Part shown: piece by piece, positions 1 to 34,912 of the stretch
Layout of the letters: the number at the start of each line of letters is the position of its first letter
How positions within the stretch are numbered: position 1 is the first letter of the stretch
NCBI GenBank assembly: GCA_030670005.1
Contig: DAOVCL010000002.1
Coordinates: 1 to 34,912, forward strand
Direction of reading: 5' to 3'
Origin: Candidatus Zixiibacteriota bacterium
Lineage (GTDB): Bacteria; SM23-81; DAOVCL01
DNA length: 34,912 nt
Made by a program: the position numbers and the translations under genes
Notes under the pieces: generated by a model
Databases searched by the model: none
What the model saw: only the letters and a program-made list of their open reading frames with translations
Told to the model about the DNA's origin: nothing

Positions 1-95
1 AAAGTTAGCCTGGTGACTGGAACCGCTTAGGTTCTCCCGTTCCTTTTCCCAGGCAACTCACCAGATGCTAAGAAACATCCTCAAATAGGCAAAAG

Positions 96-558
96 GTGCC
101 CACTCTCCAGTCAATAACGTTAGGAGGGTCAGGCAATATGGGAAGATACCGCCTGCTCGGCATACCCGCGGTTCGGGACAGAATAAATCCTATCTTTGAA
201 CAAAAGTTTCCTGATGACTCCTTTGACGTAGAGGTGGCCGATGGTAACATTCTGGGGCTGGTTGAGAGATTTCTCAAGTCCGGTGTAAAGCTTAGGTGGA
301 AAAGGCACTGGAGGTGGTATGGAAAAAAACCGAACCAAGTCAGTGGAGAAATTTCGAGACGAAGTCAGGAGACTTACCGTCCGGTCTTATAACCTCAACC
401 AAGAGGTCATCAAGGAACGCGCTCGGCCGCTGAGCCTGGGGGATCTTTGTCCTGTTGTCAAAGGATGTTTAATTGGCCCCCTGGATAGGGGCAATCTCTG
501 TTGGGGTCGCCCGGTGCGGGAAAGTCCCGACTACGTCGGGATAAATATGGGGAATTGA
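96..558 (+). pseudogene. Degenerate group II intron reverse transcriptase/maturase remnant (split over two frames, internally deleted)
   Basis: The frame of 96..392 reads RLLGIPAVRDR..INPIFEQKFPDDSF. This is the RT block LGIPxxRDR...EPxFexxFxxxSYGF with its middle missing. The frame of 319..558 reads KSVEKFRDEVRRLTVRSYNLNQEVIKE, the thumb/X-domain signature (KSxxKFKxKIRxLTxR...sxeevi). There is no intact ORF and no YADD block. Confidence 0.55.
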
Positions 559-607
559 CCCCATTGCGACAACGGGGAGGGGCTGTTAATCACCTGCCCC
601 TTACCCG

Positions 608-636
608 CTCTAAAAAATTCCGAAATGTCCTGTTAT
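608..636. repeat. Half copy (right arm plus flank) of the ATTTCGGAATT/AATTCCGAAAT palindrome family
   Basis: ctctaaaaaattccgaaatgtcctgttat closely matches ccctaaaaattcctaaatgacctgttat at 14209..14236. It also matches the right arm of the palindromes at 1295..1327 and 25243..25275. The left arm is absent here. Confidence 0.45.
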
Positions 637-1367
637 CTTGTGCACCGTCAGGAGTATAGGGAGAGGGTTGCAGAATTGAGCGAGGAACTGAGGATCCCCC
701 TTCTGGTTGAAGCCCCGGATTATACTTACGGTCAAAATGGTGAGCCCAGATATTACAATGCCGTATTTCTCTTTCGGCCTCAAGTTGGGGAGGTGCAAAA
801 TTACTACAAGATCCAGCTTGTCCCCTTCTCAGAGAGGATACCATTCGATGAGAGGCTACCCATACCGAAGAGGATAAACCTGGGGGAGGCCGACTTCTCC
901 CCTGGAAGAAGGCTCACCCTTTTCGATAGTGGCAAGGGCCATTTTGCCGCCCTGATCTGTTTTGAGGCCATCTTCCCCAATCTGGTAAGAGCGTTTGTAA
1001 ACAGGGGATAAGATTTTCTGGTAAATGTCACCAACGATGCCTGGTTTGGTAGGACATCAGGCCCCTTTCAGCACGCGGAGATTGCCAAGTTCAGGACAGT
1101 AGAAAATCGCATATATATGGCCTGCTGTGCCAACACCGGGACATCCATCCTCTACGATCCCTATAGCAGGACGATAGCCCAAACCCGGCTCTTTACCAGG
1201 AAAAGCCTGGTTTTGGACCTCCCCCTGGGGGGGAGAAGACATTCTACACCCAATGGGGGGAATGGTTTCCAAAGCTCTGTCTGGTCATAACGGTACATTT
1301 CGGAATTTCTTGGAAATTCCGAAATGTCAGGGGATGTTTGAAGGGGATAGGTCCCCTTCAAGAGTGA
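625..1367 (+). pseudogene. lnt: Apolipoprotein N-acyltransferase (Lnt) remnant: C-terminal CN-hydrolase domain only, with an in-frame stop and a frameshift
   Basis: The ORF reads YNAVFLF..YYKIQLVPFSERIPF..FAALICFEAIFPNLVRAFVNRG, then TAA at 1009..1011. It continues in the same frame as DFLVNVTNDAWFGRTSGPFQHAEIAKFRTVENRIYMACCANTGTSILYDPYSR, the Lnt signature. After the G7 run at 1227..1233 the expected C-terminus KTFYTQWGEWFPKLCLVI is in another frame. The N-terminal polytopic membrane domain is missing. Confidence 0.7.
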
Positions 1368-1458
1368 CAGCGGAGCGATCCGAGTGAGCGCAGGATTGCG
1401 AAGCGCCAGAGGGTCGAGAGACCCTATGGGAAGTTAGCGACCGAAGGGAGCTAAGTTC
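1295..1458 (+). repeat. Structured ~165-nt repeat element, copy 1 (perfect 15-bp-arm palindrome plus two hairpins plus a conserved 3' end)
   Basis: This is a direct copy of 25243..25408. It begins with ACATTTCGGAATTTC-ttg-GAAATTCCGAAATGT. It then has hairpins TTGAAGGGGA/TCCCCTTCAA and AGGGTC-GAGA-GACCCT, and ends GCGACCGAAGGGAGCTAAGTTC. Confidence 0.75.
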
Positions 1459-1649
1459 GATTATGGGGATTGTGGCCTTTCTCATCGGATTTAAGATGAA
1501 CCAATCGCCCACAAAGTGATTTAATCAAGAACTGAGAGGTCAGATCCCCTGATCTGACCGTGCCAAATGAAGCTTCAACAGAGGTGATAGAAAGAGAAAA
1601 TAAGGTTCAGCAAAGGGTTAGAAAAAAGGGGGTAAAATTGAGGTGGAAA

Positions 1650-3911
1650 ATGGGACTCTTTTTTATTCTTTTGCCTGGCTTGGCCCAGGCAGGGGGTTGG
1701 CACACCTATACAAACACCAATTATCTCAACGATCTGAAGGTTATAGGCAACCAGGTTTGGTGGGGAACAAATGGTGGGATGGTGAAATACGATAACTCGG
1801 ATAGCTCTTACACCATCTACCGGAACACAGACGGCCTGGGGGGGATAAATGTGGGGGCAGTGGAGGTGGATGATGAGGGAAACCTCTGGTTTGGCCTGGC
1901 AAATGGGGTATTAAACAGGCTCAGGCCCAATGGGGAATGGAAGAGGACATTCCTGGAATGCGGCATTAACTACCTGAGATACCATCAGGGGAAAATATGG
2001 GCAGCCACCGAGAAGGCTCTGATAAAGTTTGATCCTCAAACCTGGCTCCCTTTGGATATCTGTGAACAGCCGGGAACTGGGTTGCAGAGGGATCGACCCA
2101 TCAGGTGCCTCTTCTTTTGGGGGGATACCCTCTGGGCCGGCACAGAGGGGGGAATCTCCTATATCGATATTGCCCAGACGGAAAACCTCAGGGACCCAGC
2201 CCAGTGGACCTACTTCACCGAAGAGAACTCATCCTTGGGAAATGATGAGATCAACACGATTGCCTCATATCAGGGGGAAATATACACGGGCACTGGAGAC
2301 GGTATCTACAAATTTGCCGATAGTTTATGGGAGCCAATTGGGGGTGATTGGCAGGACGGCAGAATCTATGATCTAAAGACCCACTCCGGCAAACTCCTGG
2401 CGGTGACCGCCAAGGGAGTTTGGCGGTGGGAGAACGGAGACCTCGACTCCCTGAAATGTCCCTCCTCAGTTACTCGTAAGTTAAGCATTGGCCCACAGGG
2501 AGAGCTTTGGGTGGGAACCTGGGGGGAGGGAACCCTCCTCTACTCAGGCGGAGGGTGGCAATACCCATTTAAGACCCAGGGCCCCATCGGGAACAGGATA
2601 GCGGATATGACCTTAGATGGGGAGGGACGGCTCTGGTTGGCCTCTCCAGGATACGGGATGAGCGGCTTCGATGGGAAGAGGTGGGAGAACTTTAGCCCGA
2701 TAGCAGATACCACCCTCCATTCTCATCCCAATGGTCACGAAAGCCCTATCTCAAAGGGCATCTGTGCGGTAGCCGTAGACAAGGTAGGGAACAAGTGGTT
2801 CGGCCTCTGGGCTGGGGGGGTGATCAAGCTCGATACAGAGGGGAATCAGACCCTATATGATGAGGACAACAGCATTCTCAGGTTTAGCGATCCCAATTAT
2901 AAGTGGGCCACCTGGAATGTGGTGGTAAACCAGATAATGGTGGACAAGGCAAACAACAAATACTTTGCCAACTGGTATAATGGGGTAGCCATCTTAGACA
3001 GTAGTGAGACCAATTGGGTGATGTATGATCGCCTAATAAGCGATGGCGTCATCACTGGCAGGCTCATTCTGGATATGCTCATTGACAACCAGGGAAGAAA
3101 ATGGTTTGCCCACCGCGACGGGGCGGGGGGTAGCCAGGGTGGGGTAAGCTATCTGTTTGATGATAAGGGGACTCCCCTTGATCAAGAGGATGACAGTTTG
3201 GTCTATTTCTTGGGGGAGAGGGATGGGCTTTTAAACAACAAGGTGAACTCCCTGGCGATTGACCTTGATGGTTCAATCTGGATGGGCACCGATGAGGGGG
3301 TGAGCAAGTATGACCCCTGGCTCTCCCCGGTCCCCATCCCAGGATACAGGTTCCTGCCAAACTATTTGGACAGGATCGGCTACCGAGAGGTCAGCTCCAT
3401 AGAGGTTGACACCAAGGGGAACAAGTGGTTTGGCACCAGCAGTGGCTTGCTCAGATATGAAGAGGAGGATTTCACCTGGCAGGAGTTTACCCCCAAGAAC
3501 AGTGGCCTCCTGGACGAGAAGATAAACTGCCTCCTCTTGGACAAGGACAAAGGACATCTCTGGATAGGGACGGACAAGGGGCTATCTATGTATGAGTTGG
3601 ATATGGTCAAACCAAAGCCTAAACTCTCACAGCTTCTGGTATATCCTAACCCCCTCATCCTCTCCCGGAATGGGGCAGGGTCCAGGAGTGGGGCCGAGGT
3701 CAAATTCAAAAACCTGACGGCCACATCCACTGTATACATCTTCACCGTTAACGGCGAGCTGGTCAGTGAGATACCCTCTCAAGGACTTGGCCTGGTAAGC
3801 TGGGACGGGAGAAATCAGGGCGGGAACCTGGTGGCCTGCGGGGTCTACATCTGGGTGGTAAGGGATAAAAATGGAAACAATAGGACGGGAAAGATAGCAG
3901 TGATCAGATGA
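1650..3911 (+). CDS. Secreted multi-repeat beta-propeller protein (two-component-regulator-propeller-like repeats) with a C-terminal FlgD-Ig/T9SS-type sorting domain
   Basis: The ORF is 1560..3911. The ATG at 1650 is preceded by GAGGTG and opens a signal peptide (MGLFFILLPGLAQAGG). G-x-LW(V/I)GT, WFGT and GLxxYD repeats run throughout. The C-terminus VYPNPL...VKFKNL...VYIFTVNGELV...WDGRNQGGNLVACGVYIWVV...GKIAVIR is typical of this sorting domain. Confidence 0.8.
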   Translation: MGLFFILLPGLAQAGGWHTYTNTNYLNDLKVIGNQVWWGTNGGMVKYDNSDSSYTIYRNTDGLGGINVGAVEVDDEGNLWFGLANGVLNRLRPNGEWKRTFLECGINYLRYHQGKIWAATEKALIKFDPQTWLPLDICEQPGTGLQRDRPIRCLFFWGDTLWAGTEGGISYIDIAQTENLRDPAQWTYFTEENSSLGNDEINTIASYQGEIYTGTGDGIYKFADSLWEPIGGDWQDGRIYDLKTHSGKLLAVTAKGVWRWENGDLDSLKCPSSVTRKLSIGPQGELWVGTWGEGTLLYSGGGWQYPFKTQGPIGNRIADMTLDGEGRLWLASPGYGMSGFDGKRWENFSPIADTTLHSHPNGHESPISKGICAVAVDKVGNKWFGLWAGGVIKLDTEGNQTLYDEDNSILRFSDPNYKWATWNVVVNQIMVDKANNKYFANWYNGVAILDSSETNWVMYDRLISDGVITGRLILDMLIDNQGRKWFAHRDGAGGSQGGVSYLFDDKGTPLDQEDDSLVYFLGERDGLLNNKVNSLAIDLDGSIWMGTDEGVSKYDPWLSPVPIPGYRFLPNYLDRIGYREVSSIEVDTKGNKWFGTSSGLLRYEEEDFTWQEFTPKNSGLLDEKINCLLLDKDKGHLWIGTDKGLSMYELDMVKPKPKLSQLLVYPNPLILSRNGAGSRSGAEVKFKNLTATSTVYIFTVNGELVSEIPSQGLGLVSWDGRNQGGNLVACGVYIWVVRDKNGNNRTGKIAVIR

Positions 3912-3974
3912 CCTTTTCCAAACGAAATGACCTAATACCACCCCGCTCCTCTTCAAGGCCCTTCAAAAAAATCC

Positions 3975-4003
3975 TTGACAAATAGCTGTAGCCTTCCTTA
4001 AGT
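3975..4003 (+). promoter_or_regulatory. Putative sigma70-type promoter of the rnf operon
   Basis: TTGACA (3975..3980), a 17-nt spacer, then TTAAGT (3998..4003). The rnfC ATG at 4016 is only 12 nt past the -10 hexamer, and there is no Shine-Dalgarno sequence. Confidence 0.35.
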
Positions 4004-4015
4004 TTATCTCTTCAG

Positions 4016-5332
4016 ATGAAGAAGAGAAGTTTCAAAGGGGGAACTCATCCCCCAGCGAAAAAGGAGCTCACCGCCAAATCACCCATAGCGGCTATGCCCC
4101 TGCCGGAGGAGGTTCTCCTCCCCCTGAGCCAACATCTCGGCGCCCCAGCCAAACCACTGGTTAAACCCAATGATAGGGTGAAGACCGGTCAAAAGATCGC
4201 TGAGGCGACAGGGTTTGTCTCCGTTCCCCTCCATTCCTCCATCTCTGGCACTGTTAAGGAGATCGCGGAGCTACCCCATCCCACTCTCGGTGTGGGCTTG
4301 GCTATCAGGATCGAAGGGGATGGAGATGATGTGTGGGATGAGGGGACAAAGGAGAGGGCAAACTATAGCGGGCTGACCCCAAAGGAGCTAAGGGAGATCA
4401 TCAGGGAGGCAGGCATTGCTGGTATGGGGGGTGCTGCCTTCCCTACCCATGTGAAGCTCTCCCCCCCCCAGGAGAAGCCAATTGACACCTTTATCCTCAA
4501 CGGAGCCGAATGCGAGCCCTGGCTCACTGCTGACCAAAGGCTTATGCTGGAGAACGGTGAGGGAATCTTGGAGGGGATGAGGCTCATTATGCGGACCCTT
4601 GGTTGTCAGAAGGGGTGTATCGGCATAGAGACAAACAAGGGGGATGCCATCAAGAACCTGCAGAAGCTCTCCTCCGCCTACGGCTACGAGGTCATACCTC
4701 TTAAGGTCAAGTATCCCCAGGGGGGGGAGAAACAATTGATCAAGGCCATCACTGGTCGGGAGGTTCCCTTGGGCGGGCTCCCTATGGATGTGGGCTGTGT
4801 GGTGCACAATGTGGGAACAGCATACGCCGTTTACGAGGCCGTGGCTAAGGGGAAGCCGCTGATTGAAAGGGTTGTTACTGTTACCGGCACCATAGTCAAG
4901 AATCCCCAGAACCTGCGCACAAGAATAGGAACCCACTTTGCTAAGCTCATTGAGGAATGTGGAGGGACAACGGAAACAATGGGCAAGCTAATAAATGGTG
5001 GGCCGATGATGGGCATAGCGGTGGAGACCGACGAGGTACCCGTAATCAAAGGAACATCAGGGGTTTTAGCCCTGTCCCAAAAGGAGGCCAGATACTGGGA
5101 GCCCAGGCCCTGCATCTACTGTGGAAGATGTGTAGATACCTGCCCTATGGGGCTTATGCCCAATATGATAGGCAACTTAGCTGAAAAGGAGAAGTTCGCA
5201 TCGGCCAAGGAGTATGGGGTGCTGAACTGTATAGAATGTGGAAGTTGCTCCTTTGTATGTCCTGCCAGGAGGAACCTTGTTCACCTCTTCAAATATGCCA
5301 AGGCCAAGCTGACCCAAATGAAAGAGAGTTAA
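4016..5332 (+). CDS. rnfC: Rnf electron-transport complex subunit C
   Basis: 438 aa. It has the GMGGAAFPTHVKL nucleotide-binding block and ILNGAECEPWLTAD. Two ferredoxin motifs are present: CIYCGRCVDTCP and CIECGSCSFVCP. It is the first gene of a C-D-G-E-A-B series. Confidence 0.93.
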   Translation: MKKRSFKGGTHPPAKKELTAKSPIAAMPLPEEVLLPLSQHLGAPAKPLVKPNDRVKTGQKIAEATGFVSVPLHSSISGTVKEIAELPHPTLGVGLAIRIEGDGDDVWDEGTKERANYSGLTPKELREIIREAGIAGMGGAAFPTHVKLSPPQEKPIDTFILNGAECEPWLTADQRLMLENGEGILEGMRLIMRTLGCQKGCIGIETNKGDAIKNLQKLSSAYGYEVIPLKVKYPQGGEKQLIKAITGREVPLGGLPMDVGCVVHNVGTAYAVYEAVAKGKPLIERVVTVTGTIVKNPQNLRTRIGTHFAKLIEECGGTTETMGKLINGGPMMGIAVETDEVPVIKGTSGVLALSQKEARYWEPRPCIYCGRCVDTCPMGLMPNMIGNLAEKEKFASAKEYGVLNCIECGSCSFVCPARRNLVHLFKYAKAKLTQMKES

Positions 5333-6364
5333 ATGGAATCCAAGCTATTCCTCTCCTCCTCCCCCCATATCAGGGATGATGTCTCCATCCCCAAGATAAT
5401 GTGGACGGTGAACATCGCCCTTCTACCTGCCTTGTTGGGCTCTCTCTGGTTCTTTGGTCTGAGGGCCCTATGGTTGGTGGCCGTGAGTATCCTAACTGCG
5501 GTGGGAACCGAGGCCCTGCTGGAGAAGCTGATGAAGAAGCCTTTAACCATCTACGATGGATCTGCAGTGATCACGGGGATACTTCTCGCCTTTAACCTAC
5601 CTGCCGGCGTTCCTCTCTGGATGCCTGCTGTGGGGTCGGTGGTTGCCATTGGCATAGGGAAACAGGTTTTTGGAGGATTGGGTTTTAACCCTCTGAATCC
5701 AGCCCTTCTGGGAAGGGCATTCCTGATGGCCTCCTGGCCGGTGCATATGACCACAGATTGGATCCTCACCCGTTATGGAACGATGAACGGGATTGACACG
5801 GTGACCAGGGCCACTCCTCTTAAAGTCTACCAGTTGGCCAGGGACTACCTCTCCGCCCACCAGGGAGTATCCCCGGAGCAGTTATCCCAGGCCAAGGTCA
5901 CCCTCACCCATCTATCCCAGGCCTACAGAAACCTCTTCTGTGGCAATGTGAGCGGCTCCCTGGGGGAGACTTCTTTCCTCCTCCTCTTCGTAGGAGCATT
6001 TCTCCTCTTCCTCAAGGGGTATATCGGCTGGAGGATACCGGTATCCTTCATCGGCACCGCGGCCCTGGGAGCCTGGATATTCGGCGGGACAGGTAGGCTG
6101 TTTACCGGTGATCCCCTCTTCCACATCTTGGCTGGAGGGCTGGCCTTGGGGGCCTTCTTTATGGCCACCGATATGGTCACCTCCCCTGTTACCCCCAAGG
6201 GGAAACTTCTATTCGGATTTGGCTGTGGATTGATCACCATACTTATCAGATTGGTTGGGGGCTACCCAGAGGGGGTCTCTTACTCCATTCTCTTGATGAA
6301 CTTAATTGTCCCACTTTTGGATAGATATACCAAGCCCAGAAGGCTGGGGGAGGTGAGAAGATGA
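5333..6364 (+). CDS. rnfD: Rnf electron-transport complex subunit D
   Basis: 343 aa polytopic NqrB/RnfD-type protein (SSSPHI..., DTVTRATPL, FFMATDMVTSP, SILLMNLIVPLLD). Its start abuts the rnfC stop. Confidence 0.92.
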   Translation: MESKLFLSSSPHIRDDVSIPKIMWTVNIALLPALLGSLWFFGLRALWLVAVSILTAVGTEALLEKLMKKPLTIYDGSAVITGILLAFNLPAGVPLWMPAVGSVVAIGIGKQVFGGLGFNPLNPALLGRAFLMASWPVHMTTDWILTRYGTMNGIDTVTRATPLKVYQLARDYLSAHQGVSPEQLSQAKVTLTHLSQAYRNLFCGNVSGSLGETSFLLLFVGAFLLFLKGYIGWRIPVSFIGTAALGAWIFGGTGRLFTGDPLFHILAGGLALGAFFMATDMVTSPVTPKGKLLFGFGCGLITILIRLVGGYPEGVSYSILLMNLIVPLLDRYTKPRRLGEVRR

Positions 6365-6942
6365 AAGAGATAATCAAGTTTGGTGGCCTTCTCCTCTTAA
6401 TTACCGGAGTGGCCGCTGGTCTTTTGGCCTATGTGGACTCTCTGACCAAACCGAAGATAGAGGAGCAGAAGAGGTTAGAAGGGGAGGAGGCCCTAAGCTG
6501 GGTTCTCCCCCAGGTCAAAGAGGGGGTGATCATCCATGTTTGCTCCAAGGGCAAGACCCTTTACTATATCGGCTATGCCCACAAGGACACCACAGATCTG
6601 GTTGGATACGCCTTCCTGGCCAAGGGCACGGGTTACTCCAGCGATATTGAGACGATGGTAGGGGTAGACACCTCTGGGGTGATCACCGGGATAAGGATAC
6701 TCTCCCAGAAGGAGACCCCGGGGCTTGGCTCCCGCATTCTGGAGGTAAAGCCAGGGGAGACGGAGCCCTGGTTTCAGCGCCAATTTAAGGAGAAGAAGGC
6801 AGATCAGGTAGCGGTAGAGAAGGATGGGGGAGAGATAAACAGCGTCACCGGCGCCACCATCTCCTCCCGGACAGTGACCAACTCCATCAAGGAGGGGGCC
6901 TTGAATTTGGCAAAGCTGATCGAAGAAAGCAAAGAAAAATGA
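6361..6942 (+). CDS. rnfG: Rnf electron-transport complex subunit G (FMN-binding)
   Basis: 193 aa with an N-terminal anchor. It has ETPGLG and the FMN attachment block SVTGATISSRTV. It overlaps rnfD by 4 nt. Confidence 0.9.
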   Translation: MKEIIKFGGLLLLITGVAAGLLAYVDSLTKPKIEEQKRLEGEEALSWVLPQVKEGVIIHVCSKGKTLYYIGYAHKDTTDLVGYAFLAKGTGYSSDIETMVGVDTSGVITGIRILSQKETPGLGSRILEVKPGETEPWFQRQFKEKKADQVAVEKDGGEINSVTGATISSRTVTNSIKEGALNLAKLIEESKEK

Positions 6943-7535
6943 GGACAGGAAAGGTGTTCGTCAAGGGGATCTACCAGGAGAACCCCATCTTCCGGCTGGC
7001 CCTGGGCCTCTGTCCCTTCCTGGCAGTGACCAGTTCGACAGAGAATGGGTTGGGAATGGGATTGGCAGCCACCTTCGTCCTGGTAGGCTCAAACTTCATC
7101 ATCTCCCTGGTGCGCAAGCTAATTCCCCAGAGGATTAGGATCCCTTGTTTTATCGTGGTGATAGCCACCTTTGTCTCCCTGGTAGAGATGGTTATGCAGG
7201 CCTACTCCCCTGGGTTGTATAAGAACCTGGGCATATTCGTCCCCTTGATTGTGGTCAACTGCATCATCCTGGGAAGGGCGGAGGCCTTTGCCAGCAGGAA
7301 CGGGGTGGGTCTCTCCCTGCTCGATGGGTTGGGAATGGGGGTTGGTTTTACTCTGGCCCTGGTGATTATCGGGGTCATCAGGGAGCTATTGGGATCGGGA
7401 AAGATCTTTGGGCACATCATCCTTGGTTCGGGATATAACCCGGCCCTTCTCTTCATCCTCCCTCCGGGCGCCTTCCTCACCATTGGCCTTCTTATGGGGC
7501 TGTTTAACTATGTAGAAGAAAGAGCAAAGAGATGA
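6939..7535 (+). CDS. rnfE: Rnf electron-transport complex subunit E
   Basis: 198 aa NqrD/RnfE-type protein ([40 protein letters not shown]). It overlaps its neighbours by 4 nt. Confidence 0.9.
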
Positions 7536-8137
7536 GTATCGGACACCTCTTGATCATCGCTGTGGCCTCCATCCTGGTGAACAACTTCGTCCTCTCCCGC
7601 TTCTTAGGCCTCTGCCCCTATATTGGGGTCTCCAAACAGCTCGATTCGGCCATCGGCATGGGAATGGCGGTTATCTTCGTGATGACAATGGCCTCACTCT
7701 CCACCTGGGCCATATACACCTATCTGCTGGCTCCGGCCACCTCCATCTGGAAAATTGACCTCACCTACCTGAGAACTATCTCCTTTATCCTGGTTATCGC
7801 CTCCTTGGTGCAGTTGGTGGAGATGGTGCTGCAGAAGACAGTCCCCACTCTCTATCGGGCCTTAGGGATATATCTCCCCCTGATCACCACAAACTGTGCC
7901 GTCTTGGGGGTAACCGTGCTGAATATAGACAAGAGGTTTGGCCTGGTGGAAAGCCTGGTGCAGGGGTTTACCGCCGGGGTTGGCTTTACCCTGGCCTTGA
8001 TCCTAATGGCCGGGATAAGGGAGAAACTCGATCTGGCAGACATCCCCAAGCCATTGAGGGGGATACCAATAGCCTTCATCGTGGCCGGGATTATGTCCAT
8101 TGCCTTCTTGGGCTTCTCCGGCCTGGTGACTGAATAG
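7532..8137 (+). CDS. rnfA: Rnf electron-transport complex subunit A
   Basis: 201 aa NqrE/RnfA-type protein ([34 protein letters not shown]). Confidence 0.9.
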
Positions 8138-9154
8138 ATGAGCTCAGGGATACTCATTCCCATATTAAGCGTGGGTGGATTGGGCCTGATCTTTGGCGTT
8201 GGCCTGGCCTTGGCCGCCAAGAGGTTTGCCGTGAAGGTCGACCCCAGGGTGGAGAAGATCCTTGAGGCCCTGCCTGGGGCAAACTGTGGGGTCTGTGGTT
8301 ATCCGGGCTGCTCAGGCTTTGCCGAGGCGGTAGTGGCGGGGAAGGCACCTGTTAACGGCTGCGTGCCTGGGGGGCCGGCTGTGGCCAAAACCTTGGGCAA
8401 GATAATGGGCAAGGAGGCTGAAGAGGGGATAAAAAAGATAGCCTTTGTCCAATGCCGGGGAGGGAAGGATAAGGCCAAAGGGAAGTTTAGCTATCAGGGA
8501 TTGGAGAACTGTGGAGCAGCCTCGCTCATCTCCGGTGGCCCTAAGGCCTGCAGGTATGGCTGTCTGGGGTTTGGAGATTGCGTGAAGGTCTGCCCTTTCG
8601 GTGCCATCGAAATGGGGGAGGACGGAATTCCGGTAGTGGACGATGAGAAATGCACCGGATGCGGCCTCTGCGTGCAGGCCTGCCCCCGGGGGATAATCAC
8701 CCTCTTGCCTTTCTCTCAAAAGGTCTTCGTTGGCTGCGTATCTAAGGATAGGGCGGCTGTGGTGAAGAAGGCCTGCGCTGTAGGCTGTATCGGATGTGGC
8801 ATCTGTGCCAAAAAATGTCCTCAGGGAGCAATCACCATCAAGGATAACTACGCCTGGTTTGACTATAACAAATGCACCAGTTGCGGCACCTGCGCCTATG
8901 TCTGCCCCACCAAGGCCATCGTGGACAAGGTCAAAGCCAGGCCAAAGGCGTCAATTGGCACTGGTTGCACGGGCTGTGGCATCTGTAAGGAGGTCTGTCC
9001 GGCCAAGGCCATCTCCGGGGAGAAGAAATCAAGACACCAGGTGGATATGGACAAGTGTATCGGTTGCGGCCTCTGCTTTGAGAAGTGCCCGGTAAAGGCC
9101 ATTAATATGGTGGGAGCCTTAGGTTGGGTAGAGAAGAAGAAGGGGGTAGCTTAA
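8138..9154 (+). CDS. rnfB: Rnf electron-transport complex subunit B, long polyferredoxin form
   Basis: 338 aa with an N-terminal anchor and the CGVCGYPGC cluster motif. A variant CxxxCx5CxxxCP motif follows. Five canonical CxxCxxCxxxCP motifs are present: CTGCGLCVQACP, CIGCGICAKKCP, CTSCGTCAYVCP, CTGCGICKEVCP and CIGCGLCFEKCP. Confidence 0.9.
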   Translation: MSSGILIPILSVGGLGLIFGVGLALAAKRFAVKVDPRVEKILEALPGANCGVCGYPGCSGFAEAVVAGKAPVNGCVPGGPAVAKTLGKIMGKEAEEGIKKIAFVQCRGGKDKAKGKFSYQGLENCGAASLISGGPKACRYGCLGFGDCVKVCPFGAIEMGEDGIPVVDDEKCTGCGLCVQACPRGIITLLPFSQKVFVGCVSKDRAAVVKKACAVGCIGCGICAKKCPQGAITIKDNYAWFDYNKCTSCGTCAYVCPTKAIVDKVKARPKASIGTGCTGCGICKEVCPAKAISGEKKSRHQVDMDKCIGCGLCFEKCPVKAINMVGALGWVEKKKGVA

Positions 9155-9164
9155 GAATTAAGAA

Positions 9165-9187
9165 CTTAGCGCCCTTCGGGCACTAAG
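9165..9187 (+). terminator. Hairpin downstream of rnfB (possible terminator)
   Basis: CTTAGCGCCC-ttc-GGGCACTAAG is a 10-bp stem with one mismatch. The trailing T-tract is weak. Confidence 0.35.
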
Positions 9188-9208
9188 TTCAAAAGTTGAG
9201 CTTTTCAT

Positions 9209-10207
9209 ATGAAGAAGATTGCGATTTTCGTTATGTATAATATTGTTGTGGTGCTTTCATTATTTATCTCACTTGAGCTTATAATCAGATCCACTCTCCC
9301 AGAGATTAAACCTTATGCAACCGATAAGAGAATATTGGTTGATAGTATGTATTACGATTCAAGAGGACTTAAACCATTGAGTGCTGGTTACTCAAATGAG
9401 GTATTGGTGAAAGTTGATAGGTTGGGCTTTAGAAAGTGTAGTACCCCAATCGACAAATTGAAAAGGAGTTGGCTTCTCTTAGGAGACTCGATTACAATGG
9501 GTATTGGTGTAGAGAATGATTCAACATTTGCATGTATTATTCAAAACCAAGTGGATTCATTAAACATATTGAACCCATCTGTAATTGGCTATGCAGCGAA
9601 AGATTATATGAATGTCTCCAAGTATTTTGTCATTGATAAAGTTTACAATTTGGATATCAGGAGAGTCATTATTTTTTGGTGTTTAAATGATGTTTACTTT
9701 ACTCTGTCAGATATCGAAACTCCAGGTGGTCATCTCAGATATTTATTGGGTGATTTTCTGAAATTTTTAAGACTTAATAGCAGATTTTACCTTTTCATAA
9801 AGAATCTCGTTTTTGATAGACCTAAAAGCTATTATAACTTTGATGAGAGATTCTATTCTGAAGATGATCCTGAATTTGTCAAGTCAATAGATAAGATTAT
9901 AGAAATAAGCCAACTGTGCTCCAAGCAGAATATCGATTTTCATATTGTCGTACTTCCCTATGAGTATCAGCTAAGGAACCCTAATTCTTTGATCCGTAAA
10001 CCCCAGAAAATCATATCTACCAGACTTATGAATGAAGGCATTACAGTGTTGGATCCGATGGAATTCTTTAGAGATACTTCTAAAGAATCCAAAGAATTCT
10101 TCTTGTATGGGGATGGGATGCATTTATCAAACACAGGCCATCGACTACTTGCCGAATTTGTAATCAAAAGCTTGATTGAATCTCAGAAAGATATAAGACC
10201 TAATTAA
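9209..10207 (+). CDS. Membrane-anchored SGNH/GDSL-family hydrolase
   Basis: 332 aa with an N-terminal TM helix. Block I is LLLGDSITMGIG, and the block V-like motif is GDGMHLSNTGHRLLAEF. It is markedly more A+T-rich than its flanks. Confidence 0.7.
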   Translation: MKKIAIFVMYNIVVVLSLFISLELIIRSTLPEIKPYATDKRILVDSMYYDSRGLKPLSAGYSNEVLVKVDRLGFRKCSTPIDKLKRSWLLLGDSITMGIGVENDSTFACIIQNQVDSLNILNPSVIGYAAKDYMNVSKYFVIDKVYNLDIRRVIIFWCLNDVYFTLSDIETPGGHLRYLLGDFLKFLRLNSRFYLFIKNLVFDRPKSYYNFDERFYSEDDPEFVKSIDKIIEISQLCSKQNIDFHIVVLPYEYQLRNPNSLIRKPQKIISTRLMNEGITVLDPMEFFRDTSKESKEFFLYGDGMHLSNTGHRLLAEFVIKSLIESQKDIRPN

Positions 10208-10365
10208 ATGCGCCTGACCGGGGCTCGCACCTAATGTCAAGGGATGGGTTAAGTTTTATGCCACAATAGGGTTGGCGCATCCTGGGGCGCTTTTAGTAAA
10301 GGGAGCAAACGAGCATTTGTGGTTATATTTGGATAGAATTGGGACGAAAATCCAGGAGGTGACCT

Positions 10366-10596
10366 ATCAGGAAATTTCACCAGATCTGGCATATCTGGAG
10401 ACGCATCGGACAGGCTATTGGCGACTGGGTTGCCCGAGTCGTGTTGACGGCTTTCTACTTCACGCTTTTTGCCCCTTTCGGCCTGGGGGTGCGGCTATTG
10501 AGCGACCCACTGGCGATCAAGCGCAAACATAAGGCACATTGGCTGGAACGCACAACCCATGATTTGACCTTGGACGACGCACGGAGGCTCTCCTGA
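10366..10596 (+). CDS. Small hydrophobic protein translationally coupled to the carbamoyltransferase (no canonical start codon)
   Basis: The open frame reads IRKFHQIWHIWRRIGQAIGDWVARVVLTAFYFTLFAPFGLGVRLLSDPLAIKRKHKAHWLERTTHDLTLDDARRLS. Its TGA shares one base with the carbamoyltransferase ATG (TGATG). AGGAGG lies 8 nt before an ATC at 10366, and there is no ATG, GTG or TTG in the frame. I recall similar small proteins upstream of carbamoyltransferases, but have not verified this. Confidence 0.4.
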   Translation: MRKFHQIWHIWRRIGQAIGDWVARVVLTAFYFTLFAPFGLGVRLLSDPLAIKRKHKAHWLERTTHDLTLDDARRLS

Positions 10597-12440
10597 TGTA
10601 CATACTGGGCATCTCGTGCTACTACCACGACGCGGCAGCCTCCCTGCTGCACGACGGCATGTTGGTGGCTGCCGCCGAAGAGGAGCGTTTCACCCGCAAG
10701 AAGCACGACTACAGCTTCCCCGACCATGCCATTGACTTCTGCCTGCGTCAAGCCGGGATAACTGGGCAAAACCTGGACTTGGTAGTTTTCTATGAGAAAC
10801 CGCTGCTCAAGTTCGAGCGTATTCTCATGACCACATTGCAGACCTTTCCCCAGTCATGGGACGTCTTCCGCGAGTCCATGATTGGTTGGTTCAACGAGAA
10901 GCTGTGGATCAAAGGCCACATCCTGACCAAATTGAATATTCCCAATGAGAAGCTGCTCTTCATCGAGCATCACCTGAGCCATGCTGCCAGCGCCTTCTTC
11001 TGCTCACCCTATGAGGAGGCGGCCATCCTGACGGTAGATGGAGTTGGGGAGTGGACGACGGCAACGGTGGGTCGGGGAAGGGCCTTCTGGGCAGAGGGGC
11101 AGGGGAGGCAAGGAGAGAGTGAGACAAGGGGCAAGAAAGAGCAGTCTGCAACCCGCAGTAATTCGATTGAGCTTTTCGACGAGGTGAATTTCCCCCATTC
11201 CCTGGGCCTGCTCTACTCTGCCTTCACCGCCTTCCTGGGCTTCCGGATCAACAATGGCGAGTATAAGGTGATGGGCATGGCACCCTATGGGCGGCCCAAC
11301 CGGGTGGAGGACATCTATAAACTCATCGAGGTAGGCGACAACGGCGAATTCCGGCTGAATATGGACTACTTCTGTTTCCACCACTCCATCTCACGCACTT
11401 TCAACGGCAATTTTGTGAAGCTATTCGGTGAGCCGCGAGTGCACGAATCGGCCTTCTACACCCTCATTACTCATCCAAAGCAAGATCATCCCCAATGGAA
11501 TGAGGCCAGAGCCCAGAGCAATCAGCACTATGCTGATATCGCCGCCAGCATCCAGAGGGTGACTGAGGAGACGTTGCTCAAGATGGCCAGCTATGCCCAC
11601 CGGTGTACCGGCCTGAAAAAGCTGTGCATGGCCGGTGGTGTGGTGCTGAATTCGGTGGCCAACGGCCGCATCCTGCGCGAGACGCCTTTCGAGGATGTCT
11701 TCATCCAGCCAGCAGCGGGCGACTCCGGTGGGGCCCTGGGGGCGGCCCTATACGCCTACCATGTGCTGCTGGGTCAACCACGCAAGTTCGTGATGGAGCA
11801 TGCCTACTGGGGCCAGGGCTACTCCCCCGATGAGGTACGAGCCGAAATTGAGGCCACGGGCCTGCCCTACCAGCGGATAGAGGATCCAGAGCGGCTGGCG
11901 CAGCTAATGGTGGATGACCTGCTGGCTGGCAAGGTGATCGGCCTCTTCCAGGGACGCTTCGAGTGGGGGCCACGGGCACTGGGTAACCGCTCCATCCTGG
12001 CGGATCCGCGCCGGGCGGAGATGAAGGCTATCGTCAATGCCCGCATCAAGTTCCGCGAGCCCTTCCGCCCCTTCGCGCCGGCAGTGTTGGAGGAACGGGC
12101 CGCCGACTTTTATGCCGACCTTGACGACCCAACCCGTCACTATCCCCTTCGCCACATGCTCATGGTCTACCACACAAAGGACGGCCAGGGTGAAAAGATC
12201 AAGGCGGTCACCCACCAAGGGGGCACGGGGCGCTTGCAAACGGTGCGCCGGGAGTGGAACCCGCTCTATTACCGCACAATCGAACTGTTCGGCGAAGCCA
12301 CGGGGGTGCCGGTGCTGCTCAACACCAGTTTCAACCTGCGTGGTGAGCCCATCGTTAACACGCCAACTAATGCGCTGGACACGTTTGCGAAAAGCGGGAT
12401 TGAGACGCTATACATGGATGGATATGTTATCCGTAAGTAG
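10596..12440 (+). CDS. Carbamoyltransferase (NodU/CmcH family)
   Basis: 614 aa. The N-terminus is MYILGISCYYHDAAASLLHDGMLVAAAEEERFTRKKHD. Other family blocks are HHLSHAASAFF, FPHSLGLLYSAFT, KLCMAGGVVLNSVANG, EWGPRALGNRSILADP and LLNTSFNLRGEPIV. It is GC-rich relative to its neighbours. Confidence 0.9.
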   Translation: MYILGISCYYHDAAASLLHDGMLVAAAEEERFTRKKHDYSFPDHAIDFCLRQAGITGQNLDLVVFYEKPLLKFERILMTTLQTFPQSWDVFRESMIGWFNEKLWIKGHILTKLNIPNEKLLFIEHHLSHAASAFFCSPYEEAAILTVDGVGEWTTATVGRGRAFWAEGQGRQGESETRGKKEQSATRSNSIELFDEVNFPHSLGLLYSAFTAFLGFRINNGEYKVMGMAPYGRPNRVEDIYKLIEVGDNGEFRLNMDYFCFHHSISRTFNGNFVKLFGEPRVHESAFYTLITHPKQDHPQWNEARAQSNQHYADIAASIQRVTEETLLKMASYAHRCTGLKKLCMAGGVVLNSVANGRILRETPFEDVFIQPAAGDSGGALGAALYAYHVLLGQPRKFVMEHAYWGQGYSPDEVRAEIEATGLPYQRIEDPERLAQLMVDDLLAGKVIGLFQGRFEWGPRALGNRSILADPRRAEMKAIVNARIKFREPFRPFAPAVLEERAADFYADLDDPTRHYPLRHMLMVYHTKDGQGEKIKAVTHQGGTGRLQTVRREWNPLYYRTIELFGEATGVPVLLNTSFNLRGEPIVNTPTNALDTFAKSGIETLYMDGYVIRK

Positions 12441-12585
12441 ATGTAATGAACCGCACATTTGGAACGTTCCAGAGGGCACATATCTCGCCGGATAACGGCT
12501 GGATTCGACTGCGGCGTATCTCCGTTTCCCCCAGCAAGCTGTGAGGTATCCAGCGGAGGCCTATCATGAAAGCTGGAGATTGAGT

Positions 12586-13626
12586 ATGGAGTCTGACGTC
12601 ACAAGCTCAGTCGTACCATCTCTTATGGCTCAGCACATAGACATTTTCGTTTGCCCATCCTGCGGCGGAGCTTTGCATGTATCGAGTGACCGTCGCAGAA
12701 TAGAATGCTCCAAATGCAATCTATCTTTCAGATCTGAAAAGGGAATACCTCTTTTATTCTGGCCCAATGAATCGGATTCTAAAGTAGATGTTACAGAGAT
12801 CGTCAAATCGTTCTATGAGGAAAACCCTTTCCCTGGTTACGAAGATGTGGATTCTAAATGGAGCCTTAGAGATAAGGCTGAAAAAGGGATTTTTGCTCGT
12901 TTGCTAGATGACCAAATCCCTTATGGTTGGAAGATACTCGAGGTCGGATGTGGCACAGGACAACTGAGCAATTTTCTGGGTATGACATGGGGAAGAACTG
13001 TTTTTGCTACTGATATCTGTCTGAATTCCCTAAAGTTAGGCCAGGAGTTCAAGGAAACACATCAAATTGACAATGTCGTTTTTCTCCAAATGAATTTATT
13101 TAGGCCAGCATTCAAGACAGATAGTTTTGATTTAGTTATCTGTAACGGTGTATTACATCACACCAGCGCCCCATTTTTGGGCTTCCAATCGATATCAAAA
13201 CTTATTAAAAAAGGAGGATTCGTCATAGTTGGCCTTTATAATACTTATGGCAGAATTCCAACTGACATCAGGCGTTTCATCTTTAAACTTTCTGGTAATC
13301 GTTTCAAGTCTTTAGATCCTCGCCTAAGAGCCAAAAATCTTAGTGACATAAGAAAACATATATGGTTTATGGATCAGTATAAGAATCCGCATGAATCCAA
13401 GCATACAATTGGAGAAGCGCTGAGTTGGTTTGATCAATCTGGAGTCGAGTTTATTAACAGCATACCGAAGTCTACGGCATTTGAACCATTCTGTCCGGAG
13501 GAAAAGTTATTCAAGGCAAATCCCAGAGGGACGAGGCTTGATCACTTTTTTGTTCAGTTGGGTATGCTGCTTAGTGGGGGCAGAGAAGGCGGGTTTTTTA
13601 TAATGATTGGCCGTAAGAAAACTTAA
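12586..13626 (+). CDS. Class I SAM-dependent methyltransferase with an N-terminal Trm112-like zinc ribbon
   Basis: The zinc ribbon is CPSCGGAL...CSKCNLSF...GIPLLF. SAM motif I is ILEVGCGTGQLSNFLG, and DLVICNGVLHH follows. The ORF track starts at 12541 (GTG). The ATG at 12586 has GGAG 7 nt upstream. Confidence 0.8.
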   Translation: MESDVTSSVVPSLMAQHIDIFVCPSCGGALHVSSDRRRIECSKCNLSFRSEKGIPLLFWPNESDSKVDVTEIVKSFYEENPFPGYEDVDSKWSLRDKAEKGIFARLLDDQIPYGWKILEVGCGTGQLSNFLGMTWGRTVFATDICLNSLKLGQEFKETHQIDNVVFLQMNLFRPAFKTDSFDLVICNGVLHHTSAPFLGFQSISKLIKKGGFVIVGLYNTYGRIPTDIRRFIFKLSGNRFKSLDPRLRAKNLSDIRKHIWFMDQYKNPHESKHTIGEALSWFDQSGVEFINSIPKSTAFEPFCPEEKLFKANPRGTRLDHFFVQLGMLLSGGREGGFFIMIGRKKT

Positions 13627-13674
13627 TATAACGATCTTATGTGTCATGTTTTGAAGCTCGAAACAGCACATTGT

Positions 13675-13997
13675 TTGCCTGGACAGCTCTGCTCACTACT
13701 GCCCGCCATGCTACATGCTGATGGTCTACCCCTGGAAGGACGGCCAGGGGGAGCGTAATCCAGGTGGTCACCCATGAGGACGGGACGAGATGCCTGCAGA
13801 GGGTAGGCCAGGGATCGAACCCGCTCTACTACCCCCGATCGAGCTGTTCGATGAAAGAACGGCTTGCCGGTGTTGCTCAACACCAGCTTTAATCTGCGTG
13901 GTGAGCCATTGTCAATACGCCGGAGAACGCGCTGAACACCTTCAGTAAGAACGGCATTGACACGCTACACATGGGTGGGTTTGTGATCAGAAAGTGA
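13675..13997 (+). pseudogene. 3' remnant of a second, diverged carbamoyltransferase gene (multiple frameshifts)
   Basis: The nucleotide sequence is clearly alignable to 12130..12440. One matching pair is catgctgatggtctacc..aaggacggccaggg..gtcaccca..gaacccgctctacta against the corresponding stretch of the intact gene. Another is ttgctcaacaccagctttaatctgcgtggtgagcc against ctgctcaacaccagtttcaacctgcgtggtgagcc. The reading frame is broken. The remnant ends ..TLHMGGFVIRK-TGA. Confidence 0.7.
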
Positions 13998-14008
13998 AGG
14001 GAGGGCAA

Positions 14009-14191
14009 ATGAAAACTTTTATCCGTAGCATGACATCCAAGTTGGACGTGGCGAGGGAATTGTTGGGGTTTCTGTGGCGACGCAAACTGTGGTGGCTGAT
14101 CCCGATGGTCGCAGTGTTGCTGCTCTTCGGTTTGCTGCTGATCTTCGCCTCTGCGTCTGGGATTGGACCATTCATCTATACGCTATTCTAA
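14009..14191 (+). CDS. Small membrane protein, DUF5989-like (usual partner of carbamoyltransferases)
   Basis: MKTFIRSMTSKLDVARELLGFLWRRKLWWLIPMVAVLLLFGLLLIFASASGIGPFIYTLF. GAAGGGAGGG lies before the ATG at 14009. The gene sits directly after the carbamoyltransferase remnant stop. The family assignment is from memory. Confidence 0.65.
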   Translation: MKTFIRSMTSKLDVARELLGFLWRRKLWWLIPMVAVLLLFGLLLIFASASGIGPFIYTLF

Positions 14192-14195
14192 CGAA

Positions 14196-14236
14196 ATATT
14201 TAGGAATTCCCTAAAAATTCCTAAATGACCTGTTAT
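14196..14236. repeat. Variant copy of the ATTT(C/A)GGAATT palindrome, upstream of tatC
   Basis: ATTTAGGAATT (14198..14208), a 7-nt spacer, then AATTCCTAAAT (14216..14226). The right flank gacctgttat is shared with 608..636. Confidence 0.5.
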
Positions 14237-14279
14237 GAGTCCAATATCTGAAATTATCCTTTCCCTCCCCTTTTAGGGT

Positions 14280-15032
14280 ATGGGCCTCTGGCCATTCAAC
14301 GAAAGGAGGGGTGGAACCAAGGAGATGTCCTTTCTGGACCACTTAGAGGAGCTGAGGTGGCGGATCATCAAGTGCTTGGCCTCAATCATCCTTTTAGGGC
14401 TGGTTTCCCTCCTCTTCTCTGAAACGATATTAAATCTGCTCACCCATCCAGTGGTCAACCTCCCACACCCCCCAAAGATAATCTTCCTCTCCCCCACCGG
14501 GATGTTCGTTGTTCGGATCTGGTTAGCCCTGGCCTGCGGGGTAGTCTTAGGCCTCCCCGTCATCTTCTATCAGGTTTGGGCCTTTGTCGCCCCTGGCCTT
14601 TTGGCCAGGGAGAGAAAGTATATTGGAGGGCTGACCCTCTTCTCCACCCTCTTCTTCCTCTTAGGGGCGGCCTTCTCCTATTTCATCATTGTCCCTTATG
14701 GCTTGAGGTTTCTCTTAGGGTTGAGAACCCCCCAGATAGAACCTCAGTTGGATGTAGGGAAATATATCGGCTTCGTCTCCAGGATCATCTTAGCTTTTGG
14801 CGCCGTTTTCCAGCTTCCCATCTTCTCTCTCTTTCTCACCAAGATAGGGATAATATCTCCTCACTTTTTGCGTCAGAAGAGGAGATATGCCCTTGTTCTC
14901 ATCTTCGTCCTGGCCGCCTTCTTAACTCCCCCTGATGCATTTACCCAGGTGGCCATGGCCTTTCCCCTTATCTTCCTTTATGAGCTAAGTATCTTAGTCT
15001 CTGTTTTAGTCAGTAAAAGGGAGGCAAGATGA
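14280..15032 (+). CDS. tatC: Twin-arginine translocase subunit TatC
   Basis: MSFLDHLEELRWRIIKCL..., FLSPTGMF, LAPGL..ERK, FLLGAAFSYFIIVP and LTPPDAFTQ. The start is either 14280 or, more typically for TatC, the ATG at 14325. Confidence 0.88.
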   Translation: MGLWPFNERRGGTKEMSFLDHLEELRWRIIKCLASIILLGLVSLLFSETILNLLTHPVVNLPHPPKIIFLSPTGMFVVRIWLALACGVVLGLPVIFYQVWAFVAPGLLARERKYIGGLTLFSTLFFLLGAAFSYFIIVPYGLRFLLGLRTPQIEPQLDVGKYIGFVSRIILAFGAVFQLPIFSLFLTKIGIISPHFLRQKRRYALVLIFVLAAFLTPPDAFTQVAMAFPLIFLYELSILVSVLVSKREAR

Positions 15033-15871
15033 GATTTGGCTTTCATATCTCCATAGCCGGTGGCCTCTCCAAGGTGCCCCAAAGGGCCACAGCCAAGGGC
15101 TGTGAGACCATACAGATATTCTCTCGCAATCCCAGGGGATGGAATTACTCCCCCCTCCCTCAATTAGAGGTAGAGAAATTCCGCTCCGGGATCTCTCAAA
15201 GGGGAATAGAGCCTGTAGTGGTGCATATGCCCTATCTCCCCAACCTGGCCAATCCTCAACCAGAATCCTACCGCCGATCGTTGGACTCCCTCTGCGAGGA
15301 CCTCCGCCGGGCCGATCTCGTTGGTGCTAAGTATCTGGTCATGCATGTGGGAAGCAGTTTAGGAGAAAGCAAACCCATAGCCATAGAAAGGATCGTCAAG
15401 GGGATCAATAAGGCTTTCCAATTGGTGGAAAATGGGGTCATCCTCCTGCTGGAGAATACGGCAGGGGCAGGAACCGAGATCGGCGATAGGTTTGAATCCT
15501 TTAAGCTCATCTTTGAGGGAATCCTCCCCAAGGAGAGGATAGGGGTCTGTCTGGATACTGCCCACCTATTTGAGGCCGGATATGACCTCTCCTCTACCCA
15601 GGGGCTGGAGAAGGCCCTGAAGGGGTTTGTCCAATTGGTTGGTAGGCAAAGGCTTTACCTTCTTCACCTCAACGACTCCAAGACCCCTTGCGGCTCCAGA
15701 TCGGACAGACACTGGCATATTGGGGAAGGACATATTGGACTGGAGGGGTTTAAAAGAATAGTGAATCATCCAAAACTTCAAGATCTCCCTGGAATAATGG
15801 AGACCCCACGGAAGTCGGAAAAGGACGACCTGAGGAATATGGAGGTGATCAGGGGATTGGTAGATCAGTAA
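15029..15871 (+). CDS. nfo: Deoxyribonuclease IV / AP endonuclease (Nfo family)
   Basis: MRFGFHISIAGGL...CETIQIFSRNPRGW, VVHMPYLPNLA, VMHVGS, LLENTAG, CLDTAHLFEAGYD, LHLNDSK...GSRSDRHWHIGEG. It overlaps tatC by 4 nt. Confidence 0.9.
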   Translation: MRFGFHISIAGGLSKVPQRATAKGCETIQIFSRNPRGWNYSPLPQLEVEKFRSGISQRGIEPVVVHMPYLPNLANPQPESYRRSLDSLCEDLRRADLVGAKYLVMHVGSSLGESKPIAIERIVKGINKAFQLVENGVILLLENTAGAGTEIGDRFESFKLIFEGILPKERIGVCLDTAHLFEAGYDLSSTQGLEKALKGFVQLVGRQRLYLLHLNDSKTPCGSRSDRHWHIGEGHIGLEGFKRIVNHPKLQDLPGIMETPRKSEKDDLRNMEVIRGLVDQ

Positions 15872-15987
15872 AGAGAGGGTAACTCTAAGGATTTGATAAA
15901 AAAGTAAGAAGGGTTCAACAGTTGCTACTGGAGGTTTTACCTTAAATGGCGACTAACCTCGACTAAATTTACGATATCATTCCTTTC

Positions 15988-16362
15988 TTACTCACCTTTA
16001 TCCATTCCACTTCTCAGAGCGAAAACGAATGCTCTCGCTTTTAAAGGTTTATGACCAAGACGTAACTCTGGTTCACCCACTATGGCACTCATGCCAGGTG
16101 TATAGACATTAGCGTTGATTCTGTAACCTCTGCTATCATTATGTAAAACTCTTTTCTCTTTCAATTCTATCCTATAACCGTGATACTCAATTAGTGATAC
16201 CCACCATTTGCATTCGTCATAATCGGCCTGTTCTCTTGTATCAGGATATGTCGGTAGTTCTATGAAATTGTCTGTAGTATCGTTAATTGTGATTACCCTT
16301 TCATTAAAAGCATATGTAGGAACGCTCTTTAAACGTTCGAACTCCTTATCAAAATCAGAGAT
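15988..16362 (-). pseudogene. 5'-truncated ORF of unknown function (open frame without any start codon near its 5' end)
   Basis: A 124-codon open frame reads ISDFDKEFERLKSVPTYAFNERVITINDTTDNFIELPTYPDTREQADYDECKWWVSLIEYHGYRIELKEKRVLHNDSRGYRINANVYTPGMSAIVGEPELRLGHKPLKARAFVFALRSGMDKGE. It runs straight out of a TGA adjacent to the 22-bp tandem repeat. The only Met codons are near the 3' end. Confidence 0.35.
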
Positions 16363-16366
16363 TCAA

Positions 16367-16410
16367 GTTATTCTGGGGACACCATACTGTTATTCTGGGG
16401 ACACCATACT
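16367..16410. repeat. Perfect 22-bp tandem duplication (gttattctggggacaccatact x2)
   Basis: Read directly at 16367..16388 and 16389..16410. Its last 12 nt (ggacaccatact) recur inverted at 16592..16603. Confidence 0.85.
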
Positions 16411-16451
16411 CATTTCTTGAATTAGACATGGCACAAAGCTAAATCATCTAT

Positions 16452-16603
16452 ATGGCAAGAATAGCAAGGATCGTCCCCCTTTTCCCACCCCATATTAGCT
16501 AACGGGCCAAGGGGAGGCTCCAAAACCATCTTCTCAGATGAAGGCTATACAGCCTACAAAAAAACCAGGGAGAAAGCCAAAAAAATAAATGAGTATGGTG
16601 TCC
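16452..16603 (+). pseudogene. IS200-like / REP-associated tyrosine transposase (Y1, RAYT-like) N-terminal stub, frameshifted and 3'-truncated
   Basis: MARIARIVPLFPPHIS-stop is followed, in the +1 frame, by GPRGGSKTIFSDEGYTAYKKTREKAKKINEYGV. This compares with the family N-terminus MARxxRxxxPGxPHHxTQRGNRRQxxFFxDEDYxxYLxLLxExxxKYGV. A 12-bp inverted repeat flanks the stub. It is followed by (tcgaatt)x3. Confidence 0.55.
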
Positions 16604-16630
16604 TCGAATTTCGAATTTCGAATTTCTCCA

Positions 16631-16792
16631 CTATTACTCAGGGTCACATTATAGTTAGCACATTGTCATTTCAAGTGTCATTGCGAGACTTGTCCCGAGC
16701 GCAAGCGAGGGAACCCGACGAAGCAATCTCATAGTCCAAACCTCCATTCAGCGTTTTGGATTGCTTCGCTGCGCTCGCAATGACATGCAATC
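16631..16792 (+). repeat. Long-hairpin 'cattgcgag...ctcgcaatg' repeat element, copy 1
   Basis: It shares the leader attact.tcagg.tcaca.tatagtt.gcacattg..atttcaag.GTCATTGCGAG with 23277..23465. Internal arms are GTCATTGCGAG/CTCGCAATGAC and GAAGCAATC/GGATTGCTTC. Confidence 0.65.
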
Positions 16793-16827
16793 TATTTAGT
16801 GACCTCGGTAGTACCTCCAAATAGTCA

Positions 16828-17637
16828 TCATTTGTGTTCGTAGAGGTGTACATCTTGTTGAGGGAATGGGATGGAGATTCCCTCAGCATCGAACCGCTTT
16901 TTCACATTTTCTGTTGTGTCAAAGTACACATCCCAGTAGTCCTCCGTCTTGACCCACAGGCGAACCACAAAATTTACGCTGCTGTCTGCGAGCTCCTTGA
17001 CGGCGATCATCGAAGCGGGATCCTGCAGGATACGACTATCTTTCTTCACAATATCCTGCAAGACTTGCTTTACCTTCTGGAGGTCATCTGTATAACTTAC
17101 ACCGACTACCAGATCCACACGTCTCGTATCCTTAGCAGAATAATTGATGATGTTGTCTCCCATCAACTTGGCGTTAGGTATAATGACTGTCTTATTGTCT
17201 AGGGTCCTGAGTTGAGTGGTAAAGATATGAATTTCTTCAACAATCCCGGTAGCTCCCGCGCCCTCGATGAAATGACCTACCTTGAACGGACGGAATACGA
17301 TCATAAGAAAGCCAGCAGCGAAATTTGCCAGCCCGCCCTGCAACGCTAAACCGACGGCAAGACCAGCAGCACCGATAACGGCTATAAATGAGGTAGTTTG
17401 AATTCCAAGCTGGGCAAGCGCCGCTATGATGACAAAGGTCAGTAATGCAATGTAGGCCAGATTGCCGACAAAGGAGATAAGAGTAGGGTCTATATTTCTT
17501 TTGATCAGTATTTTCTTTACAAGTTTTCTGATTGCCTTTGCAATCCAGCGGCCAACGATGAGAACAATAATCGCCGCCACAATCTTAAGACCATAGAATG
17601 CTCCCCATTCCTGCAATTTTGCGATGATAGCATCCAT
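16828..17637 (-). CDS. mscS: Small-conductance mechanosensitive channel (MscS family)
   Basis: 269 aa with three N-terminal TM helices. The pore helix is AAGLAVGLALQGGLANFAAGFLMIVFRPFKVGHFIE. The beta domain is GIVEEIHIFTTQLRTLDNKTVIIPNAKL. Confidence 0.88.
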   Translation of the reverse strand: MDAIIAKLQEWGAFYGLKIVAAIIVLIVGRWIAKAIRKLVKKILIKRNIDPTLISFVGNLAYIALLTFVIIAALAQLGIQTTSFIAVIGAAGLAVGLALQGGLANFAAGFLMIVFRPFKVGHFIEGAGATGIVEEIHIFTTQLRTLDNKTVIIPNAKLMGDNIINYSAKDTRRVDLVVGVSYTDDLQKVKQVLQDIVKKDSRILQDPASMIAVKELADSSVNFVVRLWVKTEDYWDVYFDTTENVKKRFDAEGISIPFPQQDVHLYEHK

Positions 17638-17829
17638 AAAATGCCCCCTTCCTGTCTTTGCTATTCATAAATCAGGTATGAGAAAACCGAAAAAAGCATA
17701 AAACTACTAATAAAGCTTCGTTAGGCACAGTTATCCGACCAGATGCGTCTTCCCTTCAGTAGGGTCTTAAGATCTTGGGTGAAACAATAGCTTGGTCTAA
17801 CGAAAATAGACGATCATATCGCTTCGTGA

Positions 17830-17857
17830 ATACAGGGGGGGCTAACCCCCCCTGTAT
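17830..17857 (-). terminator. 12-bp GC-rich hairpin immediately after the lipoprotein gene stop
   Basis: ATACAGGGGGGG-ctaa-CCCCCCCTGTAT. There is no clear U-tract. Confidence 0.35.
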
Positions 17858-18717
17858 CACCTCCTTTTATACTGCGGGTTATTAGGATCTGGCTGATAAG
17901 CTGCCTTGAACCTTATCCAGTTATGACTCTCATCATCGATGCCTGTTATTTGAATCTTTGCGTAGTGGTTATCTCCTGTCCTTACAGCGTAGACATGTCC
18001 CATAAGTGCCTCGATCGAATGGCCAGACTCCGCATAACCATTCGTAGGTGCCTCATCAGCATCGTCCCAATCACTCATGTAACCAATATCCTGAACCTCG
18101 CCCCCGTTTATCCCGTCTATCCACGCACGCACCCCTGCTCCAGGATTGAATCGCTCGCACATTATATCTCCGTCACCTGAGGGGGTATCATAATTGGCAT
18201 CTAAACCAGTACAGTCAACCACGCTGAAATCTGAAAACTCAAACCCTGCCTTTGTCTGGTCAGACTGATAAGCGTAAATAGTTTCCTCACCCGTAGTCTC
18301 ATCCCGTGGAGTATCTTCTATAATATTGCTCGTGTAACTGGTCTTACTCCAGTCATCCATAGAAGCTACCACAAGGAAGGAATATGTAACCCCATTCTGC
18401 AGCCCTTCTATATCCACCCAGATCTGGTCTGCGCATGGGGCATCAACCCCCAGAGAGTCGACCTGAACAAATTGCCCCGGGATAGTCTCCCCTGGATCCC
18501 CTTCATACTCCCCCTCAGCGTAATAAATTCTGTACCCGTTCAGCTCATCCTCGTAGTTACTGCACCACCAGAATAGAGTAACCTTCTCATCTCCTGTTAT
18601 GCTGCTCAACCCAAGAGGTGGAGGAAGTTTGGATGGGGCTACTATTTCTTCCTTCTTGGTACATCCTGAAATCAAAAGTAACAATAACATCCCTGAAACT
18701 GCGAAAATTGATCTCAT
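17857..18717 (-). CDS. Lipoprotein of unknown function (possible Ig/FN3-like N-terminal domain)
   Basis: AGGAGG lies 6 nt before the ATG at 18717. The signal peptide and lipobox are MRSIFAVSGMLLLLLISGC. The track ORF (to 18831) runs in frame into an upstream mscL stub. Confidence 0.6.
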   Translation of the reverse strand: MRSIFAVSGMLLLLLISGCTKKEEIVAPSKLPPPLGLSSITGDEKVTLFWWCSNYEDELNGYRIYYAEGEYEGDPGETIPGQFVQVDSLGVDAPCADQIWVDIEGLQNGVTYSFLVVASMDDWSKTSYTSNIIEDTPRDETTGEETIYAYQSDQTKAGFEFSDFSVVDCTGLDANYDTPSGDGDIMCERFNPGAGVRAWIDGINGGEVQDIGYMSDWDDADEAPTNGYAESGHSIEALMGHVYAVRTGDNHYAKIQITGIDDESHNWIRFKAAYQPDPNNPQYKRR

Positions 18718-18762
18718 ATTGCCTCCTTTTTTATTGCTAATTCGATGGTTTTTTCCCCTCTC

Positions 18763-18831
18763 CCCTATGATTCCCACAGCCAAGTCAACCGGGTTGAGCT
18801 GCGTGGCAAATTCCTTAAACTCTTTTAACAT
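18763..18831 (-). pseudogene. mscL: N-terminal stub of the large-conductance mechanosensitive channel gene mscL
   Basis: MLKEFKEFATQLNPVDLAVGIIG matches the conserved MscL N-terminus M-x-KEFKEFAxRGNVVDLAVGVIIG. It has its own AGGAGGTG RBS. Similarity ends after about 23 codons. Confidence 0.55.
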
Positions 18832-18977
18832 AATGACACCTCCTGTAAAGTTGGTTTGTAGATTTGGGTTTGGTCTGAGTCGCCACGCTATGCCTTATTT
18901 TATATCACCTCCTTTCAACCCCCAGATACTCATCACATTGTTCATCTATTCCTCCTGCCCTCTACCCTATAGGATCA

Positions 18978-19850
18978 TCAGTTCAGCTTGTATGTCAGTC
19001 CCAGTGACAGGGTTTGCTTGAAGCGTCCCCCCAGGTCGACCTCCTTGTCGTAGAGAAGCTGCATATAGAGGTTCACCATCAGGTATTTGGTAATGTTGGC
19101 CGTGAATGTGTTCTCCCAGTTGACATCTGGAGATTTCCAATCGTTATTATTATCATCCGATTCTGAGGAGAACAGTGCCCTAAATACGGTAAGTTTGCTG
19201 GTGTAAGTAATTCGCTCCTGAGCCATTGAAGTCTTGAACCCGGTATCGAATACCAAGCCGCCGTCGTTGCTCGTCTGGGTCTCGCGCTCGTTAGTTAGCG
19301 TATCCACCAGCATATCTCGATTCAGGTGCTGCCTCAGCCCGGCGCCGAAACGAGCAGTCCACTCACGCTTCTCCTCTTTGATCAGAACCTTAGCCACGCC
19401 GAAACTTTCGGTGAAGGTAACCGGATTTAGGAATCGGTTCTTCAATGTGTCGCTAATGTCAAGAAACTGGGTTTCTACCCTACCGGAGGCAAAAGGATCC
19501 ACGAATCCCCCCAAGGTGAAGCGGAGAACCGACTCAAAGTCAATGAGATCAGTCGATTTCATTGGCTTGGCCCAGGCCTTAGTCTCCTTGTCCTGGTTAT
19601 GGGTTTGACCAAAAGAAAGCTTGAGGGTGTTTTTGTTGTGAACCTTGGCATAAAGCTGTTTCTCTGCGAGAGAGTTAGAGTTGAATGTCCAGGAGAGGGC
19701 ACCTACCTCCCCTCCAACCCAATTGTTGCTGTATGCATTCTGCGTCAGCGTGAGGTTAGCGTCAACCGCTATTGTCCAGGGCTCTGCTAAGATGGACAAG
19801 GGCATGGCAATAACCAACACAGCCACCGCTACGATAAACAGATTCCTCAT
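18978..19850 (-). CDS. Outer-membrane beta-barrel protein, DUF3078-like
   Basis: Signal peptide MRNLFIVAVAVLVIAMPLSILA. The motif QNAYSNNWVGGEVGALSW resembles the DUF3078 sNWxxGG block. Alternating beta-strand patterns end in LSLGLTYKLN. The family call is from memory. Confidence 0.55.
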   Translation of the reverse strand: MRNLFIVAVAVLVIAMPLSILAEPWTIAVDANLTLTQNAYSNNWVGGEVGALSWTFNSNSLAEKQLYAKVHNKNTLKLSFGQTHNQDKETKAWAKPMKSTDLIDFESVLRFTLGGFVDPFASGRVETQFLDISDTLKNRFLNPVTFTESFGVAKVLIKEEKREWTARFGAGLRQHLNRDMLVDTLTNERETQTSNDGGLVFDTGFKTSMAQERITYTSKLTVFRALFSSESDDNNNDWKSPDVNWENTFTANITKYLMVNLYMQLLYDKEVDLGGRFKQTLSLGLTYKLN

Positions 19851-20069
19851 TCTCCCCTCCTTTGTCCGATGGTTTTCCTTATCCGCTAAAACTTATTTAT
19901 GTCCGCTATAATTCCATTTTGAAGGATAACTGTCAACCAATACCTTGGTAAACAGTAGTTCGTCCCTTTAAAGCTTGTCTTTCTTCCTCTACTTTAACCA
20001 ACTCTAAAATCACCTTGGGCTTTGCCACTTAAGAGATTAAATCGAAAAGAACTATTACACTACTCTTTT

Positions 20070-20912
20070 CTAAAAGATGCTGAATTTTAGATACCTTTTG
20101 GGGTTTTGCTTGATATCCTTGACCAGGCTATCCAGGTTCTGGCTCAGGCTCTTTAGGTTCTCGTATAGGGCCTCATCCTGGGAGAGCTTCCCCAGGGTTC
20201 CACTTCCCTGCTCCATCCTTCCTGCTATCTCCTTTAAGGAGGAGGATACCTGGGCCAGATTTTCGGTTGCCTCCCTTAAAGAGCCTAAGGTTGCCTCTAT
20301 ATCCTCTCCCTTCAGGCCTGATGATGTCTGGGCAAGGTGGACCAGTAAGGTGTCTAAGGTCTCCCCGTTCTCCTTCAGCCTTTGGGTAAAATCCCTCAGA
20401 TCGCTCAGGCTCCCTTGAATATTTACCCGGGTCTCCTGGCTGAGGACCAATTTCAGCCTGGCCAGGACATCCATCAGGTCTTCCCCCACTGGGCCAACGG
20501 TGGAGGTTAAGGCAGAGAGTGGGGATTCATAGACCCCAGCGATATAATCGCCATCCTTGAGGATCTCAGAGCTCTGCCCCGGCTCAATGGCCATCTCCTT
20601 CCTTCCAAACAGGCTTGAGCTCCTCAACCTGACTATAGAGTCAAAGGGAAGGCGAAGATCAGATTCGATCCGAAGAGGAACTAATACCTCCTCCCCCTGC
20701 AGGGACATCTTCCCTACTCTCCCTACCCCCATCCCCATCACGGTGACCCTATCCCCCTGCATCAATCCGCCAACATTTCTCAGCTTCGTCTTCAGCACAT
20801 ACCTATGTCTCCTTATCGACACCCCTCTGAGGAACATATCCCCTAAGAGGAAGACCAGGAAGGCAATGATGATGGCCATACCAACCTTCGTCTCCGTCTT
20901 AAACCTTCTCAT
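20070..20912 (-). CDS. mlaD: MlaD/MCE-family lipid-transport substrate-binding protein with a coiled-coil tail
   Basis: MRRFKTETKVGMAIIIAFLVFLLG forms the anchor. The MCE domain is LKTKLRNVGGLMQGDRVTVMGMGVGRVGKMSL. GGGGGAAT precedes the ATG at 20912. The gene lies downstream of mlaE and mlaF. Confidence 0.8.
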   Translation of the reverse strand: MRRFKTETKVGMAIIIAFLVFLLGDMFLRGVSIRRHRYVLKTKLRNVGGLMQGDRVTVMGMGVGRVGKMSLQGEEVLVPLRIESDLRLPFDSIVRLRSSSLFGRKEMAIEPGQSSEILKDGDYIAGVYESPLSALTSTVGPVGEDLMDVLARLKLVLSQETRVNIQGSLSDLRDFTQRLKENGETLDTLLVHLAQTSSGLKGEDIEATLGSLREATENLAQVSSSLKEIAGRMEQGSGTLGKLSQDEALYENLKSLSQNLDSLVKDIKQNPKRYLKFSIF

Positions 20913-20975
20913 ATTCCCCCCTTCCATACTTTGAGCTAACCACAAATTGTCTCACTACCGGATCATCTGCACTCA

Positions 20976-21661
20976 TTAGCTCCTCAGCTCCTCCGGGGTT
21001 CCCTCAAACCTAATCACCCCCTGGTGTAGCATAGCCATCCGATCGGCCATCCGAGAAACAACAGCGATGTCATGGGTAACTATAATAGAGGTAACAGACA
21101 GCTTCCGGTTTAGGTAATCAATAAGTTGGTGTATCCTTCCGGCGGTGTGATCGGATCAAGGCCGGTGTTAGGCTCGTCATAGAGGAGGAATTGGGGGTCC
21201 ATAGCTATGGCCCTGGCGAAAGCCACCCTCTTCTTCATCCCTCCGGAGAGCTGGGCGGGGTACTTATCCTCCACCCCTTCTAACCCCACATGGCTCAAAC
21301 ACCAGCCTATTTTTTTTCTTATCTCCTCCTCGGAAATCCTTGTATGCCTCCGTAGACCCAGGCCTACATTCTCATCCACGGTAAGGGAGTCAAATAGGGC
21401 AGAGCCCTGAAAGACCATACCAAATCTCTTCCTTATCTCCACCAATTCCTTATATTTAATCTTGGTTATATCTTGGCCATCAAGGAGAACAGAACCGGAG
21501 TCTGGTTTCAGGAGACCGATTATTATCTTCAAAAGGACGCTCTTTCCACAGCCGCTCTCCCCTATTATGGCCACAGTCTTCCCCTCACTGATCGATAGAT
21601 CAACCCCCCCGAGCACCTGAAGCTCCCCAAAGCTTTTTACCAGACCCATTAGCTCTATCAA
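20976..21661 (-). CDS. mlaF: ABC transporter ATP-binding protein MlaF, apparent frameshift near 21146 (pseudogene or assembly error)
   Basis: The TTG start at 21661 gives MIELMGLVKSFG. Walker A is GESGCGKS, the signature is LSGGMKKRVAFARA and Walker B is FLLYDEPNTGLDPIT. The frame then breaks. The remainder (AGRIHQLIDYLNRKLSVTSIIVTHDIAVVSRMADRMAMLHQGVIRFEGTPEELRS-stop at 20976) is in another frame. Confidence 0.8.
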
Positions 21662-21663
21662 AA

Positions 21664-22436
21664 CTAAAACCCCAAAAGGGTAGAGGCCCAGAAATAGTCT
21701 AAGATCAGTATGATGATAGAGGCGATAACCACTGACTGGTTGCAGCCCTCCCCACACCCTCTGCCCCCTGACGGGCATAATAACCCTCATAACAACTGAC
21801 AAAGGTTATGGTCAAACCGAAAAACACTGCCTTGATTAGGCCAAAGCTGAGATCAAATGTCTGGTAGACCGACTTAAAGCCGTAGAAGAACTGACGGGTG
21901 GTAACATTCGTCTTTGCTATAGAGGTTAACCAACCGGCGGTTATCCCAACGGCATCGGCAAAGATGGTGAGGACTGGGACCATAATCATCCCCGCCACCA
22001 CCCGAGGGAGAATGAGATAAGAAACTGGGTTGAAGGCCAAAGACTCCAGGGCATCTATCTGCTCAGTAACCCTCATCGTTCCCAGTTCAGCGGCAATGGT
22101 GGCTCCCACCTTACCTACCAAGATGAAGGCAGCCAGAAGGGGGCCAAACTCCAGAAAGATAGTTTTCTCCATAGTGCTCCCCAGAAAGTATAAGGGAGCG
22201 TAGCTCTTCAGGTTGTAGGCGGTCTGCACCGAGACGGTCATACCGGCCAAGATGGAGATGAAAAAGATAATGGTCAAAGACCTGTTCCCAATGACCAACA
22301 TCTGCTTGGCCAGGGGCTTGGAGTAAGTGCGAAAATCAGGAACGGCCTTCAATATCTCCCAGAGAAGCTTAACCATCCTTCCCAGATGGAAGGAAAACTT
22401 TATTACCTCCTTACCGATAAAGGAAATTGGATTCAT
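21664..22436 (-). CDS. mlaE: ABC transporter permease MlaE, apparent frameshift near 21733..21740 (pseudogene or assembly error)
   Basis: MNPISFIGKEV... through ...VSCYEGYYARQGAEGVGRAATS reads as MlaE. The conserved tail VVIASIIILILDYFWASTLLGF-TAG (stop at 21664..21666) is in a different frame from the track ORF (21705..22559). Confidence 0.8.
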
Positions 22437-22479
22437 AGCTATATGGCTCAGGGGACCAGAGGTCCCCTGAGCCTTCCCC

Positions 22480-22635
22480 TTAAGCTGATTTGCTTCTGCA
22501 CCGCCCACCCCAGACCCCCAGAATGAGCACCACAATACCTGTAATAAGAAGGGGCACAAAGCTCCTCAATCCGGGGACAAAGGAAACGATGATTATCCAA
22601 ACCCCTATGATGGCATTAATCCAGGTCCGCCACAT
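22480..22635 (-). CDS. 51-aa two-TM small membrane protein (below the ORF-track size cut-off)
   Basis: AAAGGAGGTG lies 6 nt before the ATG at 22635. The product is MWRTWINAIIGVWIIIVSFVPGLRSFVPLLITGIVVLILGVWGGRCRSKSA. It sits directly upstream of mlaE. Confidence 0.4.
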   Translation of the reverse strand: MWRTWINAIIGVWIIIVSFVPGLRSFVPLLITGIVVLILGVWGGRCRSKSA

Positions 22636-23276
22636 ACTTTTTCACCTCCTTTCTGATCCGAGCACAACGTCTATTTACCCGTCTTGCCCTTTATATCAAA
22701 TTATTGGGAAATCTGCAAGGCTTTTTTAAAAATTTGAAATCAAATACCCAAATTTCACTAATCCAGACTTCGTCAAACCGTTTCCCTTGTGAGTTTTAAA
22801 CTGCGTTTCTACAATGAGTTACAGGATGGCTCTCAAAATTGGACAAATTAACTTTCTAAAAAGACCCGAATTTGACTTGGCTTTGTTGGATTAGCAACAA
22901 ACAACATTTAGGAGAAATGTCATTATAAATCGATGTCCTAATTGAACGAAGTCAAACTAAAGCCTTATAGCGCAAATCTTGCTATTGACGCTAACTTTCA
23001 CAAGAGGAAGTGTCCAAAAAAAAGGGGCTTAATTACAGCTCAATTTGACCAGGTCTCTAATCCGTGCTCCCAGAATGATCGCTCTGGGCTTCTCCGAGCG
23101 GAGAGCATCCGCTGTGACCTTTTAACCCAGATGGATCTTCACACCCAGCCATTTGGCGGTAGTGGTAGATTTGGAGGGTCGAGACCTCGCCGGTGAAGTG
23201 GGTCAAATTGGTGGCAACGGATAGGAAGAGGATCCGGTTTTTTCGGCCAGTGCCCCTATCCCACCATCCGGGAAAA

Positions 23277-23465
23277 GCATTACTATTCAGGTCACAATAT
23301 AGTTCGCACATTGGTATTTCAAGGGTCATTGCGAGGCTCGTCCCCAGCGCAAGCGAGGGAACTCGACGAGCAATCTCATAGTCTCAACCCCCATTCAGGG
23401 GTTTGGATTGCTTTGCTGTTCCCTCACTTCATTCGGGGCTACGGCTCACTGCAACGACTTGTAAT
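23277..23465 (+). repeat. Long-hairpin 'cattgcgag' repeat element, copy 2 (full-length arms)
   Basis: It has the same leader and left arm as 16631..16792. The right arm gttccctcacttcattcggggctacggctcactgcaacgac is the imperfect complement of gtcattgcgaggctcgtccccagcgcaagcgagggaac. Confidence 0.65.
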
Positions 23466-23557
23466 CTATTGGAATCATCCACCAAAGTCATCCTTGAATA
23501 TCGTCATCAGAAGATATGTTTCGCTCCCCTCTTCTATCTAAGGAAATTCCCTCCCTT

Positions 23558-24067
23558 CTACCTCTTTCCCTGTTCCAGCTTGGCCAGCCTCTGCTGGGCC
23601 TCGGCCAACTGCCGCCTCAGGGCAACCATCTCCTCCTTCAACCTGGATATCTCATCTCCCTCGAACTCCCCAGGGGGAGGTGCCATCTTTTTTTCCCTAC
23701 CCCCATGGGCCTTGCTTTCATCGCAAGGTTCCGCCCCTCCAATCCTTTTTTCCAGATAGGCCTCTACCACATCCTTGACCTTACCGCTAACTCCTGTGAT
23801 GGGTTCGATGCCAAAATCCTGGAAGAACTGCATAGCCCGGTAACCCATACCTCCGGCAATGATCACCTGGGCCCCCTGGCTATGAATGAAGCTGGGGACC
23901 TGACCCGGCTGTCCGTGCTCTCCATAGAAGGGATTGGAAACGGACTTCGCCTCTTTGATCTCCCTTCCCTTCACATCCACCAGGATATAGTAGGGACAAC
24001 GACCGAAGTGGTAGCTTAAGACAGCGTCCAGTCCCCGATCATCATCGGTAGCAACTGCGATACGCAT
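23558..24067 (-). CDS. NifB/NifX-family (dinitrogenase FeMo-cofactor-binding-like) protein with a C-terminal coiled-coil extension
   Basis: MRIAVATDDDRGLDAVLSYHFGRCPYYILVDV...VIIAGGMGYRAMQFFQDFGIEPITG. The tail is EISRLKEEMVALRRQLAEAQQRLAKLEQ. AAAGGAGG precedes the ATG at 24067. Confidence 0.8.
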   Translation of the reverse strand: MRIAVATDDDRGLDAVLSYHFGRCPYYILVDVKGREIKEAKSVSNPFYGEHGQPGQVPSFIHSQGAQVIIAGGMGYRAMQFFQDFGIEPITGVSGKVKDVVEAYLEKRIGGAEPCDESKAHGGREKKMAPPPGEFEGDEISRLKEEMVALRRQLAEAQQRLAKLEQGKR

Positions 24068-24219
24068 CTTCTTTGCCTCCTTTGTCTGGTTTTTATCCAA
24101 AAATGTTGTCAAAAAACTCAATCCTTAGGTGATGTCACTTTCAAGAGAATCCAGACAGGATAAACCCCGCCTTACTGATTTCCATATCTTTAGTGATTCA
24201 AGAATTATCGTCACCCTAT

Positions 24220-24435
24220 TTATTTCCGGAACTTGTCCATTTCTCTCGATGAGGAAACTCTTGTTATCTCTAAGGTGATGTGTTGCTCAATATTCGCTGC
24301 AATCTGGGTGAAGGCTCTCGCCACTTCACTTCCACTATCACTTAAAATCGATAGATATCCACTATCTCCATCCAATTGCTTTATGCGATCTTGATTTTTT
24401 GCCGTGATCCCTCTGGTCACAAAACGGCTGGTCAA
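24220..24435 (-). pseudogene. Possible C-terminal remnant of an Mrp/NBP35- or MinD-type P-loop ATPase
   Basis: TTG-start ORF overlapping the arsR stop. ..DRIKQLDGDSGYLSILSDSGSEVARAFTQIAANIEQ resembles the C-terminal (D-x-G-x-P...s.p.s..A.aF..iA..l) block of these ATPases. No Walker A motif is present. Confidence 0.3.
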
Positions 24436-24797
24436 AGCTTAGCAAAGATGTTCCGTTGTCGTTCGGCCATATCCTTCAGAATCTTCGAAGCCGTATCCAA
24501 GATACTGAAGATCCGTTCGTCCACTACGGAGTAGTAATTATTTACACCTTCTTTCCGGCTGACTACAAGTCCCAGGCTCTTGAGAATTGCCAGATGGCGG
24601 GAGACTACGGAGAGATCCACCCTTAACTTTGGAGCTAAGTCACAGGTGCACTTTTCGCCTTTCCGTAGGAGTTTAAGGATTTCGATTCTCTGGTCACAGG
24701 CCAAGGCAGCAAAGAAGCGAGTCCTGGGATCCTCTCTATACCCTTGAAATCCTCCCCGACTCCTTCTCCCCCACATTTTTTTTAACTTATGCGGCAT
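24432..24797 (-). CDS. ArsR/SmtB-family metalloregulatory transcription factor
   Basis: The wHTH core is LACDQRIEILKLLRKGEKCTCDLAPKLRVDLSVVSRHLAILKSLGLVVSRKEGVNNYYS. The likely start is the ATG at 24797, because the longer track ORF reads through the operator palindrome. Confidence 0.8.
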   Translation of the reverse strand: MPHKLKKMWGRRSRGGFQGYREDPRTRFFAALACDQRIEILKLLRKGEKCTCDLAPKLRVDLSVVSRHLAILKSLGLVVSRKEGVNNYYSVVDERIFSILDTASKILKDMAERQRNIFAKL

Positions 24798-24806
24798 ATT
24801 GTTTGC

Positions 24807-24856
24807 TTTATTGCATAATCGTGCAATAAAGTAATAAAACAAAATTCATCTGTCAA
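24807..24856 (-). promoter_or_regulatory. Putative arsR promoter with an overlapping 9-6-9 palindromic operator
   Basis: On the minus strand: TTGACA (24851..24856), a 17-nt spacer, then TACTTT (24828..24833). The perfect inverted repeat TTTATTGCA-cgatta-TGCAATAAA spans 24807..24830, just upstream of the ATG. Confidence 0.4.
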
Positions 24857-24917
24857 GAGTTTTAAAAGCCTTTTTAGAAAAAATTTTAAGGTAGGAATTT
24901 CCAGGATTGAGATTGTG

Positions 24918-25112
24918 GTAACAGTTTACAGGGATCACCCCGTCCCGATGGGACCGGGATCCCTTAGGGAGCAGCCAGGCATTCGTCAGTTGTCTGTTGT
25001 CACGGATTTTTCCTGTTCCCTGGAAACTGATCTCCAAGAGCTAGATAAGAAATTTTGGTCTTCCGAATTTCCAATCCCTGACAACTGACCCCTGATCCCT
25101 GGGAACTGTTAC
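24918..25112. repeat. ~195-bp nested inverted-repeat element
   Basis: The outer arms are GTAACAGTTTACAGGGATC (24918..24936) and GATCCCTGGGAACTGTTAC (25094..25112). The inner arms are GTCAGTTGTC (24985..24994) and GACAACTGAC (25080..25089). Confidence 0.5.
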
Positions 25113-25242
25113 AATTATAGCTAAAAACTGATGGGATTTCAATCCCTTTTGGCTTGACAAGGGGGACAAATTTACTTTTTTTGCAGACAGTTCGCAACTT
25201 ATAACCACGGACCAGCACGGAAAAACAGGGAGCAGTAATAAG

Positions 25243-25408
25243 ACATTTCGGAATTTCTTAGAAATTCCGAAATGTAGAGGGTTGTTTGAAGGGGGTAAGC
25301 CCCCTTCAAGGGTGACAGCGGAACAATCCAAGCGAGCGGAGGATTGCGGGGCGCCAGAGGGGCGAGAGCCCCTATGGAGAACTTTCGCGACCGAAGGGAG
25401 CTAAGTTC
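25243..25408 (+). repeat. Structured ~165-nt repeat element, copy 2
   Basis: Direct copy of 1295..1458, with compensatory substitutions in two hairpins (TTGAAGGGGG/CCCCCTTCAA and AGGGGC-GAGA-GCCCCT). Confidence 0.75.
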
Positions 25409-25448
25409 TTTACAGGGATCAGGAATAGCCAGCATAAACCCCATTTTT

Positions 25449-25476
25449 AATTCTTAATTCATAATTCTTAATTCAT
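25449..25476. repeat. 14-bp tandem repeat (aattcttaattcat x2)
   Basis: Read directly. It is followed by a partial third unit, aatt. Confidence 0.6.
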
Positions 25477-25535
25477 AATTGCTGTTTTGTAAATCCGTGA
25501 GATTCCGTGGTGATTGTTACCTTTTTAGGTGAGAG

Positions 25536-26318
25536 ATGATACCCTTCATAGATACCCATGTCCATCTCAACCTCCCCGACTTCGACCCGGATAGGGAAGA
25601 GGTCATCGAGAGGGCCAAGGATTCGGGAATAAGCCACATCCTCATCCCCGGGATAGACCTCCCCTCCAGCCGAATATCCATAGAGCTTGCCCAGAGGTTT
25701 GAGGGGCTCTATGCCGCAGTGGGGGTTCATCCTCATGAGGCCAAAGAGTTTAAGCCCAATGATTTGCTTGTCCTAAGGGAACTGGCTCAACACTCCAAGG
25801 TGAAGGCGATTGGGGAGATGGGACTCGACTTCTACCGAAAGCTCTCCCCAAAATCAGATCAGGTAGAGGCCTTCAGGGCCCAGCTTCGGTTGGCCAAGGA
25901 TCTGGGCCTCCCCATAGTAGTGCACTCAAGAGGGGCTATTGAGGAAGCCCTGGAGATCCTAAATAATGAAAGGGATGGACTGAAGGGGGTGCTCCACTGC
26001 TTTGAGGGGGATAGGGAAGCAGCCGATAGGGCACTTGGGCTGGGCCTACACATCTCCTTCACCGGTCAGGTCACCTTTCCCAGATCCCAGGCCCTGGCAG
26101 TTGCTAAGCTGGTCCCCTTGGATAGGCTCCTCCTGGAGACGGACAGTCCCTACCTGGCCCCTGTCCCCCATCGAGGGAAGAGGAATGAGCCGGCCTGGGT
26201 AAGGCTTGTGGCCGAGTCGATTGCCCAGGCCAGGGAGATGGATCTGGAGAGCTTAGTAATGGCTACCTCTCAGGCGGCGATTGAGCTCTTTGGCCTCCCC
26301 AAAATGGAGGCGGGGTGA
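25536..26318 (+). CDS. TatD-family metal-dependent hydrolase/DNase
   Basis: FIDTHVHLNLPDFDPDREEVIERAKDSGI, AAVGVHPHE, IGEMGLDFYR, PIVVHSR, GVLHCFEG, ETDSPYLAPVPHRGKRNEP. Confidence 0.9.
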   Translation: MIPFIDTHVHLNLPDFDPDREEVIERAKDSGISHILIPGIDLPSSRISIELAQRFEGLYAAVGVHPHEAKEFKPNDLLVLRELAQHSKVKAIGEMGLDFYRKLSPKSDQVEAFRAQLRLAKDLGLPIVVHSRGAIEEALEILNNERDGLKGVLHCFEGDREAADRALGLGLHISFTGQVTFPRSQALAVAKLVPLDRLLLETDSPYLAPVPHRGKRNEPAWVRLVAESIAQAREMDLESLVMATSQAAIELFGLPKMEAG

Positions 26319-27148
26319 GAAGGGGAATTCTGCTCCCCTCACTGGGCTTGAGGTTCCTTCCCAAGAGGAGCCTGGGCCAGAACTTCCTAATCAACCAAGG
26401 GGCCGCCCAAAGGATTGCCCAAGGCCTGGATCTTGACCCCCAGGATGTGGTGGTGGAGATCGGGCCGGGGAGCGGCATCCTCACCAAGGAACTCCTCAAG
26501 TATGGGGCCCAGGTAATCGGGGTGGAGATAGACAGCCGCCTCTGCCAGATCTTAAGGGAGAACCTGAAATCGGAGAGGCTTCTCGTCTTCTGTGAGGACT
26601 TCCTGGGGTTTGACCTCTCCCCCTGGGGGGGAAATCTTAAGCTGGTGGGAAACATACCCTATCACCTTACCTCTCCGGTCATAGAGAGGCTAATTAACCA
26701 GAGGGAGAGGCTCGAGCTTATCATCCTAACCCTGCAGAAAGAGGTGGCCAGAAGGATTTGCTCCCCTCCGGGGAGAAAGGACTTTAGCTCCCTTTCGGTG
26801 ATCTCCCAACTCTACTTCCGTCCTTATAAGCTCTTTGACCTCTCCCCCTCCTCCTTCCGGCCCAGGCCCAAGGTTGAGTCCACGGTCCTCGGGCTAAAGG
26901 TGAGGAAGGAGTTGGCCGTTCCAGTTCCGGATGAGCAATTCTTCAGGAAGGTGGTGAGAGGGGCCTTTGGGAAGAGGAGGAAGACCATCAAGAATGCCCT
27001 TAAGGGGCTTATTCCCCAGGGGAGGGAGGGCGAGATTTTCTCCCGGGCCGGGGTTGATCCCACCCTCAGGGGGGAGGCCCTGAGCCTAAAAGATTTCTCC
27101 CGTTTGAGTATAGTCCTCTGGGATTATCTCCCTAAAGATGAAACTTAA
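26315..27148 (+). CDS. rsmA: 16S rRNA (adenine1518/1519-N6)-dimethyltransferase
   Basis: KRSLGQNFLINQGAAQRIA, VVEIGPGSGILTKELL, VGNIPYHLTSPVI, FRPRPKVESTVL. The GTG start overlaps the tatD stop (GTGA). Confidence 0.9.
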   Translation: MRRGILLPSLGLRFLPKRSLGQNFLINQGAAQRIAQGLDLDPQDVVVEIGPGSGILTKELLKYGAQVIGVEIDSRLCQILRENLKSERLLVFCEDFLGFDLSPWGGNLKLVGNIPYHLTSPVIERLINQRERLELIILTLQKEVARRICSPPGRKDFSSLSVISQLYFRPYKLFDLSPSSFRPRPKVESTVLGLKVRKELAVPVPDEQFFRKVVRGAFGKRRKTIKNALKGLIPQGREGEIFSRAGVDPTLRGEALSLKDFSRLSIVLWDYLPKDET

Positions 27149-28880
27149 GTTTACAGCCATCCTTTTGCTTAGCCTGCCGATAAGTGGCTCTGCCCTTGAA
27201 TATCGCTTCGACTATGACCTGAATGGCCGAACGAAGAGGTGGGGGAATACAGTCCTTTATCAGGACAGCCTACCCGGGATGAGGGTTAACCTGAAGGGGC
27301 TCACCTCCTCTTCCCTCTTCTCCTCCCCTGGCCTGGAGAGGAGGGAGAAGAATCGGTTTCTGGGGCTTAACCTTGTTATGCCGCTGAGGAATAACCTCTC
27401 TTGGACCCCCTTCTTTGTCGGGACAGAAATGGAAGTGAGGGGCCAAGGAAGAAAGGAAGCCAAAGTAGGGGCCGGGATCGAGTTGAAACAGGGTTCTGTC
27501 CTCTCCCTCTCCCTTCAAGGGGGGGGAGTAGCCCTGAGGAGGGACGAGGGTTCACCGCTCTCAGGCCTGATCTATGGAATGAAGGGGGAGATAAAGCTCC
27601 CCTCAGATCGGAAGGTTGTGGCCAACCTCAGGTTTGGCCGAAGAAAGGAGGCCCTGAAGCTGGTTCCTAAAGAGGGGAGTAGCCTTATCTTCCGGATGGG
27701 ATTGGAGAGTTGGAGGATCAAGAATGGGGTCTCCATTCTGGACTCCACCCAGGAGAGGAACTACTTTTTGGGAGATAAACCAGACTCCACTGGAGGGAGA
27801 AGGGAAAGGGTGAGGGAGATAAGGTTTAACTCCCGAGTCAGCCTGATCGGAGGGTTTCGGGGAGACCTCTCCCTCTTCCGCTCCCAGGGGGTGACCCATC
27901 GCCGGAGGGGGAGGGAGGGATGGGCCAGGGTGGTGGAGGAGCTGAGGGATGGATTCTCCTTGACCGTTGAGCACCCCTTGGGCAATGGGTATCGGTTTTC
28001 CCTTTTCTATAGATACCTAAGAGGGGAAGATGACTACGAGGGAGAGTTAAGGGATGAAAGACTGGAGGGCGGAGAACTGGGGGGGATTTTAAGCTGGATT
28101 CCATCCCCTGCTGACTCCCTGAAATTGGAGGGCTTCGCCGGGCTGAGGTCGGTAAAGCCCTCGGCTCAGGCCAACTATGACGATCGAGATGAAGCAAACA
28201 GGTTCCTGCGAGGGAGCATCTCTCATCGTTTTTCCCCTTGCCTTCACCTCAAGGTCAAAGCAGGTCTGGAGATGGAGAAACAGATCTATGTCCAGGGGGA
28301 GAAATCGGCAAACAACAACTCCGTTATGATCTACTCCCTGGCTCCTGAAACGATCTGGAGGGTAGGTGAAGGGCTGTCCTTAAGGCAGGGATTCAGGCTA
28401 AGTGCCAGGTATCAGACATATGATTGGGCTCAAAGCCAGCATATGGATAATCTCCTGCGGGGCTTGGAGTCGGAGAGCGGGCTCTACTGGAGGTTGAGCA
28501 GTAGGCTCAGGGGGAGGCTAAGCTATCTCCACAAGTGGGAGGATTATGGAAAACTGAAGTGGGAGGATGAGTGGGTAGAAAGGCTAAGCTGGAAGAGAAC
28601 CTCCAACCAGTTGAGCTTCTCCTTTAGCTATTTACCCAGCAAAGGTTTTCGCCTAACTCCAGGTCTTGTTTATGGATTGGAGAGGGAATTGGTCCCGGAG
28701 ATCTCCCCCTTAGGGGGAGGATGGGAGCTTTCGGCAAAGGAAAGGAGACTACGCCTCTCTCTCGAGGGAGGTCTCTCCTTAGGCAGGAGAGGTTTGATCC
28801 TACTCCAGGGGAGCCGCAGGATCATTGTGGGAGGGGAGAACTTCGATTATCTCAACTTAAACATAAACCTATTTTACTAA
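27138..28880 (+). CDS. Putative outer-membrane beta-barrel protein, unknown family
   Basis: Signal peptide MKLKFTAILLLSLPISGSA. Alternating-polarity strands run throughout. The C-terminus ends ...LNLNINLFY (terminal aromatic residue). It overlaps rsmA by 11 nt. Confidence 0.55.
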   Translation: MKLKFTAILLLSLPISGSALEYRFDYDLNGRTKRWGNTVLYQDSLPGMRVNLKGLTSSSLFSSPGLERREKNRFLGLNLVMPLRNNLSWTPFFVGTEMEVRGQGRKEAKVGAGIELKQGSVLSLSLQGGGVALRRDEGSPLSGLIYGMKGEIKLPSDRKVVANLRFGRRKEALKLVPKEGSSLIFRMGLESWRIKNGVSILDSTQERNYFLGDKPDSTGGRRERVREIRFNSRVSLIGGFRGDLSLFRSQGVTHRRRGREGWARVVEELRDGFSLTVEHPLGNGYRFSLFYRYLRGEDDYEGELRDERLEGGELGGILSWIPSPADSLKLEGFAGLRSVKPSAQANYDDRDEANRFLRGSISHRFSPCLHLKVKAGLEMEKQIYVQGEKSANNNSVMIYSLAPETIWRVGEGLSLRQGFRLSARYQTYDWAQSQHMDNLLRGLESESGLYWRLSSRLRGRLSYLHKWEDYGKLKWEDEWVERLSWKRTSNQLSFSFSYLPSKGFRLTPGLVYGLERELVPEISPLGGGWELSAKERRLRLSLEGGLSLGRRGLILLQGSRRIIVGGENFDYLNLNINLFY

Positions 28881-28896
28881 CCTGAATAATTCGTAT

Positions 28897-29067
28897 GCCA
28901 CAAAGGCACCAAGCCCCAAAGTCTTGATTAAATATAGATTAAGCAAATGTTCACAGGTTAATGCAGAGAAACTGAGTTTAACAAACAGGGGTTCTTATGT
29001 TTAATCTTCTTAGTAATCCTTCGACTTCGCTCAGGACATGCTTGGTGGCTTCGTGGCTAAATTTATG
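28897..29067. repeat. Inverted-repeat (MITE-like) element in the intergenic region
   Basis: GCCACAAAGGCACCAAGC (28897..28914) against GCTTGGTGGCTTCGTGGC (29050..29067): 16 of 18 positions are complementary. Confidence 0.4.
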
Positions 29068-29075
29068 AATAGTTC

Positions 29076-29672
29076 GTGCCAATGAATAAAAAGGCTTTTT
29101 TGTCTATCATACTTTTTCTCATATTAGGGACAGCCTGTAAGAACCCCTTCTCTCTGCGCAAAAGCGAAGAGCCAAAGGGAAAACCGGGCAGGTGGGAGGT
29201 GCCCACTAAGCCTCAAGAGGCCATAAACAATCTGGCCAGGGTCTATAGGGATCAGTCCTTAGTAAACCTTGCCAACTGTCTGGATAAATCCTTTACCTTC
29301 TCCGCCCCAGAGGAGTCCCTCCGTTCCCCCTCTCTCTTTTACAACTGGGAGAAGACCAGGGAAGTAGAGGTCACCAGAGGGATATTCTCTCAGGTGATTC
29401 CGGATTCCCTCTCCATCTTCCTCTCCTTGGAAAAGGATTCCCTGATATCCGATGAGATTTATACTGAGCAGGCAACCCTATATCGGCGCTACTATCTGAT
29501 CGTAGAGGGATCTGCCAACGCCCCCTTACACCATCCTGCCTATGGTCTGGCCTGTTTCAGGTTGATCCTGGGGGATGATAACCTCTGGAGGCTAAGCTTC
29601 TGGAGGGATGAGCCCGTGGAGAGGGATGGGGCAAATAGCTGGGCTGCCCTCAAGATTGAACTTGGCTGGTAG
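29076..29672 (+). CDS. Putative lipoprotein of unknown function
   Basis: MPMNKKAFLSIILFLILGTAC provides a lipobox-like Cys. I recognised no domain. Confidence 0.5.
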   Translation: MPMNKKAFLSIILFLILGTACKNPFSLRKSEEPKGKPGRWEVPTKPQEAINNLARVYRDQSLVNLANCLDKSFTFSAPEESLRSPSLFYNWEKTREVEVTRGIFSQVIPDSLSIFLSLEKDSLISDEIYTEQATLYRRYYLIVEGSANAPLHHPAYGLACFRLILGDDNLWRLSFWRDEPVERDGANSWAALKIELGW

Positions 29673-29692
29673 CGAAACCATATGGGTAGGTC

Positions 29693-29783
29693 GGGGTCAA
29701 GCCTTTAACTGCTAATTACCGTAGGGGGCTGTCAGAGGGGGATACTTAGCAGCGCCTAAATTGGTAATTAAAGGTTTGACCCC
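29693..29783. repeat. 91-bp palindromic element with 16-bp terminal inverted repeats, at the core/cassette boundary
   Basis: GGGGTCAAGCCTTTAA (29693..29708) pairs with TTAAAGGTTTGACCCC (29768..29783) with one mismatch. An internal stem is CTGCTAA/TTAGCAG. Confidence 0.6.
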
Positions 29784-29878
29784 CAACTGTGCTTCGGGTA
29801 GGGATACTGCTCCAGGTACTCCCGGGCGAAAGTGGTTTTGCCCGATCCATTAGGACCGGCAACGACTAAGGCTTGCAC
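29768..29878 (-). pseudogene. 5' fragment of a zeta-toxin-like / AAA P-loop kinase gene, truncated by the palindromic element
   Basis: GGGAGG precedes a GTG at 29878. The product is VQALVVAGPNGSGKTTFAREYLEQYPYPKH (Walker A GPNGSGKT). The frame then reads into the right TIR and stops after 36 codons. Confidence 0.5.
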
Positions 29879-29924
29879 TCTCAATCAACCTCCCACTCGC
29901 CATATGTCTGAGTTCAAGCGCTTG

Positions 29925-30089
29925 TTATGAGGCTTTTTGTTGCTTGATTGCGAAAGACACGACGCGATGATTAGAAGCTTTTTGCCTTCTTCGAGCATCT
30001 TCTACTATATTCTTTATGTTGTAGTTGAATTTCTCGGCATTAGCTTCACGAATTTTTCGAACTTCTTGAACTATAGGATCTTTCCACAT
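29925..30089 (-). CDS. 54-aa protein, conserved small partner of the upstream PIN-like gene (below the ORF-track size cut-off)
   Basis: MWKDPIVQEVRKIREANAEKFNYNIKNIVEDARRRQKASNHRVVSFAIKQQKAS. The ATG lies 1 nt after the PIN-like gene stop. The N-terminal block (DPIVxEVRxxRxxxAxKFNYd) is one I recall from small ORFs in similar pairs, but this is unverified. Confidence 0.5.
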   Translation of the reverse strand: MWKDPIVQEVRKIREANAEKFNYNIKNIVEDARRRQKASNHRVVSFAIKQQKAS

Positions 30090-30090
30090 T

Positions 30091-30567
30091 TTAGTCTTCT
30101 CCCATTAACTCTTCAGGTGTGCAAATAATCGGACATTCATATCCTCTTGATTTGCAAACTGATTTAATTCCGATTGATATTTCAGCATTTGCCAGGTGAG
30201 CGCAGTTCCATGTTAAGAGAAACTGTATGTTGTGAACAGTTGCAATGGCGATGTGTGCAGCATCTGTGGCAGCTTTCTGAGGAATAACACCAGCGTCCAG
30301 AATTGCAGAGGCCAAATCTGTTACATCATCGGTAATATCCAACAGGTCAAATTCAGACAAAATTTCAAGTCTTCTTTGTGATGCTTCTTCGTCCCCTTGC
30401 CCTGTCTCATCAATCACAAACTGCGAAATAAAAATTTCAAAATTATGCCTTCGCTTTTCCCACCATTCATGGGTAATTTGTTGATGTGCAGCAACAATCA
30501 AATCCCTACTTGGTCGGGCAGTCTGATAACTTGGAATTGTGGTTTCTAAATATAGTTTAGCTTTCAT
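30091..30567 (-). CDS. PIN-like domain protein (VapC-like toxin candidate)
   Basis: 158 aa. Acidic residues sit in PIN-like positions: LYLETTI..., VIDETGQGD and ATDAAHIAIATV. WNCAHLAN follows. The C-terminus is CTPEELMGED. Confidence 0.6.
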   Translation of the reverse strand: MKAKLYLETTIPSYQTARPSRDLIVAAHQQITHEWWEKRRHNFEIFISQFVIDETGQGDEEASQRRLEILSEFDLLDITDDVTDLASAILDAGVIPQKAATDAAHIAIATVHNIQFLLTWNCAHLANAEISIGIKSVCKSRGYECPIICTPEELMGED

Positions 30568-30649
30568 GGTTCAGATACTCTTCATCTAAATGTGGCTAAA
30601 TCAAAGTTTATGCTTTCCAGCCTCATAACAATGATTAGGCGACGAGCAC

Positions 30650-30994
30650 TCAATCTTGGAATGCCTCAGGTTCCTCATACAGGTTGAACACAAACCCAAA
30701 AGGATCACGCATATAGCAACAGCCTCCTTTACCCTCCCAGCGGACAACTTCGCACCCTGCTTGGAGAAGCTCTTCTTTTGCTTTCTCTACATTAGGGACC
30801 AGAACTTCCAGGATTGGCCCCATAGAGGCTCCTTGATCAAAGAAGAGGCGAAGGTGCCCAGCTTGAAGCTCGATTGCCTTTCCCTCCTGACCAACCACTT
30901 CGAGTCCCATGACATTCTTGTAAAACTCCACAGCCTGATTAGGGTCCGGAAGCTGTAAACAAACACATCGGCCAAATTTGTAAAGCATGGTCAA
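30650..30994 (-). CDS. VOC-family (glyoxalase/bleomycin-resistance/dioxygenase fold) protein
   Basis: 114 aa. AVEFYKNVMGLEVV...HLRLFFDQ..., LEVLVPNVEKAKEELLQAGCEVV...YMRDPFGFVFNLYE. Confidence 0.8.
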   Translation of the reverse strand: MTMLYKFGRCVCLQLPDPNQAVEFYKNVMGLEVVGQEGKAIELQAGHLRLFFDQGASMGPILEVLVPNVEKAKEELLQAGCEVVRWEGKGGCCYMRDPFGFVFNLYEEPEAFQD

Positions 30995-31018
30995 ACGACT
31001 CCCTTCTCATAGTATGTC

Positions 31019-31092
31019 GCTTAACGGGTGGCTAAGCGGCTGGCAAAGAAGCGCAGCGGATTTGCCAGTCCGACTTCAGCCGATTGTTGTAC
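31019..31092. other. attC-like recombination site
   Basis: gCTTAAC is followed by a 4-nt unpaired spacer. GGCTAAGCGG pairs with CCG(a)CTT(c)AGCC, and CTGGCAAA pairs with TTTGCCAG around the loop GAAGCGCAGCGGA. The site ends with a second spacer and GTTGTac. The extra unpaired bases are all in the right arm. Confidence 0.6.
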
Positions 31093-31268
31093 GCTCTACA
31101 AATTGATCCTTCAGAAATCATGTTATTTTGAACTCAACTTGGATTTGTATTAATCAGTATTTGTGACATTATTTAGTTTTCGCCCGATCTTTCTCTGCTT
31201 CAAAGGATCCCGATAGCATGCTTTTACCTTCTTCCTTTGGTGGTAGTGAAATATTTCTTTCAAGTGAT

Positions 31269-31904
31269 TCATTTTGCAAAAATTAAGGTAGTGTTCTCTG
31301 ATGTTATTTCCTGGCCATGATCTAATAGACCATTGAAAAGAATTTCAATAGCACGAATCATCAATGGATTTTCGGTCTTGATACCGTCTAGTACTACCTT
31401 GTTATCTTGATATCCCAGAAAAGTGCAAAAAAAACCAAATTTCAATGCGGTATTGAGTCCAATCCTGAAATTGTACGGAACAAGATTATCGAAGACATAC
31501 AAGTGAATATTGGGATGTTGCACCAGCAGGTGGCATCTTTCGGGATTTTTAGTAGCCCATTCCTTAAAGGGAATAACATTCACTGCAACAAACACCTCGT
31601 ACCGACCAGTAGCCACAAGCTCTATGATCCTTACGTAAGGATCATAGCTTGGATATCCCCCTGCACCTGACATCAAATAAATTTTGCCTTCTTGGGCGGA
31701 ATCAATGTTGATAAACACTTGCGCAAACAACTGCCGAAGCTGTTGTCTTGAGGAAACACGAGAAAAAGATCTATATACTGAGAACGGAAGGAATTTGTTC
31801 AGATACGATAACAGCCTGGACTTATCGAATAGTACCAAGGATACTAACGCCAAAAGAACTCCAGCTATGAAGCTTGCTATTATGCTTATCGTGAAGGTAA
31901 ACAT
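31269..31904 (-). CDS. Single-pass membrane-anchored protein of unknown function (second gene of the two-gene cassette)
   Basis: 211 aa. The N-terminal TM helix is FTISIIASFIAGVLLALVSLVLF. A ~170-aa soluble domain follows, which I cannot assign. It starts 9 nt after the stop of 31914..33335. Confidence 0.6.
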   Translation of the reverse strand: MFTFTISIIASFIAGVLLALVSLVLFDKSRLLSYLNKFLPFSVYRSFSRVSSRQQLRQLFAQVFINIDSAQEGKIYLMSGAGGYPSYDPYVRIIELVATGRYEVFVAVNVIPFKEWATKNPERCHLLVQHPNIHLYVFDNLVPYNFRIGLNTALKFGFFCTFLGYQDNKVVLDGIKTENPLMIRAIEILFNGLLDHGQEITSENTTLIFAK

Positions 31905-31913
31905 GGTGACACG

Positions 31914-33335
31914 CTAGGCGCAATTATATGTAAGTTTTGTTATAGCGTCAAAAAAAACAGACAGTCGAGCTTTCATATTGTGGTCAATGGTTATATCTAT
32001 TCCATTTCTGAATTGCAAATCGATCCAGGCTTGGAGAATAACCTTCTTTTCCTTTGAGATATGGCAATTACTGAGTTCAATAGACATCTTTTTACACCCT
32101 TCCAATATTTCTTTGATCATTCTTTCACGGATGTGATATCTCTCTAATAGAATTTGCAATTCAGAAAGGGAGTTATCCGCTTTATTCTTCCAAATTGATT
32201 TATAGAAAAAGGCCTTCTCTTTCTCAGAAGAAATGTTTTCTAATAATAACAATGTATAATAACTAAATATTCCCCGCTTAACATCTGAAAATGCATCAAT
32301 TTTTGAAATAATATCATAGTAATCATTCTTGATTTGCCCGAGTTTGGCACAAATCGGATATATCCTAGTCATTAATTCTTTTTCTTCATGATAACCCAAA
32401 TCTGCTAACGCAGCATTCCATATAGTTTGCAAGAAAGATGTTCTCTGATAGCTAAATTCCAGGTAATCATCAATAGAATGGAATTTATTATTGACAAATC
32501 TCTTTGATTGGGCGACTCCAAGATCGAAGCAAATTTTGTTTACTAATTCAGAATTTACTAAATTGAATTGCCTATTATTTATTAATGCTTGCAAGGAGGT
32601 AGAGAATAAAAATAGAGTGATAACATTTTGAGGCAGACCGTTAAGCCCAAGAGCAGTAAGGCGTCCATAGCGTTCCTTTTTATTATCACACACGTTGTCA
32701 AGTATAATAAAAATAGAAAACAGAATTTCCGCAAGGATAGAATATGCTAACGAATTATTGTCACAACAACATAAAAGAAAAGGAATGGCAGATTTAAACT
32801 TGCGATATGGAGTGGCCTGAATGGTATATTTAATAATGGAGTAATTATATATTTCTTTGAATTCTCTTAGACTGGGGCTAATATATGAATAAAATAATGC
32901 AGTAAATATTCTACCAATTTCGTTGGCATAGGACGCTATTGATACTTTTTGTGAGATTCTAAACTTTAGTATAGCAATAAGGGCCTCTAGTACCGTTGCT
33001 TCTGGTATGTGCTCAAGAGATACAAATCTGAGTTCATCAGCCGTATGCGGAGAGTTATTAACTGGAACGCCTACAACAACAGTGCATCTGTAAATCGCAA
33101 CCGTCCAAGTAGCCCTTTCAGCAAAATAAACAAGGCCATCTACAGATATTTCTAAGGTAGTTTCTTCCTTAACTTCGCGTACAAGAGCATCCTGTTCATT
33201 CTCTCCTACTAGCACCTCACCACCAGGAAGTGACCACAACCCGCTCACAAACTCTTCTTCTGAAGACCTTCTCAGCATTAAAACCTCATTAGCGTCATTA
33301 ATTATTAATCCACCCACAAAACGTCTTTTCATCAT
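31914..33335 (-). CDS. Nudix hydrolase fused to a polyprenyl (trans-isoprenyl diphosphate) synthase-like domain with non-canonical Asp-rich motifs
   Basis: The Nudix box GEVLVGENEQDALVREVKEETTL fits Gx5Ex7REUxEExGU except for the last G. The C-terminal ~300 aa carry RKFKS and FIILDNVCDNKKERYG (at the DDxxD..RRG position). They also carry SYQRTSFL (KT position), KLGQIKNDYYDI (GxxFQxxDDxxD position) and DVKRGIFSY. Confidence 0.65.
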   Translation of the reverse strand: MMKRRFVGGLIINDANEVLMLRRSSEEEFVSGLWSLPGGEVLVGENEQDALVREVKEETTLEISVDGLVYFAERATWTVAIYRCTVVVGVPVNNSPHTADELRFVSLEHIPEATVLEALIAILKFRISQKVSIASYANEIGRIFTALFYSYISPSLREFKEIYNYSIIKYTIQATPYRKFKSAIPFLLCCCDNNSLAYSILAEILFSIFIILDNVCDNKKERYGRLTALGLNGLPQNVITLFLFSTSLQALINNRQFNLVNSELVNKICFDLGVAQSKRFVNNKFHSIDDYLEFSYQRTSFLQTIWNAALADLGYHEEKELMTRIYPICAKLGQIKNDYYDIISKIDAFSDVKRGIFSYYTLLLLENISSEKEKAFFYKSIWKNKADNSLSELQILLERYHIRERMIKEILEGCKKMSIELSNCHISKEKKVILQAWIDLQFRNGIDITIDHNMKARLSVFFDAITKLTYNCA

Positions 33336-33410
33336 GGTTCCGTTGTTTATTGGCTATATGGCTATTCAAAATTAAAAAATTAAACCATCTCTTGTATCGA
33401 TTACTTTTAC

Positions 33411-33542
33411 GTACAACGCTTGAGCTCAACCGCCGCCAACAATGCGGAGCAAAGAGCCTGAATGACCTATGAGCGTTTTGTGGGACAATGCATTTCAAGA
33501 ACCGCAACGTTGTTGGCGGTCGGCTGAAGCAACTTGTTAGCG
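33411..33542. other. attC-like recombination site (long form)
   Basis: gtaCAAC...GCTTGAGC/GCTGAAGC...CCGCCAACAA/TTGTTGGCGG, then a long variable loop, ending ...cttGTTAGcg. The track ORF 33298..33507 runs through it and is spurious. Confidence 0.55.
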
Positions 33543-33588
33543 CAAAAACATAACTCTAAGAACTTGTTCCTATTACTTCCCACAGTTG

Positions 33589-34527
33589 TCAAAATGTACG
33601 TTTACCTTTCTTCATCGCATCAATTTTAGCTTTCATTCGACCAATTACTTCGTCGTATGTGCGTAGATAAAGATTGGGAACATCAGATTGAATTTTACGG
33701 ACATCAATTGGATTTACCTCTCCCCTTCGTCCAATGATTACGAACATTTTAGGCCGATAGGCTAATAAACCGTATTTTTCATAGATTGTTTTTCGATTTT
33801 TTTCTTCGTCAAAAAATATGCTGTATTCTCGGAGTTGTGCACAGGCTTCTAATACGGCTGCCGTAAATCTAAGTCTATTTTTCTTTAATACAAATATCTG
33901 TGTTGAGGGAAGTTTCAGTTCGAGCAAATCGGATAATGAACTTTGATCAATTGGCTCTAAGACGAAATCTGGTATAAGCGAATCCCCATCATCTTTGGCT
34001 AAAACTATGTGAGGGTGTGCACTCTTGTATTCATCATTTAAAATAAAATCAGGATTTCTCTCAAAGAAATCTTGAAAATCTTTTTCTTTTGTATTCGTAT
34101 CATTTACCAGCGACTCTAGTTCTTCTACAGCAGTTCGTAACGCCATCGTTTCTGAAGAGGTGATATATAGAATGCTATGAAGATTTTGTTCATCATCAAG
34201 AAACTTATAATTACCATCAGGGCTGAGTGAGACCAGCTTAATCTTGTCACCAAAGAGAGTAAATGCAACAAATTCATGTTCCGGCAATTCTTGTGATTTA
34301 TTATCTTCTTCGGGTTCTTCTTCAGGGTCAATTCCACGAACAACATTCTCAGCCGCTGGACCATTTTTTAATTGGGTCCTTTCAAAGGTGACAACTTCAC
34401 CTTCTTTTAGCGTCTTAAAACCTTCGCCTTTTATAAAACTAAAGTGCACAAACAAATCTTCACCATTTTCATCTGTGATGAATCCATATCCCTTTTTTTC
34501 GTTAAACCACTCTACTGTGCCTTTCAT
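33589..34527 (-). CDS. Cold-shock domain fused to a Shedu-type (DUF4263, SduA-like) PD-(D/E)xK nuclease domain
   Basis: The N-terminus [47 protein letters not shown] is a CspA-type CSD with RNP1/RNP2-like blocks. An acidic linker follows. The DUF4263-like layout is [16 protein letters not shown]...IPDFVL...LLELKLP...AQLREY...[10 protein letters not shown]. Confidence 0.78.
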
Positions 34528-34604
34528 AATCCCTCTTTACATTAAAACCAATTCATTAATAGATTCTGAGCAACATATATTTGGAGTTTGACATTGATGA
34601 GAGA

Positions 34605-34677
34605 GCGCTAACGATCAAGCTCACCTGCCGCTATGGAGCGCAGCGGAATAGCGGTCAGGTGCAGCGCCTTGTTAGAA
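34605..34677. other. attC-like recombination site
   Basis: gcgCTAAC is followed by a spacer. CACCTG pairs with CAGGTG and CCGCTAT pairs with ATAGCGG around the loop GGAGCGCAGCGGA. One extra base sits in the right arm. The site ends with a second spacer and GTTAGaa. Confidence 0.65.
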
Positions 34678-34711
34678 GTTTTTATTTTCTATTGTAAATG
34701 TTTTTTGTTAT

Positions 34712-34906
34712 TCAAAAATATCTACTTTTCTGGAAATTTATTTTTAATTCCTTGTTCACCATTTTACAGTTAGGGCAAATTTTTTCCACTAATCTGTATA
34801 TATAATAAAGGACGTTTCTCTTTTTGCAATTCCGAGTGTATTTACACAGCGGACACTCGGCACAATGTTTAACAGCATCACTAGTTTTGTTTGTATTCTT
34901 ATTCAT
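34712..34906 (-). CDS. 64-aa cysteine-rich (zinc-ribbon-like) protein
   Basis: HCAECPLC...CPNC gives two CxxC pairs. The protein is basic. It is a single-ORF cassette upstream (in minus-strand sense) of the attC-like site at 34605..34677. Confidence 0.45.
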   Translation of the reverse strand: MNKNTNKTSDAVKHCAECPLCKYTRNCKKRNVLYYIYRLVEKICPNCKMVNKELKINFQKSRYF

Positions 34907-34912
34907 TTTATT

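Follow-up and report, generated by a model that had tools for sequence, protein, structure and literature searches.

Elements of the IS91 family generate no target-site duplication (TSD) and have two unlike ends: one bears one or two palindromes and lies beside a target tetranucleotide, CTTG or GTTC, and at the other a single palindrome adjoins a GTTC cleavage site (PMC13181058). Their transposition involves a single-stranded DNA (ssDNA) circle intermediate, mini-elements of 89 + 82 bp suffice for it, and CTTG and GTTC together make up ~90% of the targets in assays (PMC13181058). PATEs are recognized non-autonomous derivatives of IS200/IS605 elements and are reported to encode, in many cases, omega RNAs that need action in trans (PMC10055086).

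Here, we analyzed a window of 34,912 nucleotides from a Candidatus Zixiibacteriota genome (contig DAOVCL010000002.1), in which a ~165-nt repeat is present twice. The two repeats are copies of a family of non-autonomous mobile DNA elements that are probably moved as ssDNA by an HUH-type transposase acting in trans. In form, the element is closest to IS91-family mini-elements and to the PATEs of IS200/IS605.

Organization and structure of the repeat

The two repeats, at positions 1295..1458 (copy 1, 164 nt) and 25243..25408 (copy 2, 166 nt), are full-length direct copies on the + strand that share 87% identity. Each lies between genes, copy 2 in the ArsR-tatD intergenic region. An nhmmer search gave copy 1 a score of 167 bits over model positions 1-166. 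Both copies open with a perfect palindrome, ACATTTCGGAATTTC-N3-GAAATTCCGAAATGT, with arms of 15 bp (H1, 1295-1327 in copy 1), which is followed in copy 1 by H2 (1338-1361), H3 (1375-1399), H4 (1406-1429) and the 3′ module H5 (1430-1458), all on the + strand. H5, and with it copy 1, terminates in GCTAAGTTC. The last 22 nt, GCGACCGAAGGGAGCTAAGTTC, are the same in both copies, and similarity ends at the base right after them. H1 (ACATTTCGGAATTTC...) and H5 (GAAGTTAGCGACC...) show no similarity to each other, and both reach the termini. The arms of the first hairpin after the palindrome read TTGAAGGGGA/TCCCCTTCAA in copy 1 and TTGAAGGGGG/CCCCCTTCAA in copy 2, and those of a hairpin with a GAGA loop read AGGGTC/GACCCT and AGGGGC/GCCCCT, respectively; in both stems the differences are paired. 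The same-strand intergenic pair, the palindrome, the two stems with paired differences and the identical last 22 nt had been described in an earlier note, and they check out: the pair is real, with sharp ends and five hairpins. A scan for tRNA and tmRNA found none.

The folding z-scores of -7.4 and -5.8 as RNA and -11.1 as DNA, together with the recurrence of the repeat at more than 100 other loci, argue that it did not arise by chance. Among 78 copies, 97% of cells pair, and both sides have changed in 16 of the 54 pairs. None of 500 shuffles reached any of the structure measures, and pairing fell to 32-52% in slid controls, in agreement with the earlier proposal that conservation acts on structure and not on coding capacity. 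Compensatory changes thus maintain the five hairpins; the internal hairpins H3 and H4 are also constrained and covary. Copy 1 has its nearest relative in L140, which is 96% identical to it and has the same GGGGA/TCCCC variant. The paired differences between the window copies are inherited sub-family states and not events within this genome. The + strand is the structured one, with folding energies of -47.9 kcal/mol as DNA and -74.9 kcal/mol as RNA, compared with -41.2 and -61.3 kcal/mol, respectively, for the - strand. Variants with G·U occur more often than those with A·C, at 100:38. In the conserved 3′ unit, a small hairpin of the GNRA type precedes AAGTTAGCGA-NNGAAN-NGAGCTAAGTTC, the stem of which encloses a Shine-Dalgarno sequence.

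Other assignments of this structure were rejected. The consensus target could pair with the 5′ arm of H5 (GAAGTTAGC), as it would with an internal guide, but this arm does not covary with the flanks: in copies with altered H5 arms (W2, L093, L013, L105 and L051), the flanks are not correspondingly altered. A group II intron or a ribozyme was discarded for lack of a match to domain V or to a ribozyme in Rfam, and an integron attC site because the order of core and inverse core and the consensus do not fit.

Copy number and distribution

Counting and aligning further copies, as the earlier note had suggested, yielded 127 loci from public MAGs and sediment metagenomes, among them the Ga03155xx and Ga0209636 series; these loci hold 108 distinct full-length sequences, with the covariation described above. 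Since the search patterns that retrieved the loci prescribed the palindrome and GCTAAGTTC, some of the invariance at these bases was imposed by the search. No gene is carried by this multi-copy element. At least 24 copies are present in the MAG CAZVGK01 and 9 in JAOZPP01, the complete chromosome CP070758.1 and Ca. Scalindua rubra MAYW01 are also copy-rich, and nested and tandem copies were found. Sediment MAGs contain the elements in abundance; viral contigs gave just two matches, in line with chance.

The 3′ hairpin module is also found in MAGs of anammox Planctomycetota, Auribacterota and Nitrospirae, and it often adjoins start codons. What the various families have in common is the TCGGAAWTTC core at the 5′ end and the module at the 3′ end; H2 is swapped or the middle replaced. 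A ~55-nt unit is nearly identical among Scalindua loci whose upstream sequences are otherwise unrelated.

No known family in Rfam 15 accounts for the repeat, an explanation that the earlier note had allowed for: there was no relevant match at the gathering score for the window or for 18 Scalindua and Tritonobacter loci, and the best match of the element at E values up to 10 had E = 0.29, with only unrelated eukaryotic or viral models retrieved. Full-text literature searches with sequence strings or for Scalindua MITEs returned nothing relevant. The elements form an uncatalogued family, and probably a superfamily, of gene-less mobile elements, which standard MITE and IS finders miss because it has neither inverted repeats nor target duplication.

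Insertion sites and target preference

Six comparisons between filled and empty sites revealed clean junctions with zero duplicated bases, the element moving as a unit. The sites orthologous to that of copy 2 are empty in L076 and L074 (CAGTAATCAG^TTTACAGGG). Conversely, the window contains an unoccupied site, CAACCAATACCTTG^GTAAACAG (19934..19955, + strand), with the break between 19947 and 19948, and contigs L054 and L031, which are 95-97% identical, hold a full copy exactly there. One copy was found inside a phage-integrase gene. The inserted unit is exactly A[C/T]rTTTCGG...GCTAAGTTC. Its termini, ACrTTTCGG at the 5′ end and GCTAAGTTC at the 3′ end, are not mutual inverted repeats, and each end folds on itself. 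With no terminal inverted repeats (TIRs) and no duplicated base in the six comparisons, a classical DDE-derived MITE was excluded. The tetranucleotide CTAA was ruled out as a target duplication because the empty sites place the boundary after GTTC.

The 5′ end always comes directly after a loose motif with the consensus TAACTTG, in the same register as the element's own 3′ end, TAAGTTC. The motif flanks the left end only, the right flank not being conserved. Its strongest part is TAA at -7..-5, present in 37 of 77 independent sites vs 1.35 expected; T occupies -3 in 54 of the 77, and [C/G]TT[C/G] is found at -4..-1 in 15 (1.3 expected). The commonest tetranucleotide at -4..-1 is CTTG (8/77 sites), and GTTC occurs in 3/77, together ~14%. 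The targets seen are very diverse (TAATCAG, GTCCCTG, AAATTGG, GAGTTTA, GGGGTCC). At the other end, the boundary coincides exactly with the close of H5, ...GCTAAGTTC, in almost every aligned copy, and the terminal GTTC is nearly invariant, which is in part an ascertainment effect since the search patterns fixed these bases. No dinucleotide is common to both junctions.

In the window, copy 1 is abutted on its 5′ side by the target-type motif TAACGGT (1288..1294, + strand), in which TAA serves as the stop codon for a truncated lnt. Copy 1 had been thought to supply the last codons of lnt, which is wrong: the frame stops at TAA 1288-1290, 4 nt before the element. As a general rule, the equation of the target TAA with the stop codon of the upstream gene was dismissed, as it is true for copy 1 and rare overall. 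Copy 2 is abutted on its 5′ side by TAATAAG (25236..25242, + strand), where the empty sites of relatives read TAATCAG. A fragment of a third copy lies on the - strand at 609..636. Of its 5′ palindrome, one arm remains together with the loop (609-628). The fragment also keeps its own target-type flank, ATAACAGG (the reverse complement of 629-636), and is located where the N-terminal half of lnt is missing. Strain polymorphism, this fragment at the lnt breakpoint and the split integrase gene thus mark the elements as active agents of genome change.

The earlier suggestion of a non-autonomous, hairpin-ended mobile element is upheld as regards mobility, by the empty and filled sites, the lack of TSD and TIRs and the one-sided motif, which also represents the target-site preference that had been asked about. 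Its assignment to IS200/IS605 is not supported, since the end hairpins are mutually unlike and sit at the very termini, and since no TnpA, TnpB or IscB gene bounded by the element ends was found in the fetched loci.

Search for a partner enzyme

No recurrent ORF adjoins the elements in ~1.25 Mb of fetched loci, and all-against-all clustering of 969 ORFs from these loci gave no recurrent high-identity protein. The window contains no transposase gene. None of the more than 130 modules is adjoined by an HUH Y2 transposase gene, and a regular-expression scan for the Y2 motif, a weak test, returned zero matches. Similarly, no tnpB adjoins any module, and no Y1 or RAYT gene flanked by modules was seen. 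A phmmer search with E. coli RayT led to a single Y1+DnaA_C gene, in L181, which is unrelated and bounded by ends of its own. The Y1 genes or remnants that were seen (16452-16603 in the window; 6465-7403 in L181) have different inverted-repeat ends. The link drawn earlier between the repeat and the Y1 stub at 16452-16603 is not supported: the stub has no Pfam match, has its own, different inverted repeats and belongs to another repeat family, and tblastn searches with it retrieved only fragments of a different repeat. The search for inverted module pairs around a gene gave a result too noisy to use.

Gene context and alternative explanations

The element, or its 3′ two-hairpin unit, might act mainly as RNA, with mobility only its means of spread. 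It would then be a transposable 5′-UTR or ribosome-binding cassette, a stabilizer, or a translational operator, co-transcribed with the downstream gene and kept for its effect on expression. Co-orientation with the flanking ORFs, at ~2:1 (41 vs 20 upstream, 49 vs 25 downstream) and at 21 same-oriented vs 6 anti in the other families with the module, fits this proposal. A same-strand ORF of at least 100 codons starts within 35 nt of 33 of the 132 unique modules, 12 of these starts being at +1..+4, where GGGAG is found 9-10 nt before the ATG, and no divergent gene start occurs within 30 nt of the 5′ end of the element. The G·U wobbles tolerated on the + strand, the covarying internal hairpins and the ~55-nt unit shared by Scalindua loci also speak for an RNA. 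However, the downstream genes are functionally unrelated, with housekeeping genes as the tested neighbors (Pfam searches on ORFs adjoining modules), about a third of the copies are anti-oriented or at gene 3′ ends, and sites are polymorphic between close strains. No promoter or terminator matched inside the element, and it belongs to no Rfam family. Moreover, ssDNA transposition into the lagging-strand template also predicts an orientation bias, as is known for IS608. We consider a mainly RNA-based role unlikely. Because the neighboring genes are unrelated and the sites polymorphic, the cis-regulatory RNA that the earlier note had listed is in turn unlikely as the primary nature of the repeat. 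A secondary effect at the RNA level is conceivable, in view of the orientation bias and of the Shine-Dalgarno sequence that the 3′ hairpin contains. There is also a small chance that the conserved 3′ unit is itself a functional RNA module carried by the transposon, which may be a mobile 5′-UTR/RBS or translational-control cassette or may be a guide-RNA scaffold for an as yet unfound nuclease. The family would in that case be a vehicle rewiring translation or targeting at hundreds of genes.

A related proposal sees in the element a PATE-type derivative of IS200/IS605, with a body of ~130 nt that forms an omega-RNA-like guide scaffold and is used in trans by a TnpB or IscB nuclease encoded elsewhere. 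The RNA would end at the right boundary, the 3′ flank would be the guide, and TAACTTG would be the transposon-adjacent motif. A left hairpin, a multi-hairpin body up to the boundary and then a variable flank correspond to such a layout, as do the one-sided adjacent motif and the lack of TSD, and trans-acted omega RNAs are reported to be frequent in PATEs (PMC10055086). Nevertheless, no long same-strand ORF ends in the scaffold at any of 81 genome loci or 98 metagenome loci, the upstream ORFs examined being housekeeping genes. The end hairpins are unlike those of IS200/IS605, and the adjacent motif spans 7 nt and is loose, vs the strict 4-5 nt expected. Rfam includes the HEARO and IS605-orfB families, and the lack of any match above threshold, including to omega-RNA and HEARO models, therefore counts against known omega-RNA types. 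Such an omega-RNA derivative is improbable, and the orphan guide-RNA scaffold listed in the earlier note is neither supported nor refuted by these results. More improbable than the omega-RNA derivative is integration by a site-specific or RNA-guided recombinase, either with an IS110-type bridge RNA or by a tyrosine or serine recombinase with CTAAsTT as the shared core. Insertion is orientation-specific without TSD, the target resembles the 3′ end of the element, and bridge RNAs are close to the element in size. But our permutation test for a programmable guide, which compared each element with its own flanks for k-mer identity and complementarity, detected nothing copy-specific beyond the shared motif (p ≥ 0.03, no consistent signal). 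In addition, the targets are too diverse for enzymes that need core identity, and neither a conserved right flank nor a dinucleotide common to both junctions is present.

Transposition model and relation to known elements

In the ssDNA transposition that we favor, an HUH-type (tyrosine) transposase acting in trans would make three cuts, each 3′ of TAAsTTs: in the left flank, at the right end of the element and in the target. It would then join the ends, as for IS91-family and IS200/IS605-family elements. The enzyme would recognize two unlike ends, the conserved TCGGAAWTTC palindrome on the 5′ side and the hairpin on the 3′ side. Most insertions that persist would lie between genes and share their orientation, perhaps in part because the 3′ hairpin carries a usable Shine-Dalgarno sequence (GGGAG). 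Against this model, the partner transposase was not found in the fetched loci or in the window, and the target is longer and looser than in known families. Simple transposon ends do not need constrained internal hairpins, and the constraint on H3 and H4 goes beyond such needs.

Like the IS91 family (IS91, IS801 and IS1294; HUH Y2, rolling-circle), the element lacks TSD and TIRs and has two unlike ends, with H1 and H2 at the 5′ end and H5 at the 3′ end. Of the tetranucleotides that abut its two-palindrome end, the commonest, CTTG, is one of the two IS91 targets, and its 3′ palindrome is directly followed by GTTC. Its 165 nt are also comparable to IS91 mini-derivatives, for which ~170 bp of ends suffice. 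In contrast with IS91, its target is longer and far looser (CTTG and GTTC, ~14% vs ~90%), it has three further conserved internal hairpins, and the fetched loci yielded no Y2 transposase for it. The ori end is essential in IS91, whereas the ter-like 3′ module is the end common to all families here.

PATEs, which are mobilized by a Y1 TnpA through peel and paste, are similarly gene-less and hairpin-ended without TSD or TIRs. The element shares with them a strand-specific structure, insertion 3′ of a short left-only motif that resembles the right-end motif (TAM/TEM), and possibly a structured RNA as cargo. Its end hairpins are dissimilar and terminal, whereas those of PATEs are similar and subterminal with linker or guide segments. 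Its adjacent motif, 7 nt and loose, is also unlike theirs, and no Y1 TnpA or TnpB is linked to it in the fetched loci. Correia/NEMIS, ERIC, RUP and BOX repeats are likewise modular, intergenic, 100-200 nt long and high in copy number, with likely co-transcription and copies that can supply stop codons or RBS; in contrast to the element, they have TIRs and usually a duplication such as TA.

The precise ends and the target motif provide a concrete search handle for the responsible, possibly new, HUH enzyme. The effect of the Shine-Dalgarno-bearing hairpin on expression is directly testable, as it lies beside many genes.

With REP, REPIN and BIME sequences and their RAYT, a domesticated Y1 HUH protein, the family has in common short intergenic palindromic units, mosaic composites, an inter-cistronic location and a presumed trans-acting HUH mobilizer. 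The 165-nt element is, however, not an inverted REP doublet, it has no GTAG-type head motif, and the fetched loci showed no module-flanked RAYT gene. A solo palindromic relative of the 3′ module, GAACTTAGCGCCC-TTCG-GGGCACTAAGTTC, is located in the window at 9162..9190, between rnfB and the next gene, and CTAAGTTC is legible on each of its two strands. This 29-nt solo module and the solo modules of Scalindua look REP-like.

Two structured copies in the window

The two copies, at 1295-1458 (copy 1, between a truncated lnt and a beta-propeller protein gene) and 25243-25408 (copy 2, between an ArsR-family gene and tatD), both lie on the + strand and are 87% identical, in keeping with their earlier description as direct copies. 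Each opens, as had been noted, with the perfect palindrome ACATTTCGGAATTTC-N3-GAAATTCCGAAATGT and closes with the same 22 nt, GCGACCGAAGGGAGCTAAGTTC, and the likeness ends at the next base. The paired differences reported for two stems also hold (GGGGA/TCCCC versus GGGGG/CCCCC in the first, GGGTC/GACCC versus GGGGC/GCCCC in the second). Judging from sequence comparison, with locus L140 96% identical to copy 1, these differences represent sub-family states. Each copy forms five hairpins (H1 to H5, from the 5′ palindrome to the 3′ module) and folds far better than shuffled sequence, with RNA folding energies of -74.9 kcal/mol (z = -7.4) for copy 1 and -73.2 kcal/mol (z = -5.8) for copy 2, and a DNA folding energy of -47.9 kcal/mol (z = -11.1) for copy 1.

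The earlier note had assigned the last codons of lnt (apolipoprotein N-acyltransferase, 559-1290) to copy 1. The frame stops at TAA 1288-1290, 5′ of the element, which therefore supplies none of them. Only the CN-hydrolase half of lnt is left, with an in-frame stop at 1009-1011; the N-terminal half with the membrane domain is missing. Exactly at the truncation point lies a 20-nt minus-strand fragment of the element with its own ATAACAGG flank (609-636). A solo palindromic relative of the 3′ module is found at 9162-9190.

Family size and conserved structure

An exact-pattern scan for the palindrome, using one genome per species, yielded full-length copies in several MAGs, and a gapped scan (half palindrome plus 3′ end) added copies from genomes and 98 metagenome contigs. 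A profile search over everything fetched gave 108 distinct full-length sequences at 127 loci, including at least 24 in MAG CAZVGK01, labelled Gemmatimonadota, and 9 in MAG JAOZPP01. Both boundaries are sharp in all copies. Because the search patterns fixed the palindrome and GCTAAGTTC, the invariance of these bases is partly ascertainment; the remaining analysis is independent of them. Rfam gave no match to the element, whether at the gathering score or with E relaxed to 10, and no tRNA was found near it.

The five-hairpin structure was tested on an alignment of 78 distinct copies. Pairing was preserved in 97.0% of cells, and both-sided changes occurred at 16 of 54 pairs, in 78 cells, counts that are not independent events since the copies are related. 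None of 500 column shuffles reached any observed measure, and sliding the partners by 1-3 columns lowered pairing to 32-52%. Covariation is clearest at H1 position 3/31 (A-U 40, G-C 23, C-G 4) and in the H4 stem (U-A 48, C-G 18, G-C 7). In L003, L022, L031 and L154, H2 is swapped wholesale for another stem on the same TTGAA/TTCAA base. Among variants on one side of a pair, G·U outnumbers A·C by 100 to 38, and of the two strands the + strand gives the better fold, whether as DNA or as RNA. The structure is thus selected, on the + strand.

Filled and empty sites and the insertion target

Metagenome contigs L054 and L031, which match window 16988-22993 at 95-97% identity, are filled where the window is empty (CAACCAATACCTTG^GTAAACAG, break at 19947/19948). 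Conversely, L076 and L074 lack copy 2 and read CAGTAATCAG^TTTACAGGG at its site. Four further filled/empty pairs (L074 versus L047/L076; L088 versus L047; L012 versus L019; L066/L077/L026 versus L008/L009) give the same picture throughout, the inserted unit being exactly A[C/T]rTTTCGG...GCTAAGTTC. No duplicated bases were present at the junctions in these comparisons, and neither terminus is an inverted repeat of the other. The L088 copy and copy 2 arose by separate insertions into one intergenic region, 16 nt apart and in opposite orientations; a copy splits a phage-integrase gene in L052, and some copies are nested or in tandem (L117, L123, L104, L172 and L186). The element is very probably mobile and non-autonomous. 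Just upstream of the 19947/19948 site and within its intergenic region, close relatives have ~115 nt more than the window (L054 about 410-530; window about 19920-19930), either an extra segment of theirs or a deletion in the window.

The 5′ flanks of 77 independent insertion sites yield a consensus of T-A-A-C-T-T-G at -7 to -1: TAA occupies -7 to -5 in 37 of them (1.35 expected), 54 have T at -3, and 15 have [C/G]TT[C/G] at -4 to -1 (1.3 expected), with CTTG the tetranucleotide met most often. Since the empty sites contain this motif, it is part of the target and not of the element; the consensus TAACTTG is in register with the element's terminal bases, TAAGTTC. The 3′ flank is unconserved except for a purine-rich, Shine-Dalgarno-like patch at +7 to +10. 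The termini of other elements (CTAAGTTC^) also serve as targets, as does the complement of the H5 5′ arm (GCTAACTTC^), so that copies cluster. Directly 3′ of the element, an (A)TAGGAATTTCCATTTT motif recurs in different genomes (L034, L097, L015, L047, L155, L183 and L189), and in L034 these 16 nt take the place of the element start as well; the motif may represent the 5′ end of a further family.

Gene context

Copies are almost always intergenic and are co-oriented with neighboring ORFs at about 2:1. In about twenty family copies, a Shine-Dalgarno sequence and a start codon follow 0-27 nt past the 3′ end, and no gene starts divergently within 30 nt of the 5′ end. The element is entered from upstream by seven ORFs, each reading through its first 18 nt before stopping at the TAA in the loop. 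No match to a sigma-70-like promoter or an intrinsic terminator was found in the element itself. The element may also act at the RNA level, whether as a UTR/RBS cassette or as a guide scaffold.

A shared 3′ module and a probable wider superfamily

A scan for the 3′ hairpin only (AAGTTAGCGA-N7-14-GCTAAGTTC), for which ~35 matches are expected by chance, these falling inside genes of unrelated genomes, identified the module in Ca. Scalindua rubra (about 15 loci), other Scalinduaceae, one Brocadiaceae MAG, other Planctomycetota MAGs, Ca. Tritonobacter lacicola (Auribacterota) and Nitrospirae MAGs. In these genomes a small hairpin, TTTTGC-GAA-GCAAAA or GCTCCGAC-GAA-GTCGGAGC, always precedes it, in the place held by H4 in the window's family. 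One Scalindua family of ~170 nt starts with AATATATCGGAAATTCTACAA after a CTAATTT flank and thus has both the TCGGAAWTTC core and a target of the type seen in the window's family. Other elements of the CAZVGK and JAOZPP MAGs retain H3-H5 with different 5′ parts, and a second family (...GTCAGAAAGTCCCGCTGCAGGTGACTAAGTTC) has only the terminus in common.

ORFs of at least 100 codons start at +1 to +4 of 12 of 132 unique modules, where the module GGGAG stands at Shine-Dalgarno distance from the start codon, and at +7 to +35 of 21. A ~55-nt two-hairpin unit, TTTTGCGAAGCAAAAC-CAAG-AAGTTAGCGAC..GGAGCTAAGTTC (L133-L190, Scalindua and other Planctomycetota loci), for which Rfam has no family, is nearly identical where the upstream sequence is unrelated and often ends 1-4 nt before an ATG. 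Ca. Scalindua rubra locus L137 carries two tandem cobalamin riboswitches at 6342-7055 (Rfam RF00174, 88 and 74 bits).

Mobilization and likeness to known systems

No recurrent protein lies beside the elements among the fetched loci, the window holds no transposase gene, and the ORFs next to the module are ordinary (AlkZ, radical SAM, ATP synthase, HrcA, Usp and others). The proposed link to a Y1 transposase stub at 16452-16603 was not borne out: the stub, which has no Pfam match, has inverted repeats of its own on both sides (GGGGACACCATACT...) and lies next to another repeat family. This N-terminal remnant (MARIARIVPLFPPHIS-stop) stands between a tandem 22-nt repeat, TTATTCTGGGGACACCATACTG (x2), and an inverted GAGTATGGTGTCC, after which comes a (GAATTTC)3 run; the whole stretch, 16380-16640, resembles a decayed IS200-like element distinct from the repeats studied here. 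The sole intact Y1 gene seen, encoding Y1_Tnp and a DnaA_C HTH (L181 6465-7403, minus strand), is flanked by inverted repeats GGGGTCAGGTCTC.ACATTTTACATT and has ends unlike those of the element; a similar GGGGTCAGGTCTTGC string occurs 5′ of the L033 copy, in its flank.

A test of whether elements are complementary to their own flanks in a copy-specific way was negative, which speaks against a programmable system of the bridge-RNA type, and the variety of real target sites counts against core-identity recombinases. The lack of target-site duplications and terminal inverted repeats, the two unlike hairpin ends, the strand-specific structure and the one-sided target motif, which mirrors the element's own 3′ end, are hallmarks of transposition by HUH enzymes and lead us to lean toward mobilization by such an enzyme through single-stranded DNA. 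In formal terms, the element comes closest to the IS91 family, which generates no target-site duplication, has a CTTG/GTTC tetranucleotide beside an end with one or two palindromes and, at the other end, a single palindrome adjoining the GTTC cleavage site, and forms a single-stranded DNA circle, 89 and 82 bp of the ends being enough for transposition (PMC13181058). The PATEs, non-autonomous IS200/IS605 derivatives with their TAM/TEM logic (PMC10055086), provide the second close model. However, the element's target is much looser and longer than that of either, and unlike in IS91 the end common to all families is the ter-like one. In addition, the end hairpins are terminal and unlike each other, which does not fit IS200/IS605, the three internal hairpins are under constraint as well, and no linked transposase was found. 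Membership in either group is therefore not established, and we file the element as a variant among HUH-type non-autonomous elements.

Other features of the window

A second repeat family, unrelated to the element and centered on a long hairpin (GTCATTGCGAG...CTCGCAATGAC), is present at 16642-16771 and 23290-23418 (~130-180 nt, 89% identical); related pieces are fused to an H4+H5 module in L160 and L115. The 3′ end of a carbamoyltransferase gene (10596-12440) is repeated ~1.56 kb downstream, past a methyltransferase gene (12151-12349 versus 13710-13907, 72-91% identity), probably as a decayed partial duplication. Finally, a minus-strand gene at 33589-34527 that fuses a cold-shock domain to a Shedu SduA C-terminal nuclease domain is a candidate anti-phage defense gene, and a PIN-domain protein is encoded nearby on the same strand (30091-30567).

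Follow-up and report, generated by a model that had tools for sequence, protein, structure and literature searches.

Probable distal part of an integron gene-cassette array at the end of a bacterial chromosome contig

The window analysed here is an entire contig of 34.9 kb, which ends 235 bp past the last attC site. Its core genes include Rnf, TatC, Mla, TatD, and KsgA, and its last 5 kb hold a visible array of at least five cassettes with three intact attC sites. Between 29.5 kb and the contig end, GC content is 0.33-0.46, compared with 0.50-0.58 at 25.5-29 kb, which agrees with the A+T richness that a first-pass annotation had noticed from about 29.7 kb onward. The same annotation had described compact minus-strand ORFs, and in the ORF list all long ORFs right of 29.9 kb do lie on the minus strand and are closely spaced. 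Among the visible cassettes, one encodes a Shedu-type nuclease that bears a putative cold-shock sensor domain and another a two-gene NUDIX module; the others supply a VOC enzyme, a toxin-antitoxin pair, and a small zinc-ribbon-like protein. The attC sites were scored with two home-made covariance models, R1 and R2, trained solely on 10-17 attCs of class 1 integrons from clinical plasmids; their calibration was shortened and their E-values are rough. The features, from the core side to the contig end, are as follows.

29673-29923, no strand assigned: decayed junction between array and core, with an ATPase remnant and a palindromic element (translation, inverted repeat, fold)
29688-29788, no strand assigned: palindromic element of 101 nt (inverted repeat, fold z = -3.3)
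29768-29884, minus: N-terminal remnant of a P-loop ATPase, 38 codons (translation)
29924-34912, minus strand as top strand: very probable integron gene-cassette array (attC sites and cassette boundaries)
29924-30628, minus: toxin-antitoxin-like cassette; PIN-domain protein at 30091-30567, 158 aa (Pfam PIN, 3.9e-6), and a 54-aa partner at 29925-30089
30629-31024, minus: VOC cassette, 396 bp; ORF 30650-30994, 114 aa, glyoxalase/VOC fold (Pfam Glyoxalase_6, 2.7e-9)
about 31019-31092, minus: attC site A, 74 nt (R2 25.2 bits, rough E 2.1e-4; fold), crossover G at 31025
31025-33416, minus: two-gene cassette, 2392 bp; ORFs 31914-33335 (473 aa) and 31269-31904 (211 aa)
about 33411-33542, minus: attC site B, 132 nt (R2 31.7 bits, rough E 3.5e-6; fold), crossover G at 33417
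33417-34611, minus: predicted Shedu cassette, 1195 bp; ORF 33589-34527, 312 aa
34606-34677, minus: attC site C, 72 nt (R2 49.7 bits, rough E 4.3e-11; R1 42.3 bits; DNA fold), crossover G at 34612
34712-34906, minus: 64-aa ORF, the sole ORF of the most integrase-proximal visible cassette; two CxxC pairs, zinc-ribbon-like

The ends of attC sites are formed by R'' (RYYYAAC) and R' (GTTRRRY), whose AAC and GTT triplets pair, and extrahelical bases lie on one arm. The R2 search of both strands of the 34.9-kb window returned exactly three significant matches, all on the minus strand and between minus-strand ORFs, and apart from these sites nothing fell below E ~0.9. With R1, known attCs scored 27-82 bits and the held-out dfrA27 attC 26.9 bits; site A was marginal with this first model (16.2 bits, rough E 0.09). 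The proposed test by attC model scores was run with a class 1-derived covariance model, and all three sites stood above noise. If an array is defined as two or more attC sites in one orientation, <4 kb apart, with ORFs of a single orientation between them, the three minus-strand sites, spaced 2.4 and 1.2 kb apart among minus-strand ORFs, form a cassette array. The ORFs had been described as separated by attC-like palindromes; this holds at about 31019, 33411, and 34606, and does not hold at about 30.63 kb, where merely a 15-nt R''/R' remnant is present, or left of 29924, where nothing scores as attC (<=6 bits).

All three palindromes are imperfect, with outer ..AAC/GTT.. boxes, unpaired spacers of 5-6 nt, bulged stems, and a loop; the AAC/GTT end triplets are present in sites A, B, and C, and the flanking RYYY/RRRY positions are only partly consensus. 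Read on the minus strand, site C runs from R'' TTCTAAC through a 5-nt spacer, 3 bp, a G bulge, 6 bp, an A bulge, and 7 bp to a 13-nt loop (TCCGCTGCGCTCC), followed by L', a 6-nt spacer, and R' GTTAGCG. The stem layout of 3 bp, bulge, 6 bp, and bulge, with spacers of 5 and 6 nt, is that of the aadB, aadA2, and VIM-2 attCs. Site B has R'' CGCTAAC, R' GTTGTAC, and a long variable terminal structure, and its length class and stem type are those of two attCs from another contig (L017b and L017d), while site A has R'' GTACAAC, loop TCCGCTGCGCTTC, and R' GTTAAGC. On the plus strand, the loops read GAAGCGCAGCGGA at 31.0 kb and GGAGCGCAGCGGA at 34.6 kb, in agreement with the common loop reported for the sites at 31019 and 34605, and folding upheld the further observation that their stems are unlike in sequence and both pair. 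The unpaired extra bases likewise fall in the right-hand arm as described, in site B as well as in A and C (plus-strand 3' arm: T..6 bp..C in C, T/A/C in A, T/C/A in B). Being heterogeneous (72, 132, and 74 nt; pairwise identity 41-62%), the sites do not bear out the appeal that had been made to the homogeneous attCs of sedentary arrays.

The cassette boundaries carry a further signature. Each cassette opens with the reverse complement of R'' from its own attC; the Shedu cassette, for instance, starts with TTAGCGC, the complement of R'' GCGCTAA in its own attC B. The R' of one site is the reverse complement of the next site's R'', five bases past GTT, at both testable window junctions (2/2), and site A's R'' and site B's R' are perfectly complementary for 8 nt. 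The boundary match extends over 8 nt at both window junctions and, in the PIN cassette, over 11 nt. In a set of nine arrays it averaged 4.0 bases, vs 1.0 when R'' was compared with R' of the same site and 0.93 for random pairings. This complementarity of a cassette start to its own R'' is the apparent footprint of IntI recombination at G|TT. Measured between G|TT crossover points, cassette lengths are 396, 2392, and 1195 bp, close to the earlier estimates of about 0.4, 2.3, and 1.1 kb.

The 312-aa protein at 33589-34527 joins an N-terminal cold-shock domain (Pfam CSD, 1.4e-25) to a C-terminal SduA/DUF4263 nuclease domain (SduA_C, PF14082, 1.2e-12 in Pfam; SduA, 4.7e-23 in PADLOC), and its ORF is a predicted Shedu-type anti-phage defence gene. 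It resembles SduA in its C-terminal DUF4263/SduA_C domain and as a single-gene system of cassette size, and differs in its N-terminal cold-shock (OB-fold) domain. Among the known defence systems carried by integron cassettes, Shedu ranks second in frequency (bioRxiv 10.1101/2024.07.02.601686). In the two-gene cassette, the 473-aa protein (31914-33335) has a NUDIX domain fused to a polyprenyl-synthetase-like domain (Pfam), the NUDIX part matching PADLOC candidate PDC-S07 (3.6e-15), and the 211-aa protein (31269-31904) shows a transmembrane helix at its N terminus and matches no known domain; the R2 search placed no attC between the two genes. The pair is also adjacent in two other contigs (L141 and L142) at 34-45% identity, outside any attC array, and it is rare: a word-indexed search gave three homologs alone, with adjacency in both readable contigs. 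That this NUDIX/isoprenoid-synthase-like fusion and its membrane-anchored partner make up a candidate uncharacterised anti-phage or stress-response system carried as an integron cassette is a speculative and rather unlikely proposal. The most integrase-proximal cassette has its 5' end beyond the contig; its 64-aa ORF had no match in Pfam, NCBIfam, or PADLOC, and a protein look-up returned no record of the exact sequence elsewhere.

Two of the five cassette junctions have no scoring attC. The attC of the VOC cassette has shrunk to a 15-nt remnant, GTCGCCTAATCATTG (30629-30643), which gave no score in the covariance search and whose R'' (GTCGCCTAA) agrees with the expected GTCGCTTAA at 8/9 positions. 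The PIN cassette starts at G|TTATGAGGCT and ends with R'' AGCCTCATAAC (29924-29934); the remaining attC is absent or decayed, and the window copy gave no attC score. The same cassette of PIN gene and 54-aa partner recurs in the unrelated attC arrays of L017 and L018 with 92-98% protein identity, among other neighbours, and there it has an intact 84-nt attC (29.5 bits). In alignments of these two loci with the window, homology is confined between G|TTATGAGGCT and R'', starting exactly at G|TT. Functional attCs have been lost from the VOC and PIN/antitoxin cassettes, which are therefore fixed at the distal end. The toxin-antitoxin pair may plausibly stabilise the array.

In the decayed junction, the palindromic repeat at 29688-29788 differs from the attC sites and has a relative elsewhere in a related genome. 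Further samples of the population (L001, L002, and L143) contain cassettes of this array, and L001 and L002 match array segments at 99.9-100% identity. The population variant L002 has a MITE-like element directly after the last cassette and departs from the window exactly at 29922. The closest related genome (L016, 77% identity) holds another, attC-free island at this locus; the attC covariance model found no attC in the 21.7 kb searched and none at the same locus.

The relationship of site C to sites outside the window links the array to integron integrases. Its 72-nt attC type is present in at least 120 metagenome contigs. Over 87 distinct copies, L and the inner helix are 95% paired and 10 of 16 pairs are altered on both sides, values reached by 0 of 500 shuffles, and structure is conserved by compensatory change across this family. 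Site C shares 98.5% identity over 68 nt with an attC that adjoins an integron integrase on a metagenome contig (L066). Proteins that share 48-54% identity with IntI1 are encoded on contigs with the site-C attC type, and three of these IntI homologs reach 395-479 bits on TIGR02249 (cut-off 265 bits). Eight metagenome contigs carry both the attC type and an IntI homolog, of which five are near full length and the other three partial or frameshifted; in all eight, IntI lies on the 5' side of the array's top strand. The attC arrays on such integrase contigs are one-stranded. By inspection of the hit table, attC matches at multi-hit loci are seemingly one-stranded as well. The single polarity claimed for the window accords with this arrangement and with its minus-strand matches alone, and these two observations together place intI/attI right of 34912.

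We conclude that 29924-34912 very probably belongs to a chromosomal array of integron gene cassettes in a bacterium and forms its distal, integrase-far part. The earlier reading of a distal chromosomal integron or CALIN is thereby supported by three canonical attCs, the boundary footprint, a recurrent cassette, and an attC type found beside bona fide integrases. No integron integrase, attI, or Pc was found in the 34.9-kb contig, which ends 235 bp beyond the last attC, and on the present contig the array is operationally a CALIN. A true CALIN, i.e., an orphan attC cluster that has lost its integrase or has it at another place in the genome (e.g., through rearrangement or an IS-mediated split), is a sub-case of the main explanation and no contradiction of it, with cassettes unexpressed from Pc and mobilised solely in trans; we regard it as a serious possibility that falls somewhat short of even. 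It is favoured by 34.9 kb of sequence with no tyrosine recombinase, by two decayed distal attCs that suggest relaxed selection on recombination, by the ATPase gene remnants and palindromic element at the junction, and by the MITE-like element right after the last cassette in L002; CALINs are also common, and 83% have <6 attC sites (PMC4889954). However, the polarity puts any integrase past the contig end, 235 bp after the last attC, which makes its absence in the contig uninformative, and the three proximal attCs are intact, with site C sharing 98.5% identity with an attC of a complete integron.

For a distal cassette array, the bottom strand (the plus strand of the window) would fold into a bulged hairpin when single-stranded, and an IntI tyrosine recombinase would bind the R and L boxes, with the extrahelical L''-arm bases selecting the strand. 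The cut would fall between A and C of AAC, corresponding to G|TT on the top strand, and attC x attC recombination would excise cassettes as circles, with insertion at attI. The attI site, intI, and the Pc promoter would be expected right of 34912, and the cassettes would then be read leftwards.

The linkage of the array to the chromosome appears real. An assembly chimera, in which a short repeat common to a chromosome fragment and another organism's cassette array led to their joining in silico, would fit the sharp GC drop at the junction, the breaks at or beside attC sites in contigs from other samples (L001 and L002), and the departure of L002 exactly at 29922. It is nevertheless very improbable, given that an independent assembly from another sample (L143, a 980-nt contig) spans 28997-29976 at 99.3% identity with 7 SNPs and bridges a core 196-aa gene, the junction, and the 54-aa cassette gene. 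Even less credible is a coincidental resemblance to attC of REP-like elements or bidirectional terminators, which would suit G+C-rich intergenic hairpins inside an A+T-rich region and the presence of another palindromic repeat at 29688-29788 with a relative elsewhere in a related genome, but is opposed by strongly strand-specific matches, by a negative terminator scan with no T-run after the palindromes, by a boundary footprint and cassette mobility that G|TT recombination alone explains, and by the same site type adjoining integron integrases. The suggested search for scattered copies, run over the window's 29.7 kb of core genes and over 21.7 kb from its closest relative, gave no attC-model match; the palindromes are therefore not scattered REP-like elements, and the attC reading stands.

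The array is a commonplace instance of a system that is well known, and it leaves the understanding of integrons unchanged. It adds one more environmental integron cassette array, apparently from an uncultured bacterium with a Gemmatimonadota-like genome, and its value lies in annotation and candidate genes, with no surprise. The community takes its cassettes from a cosmopolitan pool, as seen in a 72-nt attC type common to at least 120 metagenome contigs and similar to the clinical blaVIM-2 attC, and the Shedu variant with a cold-shock domain and the uncharacterised two-gene module fit the recent view that integrons store compact defence systems.

Under the IntegronFinder definition of CALINs and integron arrays (Cury et al. 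2016; PMC4889954), the locus resembles a CALIN in having at least two one-strand attCs <4 kb apart and no integrase near on the available sequence, a class call limited by the contig end, where the integrase-proximal side is missing; it differs in its two distal junctions with degenerate attCs. With CALINs and chromosomal integrons it shares cassettes of unknown or non-resistance function and attCs with R/L boxes, an unpaired central spacer, extrahelical bases, and a variable terminal structure. Like sedentary integrons such as the Vibrio cholerae superintegron, it has a chromosomal site, a toxin-antitoxin cassette, and defence cargo. Its attCs, however, are 41-62% identical and lack the high similarity of near-identical repeats, and where sedentary integrons have >10 cassettes at a locus conserved in the lineage, at least five are visible here before the contig end and the nearest related genome (L016) has another island at the locus. 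Unlike class 1 integrons, the window has no backbone intI1 or qacEdelta1/sul1. Position by position, site C follows the layout of the blaVIM-2 attC (7+5+3+1+6+1+7+13+7+6+3+6+7 = 72 nt), its 13-nt loop is identical, and both sites are members of, or similar to, a cosmopolitan family of environmental attCs, whereas the stem sequences of site C differ by compensatory changes and the cargo and host of the window are unrelated.

The right end of the contig (29924-34912, minus strand) carries an ordinary integron cassette array. In agreement with the first-pass annotation, the DNA turns A+T-rich from about 29.7 kb (GC 0.33-0.46 to the end, versus 0.50-0.58 over the 4 kb before it), all sizeable ORFs from there on lie closely packed on the minus strand, and the gaps between genes at 31.02-31.09, 33.41-33.54 and 34.61-34.68 kb are imperfect palindromes rich in G+C. 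Its account of the two shorter palindromes also held, since their plus-strand loops are GAAGCGCAGCGGA and GGAGCGCAGCGGA, their stems are unlike in sequence yet paired, and all extra unpaired bases fall in the right-hand arm of the plus strand.

Home-built attC covariance models were used in place of IntegronFinder. Class 1 integrons on clinical plasmids were located with IntI1, and attCs were read out from the 13 loci taken, downstream of aadB, aadA2, aadA16, a DUF1010 cassette and blaVIM-2, with aac(6')-Ib4, dfrA5, dfrA14, arr-3 and aac(6')-29a as further sources. The integron of pWLK-NDM was among these loci; the attC region after its yjjG-like cassette contains a group II intron (ltrA; L008 2526-4646) of the known attC-targeting type. 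The first model (R1) combined loop-trimmed attCs with the canonical R''/L''/L'/R' pairing and recovered 17 natural attCs on the plasmid loci at 27-82 bits, with a held-out dfrA27 attC scoring 26.9 bits. On the window it missed the site at 33.4 kb and gave the site at 31.0 kb an E-value of 0.09, and it was replaced by R2, built on an alignment of those 17 attCs guided by the R1 structure; neither model included any window sequence. By scanning the entire window with R2 on both strands with filters off, three significant sites were identified on one strand, between minus-strand ORFs (E-values are rough owing to a shortened calibration, with a large gap to noise):

34606-34677, minus strand: site C, 49.7 bits, E = 4.3e-11
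33411-33541, minus strand: site B, 31.7 bits, E = 3.5e-6
31019-31094, minus strand: site A, 25.2 bits, E = 2.1e-4

Because the next-best match reaches 11.8 bits (E = 0.9), these are the only significant attCs in the window. Neither Rfam families nor tRNA genes were detected in the window, and a promoter/terminator scan gave counts at the shuffle expectation. Two low-GC patches lie in the core region, one at 9000-10500 (GC 0.37, with an ORF at 9209-10207 lacking a Pfam match) and one at 12500-14300 (GC 0.42, with a methyltransferase at 12541-13626); an attC candidate in the latter, at 14186-14238 on the minus strand, was rejected at noise level (E 0.4-1.9).

The cassettes, from the right end inward, are as follows:

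34612-34912, minus strand: partial cassette, 64-aa Cys-rich, zinc-ribbon-like protein (from the ORF list)
33417-34611, minus strand: 1195 bp, cold-shock domain plus SduA/DUF4263 nuclease (Shedu)
31025-33416, minus strand: 2392 bp, NUDIX plus polyprenyl-synthetase-like fusion and a 211-aa membrane-anchored protein
30629-31024, minus strand: 396 bp, glyoxalase/VOC protein
29924-30628, minus strand: at least 705 bp, PIN protein and 54-aa partner (toxin-antitoxin-like)

Among the known defence systems carried by integron cassettes, Shedu is reported to rank second in frequency (bioRxiv 10.1101/2024.07.02.601686). The 473-aa NUDIX fusion and the 211-aa protein, which has an N-terminal TM segment, form an adjacent pair (31269-33335, minus strand) with only three homologs in a word-indexed protein search. 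This pair recurs at 34-45% identity on two unrelated contigs (L141 7998-10102 and L142 159-2067), neither of which holds attC sites, and its NUDIX domain matches the PADLOC candidate PDC-S07. The cold-shock-domain Shedu variant and this conserved, uncharacterised two-gene module are both of some value.

For every protein of the window the longest contig on record measures 34,912 nt, which makes the window the entire contig. It ends 235 bp past site C, inside the cassette with the 64-aa ORF, and from the polarity of the array intI, attI and Pc would lie to the right of 34912. An exact 58-nt pattern (34811-34868) was absent from the genome and metagenome contig collections, and no record of the 64-aa protein was found under any start tried. 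To the left, the core region (1-29.7 kb) encodes the Rnf complex, a carbamoyltransferase, TatC, MscS, Mla, TatD and KsgA, and contains no recombinase. By IntegronFinder's operational definition of at least two attCs with no integrase nearby (PMC4889954), the array on this contig is a CALIN; a true CALIN and a complete integron are about equally probable.

Along the minus strand (the top strand of the cassettes), site C reads TTCTAAC-AAGGC-GCT-G-CACCTG-A-CCGCTAT-TCCGCTGCGCTCC-ATAGCGG-CAGGTG-AGC-TTGATC-GTTAGCG, and the blaVIM-2 attC reads GCATAAC-ATGAA-GTT-G-CAGCCG-A-CCATCAC-TCCGCTGCGCTCC-GTTCTGG-CGGCTG-AAC-TTCGGC-GTTAGAT. Both are 72 nt long and have the spacers, two bulge positions and the loop TCCGCTGCGCTCC in common. 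Site A follows the plan of site C with one additional bulge; in site B the R and L boxes are again laid out in this way, and the variable terminal structure is long. Extrahelical bases of the L'' arm direct the choice of strand in attC recombination, and the bulged bases of sites A-C all lie on that arm, which points to the plus strand of the window as the recombinogenic bottom strand. Such extrahelical bases are listed among attC features (PMC4889954).

The cassette boundaries carry a recombination footprint. Integron integrases cleave R' between G and TT, so that a cassette begins with TTRRRY and pairs with the R'' of its own attC once circular. R' of site C (GTTAGCGC) is a perfect 8-nt complement of R'' of site B (GCGCTAAC), as is R' of site B (GTTGTACG) of R'' of site A (CGTACAAC), whereas R'' versus R' of one and the same site match over 3-5 nt only. 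Across nine arrays (19 consecutive pairs), the identical run beyond GTT averaged 4.0 for consecutive pairs, versus 1.0 for own-site pairs and 0.93 for random pairs, and runs of at least four bases occurred in 63% of consecutive versus 6.5% of random pairs. The last cassette, whose 54-aa protein belongs to a small protein cluster, recurs on a 9.6-kb JGI contig (L017) with seven attC matches on one strand, where the PIN and 54-aa proteins show 92% and 98% identity to those of the window among different neighbours. In the alignment of the window with L017 and L018, a further contig with this cassette, homology starts exactly at G/TTATGAGGCT (window 30629) and ends at the R'' box AGCCTCATAAC (window 29924-29934), with unrelated flanks. 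Remoter homologs of the pair lie within other attC arrays (L052, L041, L059 and L136).

A search pattern built from three attCs (site C, L017f and VIM-2) matched at least 120 JGI/ENA metagenome contigs (L021-L140), giving a 72-nt attC family with the consensus GCCTAACAAGGCGCTGCACCGGACGGC.ATTCCGCTGCGCTCCAT.GCCGCCGGTGAGCTTGGTCGTTAGGC, whose stems come in three main compensatory variants. An alignment of the 87 distinct 72-nt copies needs no gaps, and the earlier claim that stems differ yet remain complementary is borne out in them, with the L and inner helix 95% paired on the canonical structure and both-side changes in 10 of 16 helix pairs (e.g., GC:44/UA:28, GC:41/CG:33, AU:35/UA:33). None of 500 shuffles reached the observed pairing and covariation, and sliding the partners lowered pairing to 25-44%. 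IntI1 homologs (48-54% identity) are present on eight family contigs, near full length in five of them, and the three integrases run against TIGR02249, the integron-integrase model, scored 395-479 bits (cut-off 265). On all eight, the R2 matches form arrays on a single strand, and the integrase precedes the array at its top strand's 5' end, with a gene that diverges from the cassettes on some contigs and is co-directional with them on others. Multi-match loci on 100 more contigs appeared one-stranded on inspection of the hit table. Over 68 nt, site C itself shares 98.5% identity with an attC on contig L066 located 2.8 kb from the integrase there. A reading of the window palindromes as REP-like elements or terminators is excluded: the attC-model matches are specific and confined to one strand, T-runs are lacking, the cassette boundaries carry the footprint, and sites of this kind are associated with integrases.

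Next to the 72-nt family, two integrase genes are interrupted, one by an in-frame stop (L125 11598-12515) and the other as frameshifted pieces (L120 6081-6939), and these are examples of arrays on the way to CALIN. The blaVIM-2 attC (L003 4337-4408) has the family architecture and the exact loop, which may hint at where in the environment the attC of that cassette came from. The kinship between this cosmopolitan environmental family and the blaVIM-2 attC is likewise of some value.

Toward the core chromosome, the attC of the VOC cassette is reduced to GTCGCCTAATCATTG, an R'' remnant fused to the G of the next cassette and agreeing at 8 of 9 positions with the complement predicted from R' of site A. 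To the left of R'' of the PIN cassette, no attC score exceeds 6 bits; the same cassette in L017/L018 has an intact 84-nt attC (29.5 bits). Putative attCs read by eye at 30575-30640 and 29855-29927 were rejected as intact sites at 6 bits or less, and the former, which the first-pass annotation had implied, gives way to the boundary at 30629 set by the L017/L018 alignment. With no functional attCs, the two distal cassettes could no longer be excised individually. The stretch 29673-29923 holds an ATPase-gene remnant and a 101-nt palindrome. The palindrome cuts off the gene of a zeta-toxin/AAA-like ATPase with a P-loop (GPNGSGKT), leaving a 38-codon remnant (29768-29884, minus strand). The palindrome itself (29688-29788; 30-nt arms, DNA fold z = -3.3) lies directly behind the stop codon of the 198-aa core gene, occurs only once in the window and is 80% identical over 50 nt to a different place (5223-5272) on L016, the contig of the closest relative; at 3.5 bits it was rejected as an attC or boundary site, and it represents a small palindromic repeat specific to the lineage.

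The 580-aa protein is present in the protein collection, as is the 198-aa ORF in a 196-aa version starting at ATG, and a contig look-up with the latter returned only L143, a contig of 980 nt assembled independently from a different sample. Because L143 spans 28997-29976 at 99.3% identity (7 SNPs), the junction is real and an assembly chimera between array and chromosome is excluded. A contig from a third sample (L002) is 99.9% identical over 33393-29922 and then diverges, the two variants parting right after the R'' box CATAACAA, so two junction variants coexist, both broken right after R''. Left of the 29922 equivalent, L002 3470-3812 is a MITE-like element whose terminal inverted repeats are 17 nt long and perfect (AATGGGGACGCTGGTAA / TTACCAGCGTCCCCATT). 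Between these repeats lies what is left of the N and C termini of an IS200/Y1-type transposase.

L016 belongs to the closest species-representative genome, a MAG of an uncultured Gemmatimonadota bacterium, in which the 580-aa protein is 77% identical and the KsgA-580aa-196aa synteny is kept. Downstream of the 196-aa gene (12560-21021) it carries a different low-GC, defence-like island with a HEPN/MNT pair, radical SAM/SPL-like and DprA-like proteins, a ResIII helicase, and Schlafen AlbA_2 plus HATPase_c_4; neither an integrase nor an attC was found at this syntenic locus. The locus that follows the 196/198-aa gene thus looks like a variable island hotspot, and the array does not appear ancestral to the wider lineage.

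By analogy with the attC family, the single-stranded plus strand of each site would fold, IntI dimers would bind the R and L boxes with the extrahelical bases as guide, and cleavage and strand exchange would occur between A and AC, equivalent to G/TT on the top strand. Circles would be excised by attC x attC recombination and inserted beside Pc by attC x attI recombination, and cassettes distal to Pc would be poorly expressed unless they had their own promoter, as is usual for toxin-antitoxin cassettes. Overall, the array is a further example of a known system and of low to moderate interest. The homogeneous attCs expected of sedentary arrays did not hold here; at 41-62% identity the attCs are heterogeneous, and in this the array does not resemble a sedentary integron of the Vibrio type.

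Follow-up and report, generated by a model that had tools for sequence, protein, structure and literature searches.

An integron-type cassette carrying an undescribed two-gene module: a Nudix/isoprenyl-synthase-fold fusion and a membrane-anchored PLD-fold protein

The window, that is, the whole stretch of 34,912 nucleotides analysed, carries on its reverse (-) strand, on which all features given below also lie, two adjacent genes. Gene 1 (31914..33335), established from its ORF, Pfam matches, an AF2 model and homologues, encodes a 473-aa fusion of a Nudix domain and a domain of the trans-isoprenyl diphosphate synthase (IPPS) fold. Gene 2 (31269..31904) encodes a 211-aa single-pass membrane protein whose predicted cytoplasmic domain has an HKD-less PLD fold. 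An ORF check found both where the preliminary description had placed them, 9 nt apart, and each has conserved homologues at 26–48% identity in other metagenomes, so both genes are far more than chance. We take the pair to be a mobile module of two genes, spread horizontally and so far undescribed, which in this stretch has the form of an integron-type cassette of 2.39 kb.

The pair had been described as standing alone between two attC-like sites, and this is what the analysis found. The upstream site (33411..33539), lying between a Shedu cassette and the pair, and the downstream site (31019..31089) share a core pattern and fold as bulged hairpins; the ssDNA fold of the former has -27 kcal/mol and a z of -2.68, with one shuffled sequence in 200 doing equally well, and that of the latter has a z of -2.29. 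Independent assemblies break at the downstream site, and other assemblies break or diverge at attC-like sites. The R' core CGTTGTAC at the 3' end of the upstream site sets one cassette boundary at ~33416, the R' core CGTTAAGC of the downstream site sets the other at ~31025, and the cassette holding the pair measures ~2.39 kb. These sites were judged by folding intergenic candidates and by counting the core pattern, which matches four times in 34.9 kb, always in intergenic DNA 3' of cassette-tail ORFs; the stop codon of the distal ORF falls inside the R'' core. A whole-window attC scan using R''/R' and fold criteria was dropped, as it returned mostly coding-region false positives and missed known sites.

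The ORFs are thus bounded by attC sites in a like-oriented array, as is characteristic of integron gene cassettes. The array, which could be either a large chromosomal integron or a cluster of attC sites lacking an integrase, continues past the end of the window at 34912; within 1-34912 no integrase turned up. The array recurs with 99.9–100% identity in three further samples. The Shedu-type cassette and the PIN-like gene reported earlier are indeed present, the former adjoining the pair as CSD-SduA (cold-shock-domain-Shedu) and the latter encoding a PIN protein in the next cassette, and a glyoxalase cassette lies next door to the pair. Rfam gave no match over 29000-34912, hence no riboswitch or leader, and a scan for promoters and terminators found no excess relative to shuffles.

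Gene 1 is predicted to be a cytoplasmic fusion protein, the first half of which is, judged from its sequence, a Nudix pyrophosphohydrolase of the MutT/MutT2 type with an intact catalytic box (residues 1-128, 32952..33335), as assigned by Foldseek, PDB sequence matches and PADLOC. The Pfam NUDIX model, whose cut-off is 21.1 bits, matches here with 57.9 bits. The near-canonical Nudix box noted previously, GEVLVGENEQDALVREVKEETTL (33153-33221), fits GX5EX7REUXEEXGU as G39-x5-E45-x7-R53-E54-V-x-E57-E58-x-T60-L61, the single deviation being the penultimate G, which is canonical in the homologues and replaced by T only in the window copy. M. smegmatis MutT2 is structurally close (Foldseek TM 0.80, 30% identity), the PDB sequence matches are MutT2, MutT, NudG CTP pyrophosphohydrolase and NUDT18, and the PADLOC candidate PDC-S07 matches the Nudix part with an E value of 3.6e-15. 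The nearest characterised relatives are (d)NTP pyrophosphohydrolases, not prenyl-diphosphate hydrolases, which speaks against a role on prenyl diphosphates. A reading of this domain as an isopentenyl-diphosphate isomerase, as in an ordinary IDI-IPPS fusion, was ruled out by the canonical hydrolase box, the IDI model matching merely at E 0.033 while the best matches are of the MutT type.

The remainder of the protein (residues 136-473, 31917..32930) was assigned to the IPPS fold by Foldseek, PDB profile and motif conservation, and the trans-isoprenyl synthase layout that the preliminary description had read in it holds. Pfam polyprenyl_synt scores 35.6 bits over residues 198-375 (cut-off 27), Foldseek aligns the domain to 6kd7/3mzv with a TM of 0.77–0.79, and a profile-to-PDB search retrieves 6kd7 (E 3e-8) in an alignment that brings FARM and SARM into register; all three place it inside the isoprenoid-synthase fold. 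The AF2 model of gene 1 has a pLDDT of 82 and a pTM of 0.84 on a shallow alignment of 4 sequences. The motifs listed earlier were all located and line up with FARM and SARM in solved IPPS enzymes; they are PYRKFKS (32790-32810), the first Asp motif DNVCD (32685-32699), RTSFL (32427-32444) and the second Asp motif GQIKNDYYD (32313-32339); a KK lies at 32040-32045.

Across homologues, which share 28–36% identity with gene 1, the elements kept are PYRKFKS, D(D/N)xxD...RY, RTxFL, GQxxNDxxD and KK, with R298, F301, G333, Q334, N337, D338, D341, D351 and K431 invariant, and nowhere is the fusion more conserved than at these ligand positions of the IPPS-like domain. That domain keeps the basic and acidic positions for binding diphosphate and Mg2+. 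The first Asp motif reads D(D/N)xxD (family consensus LDDxCDxRxxRY), with its first and last Asp invariant, DNxxD in 3 of 8 members (window, L003, L004) and an aromatic F/W at -4 in every member; the second is GQxxNDxxD in 9/9 sequences, the stand-alone L010 relative included. Both Asp motifs had been called altered but not destroyed: the alteration is real, but since NDxxD is invariant throughout the family it is a family trait rather than decay. Because the second motif is invariantly GQxxNDxxD and not DDxxD, the domain constitutes a divergent sister family rather than a canonical IPPS, and with Asn replacing Asp in both motifs, canonical chain elongation is therefore not assured. A class I terpene cyclase (DDxxD plus NSE/DTE) was considered and ruled out, because no conserved (S/T)xxxE pattern follows NDxxD and every match, whether by sequence or by fold, is to a chain-elongating synthase.

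The Nudix domain might be the sole effector, defending the cell through hydrolysis of (d)NTPs, as may also be the case for stand-alone Nudix cassettes; the IPPS-like domain would then be a scaffold for regulation or oligomerisation without catalysis of its own, and the PLD-fold protein a membrane anchor or regulator. Its nearest relatives (MutT2, MutT and NudG), the PDC-S07 match and the altered Asp motifs agree with this, as does the phage resistance conferred by stand-alone NUDIX integron cassettes (bioRxiv 10.1101/2024.07.02.601719; bioRxiv 10.64898/2026.03.17.712381). Against this, the protein is most conserved at its IPPS-like ligand positions, and the IPPS-like domain persists in relatives without the Nudix domain (L008, P0003 and L010), so that it looks like the core functional unit, not an accessory; we consider a Nudix-only effector improbable.

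The product of gene 2 has the single N-terminal TM helix (31827-31898) that had been noted, conserved in 13 of 14 members of its family, and the flanking charges indicate, by the positive-inside rule, an N-out/C-in topology with the domain on the cytoplasmic side. The soluble domain (31305-31772), which had been said to recall loosely a PLD/Nuc layout lacking HxK, does match PLD-fold proteins in Foldseek (TrmB/TrmBL2, FAM83, NucT, Nuc, Zucchini and PPK1; E 4e-6 to 7e-4), and against PDB and BFVD no other fold appears at E <= 1e-3; the underlying AF2 model has a pLDDT of 85 on a shallow alignment of 7 sequences. Pfam (PLD families included), PADLOC and NCBIfam returned no family for the partner, and a sequence-profile search of the PDB gave no match even at E 10, so the partner is placed by fold comparison alone. 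The HxK(x)4D(x)6GSxN motif is absent from the partner family, which has no conserved His or Lys at the HKD position (position 134 varies among H/E/K/R/N/Q), and R147-x-G149-x-N151-(T/S) is all that is conserved of the HKD region, seen in the window as RIGLNT (31449-31466). The PLD/Nuc-fold domain has thus lost the HKD residues and keeps an R-x-G-x-N-(T/S) patch. Its top structural neighbours, TrmB/TrmBL2 and FAM83, are ligand-binding or pseudo-enzymatic, and the modelled domain most resembles the non-catalytic, ligand-binding members of the fold.

Gene 1 and gene 2 are an obligate, closely spaced pair and diverge in step with each other. Co-occurrence elsewhere, which the earlier description left to be checked, was found in 9/9 independent loci with DNA (GC 0.30 to 0.60), in each of which the partner lies directly 3' of a fusion-family gene, with gaps ranging from an overlapping stop/start to 35 nt. 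Divergence of the two genes runs in parallel (Mantel r 0.75, a value reached by 15 of 5040 permutations). All six full-length fusions accompanied by a partner have an intact Nudix box, and the three relatives without an intact Nudix domain (L008, P0003 and L010) lack the partner too. Distribution is extremely sparse and taxonomically scattered: the partner family amounts to about 12 clusters among 1.84 billion representative proteins, a scan of GTDB species-representative genomes with fusion and partner alignments found no relatives, and viral contigs, annotated plasmids and phages yielded no homologues.

A cassette-stabilising addiction pair of the toxin-antitoxin type, or a non-functional relic, would be one explanation for a mobile gene pair of this kind. 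Toxin-antitoxin pairs are common in chromosomal integron arrays, a PIN gene sits in the next cassette, and the partner copy at L002 has an internal deletion or frameshift. Against this, the proteins are large and enzyme-like and have been kept at 26–48% identity across hosts of GC 0.30–0.60, the motifs of the window copy are intact, and the array recurs nearly unchanged in the three further samples, all of which makes an addiction pair or a relic highly improbable.

The surroundings of the related loci are diverse. At L004 the pair is flanked by a SIR2-APAZ-pAgo gene (1286 bits) on one side and a PDC-M60C/PN-effector-like gene on the other; in the vicinity of L001 are a methyltransferase with an HNH endonuclease, a serine recombinase and MPTase-PolyVal; L003 adjoins a group II intron RT and transposases; and at L010 the related IPPS-like gene is paired with radical SAM and SIR2_2 genes. 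Ordinary neighbours also occur at L003 and L009 (S41 peptidase, thioredoxin-like and TPR proteins). A third, overlapping gene for an FAD-Rossmann (DAO-like) protein follows the partner at L003 and L004, and an NAD-epimerase gene lies upstream at L004; both look biosynthetic. The radical SAM protein of L010 was tried as a viperin and had no PADLOC match. The preliminary description had named recurrence within ordinary quinone or isoprenoid operons as an outcome that would tell against it; none was found, the contexts being the integron array, a SIR2-pAgo/PNP island, a restriction-modification/recombinase region and an intron/transposase region, and no locus contains genes for IPP/DMAPP supply, a cyclase, a UbiA-type enzyme or other isoprenoid functions. 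The association with defence genes rests on three to four long contexts.

Our tentative reading, to which we give a probability of roughly 0.4, is that the pair forms an enzyme complex, tethered to the membrane, which acts on a short prenyl diphosphate and on a pyrophosphate bond, probably in conflict or defence. The partner would dimerise like other single-domain PLD-fold proteins and keep the soluble fusion enzyme on the membrane's inner side. The IPPS-like domain may bind or make a short prenyl diphosphate (about C10–C20), a length suggested by the aromatic residue four positions before the first Asp motif, which in FPPS and GGPPS goes with short chains; alternatively, it may move a prenyl group to a diphosphate-bearing acceptor. 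The Nudix domain would then cut a pyrophosphate bond, converting prenyl-PP to prenyl-P or acting on an NDP/NTP-linked moiety, and the inert PLD-fold pocket would bind the phospho-product at the membrane. From its context, the complex would have its role in conflicts with phages or with other mobile elements and not in core isoprenoid metabolism, acting through changed prenyl-phosphate pools, nucleotide pools or the membrane itself.

Much of the same chemistry would suit a specialised-lipid or terpenoid mini-pathway without an immune role, an adaptive envelope or metabolite trait in which a short or irregular prenyl diphosphate made by the IPPS-like domain is cut back to the monophosphate by the Nudix domain, and the lipid is taken up or passed on by the PLD-fold protein in the membrane and, in some loci, tailored by an FAD oxidoreductase. 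The motif positions kept in both catalytic domains, the DAO-like gene overlapping the partner (L003, L004) with the NAD-epimerase upstream (L004), the non-defence neighbours at L003 and L009, the many non-defence functions carried by integron cassettes, such as the adjoining glyoxalase cassette, and the precedents of phosphatase–terpene-enzyme fusions and the NUDX1 route all accord with it. However, isoprenoid genes are missing from every locus, the distribution is extremely sparse and scattered, known defence genes are repeatedly found close by, the Nudix domain belongs to the (d)NTPase type, and the partner has no catalytic residues to process a lipid. This pathway is possible, if unlikely.

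The architecture also lends itself to defence by small-molecule signalling, in which the fusion in an infected cell would make a ligand that diffuses, such as a nucleotide prenylated or processed by the Nudix domain, upon which the HKD-less PLD-fold receptor would oligomerise and permeabilise the membrane in abortive infection. Its logic would be akin to that of Pycsar, CBASS or type III CRISPR TM effectors. An enzyme is here coupled to a one-TM protein with a cytoplasmic domain of ligand-binding type, whose best structural neighbours are ligand binders (TrmB family); the partner is found only alongside an intact Nudix box, and the contexts are rich in defence genes. Yet no sensor domain is evident, a single TM helix is a weak pore former, and we know of no messenger of prenylated or Nudix-processed nucleotide chemistry, so we hold it doubtful. 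One polypeptide does combine Nudix (nucleotide) and IPPS-like (prenyl donor) domains, and IPPS-fold prenyltransferases acting on non-isoprenoid acceptors exist (PMC12510300).

A bolder version, which we regard as rather unlikely, sees in the pair a new class of immune module in prokaryotes, one based on isoprenoid chemistry: upon infection the fusion would make a prenylated or prenyl-phosphate-type molecule, possibly a prenylated nucleotide, and the dead, membrane-tethered PLD-fold protein would sense it, or insert it into the membrane, and halt the cell. The IPPS-like domain would then be a reusable generator of signals or toxins, wired elsewhere to radical SAM and SIR2 (L010). Should the pair serve in defence or conflict, it would be the first such system built on the isoprenoid-synthase fold, would put an inactivated PLD fold to new use as a membrane receptor or anchor, and would tie prenyl-phosphate or nucleotide pools to immunity. 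Were it metabolic, it would still be an undescribed bifunctional enzyme, prenyl-diphosphate-synthase-like and Nudix, with an invariant NDxxD, and might catalyse non-canonical prenyl chemistry of biotechnological interest. Either way, an orphan family without a Pfam entry gains a fold and an obligate partner, in a 2.4-kb cassette that is compact, clonable and testable, although the rarity of the module limits its ecological weight.

What has been uncovered is an undescribed architecture built from known folds, and the earlier statement that no described system has it survived searches of PADLOC, Pfam, NCBIfam, PDB and the literature. In PADLOC-DB 2.0, which has no model for the IPPS-like domain, neither gene was matched as a system, the fusion being hit as PDC-S07 via its Nudix part and the partner not at all; the literature searched held no paper joining Nudix, prenyl synthase and phage defence, and the lipocone survey of lipid-head-group conflict systems makes no mention of such a module.

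With the trans-isoprenyl diphosphate synthases (PF00348; 6kd7/1wy0 GGPP synthase and 3mzv decaprenyl-PP synthase), gene 1 shares the all-alpha fold and the alignable first Asp-rich motif, following Arg, K/R-T position and C-terminal Lys, at merely 12–18% identity to the solved enzymes. It differs from them in the Nudix fusion, in the invariant NDxxD in place of DDxxD, in RKFKS in place of GKRxR, in DNxxD as the first motif of 3 of 8 members, and in lying outside isoprenoid and quinone operons. The Nudix box and fold are shared with the (d)NTP pyrophosphohydrolases MutT, MutT2 and NudG, and the integron-cassette location with the NUDIX defence cassettes Brc167 and V. vulnificus LDILCD_07645, which protect in experiments and are likened here by description alone; unlike in stand-alone Nudix proteins, the domain occupies just residues 1-128 of a fusion of 473 aa that has an obligate partner in the membrane. 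That partner shares its fold with the HKD-less TrmB/TrmBL2 sugar-binding domain and the FAM83/BJ-TSA-9 pseudo-PLD, and also with true HKD enzymes (Nuc, NucT, Zucchini and cardiolipin/PS synthases), from which it differs in having no conserved His or Lys, a G-x-N-(T/S) remnant standing at the position of the PLD GSxN. An N-terminal membrane anchor also occurs in Zucchini and Cls, whereas none of the named PLD-fold proteins is, like this one, always paired with a Nudix-IPPS fusion.

Two comparisons concern the chemistry. The coupling of a (pyro)phosphatase to an enzyme that forms or uses a prenyl diphosphate, sometimes by fusion, follows the same logic in the bacterial HAD-TCbeta drimenol synthases and in the plant route from GPP synthase through NUDX1 to geraniol; fusions of a phosphatase with a terpene enzyme are known from marine bacteria (PMC9128629; PMC12365925). 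HAD-TCbeta joins HAD to a class II cyclase, in contrast to Nudix and an IPPS-like domain here, and both routes are biosynthetic, with no membrane PLD-fold partner and no mobile or defence association. XiaM and Ord1 are IPPS-fold enzymes with a FARM and a 'pseudo-SARM' that prenylate indole, a non-isoprenoid acceptor (PMC12510300). They belong to natural-product clusters of actinomycetes and have neither a Nudix fusion nor a PLD-fold partner, and their likeness to gene 1 is one of fold and motif alone, that is, IPPS superfamily membership with the first motif kept and the second non-canonical; they show how an IPPS-fold domain of this kind can prenylate a non-isoprenoid acceptor.

The pair consists of a fusion gene at 31914-33335 (-), which encodes 473 aa, and, after a gap of 9 nt, a partner gene at 31269-31904 (-), which encodes 211 aa. 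In the fusion, Pfam NUDIX scores 57.9 bits over residues 3-111, above its curated cut-off, and polyprenyl_synt scores 35.6 bits against a cut-off of 27 over residues 198-375. For the partner ORF, neither Pfam nor PADLOC nor NCBIfam has a matching family. The preliminary description had claimed for the fusion a Nudix box and four motifs resembling those of trans-isoprenyl diphosphate synthases (IPPSs); all are present at coordinates checked by translation, and with both ORFs, the Pfam domains and the motifs all found, its two-ORF observation is confirmed. The AlphaFold2 model of the fusion, built from a 4-sequence alignment, is confident (pLDDT 82, pTM 0.84), and its two halves are cleanly separated by Foldseek against the PDB: residues 1 to ~128 resemble Mycobacterium smegmatis MutT2 (TM 0.80, 30% identity), and the remainder resembles trans-IPPSs (6kd7, TM 0.77; 3mzv, TM 0.79; also 1wy0). 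The fusion is one cytoplasmic protein with two catalytic-looking domains. The sequences nearest to the Nudix part are MutT2, MutT, NudG (CTP pyrophosphohydrolase) and NUDT18, placing its apparent closest relatives, as judged from sequence, among (d)NTP pyrophosphohydrolases rather than ADP-ribose or IDI types.

Searched on its own as a profile, the C-terminal domain matches the polyprenyl synthetase 6kd7 (E 3e-8), with LDDlcDqrseRY aligned over hDDIMDAADLRRG at the first Asp motif and GQllNDyyD over FQLMDDYLD at the second. Across the fusion family, the alignment shows an intact Nudix box and an almost unvarying PYRKFKS. The first Asp motif reads D(D/N)xxD, with RxxRY after it; RTxFL is kept; the second motif is GQxxNDxxD with no exceptions; and D351 and K431 are invariant. 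Position -4 of the first Asp motif is aromatic (F/W) in every member; in FPP and GGPP synthases, mutagenesis by Ohnuma and by Tarshis reportedly showed that a bulky residue at -4/-5 restricts the product to short chains. The bulky-residue principle is backed, in general form only, by a review (PMC7839719).

The partner model (pLDDT 85, from 7 sequences) has structural matches limited to PLD/Nuc-fold proteins by Foldseek, ranked from TrmBL2/TrmB sugar-binding domains and the human FAM83 pseudo-PLD to NucT, Nuc, Zucchini and PPK1 C-domains; matches in BFVD are viral PLD-like proteins. At the HxK position, the family alignment shows neither a conserved His nor a conserved Lys, while other residues (S79, G82, G83, D88, R147, G149 and N151) are kept; the domain therefore has a PLD fold but lacks the catalytic motif. 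An N-terminal hydrophobic helix, preceded by 0-1 basic residues and followed by 3-7, is found in 13 of 14 family members. Given the positive-inside rule, the PLD-fold domain is therefore predicted to lie on the cytoplasmic side, where the soluble enzyme is also located. Pfam scores, Foldseek and this conserved TM helix together support the proposed architecture of a Nudix/IPPS-like fusion with a membrane protein. In addition, the 3'-terminal part of the fusion gene contains, just upstream of the partner start codon, a sequence (31923-31951 (-), TTGACG-17-TATAAT) that agrees with the sigma-70 consensus at 11/12 positions and could allow independent partner expression; in the surrounding region as a whole, such matches show no excess over shuffles.

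Both proteins are rare. A word-index search of 5.8 billion clusters gave only three homologues of the fusion, and a single-sequence search with the partner returned only itself; a profile search gained five further partner homologues, and phmmer, run exhaustively over 1.84 billion representatives, detected 12 real partner clusters. Scans of GTDB representative genomes, viral contigs, plasmids and phages yielded no homologues. Among all partner homologues with retrievable DNA, the partner lies immediately 3' of a fusion-family gene in 9/9 independent loci (the window and, from other metagenomic samples, L001, L002, L003, L004, L005/6, L007/9, L011-13 and L014), in agreement with the linkage proposed earlier, at partner identities as low as 26%, locus GC of 0.30 to 0.60, and spacings from overlapping stop/start to 35 nt. 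The pairwise divergences of fusion and partner are correlated (Mantel r 0.75; 15/5040 permutations as high). The partner is found downstream of 0/3 relatives without an intact Nudix box, namely L008, which has RVLADT where REUxEE is expected, P0003, which has lost the Nudix core, and L010, a stand-alone IPPS-like protein. Six intact-Nudix loci are paired and three non-Nudix loci are unpaired, giving an exact probability of 1/84, a hand calculation on a small sample of loci that are not phylogenetically independent. The partner is obligate for the fusion and co-evolves with it, and the module is mobile and sporadically distributed. At L002 (1593-2067), the partner gene is split, with the TM segment in one frame, the last ~110 residues in another and ~165 nt missing between the two pieces, reflecting a decaying copy or assembly collapse.

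Positions 1 to ~29,700 of the window are ordinary chromosome, with genes for the Rnf complex, TatC, an Mla transporter, KsgA and TatD. A sharp dip in GC at 9001-10207 (0.37 amid ~0.53) coincides with a 332-aa, weakly SGNH/GDSL-like gene (9209-10207) wedged after the Rnf operon, and may be a foreign insertion. The final 5 kb is a series of minus-strand genes of lower GC, separated by sites that fold as attC-like bulged hairpins. Their common core, YAACAAK...CGTTRNNS, occurs only four times in the window, always intergenic and 3' of cassette ORFs; the pattern was derived from these same sites, so that its informative part is the absence from the remaining 29.8 kb. The array runs from a small Cys-rich ORF through an attC, a cold-shock-domain-SduA (Shedu) gene, an attC, the pair, an attC, and glyoxalase, PIN and 54-aa ORFs to a weak attC, and the same order is found in three other samples at 99.9-100% identity, on contigs that end or diverge at attC sites. 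No integrase lies within the window.

Several features of this array deserve mention in their own right. The 64-aa Cys-rich ORF at the window edge (34712-34906 (-); CxxC...C...CxxC, zinc-ribbon-like) has no family match and is a separate cassette, followed by the best-formed attC (34606-34674). The Shedu-type nuclease adjoining the pair (33589-34527 (-); SduA_C; PADLOC SduA, E 5e-23) carries a complete N-terminal cold-shock domain (CSD, 89 bits) and also resembles the retron Se72 effector model; it is an unusual nucleic-acid-sensing fusion. The glyoxalase-like gene, PIN-domain gene and 54-aa ORF (29925-30994 (-)) appear to form one cassette, with no attC-like fold in the 82-nt glyoxalase-PIN gap (30568-30649; z -0.79) and with the PIN gene ahead of the small ORF, opposite to the arrangement usual for VapB-VapC. 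A contig from another sample, L015 (3473-3812), matches the window (29857-29927) exactly as far as CATAACAA, which is the R'' core of the distal attC. Beyond this point it differs, carrying a decayed IS200/RAYT-like transposase fragment bounded by perfect inverted repeats of 17 bp (AATGGGGACGCTGGTAA / TTACCAGCGTCCCCATT). The breakpoint falls at R'', not at the canonical G|TT of R'.

At several other loci, the module has defence or mobile neighbours. At L004, it is flanked on one side by a full-length SIR2-APAZ-pAgo (PADLOC 1286 bits) and on the other by a gene of the PNP family with matches to PDC-M60C and to a PN-superfamily effector; at L001, its neighbourhood includes a serine recombinase, an MPTase-PolyVal gene and a methyltransferase with an HNH endonuclease; and at L003, transposases and a group II intron RT adjoin it. 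Genes of the quinone or isoprenoid pathways are absent from every locus, and the non-housekeeping context suggested previously is upheld. L003 and L004, each other's nearest relatives, share a third gene (5528-6586 and 9318-10328, respectively) that overlaps the partner stop codon and encodes a DAO-like FAD-Rossmann protein (28% identity, E 6e-40; weak GlpO-like N-terminus), and L004 has an NAD-dependent epimerase/dehydratase gene (6281-7246) directly upstream of the fusion. These DAO-like and epimerase genes make a plain specialised-lipid pathway with no defence role a serious rival. A role of the module in conflict or defence is nevertheless favoured, with a probability of roughly 0.55 summed over the defence-type models, because of the locus contexts, the match of the fusion to the PADLOC candidate-defence model PDC-S07, and the experimental protection against phages by stand-alone NUDIX integron cassettes (bioRxiv 10.1101/2024.07.02.601719; bioRxiv 10.64898/2026.03.17.712381). 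Separately, L010 (99-4041) has its stand-alone IPPS-like gene (IDDMSD, GQMKNDLYD; polyprenyl_synt 49 bits) overlapping a radical-SAM gene, with a gene for a 648-aa SIR2_2 protein next in line. The resulting island of three genes, which adjoins guaA-like and carB genes, may be a second, different system on the same IPPS-like domain.

Mechanistically, the partner would anchor or gate the enzyme at the membrane and bind a phosphorylated ligand, and the IPPS-like domain would bind or make a short prenyl diphosphate. Alternatively, this domain might move the prenyl group onto a different acceptor that bears a diphosphate; transfer to other acceptors has a precedent in the XiaM/Ord1 'pseudo-SARM' prenyltransferases (PMC12510300). 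The Nudix domain would cleave a pyrophosphate bond, either of the product or of a nucleotide. That the module represents a categorically new isoprenoid-based immune mechanism is improbable. The module is specific, conserved, previously undescribed and very rare, and fits a 2.4-kb clone.

Taken as a whole, the preliminary interpretation is partly supported. Its claim that no described system has such an architecture stands, as the module has no PADLOC entry as a system and no paper describing one was found. Every domain comes from a known superfamily; unlike canonical trans-IPPSs, the IPPS-like domain has no DDxxD second motif, and the partner shares the PLD/Nuc fold with PLD/HKD enzymes but lacks their HKD motif. 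On these grounds, the module is rated as a new architecture built from known folds, whose broader kind is the mobile accessory operon in which an enzyme that processes metabolites or nucleotides accompanies a single-pass membrane protein.

Follow-up and report, generated by a model that had tools for sequence, protein, structure and literature searches.

The protein encoded at 33589..34527 on the minus strand of the window (the whole 34,912-nucleotide stretch of DNA that was analysed) is a fusion of a cold-shock domain (CSD) to a Shedu (DUF4263) nuclease core, and its gene, which lacks a promoter of its own, forms a single-gene integron cassette within a chromosomal array of cassettes. The analysis as a whole points, at slightly better than even confidence, to a single-protein Shedu immune nuclease of the Type 1G (CSD) architecture, carried as a promoterless cassette, in which tethered CSDs would serve as sensor or selector of single-stranded nucleic acid. 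The gene and the parts of its product are as follows:

33589..34527, minus strand: coding sequence of the CSD-Shedu protein, 312 residues, ATG start, stop codon included (ORF list of the window, Pfam CSD and SduA_C, PADLOC SduA, full-length homologues at 50-78% identity)
34531..34535, minus strand: ribosome-binding site GAGGG, 3 nt 5' of the ATG (direct sequence reading)
34339..34527, minus strand: CspA-type cold-shock domain (OB fold), residues 1-63, RNP1 KGYGFI and RNP2 LFVHF intact (PF00313, CspB/CspE structures, model)
34276..34332, minus strand: acidic, proline-containing flexible linker, residues 66-84, net charge -8 (pLDDT below 50 and charge)
34102..34275, minus strand: beta-meander and long helix before the Pfam nuclease domain, the 'linker/middle' part of the 228-residue core, residues 85-142 (core-only AF2 model)
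33646..34092, minus strand: Shedu (DUF4263/SduA_C) PD-(D/E)xK nuclease domain, residues 146-294 (PF14082, motifs, Foldseek)

The fusion as an annotation or frameshift artefact was ruled out because the ORF is continuous and the same fusion is found in dozens of homologues. Relatives of the protein in the database number 370, and the full CSD plus SduA_C architecture is common to dozens of these at 50-78% identity. The initial annotation had assigned a CspA-type OB fold to the N-terminus, and this was borne out by the match to Pfam PF00313 (E=1.4e-25, 89.4 bits, residues 1-63), by 55-59% identity and a TM of 0.9 to solved CspB/CspE structures and by a pLDDT of about 90 for this domain in a full-length AF2 model. 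The aromatic and RNP residues W7, F8, K12, Y14, F16, F26, H28, F29 and F37 are retained, K12, G13, G15 and F16 being invariant and F26 and H28 nearly so in 25 homologues; judged from these residues, the aromatic platform that binds single-stranded nucleic acid is intact. The OB fold and RNP motifs are shared with stand-alone CspA, CspB and CspE and with the CSD effector of retron-Se72, the latter a precedent for a CSD in defence (NCBIfam retron_eff_Se72, E=2.8e-11; PADLOC CSD_V, E=3e-12). However, stand-alone members of the CspA family are approximately 70 residues long and score above equivalog cutoffs, whereas this CSD is one domain of a 312-residue nuclease and all of its Csp and retron-effector equivalog scores are below cutoff, including the best NCBIfam matches, to CspE/CspC RNA chaperone/antiterminator models (CspE, 86.9 bits against a cutoff of 120). 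The CSD and nuclease core are joined by a flexible acidic tether, as described initially: 19 residues with a net charge of -8, of which residues 67-82 have pLDDT below 50 in the full-length model. In 87% of 150 relatives the 20 residues preceding the core have a negative net charge, regardless of the N-terminal domain present.

The C-terminal 228 residues are a conserved Shedu core in which a beta-meander and a long helix are followed by a PD-(D/E)xK domain with all four catalytic motifs. Profile searches proposed with the initial annotation returned a significant DUF4263 match, PF14082 (SduA_C) being detected at 48.7 bits (cutoff 27; E=1.2e-12) over profile positions 2-158 of 159, and 13 PADLOC SduA models matched, the best being PDLC00383 (E=4.7e-23). 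The nuclease motifs picked out beforehand are real and conserved, namely IPDF (D187), ELK (E203/K205), AQLREY (Q231) and IIGRRG (G266/R267). Residues E148 (motif I), D187 (motif II), K205 (motif III) and Q231 (motif IV) are each present in 145 of 145 relatives, with position 203 of motif III occupied by E in 133 and by D in 12. The order and spacing of these motifs map onto motifs I-IV of Bacillus cereus SduA (E204, D249, E264/K266 and Q295; bioRxiv 10.1101/2023.08.10.552793), the spacing computed from motif positions being 39/16/26 here and 45/15/29 in the B. cereus protein. When PDB sequences were searched with the nuclease core, by single sequence and by profile, there was no Shedu match, and membership was therefore tested by fold. 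The full-length AF2 model, built from 25 sequences (pLDDT 67, pTM 0.44, active-site region below 50), gave Foldseek matches to CSDs alone, a disordered linker and no confident interface between CSD and core, and was replaced by a core-only model of residues 85-312 built from 145 sequences (pLDDT 88, pTM 0.78). In this model strands at 86-92, 95-101 and 107-109 precede a helix at 116-142, and E148, D187, E203/K205 and Q231 each lie on the expected helix or strand. Foldseek returned 8 matches at E<=0.001, every one a Shedu protein (8ps4, 8ps5, 8ti8 and 8ti9; best E=1.6e-8, TMq 0.65-0.67), and the next match was the nicking endonuclease Nt.BspD6I (E=2.4e-3). The alignment to Escherichia coli SduA comprises 221-230 columns for a 228-residue query and therefore extends into residues 85-142, a region conserved together with the nuclease domain in all relatives. 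Core identity of 55-79% across phyla is unusually high. Profile matches, motif conservation and fold match thus agree on the CSD-DUF4263/Shedu fusion first read from the sequence.

This architecture is not new, since Gu et al. (Gu, Li, Deep, Enustun, Zhang & Corbett; bioRxiv 10.1101/2023.08.10.552793, later Mol Cell 2025) place 'cold-shock (CSD) domains' with the DNA-binding N-terminal domains of Type 1G Shedu (section 8, Table S3), a type accounting there for 99 of 7,687 Shedu proteins. As here, an N-terminal cold-shock domain is followed by a DUF4263 nuclease, and the present protein is a clean new example of an already catalogued fusion rather than a new kind of system. The Type 1G CSD entry is bioinformatic only, without functional or structural work on a CSD member, and the searchable literature yielded no phenotype, binding or cleavage data for any CSD-Shedu. 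The word 'integron' occurs 0 times in the preprint, in contrast to the cassette-borne gene described here, and the accessible portion of its Table S3 is without RNA_pol_Rpb6, IF2_N and RRM, all three of which are found on this core in metagenomes. B. cereus SduA (Type 1A; PDB 8TI8/8TI9) shares this PD-(D/E)xK core, motifs I-IV included (Foldseek E=1.3e-6 to 1.3e-4), although identity is 15-21% without a sequence-profile match. Its N-terminal domain, a predicted binder of single-stranded nucleic acid that holds the nuclease inactive, has a dimeric sPC4/Whirly fold in place of the OB-fold CSD, and its linker domain is a helical spiral where a beta-meander and one long helix are modelled here; in Type 1A Shedu, the N-terminal domains have been proposed as sensors of single-stranded nucleic acid (10.1101/2023.08.10.552793). 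E. coli SduA (PDB 8PS4/8PS5; Loeff et al., Cell 2025) is the best structural match of the core, at 17-19% identity, and is likewise a single-protein system in which the N-terminal part reads a DNA feature. According to that study its sensor is a large N-terminal clamp for free dsDNA ends, as opposed to a 63-residue CSD on a flexible acidic tether.

The boundaries of the cassette and the two flanking attC sites are as follows:

33417..34611, minus strand: complete gene cassette, 1195 bp, opening at TT in the upstream R' (G|TTAGCGC) and closing at G in its own R' (G|TTGTAC) (attC scan, boundary cores)
33411..33542, minus strand: the cassette's own attC, 132 nt, R'' GCGCTAAC ... R' GTTGTAC (arm duplex -19.1 kcal/mol, 23 arm pairs)
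34606..34677, minus strand: attC of the preceding cassette, 72 nt, R'' TTCTAAC ... R' GTTAGCG(C) (arm duplex -17.6 kcal/mol, 24 arm pairs)

A single-gene cassette lying between attC sites at 34605..34677 and 33411..33542 had been proposed from the sequence; the scan placed the sites almost identically, and attC folds and boundary complementarity also uphold the proposal. Detection relied on a purpose-made duplex-energy scan rather than a curated covariance model, with a background of approximately 0.1 hit per kb, and the strongest arm-duplex energies in the window were those of the two flanking sites, a third site at 31019-31092 and one unrelated palindrome at 1285-1342 (-17.9). An ungapped arm-identity scan for attC recovered nothing because real attC arms have bulges, and an Rfam scan of the window gave no matches, Rfam being without an attC model. 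The upstream site, the R' of which forms the 5' boundary of the CSD-Shedu cassette, has a DNA fold z of -2.3, and two bases on its bottom-strand 3' arm are extrahelical; the bottom (plus) strand of the cassette's own attC folds with unpaired bases on its 3' arm. The 5' boundary core GTTAGCGC (34612-34605) is the exact reverse complement of the R'' of the cassette's own attC, GCGCTAAC, with 0 mismatches, a perfect 8-mer boundary match of this kind being found in approximately 2.4% of control ORFs; the next junction of the array is likewise matched (GTTGTACG and CGTACAAC). The CSD-Shedu gene is the sole ORF of the cassette (33417-34611), apart from ORFs nested in it, and there is no other sizeable ORF. 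An own promoter in the 77-nt cassette leader was rejected, since a scan of 34528-34604 on the minus strand found no promoter-like site. No intI gene was found within the window, the end of which lies 235 bp beyond the upstream attC. The adjacent cassette encodes a Nudix domain that matches PADLOC candidate PDC-S07. The same array includes a PIN-domain cassette of a type that stabilises chromosomal integrons.

Integrons are documented libraries of defence genes, and Xanthomonas arrays have been reported to include Shedu cassettes. The published phage-defence cassettes (Kieffer 2025; Darracq 2025; Getz 2025) resemble the present one in comprising a compact defence gene and an attC within a cassette array; they come from Vibrio, Xanthomonas and clinical mobile integrons, whereas the array here belongs to an environmental bacterium. 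Bounded by true attC sites, the cassette is found again in several metagenomic integrons with conserved core sites. At one homologous locus (L031) the boundaries are identical (GTTAGCGC/GCGCTAAC) and the gene is cassette 2, adjoining a TIGR02249 integron integrase that scores 484 bits (cutoff 265), and at another the homologue is the first cassette, adjoining an integron integrase that scores 460 bits with the same model. A third locus (L027), a solitary cassette inserted among housekeeping genes, is bounded by the same GTTAGCGC/GCGCTAAC cores and therefore represents mobile accessory DNA. Of 41 metagenome loci, 5 had perfect boundary matches and approximately 10 had attC-like sites, and a tblastn search of these loci for intI found none. 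About a quarter of the contexts of the nuclease clade appear to be cassette-borne; the idea that all homologues are cassettes was rejected, the majority of genome and metagenome contexts being without attC. Several close homologues are solitary among housekeeping genes and outside defence islands, including homologues at 68-72% identity placed singly beside NrfD/molybdopterin oxidoreductase genes and beside an ftsH fragment and speA. One homologue lies 74 nt downstream of a type III-A csm operon, and neighbouring genes differ at every homologous locus. A phage-borne origin was also rejected, only 1 relative being present in 2.9 million viral contigs.

A survey of N-terminal domains, suggested in the initial annotation, revealed the same core (55-79% identical) fused to many small domains. 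These include fragments of host machinery (RNAP omega, sigma-70 region 1.1, the GreA N-terminal domain, the IF2 N-terminal domain, RRM and thioredoxin) and generic signalling and DNA-binding modules (REC, HTH, STAS and TIR). The N-terminal regions of 145 proteins fall into 35 sequence clusters, and at least 22 changes between CSD and non-CSD were counted on a neighbour-joining core tree, a crude one on which swaps may be overcounted. Exchange of N-terminal domains appears to be frequent in this clade. Because many of the domains found on the core are not nucleic-acid binders (REC, thioredoxin, ferredoxin, SCP2 and PTS IIB), the ligand sensed at the N-terminus need not be nucleic acid.

For the CSD variant, single-stranded nucleic acid is nevertheless a plausible trigger or substrate selector, a reading that is reasonable because the binding surface of the CSD appears intact. 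Judged by homology with the SduA proteins of B. cereus and E. coli, the Shedu core would assemble as a homotetramer held inactive by its N-terminal and linker parts, and release of this restraint would allow the tetramer to cut DNA; oligomeric state and activation mechanism are extrapolated across 15-21% identity, since there is no profile match to the solved Shedu proteins. Four tethered CSDs would then form the sensor or selector, taking the role that the sPC4/Whirly domain is proposed to have in Type 1A Shedu, and would bind exposed ssDNA or, less probably, RNA. Candidate ligands are the overhangs at the ends of injected genomes, intermediates of replication or of rolling circles, the genomes of ssDNA phages, and DNA that arrives through conjugation or transformation. 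Binding may recruit the tetramer to single-strand/double-strand junctions or relieve autoinhibition, in either case licensing cleavage of invader DNA. Expression would come from the integron Pc promoter or from read-through, and the gene would spread by IntI-mediated cassette exchange.

Three other explanations were weighed against this one. The RNA chaperone/antiterminator models that the CSD matches best, although below cutoff, are consistent with a nuclease directed to RNA or transcription, in which the CSD would tether the enzyme to nascent or free RNA, in the manner of CspA and CspE, and the substrate would be RNA, R-loops or transcribed DNA rather than ssDNA ends. The presence of RRM, RNAP omega, GreA_N and IF2_N on related cores and the homologue that ends a type III-A CRISPR operon point the same way, type III CRISPR systems acting on transcripts. 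Characterised Shedu enzymes cut or nick dsDNA, however, the PD-(D/E)xK motifs and fold match DNA nucleases, and CSDs such as those of CspB and CspA bind ssDNA at least as well as RNA, so that an RNA-directed enzyme seems quite improbable. Equally doubtful is a non-immune role, either as a regulated housekeeping or stress nuclease or as a selfish toxin that stabilises the cassette, sharing the DUF4263 fold alone with Shedu. The homologues found singly between housekeeping genes, strong conservation of the core across phyla, near absence from viral contigs and the PIN-domain cassette in the same array would suit such a role, but one of the 'housekeeping' insertions (L027) is itself a lone mobile cassette and the present cassette has no antitoxin partner. 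Pfam and PADLOC moreover place the protein in a family with shown anti-phage activity, and patchy distribution with rampant N-terminal swapping is typical of defence genes.

It is unlikely, but worth setting out, that the CSD is an integrated bait, that is, a copy of a host Csp bound or modified by phage takeover factors, with attack on it releasing the nuclease and other N-terminal domains of the clade acting as similar baits. The near-canonical CSD, 55-59% identical to CspB/CspE, fusion of the same core to pieces of host machinery from RNAP omega to thioredoxin and frequent exchange of N-terminal domains are consistent with this. The argument is purely inferential, no Csp-targeting phage factor having been identified in this analysis, and the count of swaps may be inflated by the crude tree. 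A broader and rather remote conjecture is that the clade may be a plug-and-play immune platform, in which a near-fixed Shedu core repeatedly captures housekeeping proteins of the host as small copies (Csp, RNAP omega, sigma-70 region 1.1, GreA-N, IF2-N, RRM and thioredoxin). These would be baits for phage takeover factors, comparable to the integrated decoys of plant NLR receptors, and integron cassettes would help to spread the variants. If so, the CSD would signal that cold-shock proteins of the host are under attack, and not that single-stranded nucleic acid is present. REC, HTH, STAS and TIR domains are also present on the core, however, and fit the ordinary sensor or regulator roles proposed by Gu et al.

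Shedu is widespread, and detection of infection by its N-terminal domains is understood for few members only. The CSD variant is attractive in this respect because its 63-residue sensor has well-understood ligand binding, the entire system is a 1.2-kb one-gene cassette that is easily synthesised and there are clear point mutants for both halves; it could show directly whether single-stranded nucleic acid licenses a Shedu nuclease. The context of the gene indicates that known defence genes circulate in integrons of uncultivated environmental bacteria, beyond Vibrio and clinical integrons, and that the Shedu core of this clade is a hotspot of N-terminal domain exchange. The picture of Shedu and of integrons is extended, not changed, by the CSD-Shedu cassette.

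The features on which the analysis rests are as follows.

33589..34527, - strand: CSD-Shedu ORF, 312 codons, ATG start
34606-34677, - strand (gene strand): attC-like site, strong by arm-duplex energy
33411-33542, - strand (gene strand): attC-like site, strong by arm-duplex energy, the CSD-Shedu gene's own attC
31019-31092, - strand (gene strand): attC-like site, strong by arm-duplex energy

The ATG is preceded, at a distance of 3 nt, by a GAGGG ribosome-binding site, and the encoded protein gave two significant, non-overlapping profile matches, one to a cold-shock domain (CSD) and one to SduA_C. Residues 1-63 match Pfam CSD (PF00313) with E=1.4e-25 and show 55-59% identity and a TM of about 0.9 to solved CspB/CspE structures; this domain is close to genuine cold-shock proteins. 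The RNP1/RNP2 motifs and aromatic platform are retained (W7, F8, K12, Y14, F16, F26, H28, F29, F37). The following linker, residues 66-84, carries a net charge of -8 and is predicted to be disordered. All sequence features listed for this protein in the initial annotation were found at the positions assigned to them.

Residues 146-294 match Pfam SduA_C (PF14082, DUF4263 Shedu nuclease domain) with 48.7 bits (gathering score 27), and 13 PADLOC SduA models match the protein (best E=4.7e-23). The active site of B. cereus SduA comprises four motifs, E204, D249, E264/K266 and Q295 (Gu et al., 10.1101/2023.08.10.552793), and the CSD-Shedu residues E148, D187, E203/K205 and Q231 occur in identical order with similar spacing. 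Four of these five residues are invariant across 145 relatives, position 203 being E in 133 and D in 12. Sequence searches of PDB chains with the nuclease half found none of the solved Shedu proteins. Modelling the whole protein from 25 sequences gave a poor active-site region; modelling residues 85-312 from 145 sequences gave pLDDT 88 and pTM 0.78. In Foldseek this second model matched, at E<=0.001, only B. cereus Shedu (8TI8/8TI9) and E. coli SduA (8PS4/8PS5; E=1.6e-8, TMq 0.65-0.67, alignments of 221-230 columns). Since the DUF4263 match and the PD-(D/E)xK residues in the model are both present, the proposed Shedu assignment stands, and the C-terminal half belongs to this family.

The arm-duplex energies of the three attC-like sites are the best in the window, one unrelated palindrome excepted. 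When folded as DNA, their unpaired bases fall on the 3' arm of the + strand, which is the bottom strand for these genes, in agreement with attC sites oriented on the gene strand. The core site 5' of the CSD-Shedu gene (GTTAGCGC) and the inverse core of the gene's own attC (GCGCTAAC) are exact reverse complements, and the next array junction is also matched (GTTGTACG vs CGTACAAC). Perfect 8-mer boundary matches were found for only about 2.4% of control ORFs, and this complementarity is the most specific evidence for a cassette. Together with the attC sites it defines a cassette of 1195 bp (33417..34611) in which CSD-Shedu is the sole sizeable ORF, bearing out the single-gene cassette originally proposed. 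A promoter scan found no promoter-like site in its 77-nt leader.

The cassette array extends from ~29860 past the window end, and its other side adjoins chromosomal genes including tatD and ksgA; no integrase is present within the window. Upstream of CSD-Shedu, a cassette whose start lies past the window end encodes a 64-aa cysteine-rich, zinc-ribbon-like protein (CAECPLC...CPNC) without a family match (34712-34906, -). The next cassette (31269-33335, -), between attC 33411-33542 and attC 31019-31092, contains two ORFs, one of 473 aa in which a Nudix domain is fused to a polyprenyl-synthetase-like domain, and one of 211 aa without a family match. The Nudix part matches PDC-S07, a candidate defence protein in PADLOC (E=3.6e-15), which makes this a possible second defence cassette. 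The gap between the glyoxalase and PIN cassettes (30620-30645, -) retains only an attC stump (GCCTAATCATTGTTATGAGG), yet its GTTATGAG remains exactly complementary to the R'' (CTCATAAC) of a weaker attC (29862-29935, -), suggesting a deleted or degenerate site that fused two cassettes. The cassette at 29925-30567 (-) encodes a PIN-domain protein of 158 aa and, behind it, a 54-aa ORF without a family match; these may form a toxin-antitoxin pair in the unusual toxin-first order. Directly beyond the last attC, in 29688-29870, an apparent start of a P-loop kinase/zeta-toxin-like protein (VVAGPNGSGKTTFAREYLEQYP) breaks off and is followed by a 30-nt inverted repeat (29688-29717 / 29759-29788), which may together mark the array end.

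Other repeats occur elsewhere in the window. An intergenic palindromic family with AAATTCCGAAATGT-like arms (1285-1429, 14186-14238, 25243-25408, 613-636) includes one 135-nt copy pair (1295-1429 / 25243-25377, 87% identical); a naive scan scores its members like attC sites, but they lie outside the array and are perfect palindromes. A repeat of ~130 nt is present in two copies 6.6 kb apart (16642-16771 / 23290-23418, 88-89% identical). The 3' part (12151-12349) of a 614-aa ORF (10596-12440) recurs 1.56 kb downstream (13710-13907) at 72-91% identity, suggesting a partial gene duplication or pseudogene remnant.

Close homologues at other loci confirm that the CSD-Shedu cassette is mobile. At L031/L032 (78% identical protein) the homologue is cassette 2 of a complete integron and adjoins a divergent integron integrase (TIGR02249, 484 bits against a cutoff of 265); the cassette boundaries are GTTAGCGC/GCGCTAAC, as in the window. 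At L036-L039 (67% identical) it occupies the first cassette position, adjacent to another integron integrase (460 bits), with boundaries GTTGTACG/CGTACAAC, and at L027/L029 (68% identical) it is a lone cassette with its own attC and boundaries GTTAGCGC/GCGCTAAC, located between an ftsH fragment and speA. The L034 homologue is flanked on both sides by attC-like sites. Cassette association is not universal. On a 1.88-Mb contig (L026, 10001-10930; 72% identical) the gene lies between NrfD/4Fe-4S protein and molybdopterin oxidoreductase genes, with gaps of 104 and 24 nt to these respiratory-enzyme neighbours and no convincing attC found beside it, and looks like a single-gene insertion in a respiratory operon. 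At L040 (1-6933) a 66%-identical gene without flanking attC follows a type III-A CRISPR csm operon (cas10/csm1, csm2, RAMP genes) in the same orientation after a gap of 74 nt, roughly a position where accessory nucleases are frequent. Among 41 further metagenomic loci, 5 had perfect boundary matches and about 10 had attC-like sites. Species-representative genomes with relatives are mostly Acidobacteriota, with Anaerolineaceae, Magnetococcus, Desulfobacter, Geobacteraceae and others; a search of 2.9 million viral contigs yielded only one relative.

The C-terminal 228 residues (the core) form the conserved unit, with 55-79% identity among the closest 150 proteins; at 50% clustering its relatives comprise 263 clusters at E<=1e-30 and 1,504 at E<=1e-3. 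The variable part is invariably N-terminal and mostly joined by a net-negative linker. Among 145 close relatives it matched CSD (79), REC (11), IF2_N (6), RNAP omega (5), LysW-type zinc ribbon (3), HTH_23 (3), sigma-70 region 1.1 (2) and, once each, GreA_N, RRM, 2Fe-2S ferredoxin and SCP2. Across 136 cluster representatives 86 Pfam families were found, including REC (14), CSD (13), thioredoxin (6), IF2_N (5), RRM (3), and TIR_2, STAS, SEFIR and GNAT (2 each). The very many small N-terminal fusions among core relatives P0042-P0287 include fragments of core host machinery (RNAP omega, sigma-70 region 1.1, GreA_N, IF2_N, RRM, thioredoxin). On a crude neighbour-joining core tree, which probably overcounts changes, 35 N-terminal sequence clusters require at least 39 changes and CSD/non-CSD at least 22. 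These comparisons indicate that N-terminal domains have probably been exchanged frequently on the Shedu core.

The established parts, from sequence and model, are an intact single-stranded nucleic-acid-binding OB domain, a flexible acidic tether and a Shedu core whose active site is complete. By homology to B. cereus and E. coli SduA, the core would form a tetramer held inactive by the N-terminal and linker parts, and would cleave DNA on release of this restraint. The best-supported reading, which we regard as somewhat probable, is that four CSDs would bind the invader's exposed single-stranded DNA and thereby recruit or de-repress the nuclease, a role like that proposed for the sPC4/Whirly domain of Type 1A Shedu (Gu et al., 10.1101/2023.08.10.552793). 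There is hardly any doubt about what the parts are, and single-stranded DNA as the trigger is less sure. The housekeeping-like N-terminal domains of the clade prompt a rival model in which the CSD serves as bait; other rivals are an RNA- or transcription-directed nuclease and a non-immune role. The acidic linker might be a nucleic-acid mimic occupying the CSD or DNA groove, a speculation from its charge and the recurrent negative linkers of the clade.

The initial annotation left open whether the fusion had been catalogued; Gu et al. (10.1101/2023.08.10.552793) list 'cold-shock (CSD) domains' under Type 1G Shedu, in the group of N-terminal domains that bind DNA, in the text as well as in Table S3. 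The earlier interpretation holds for the CSD-Shedu identity and the cassette, its single-stranded nucleic-acid trigger is plausible, and the implied novelty is too high. No other paper in the literature searched joins Shedu with cold-shock domains, so that there is apparently no functional study. Integrons are established reservoirs of defence genes, and Shedu is among the genes detected in cassette arrays of Xanthomonas, according to the integron literature; both the architecture and integron defence cassettes were thus previously known. RNAP omega, IF2_N and RRM are absent from the examined part of Table S3 of Gu et al. What may be new is modest, namely that several environmental integrons carry the CSD-Shedu gene as a cassette whose core sites are conserved, and that the N-terminal domains joined to its nuclease core are unusually diverse and change fast.
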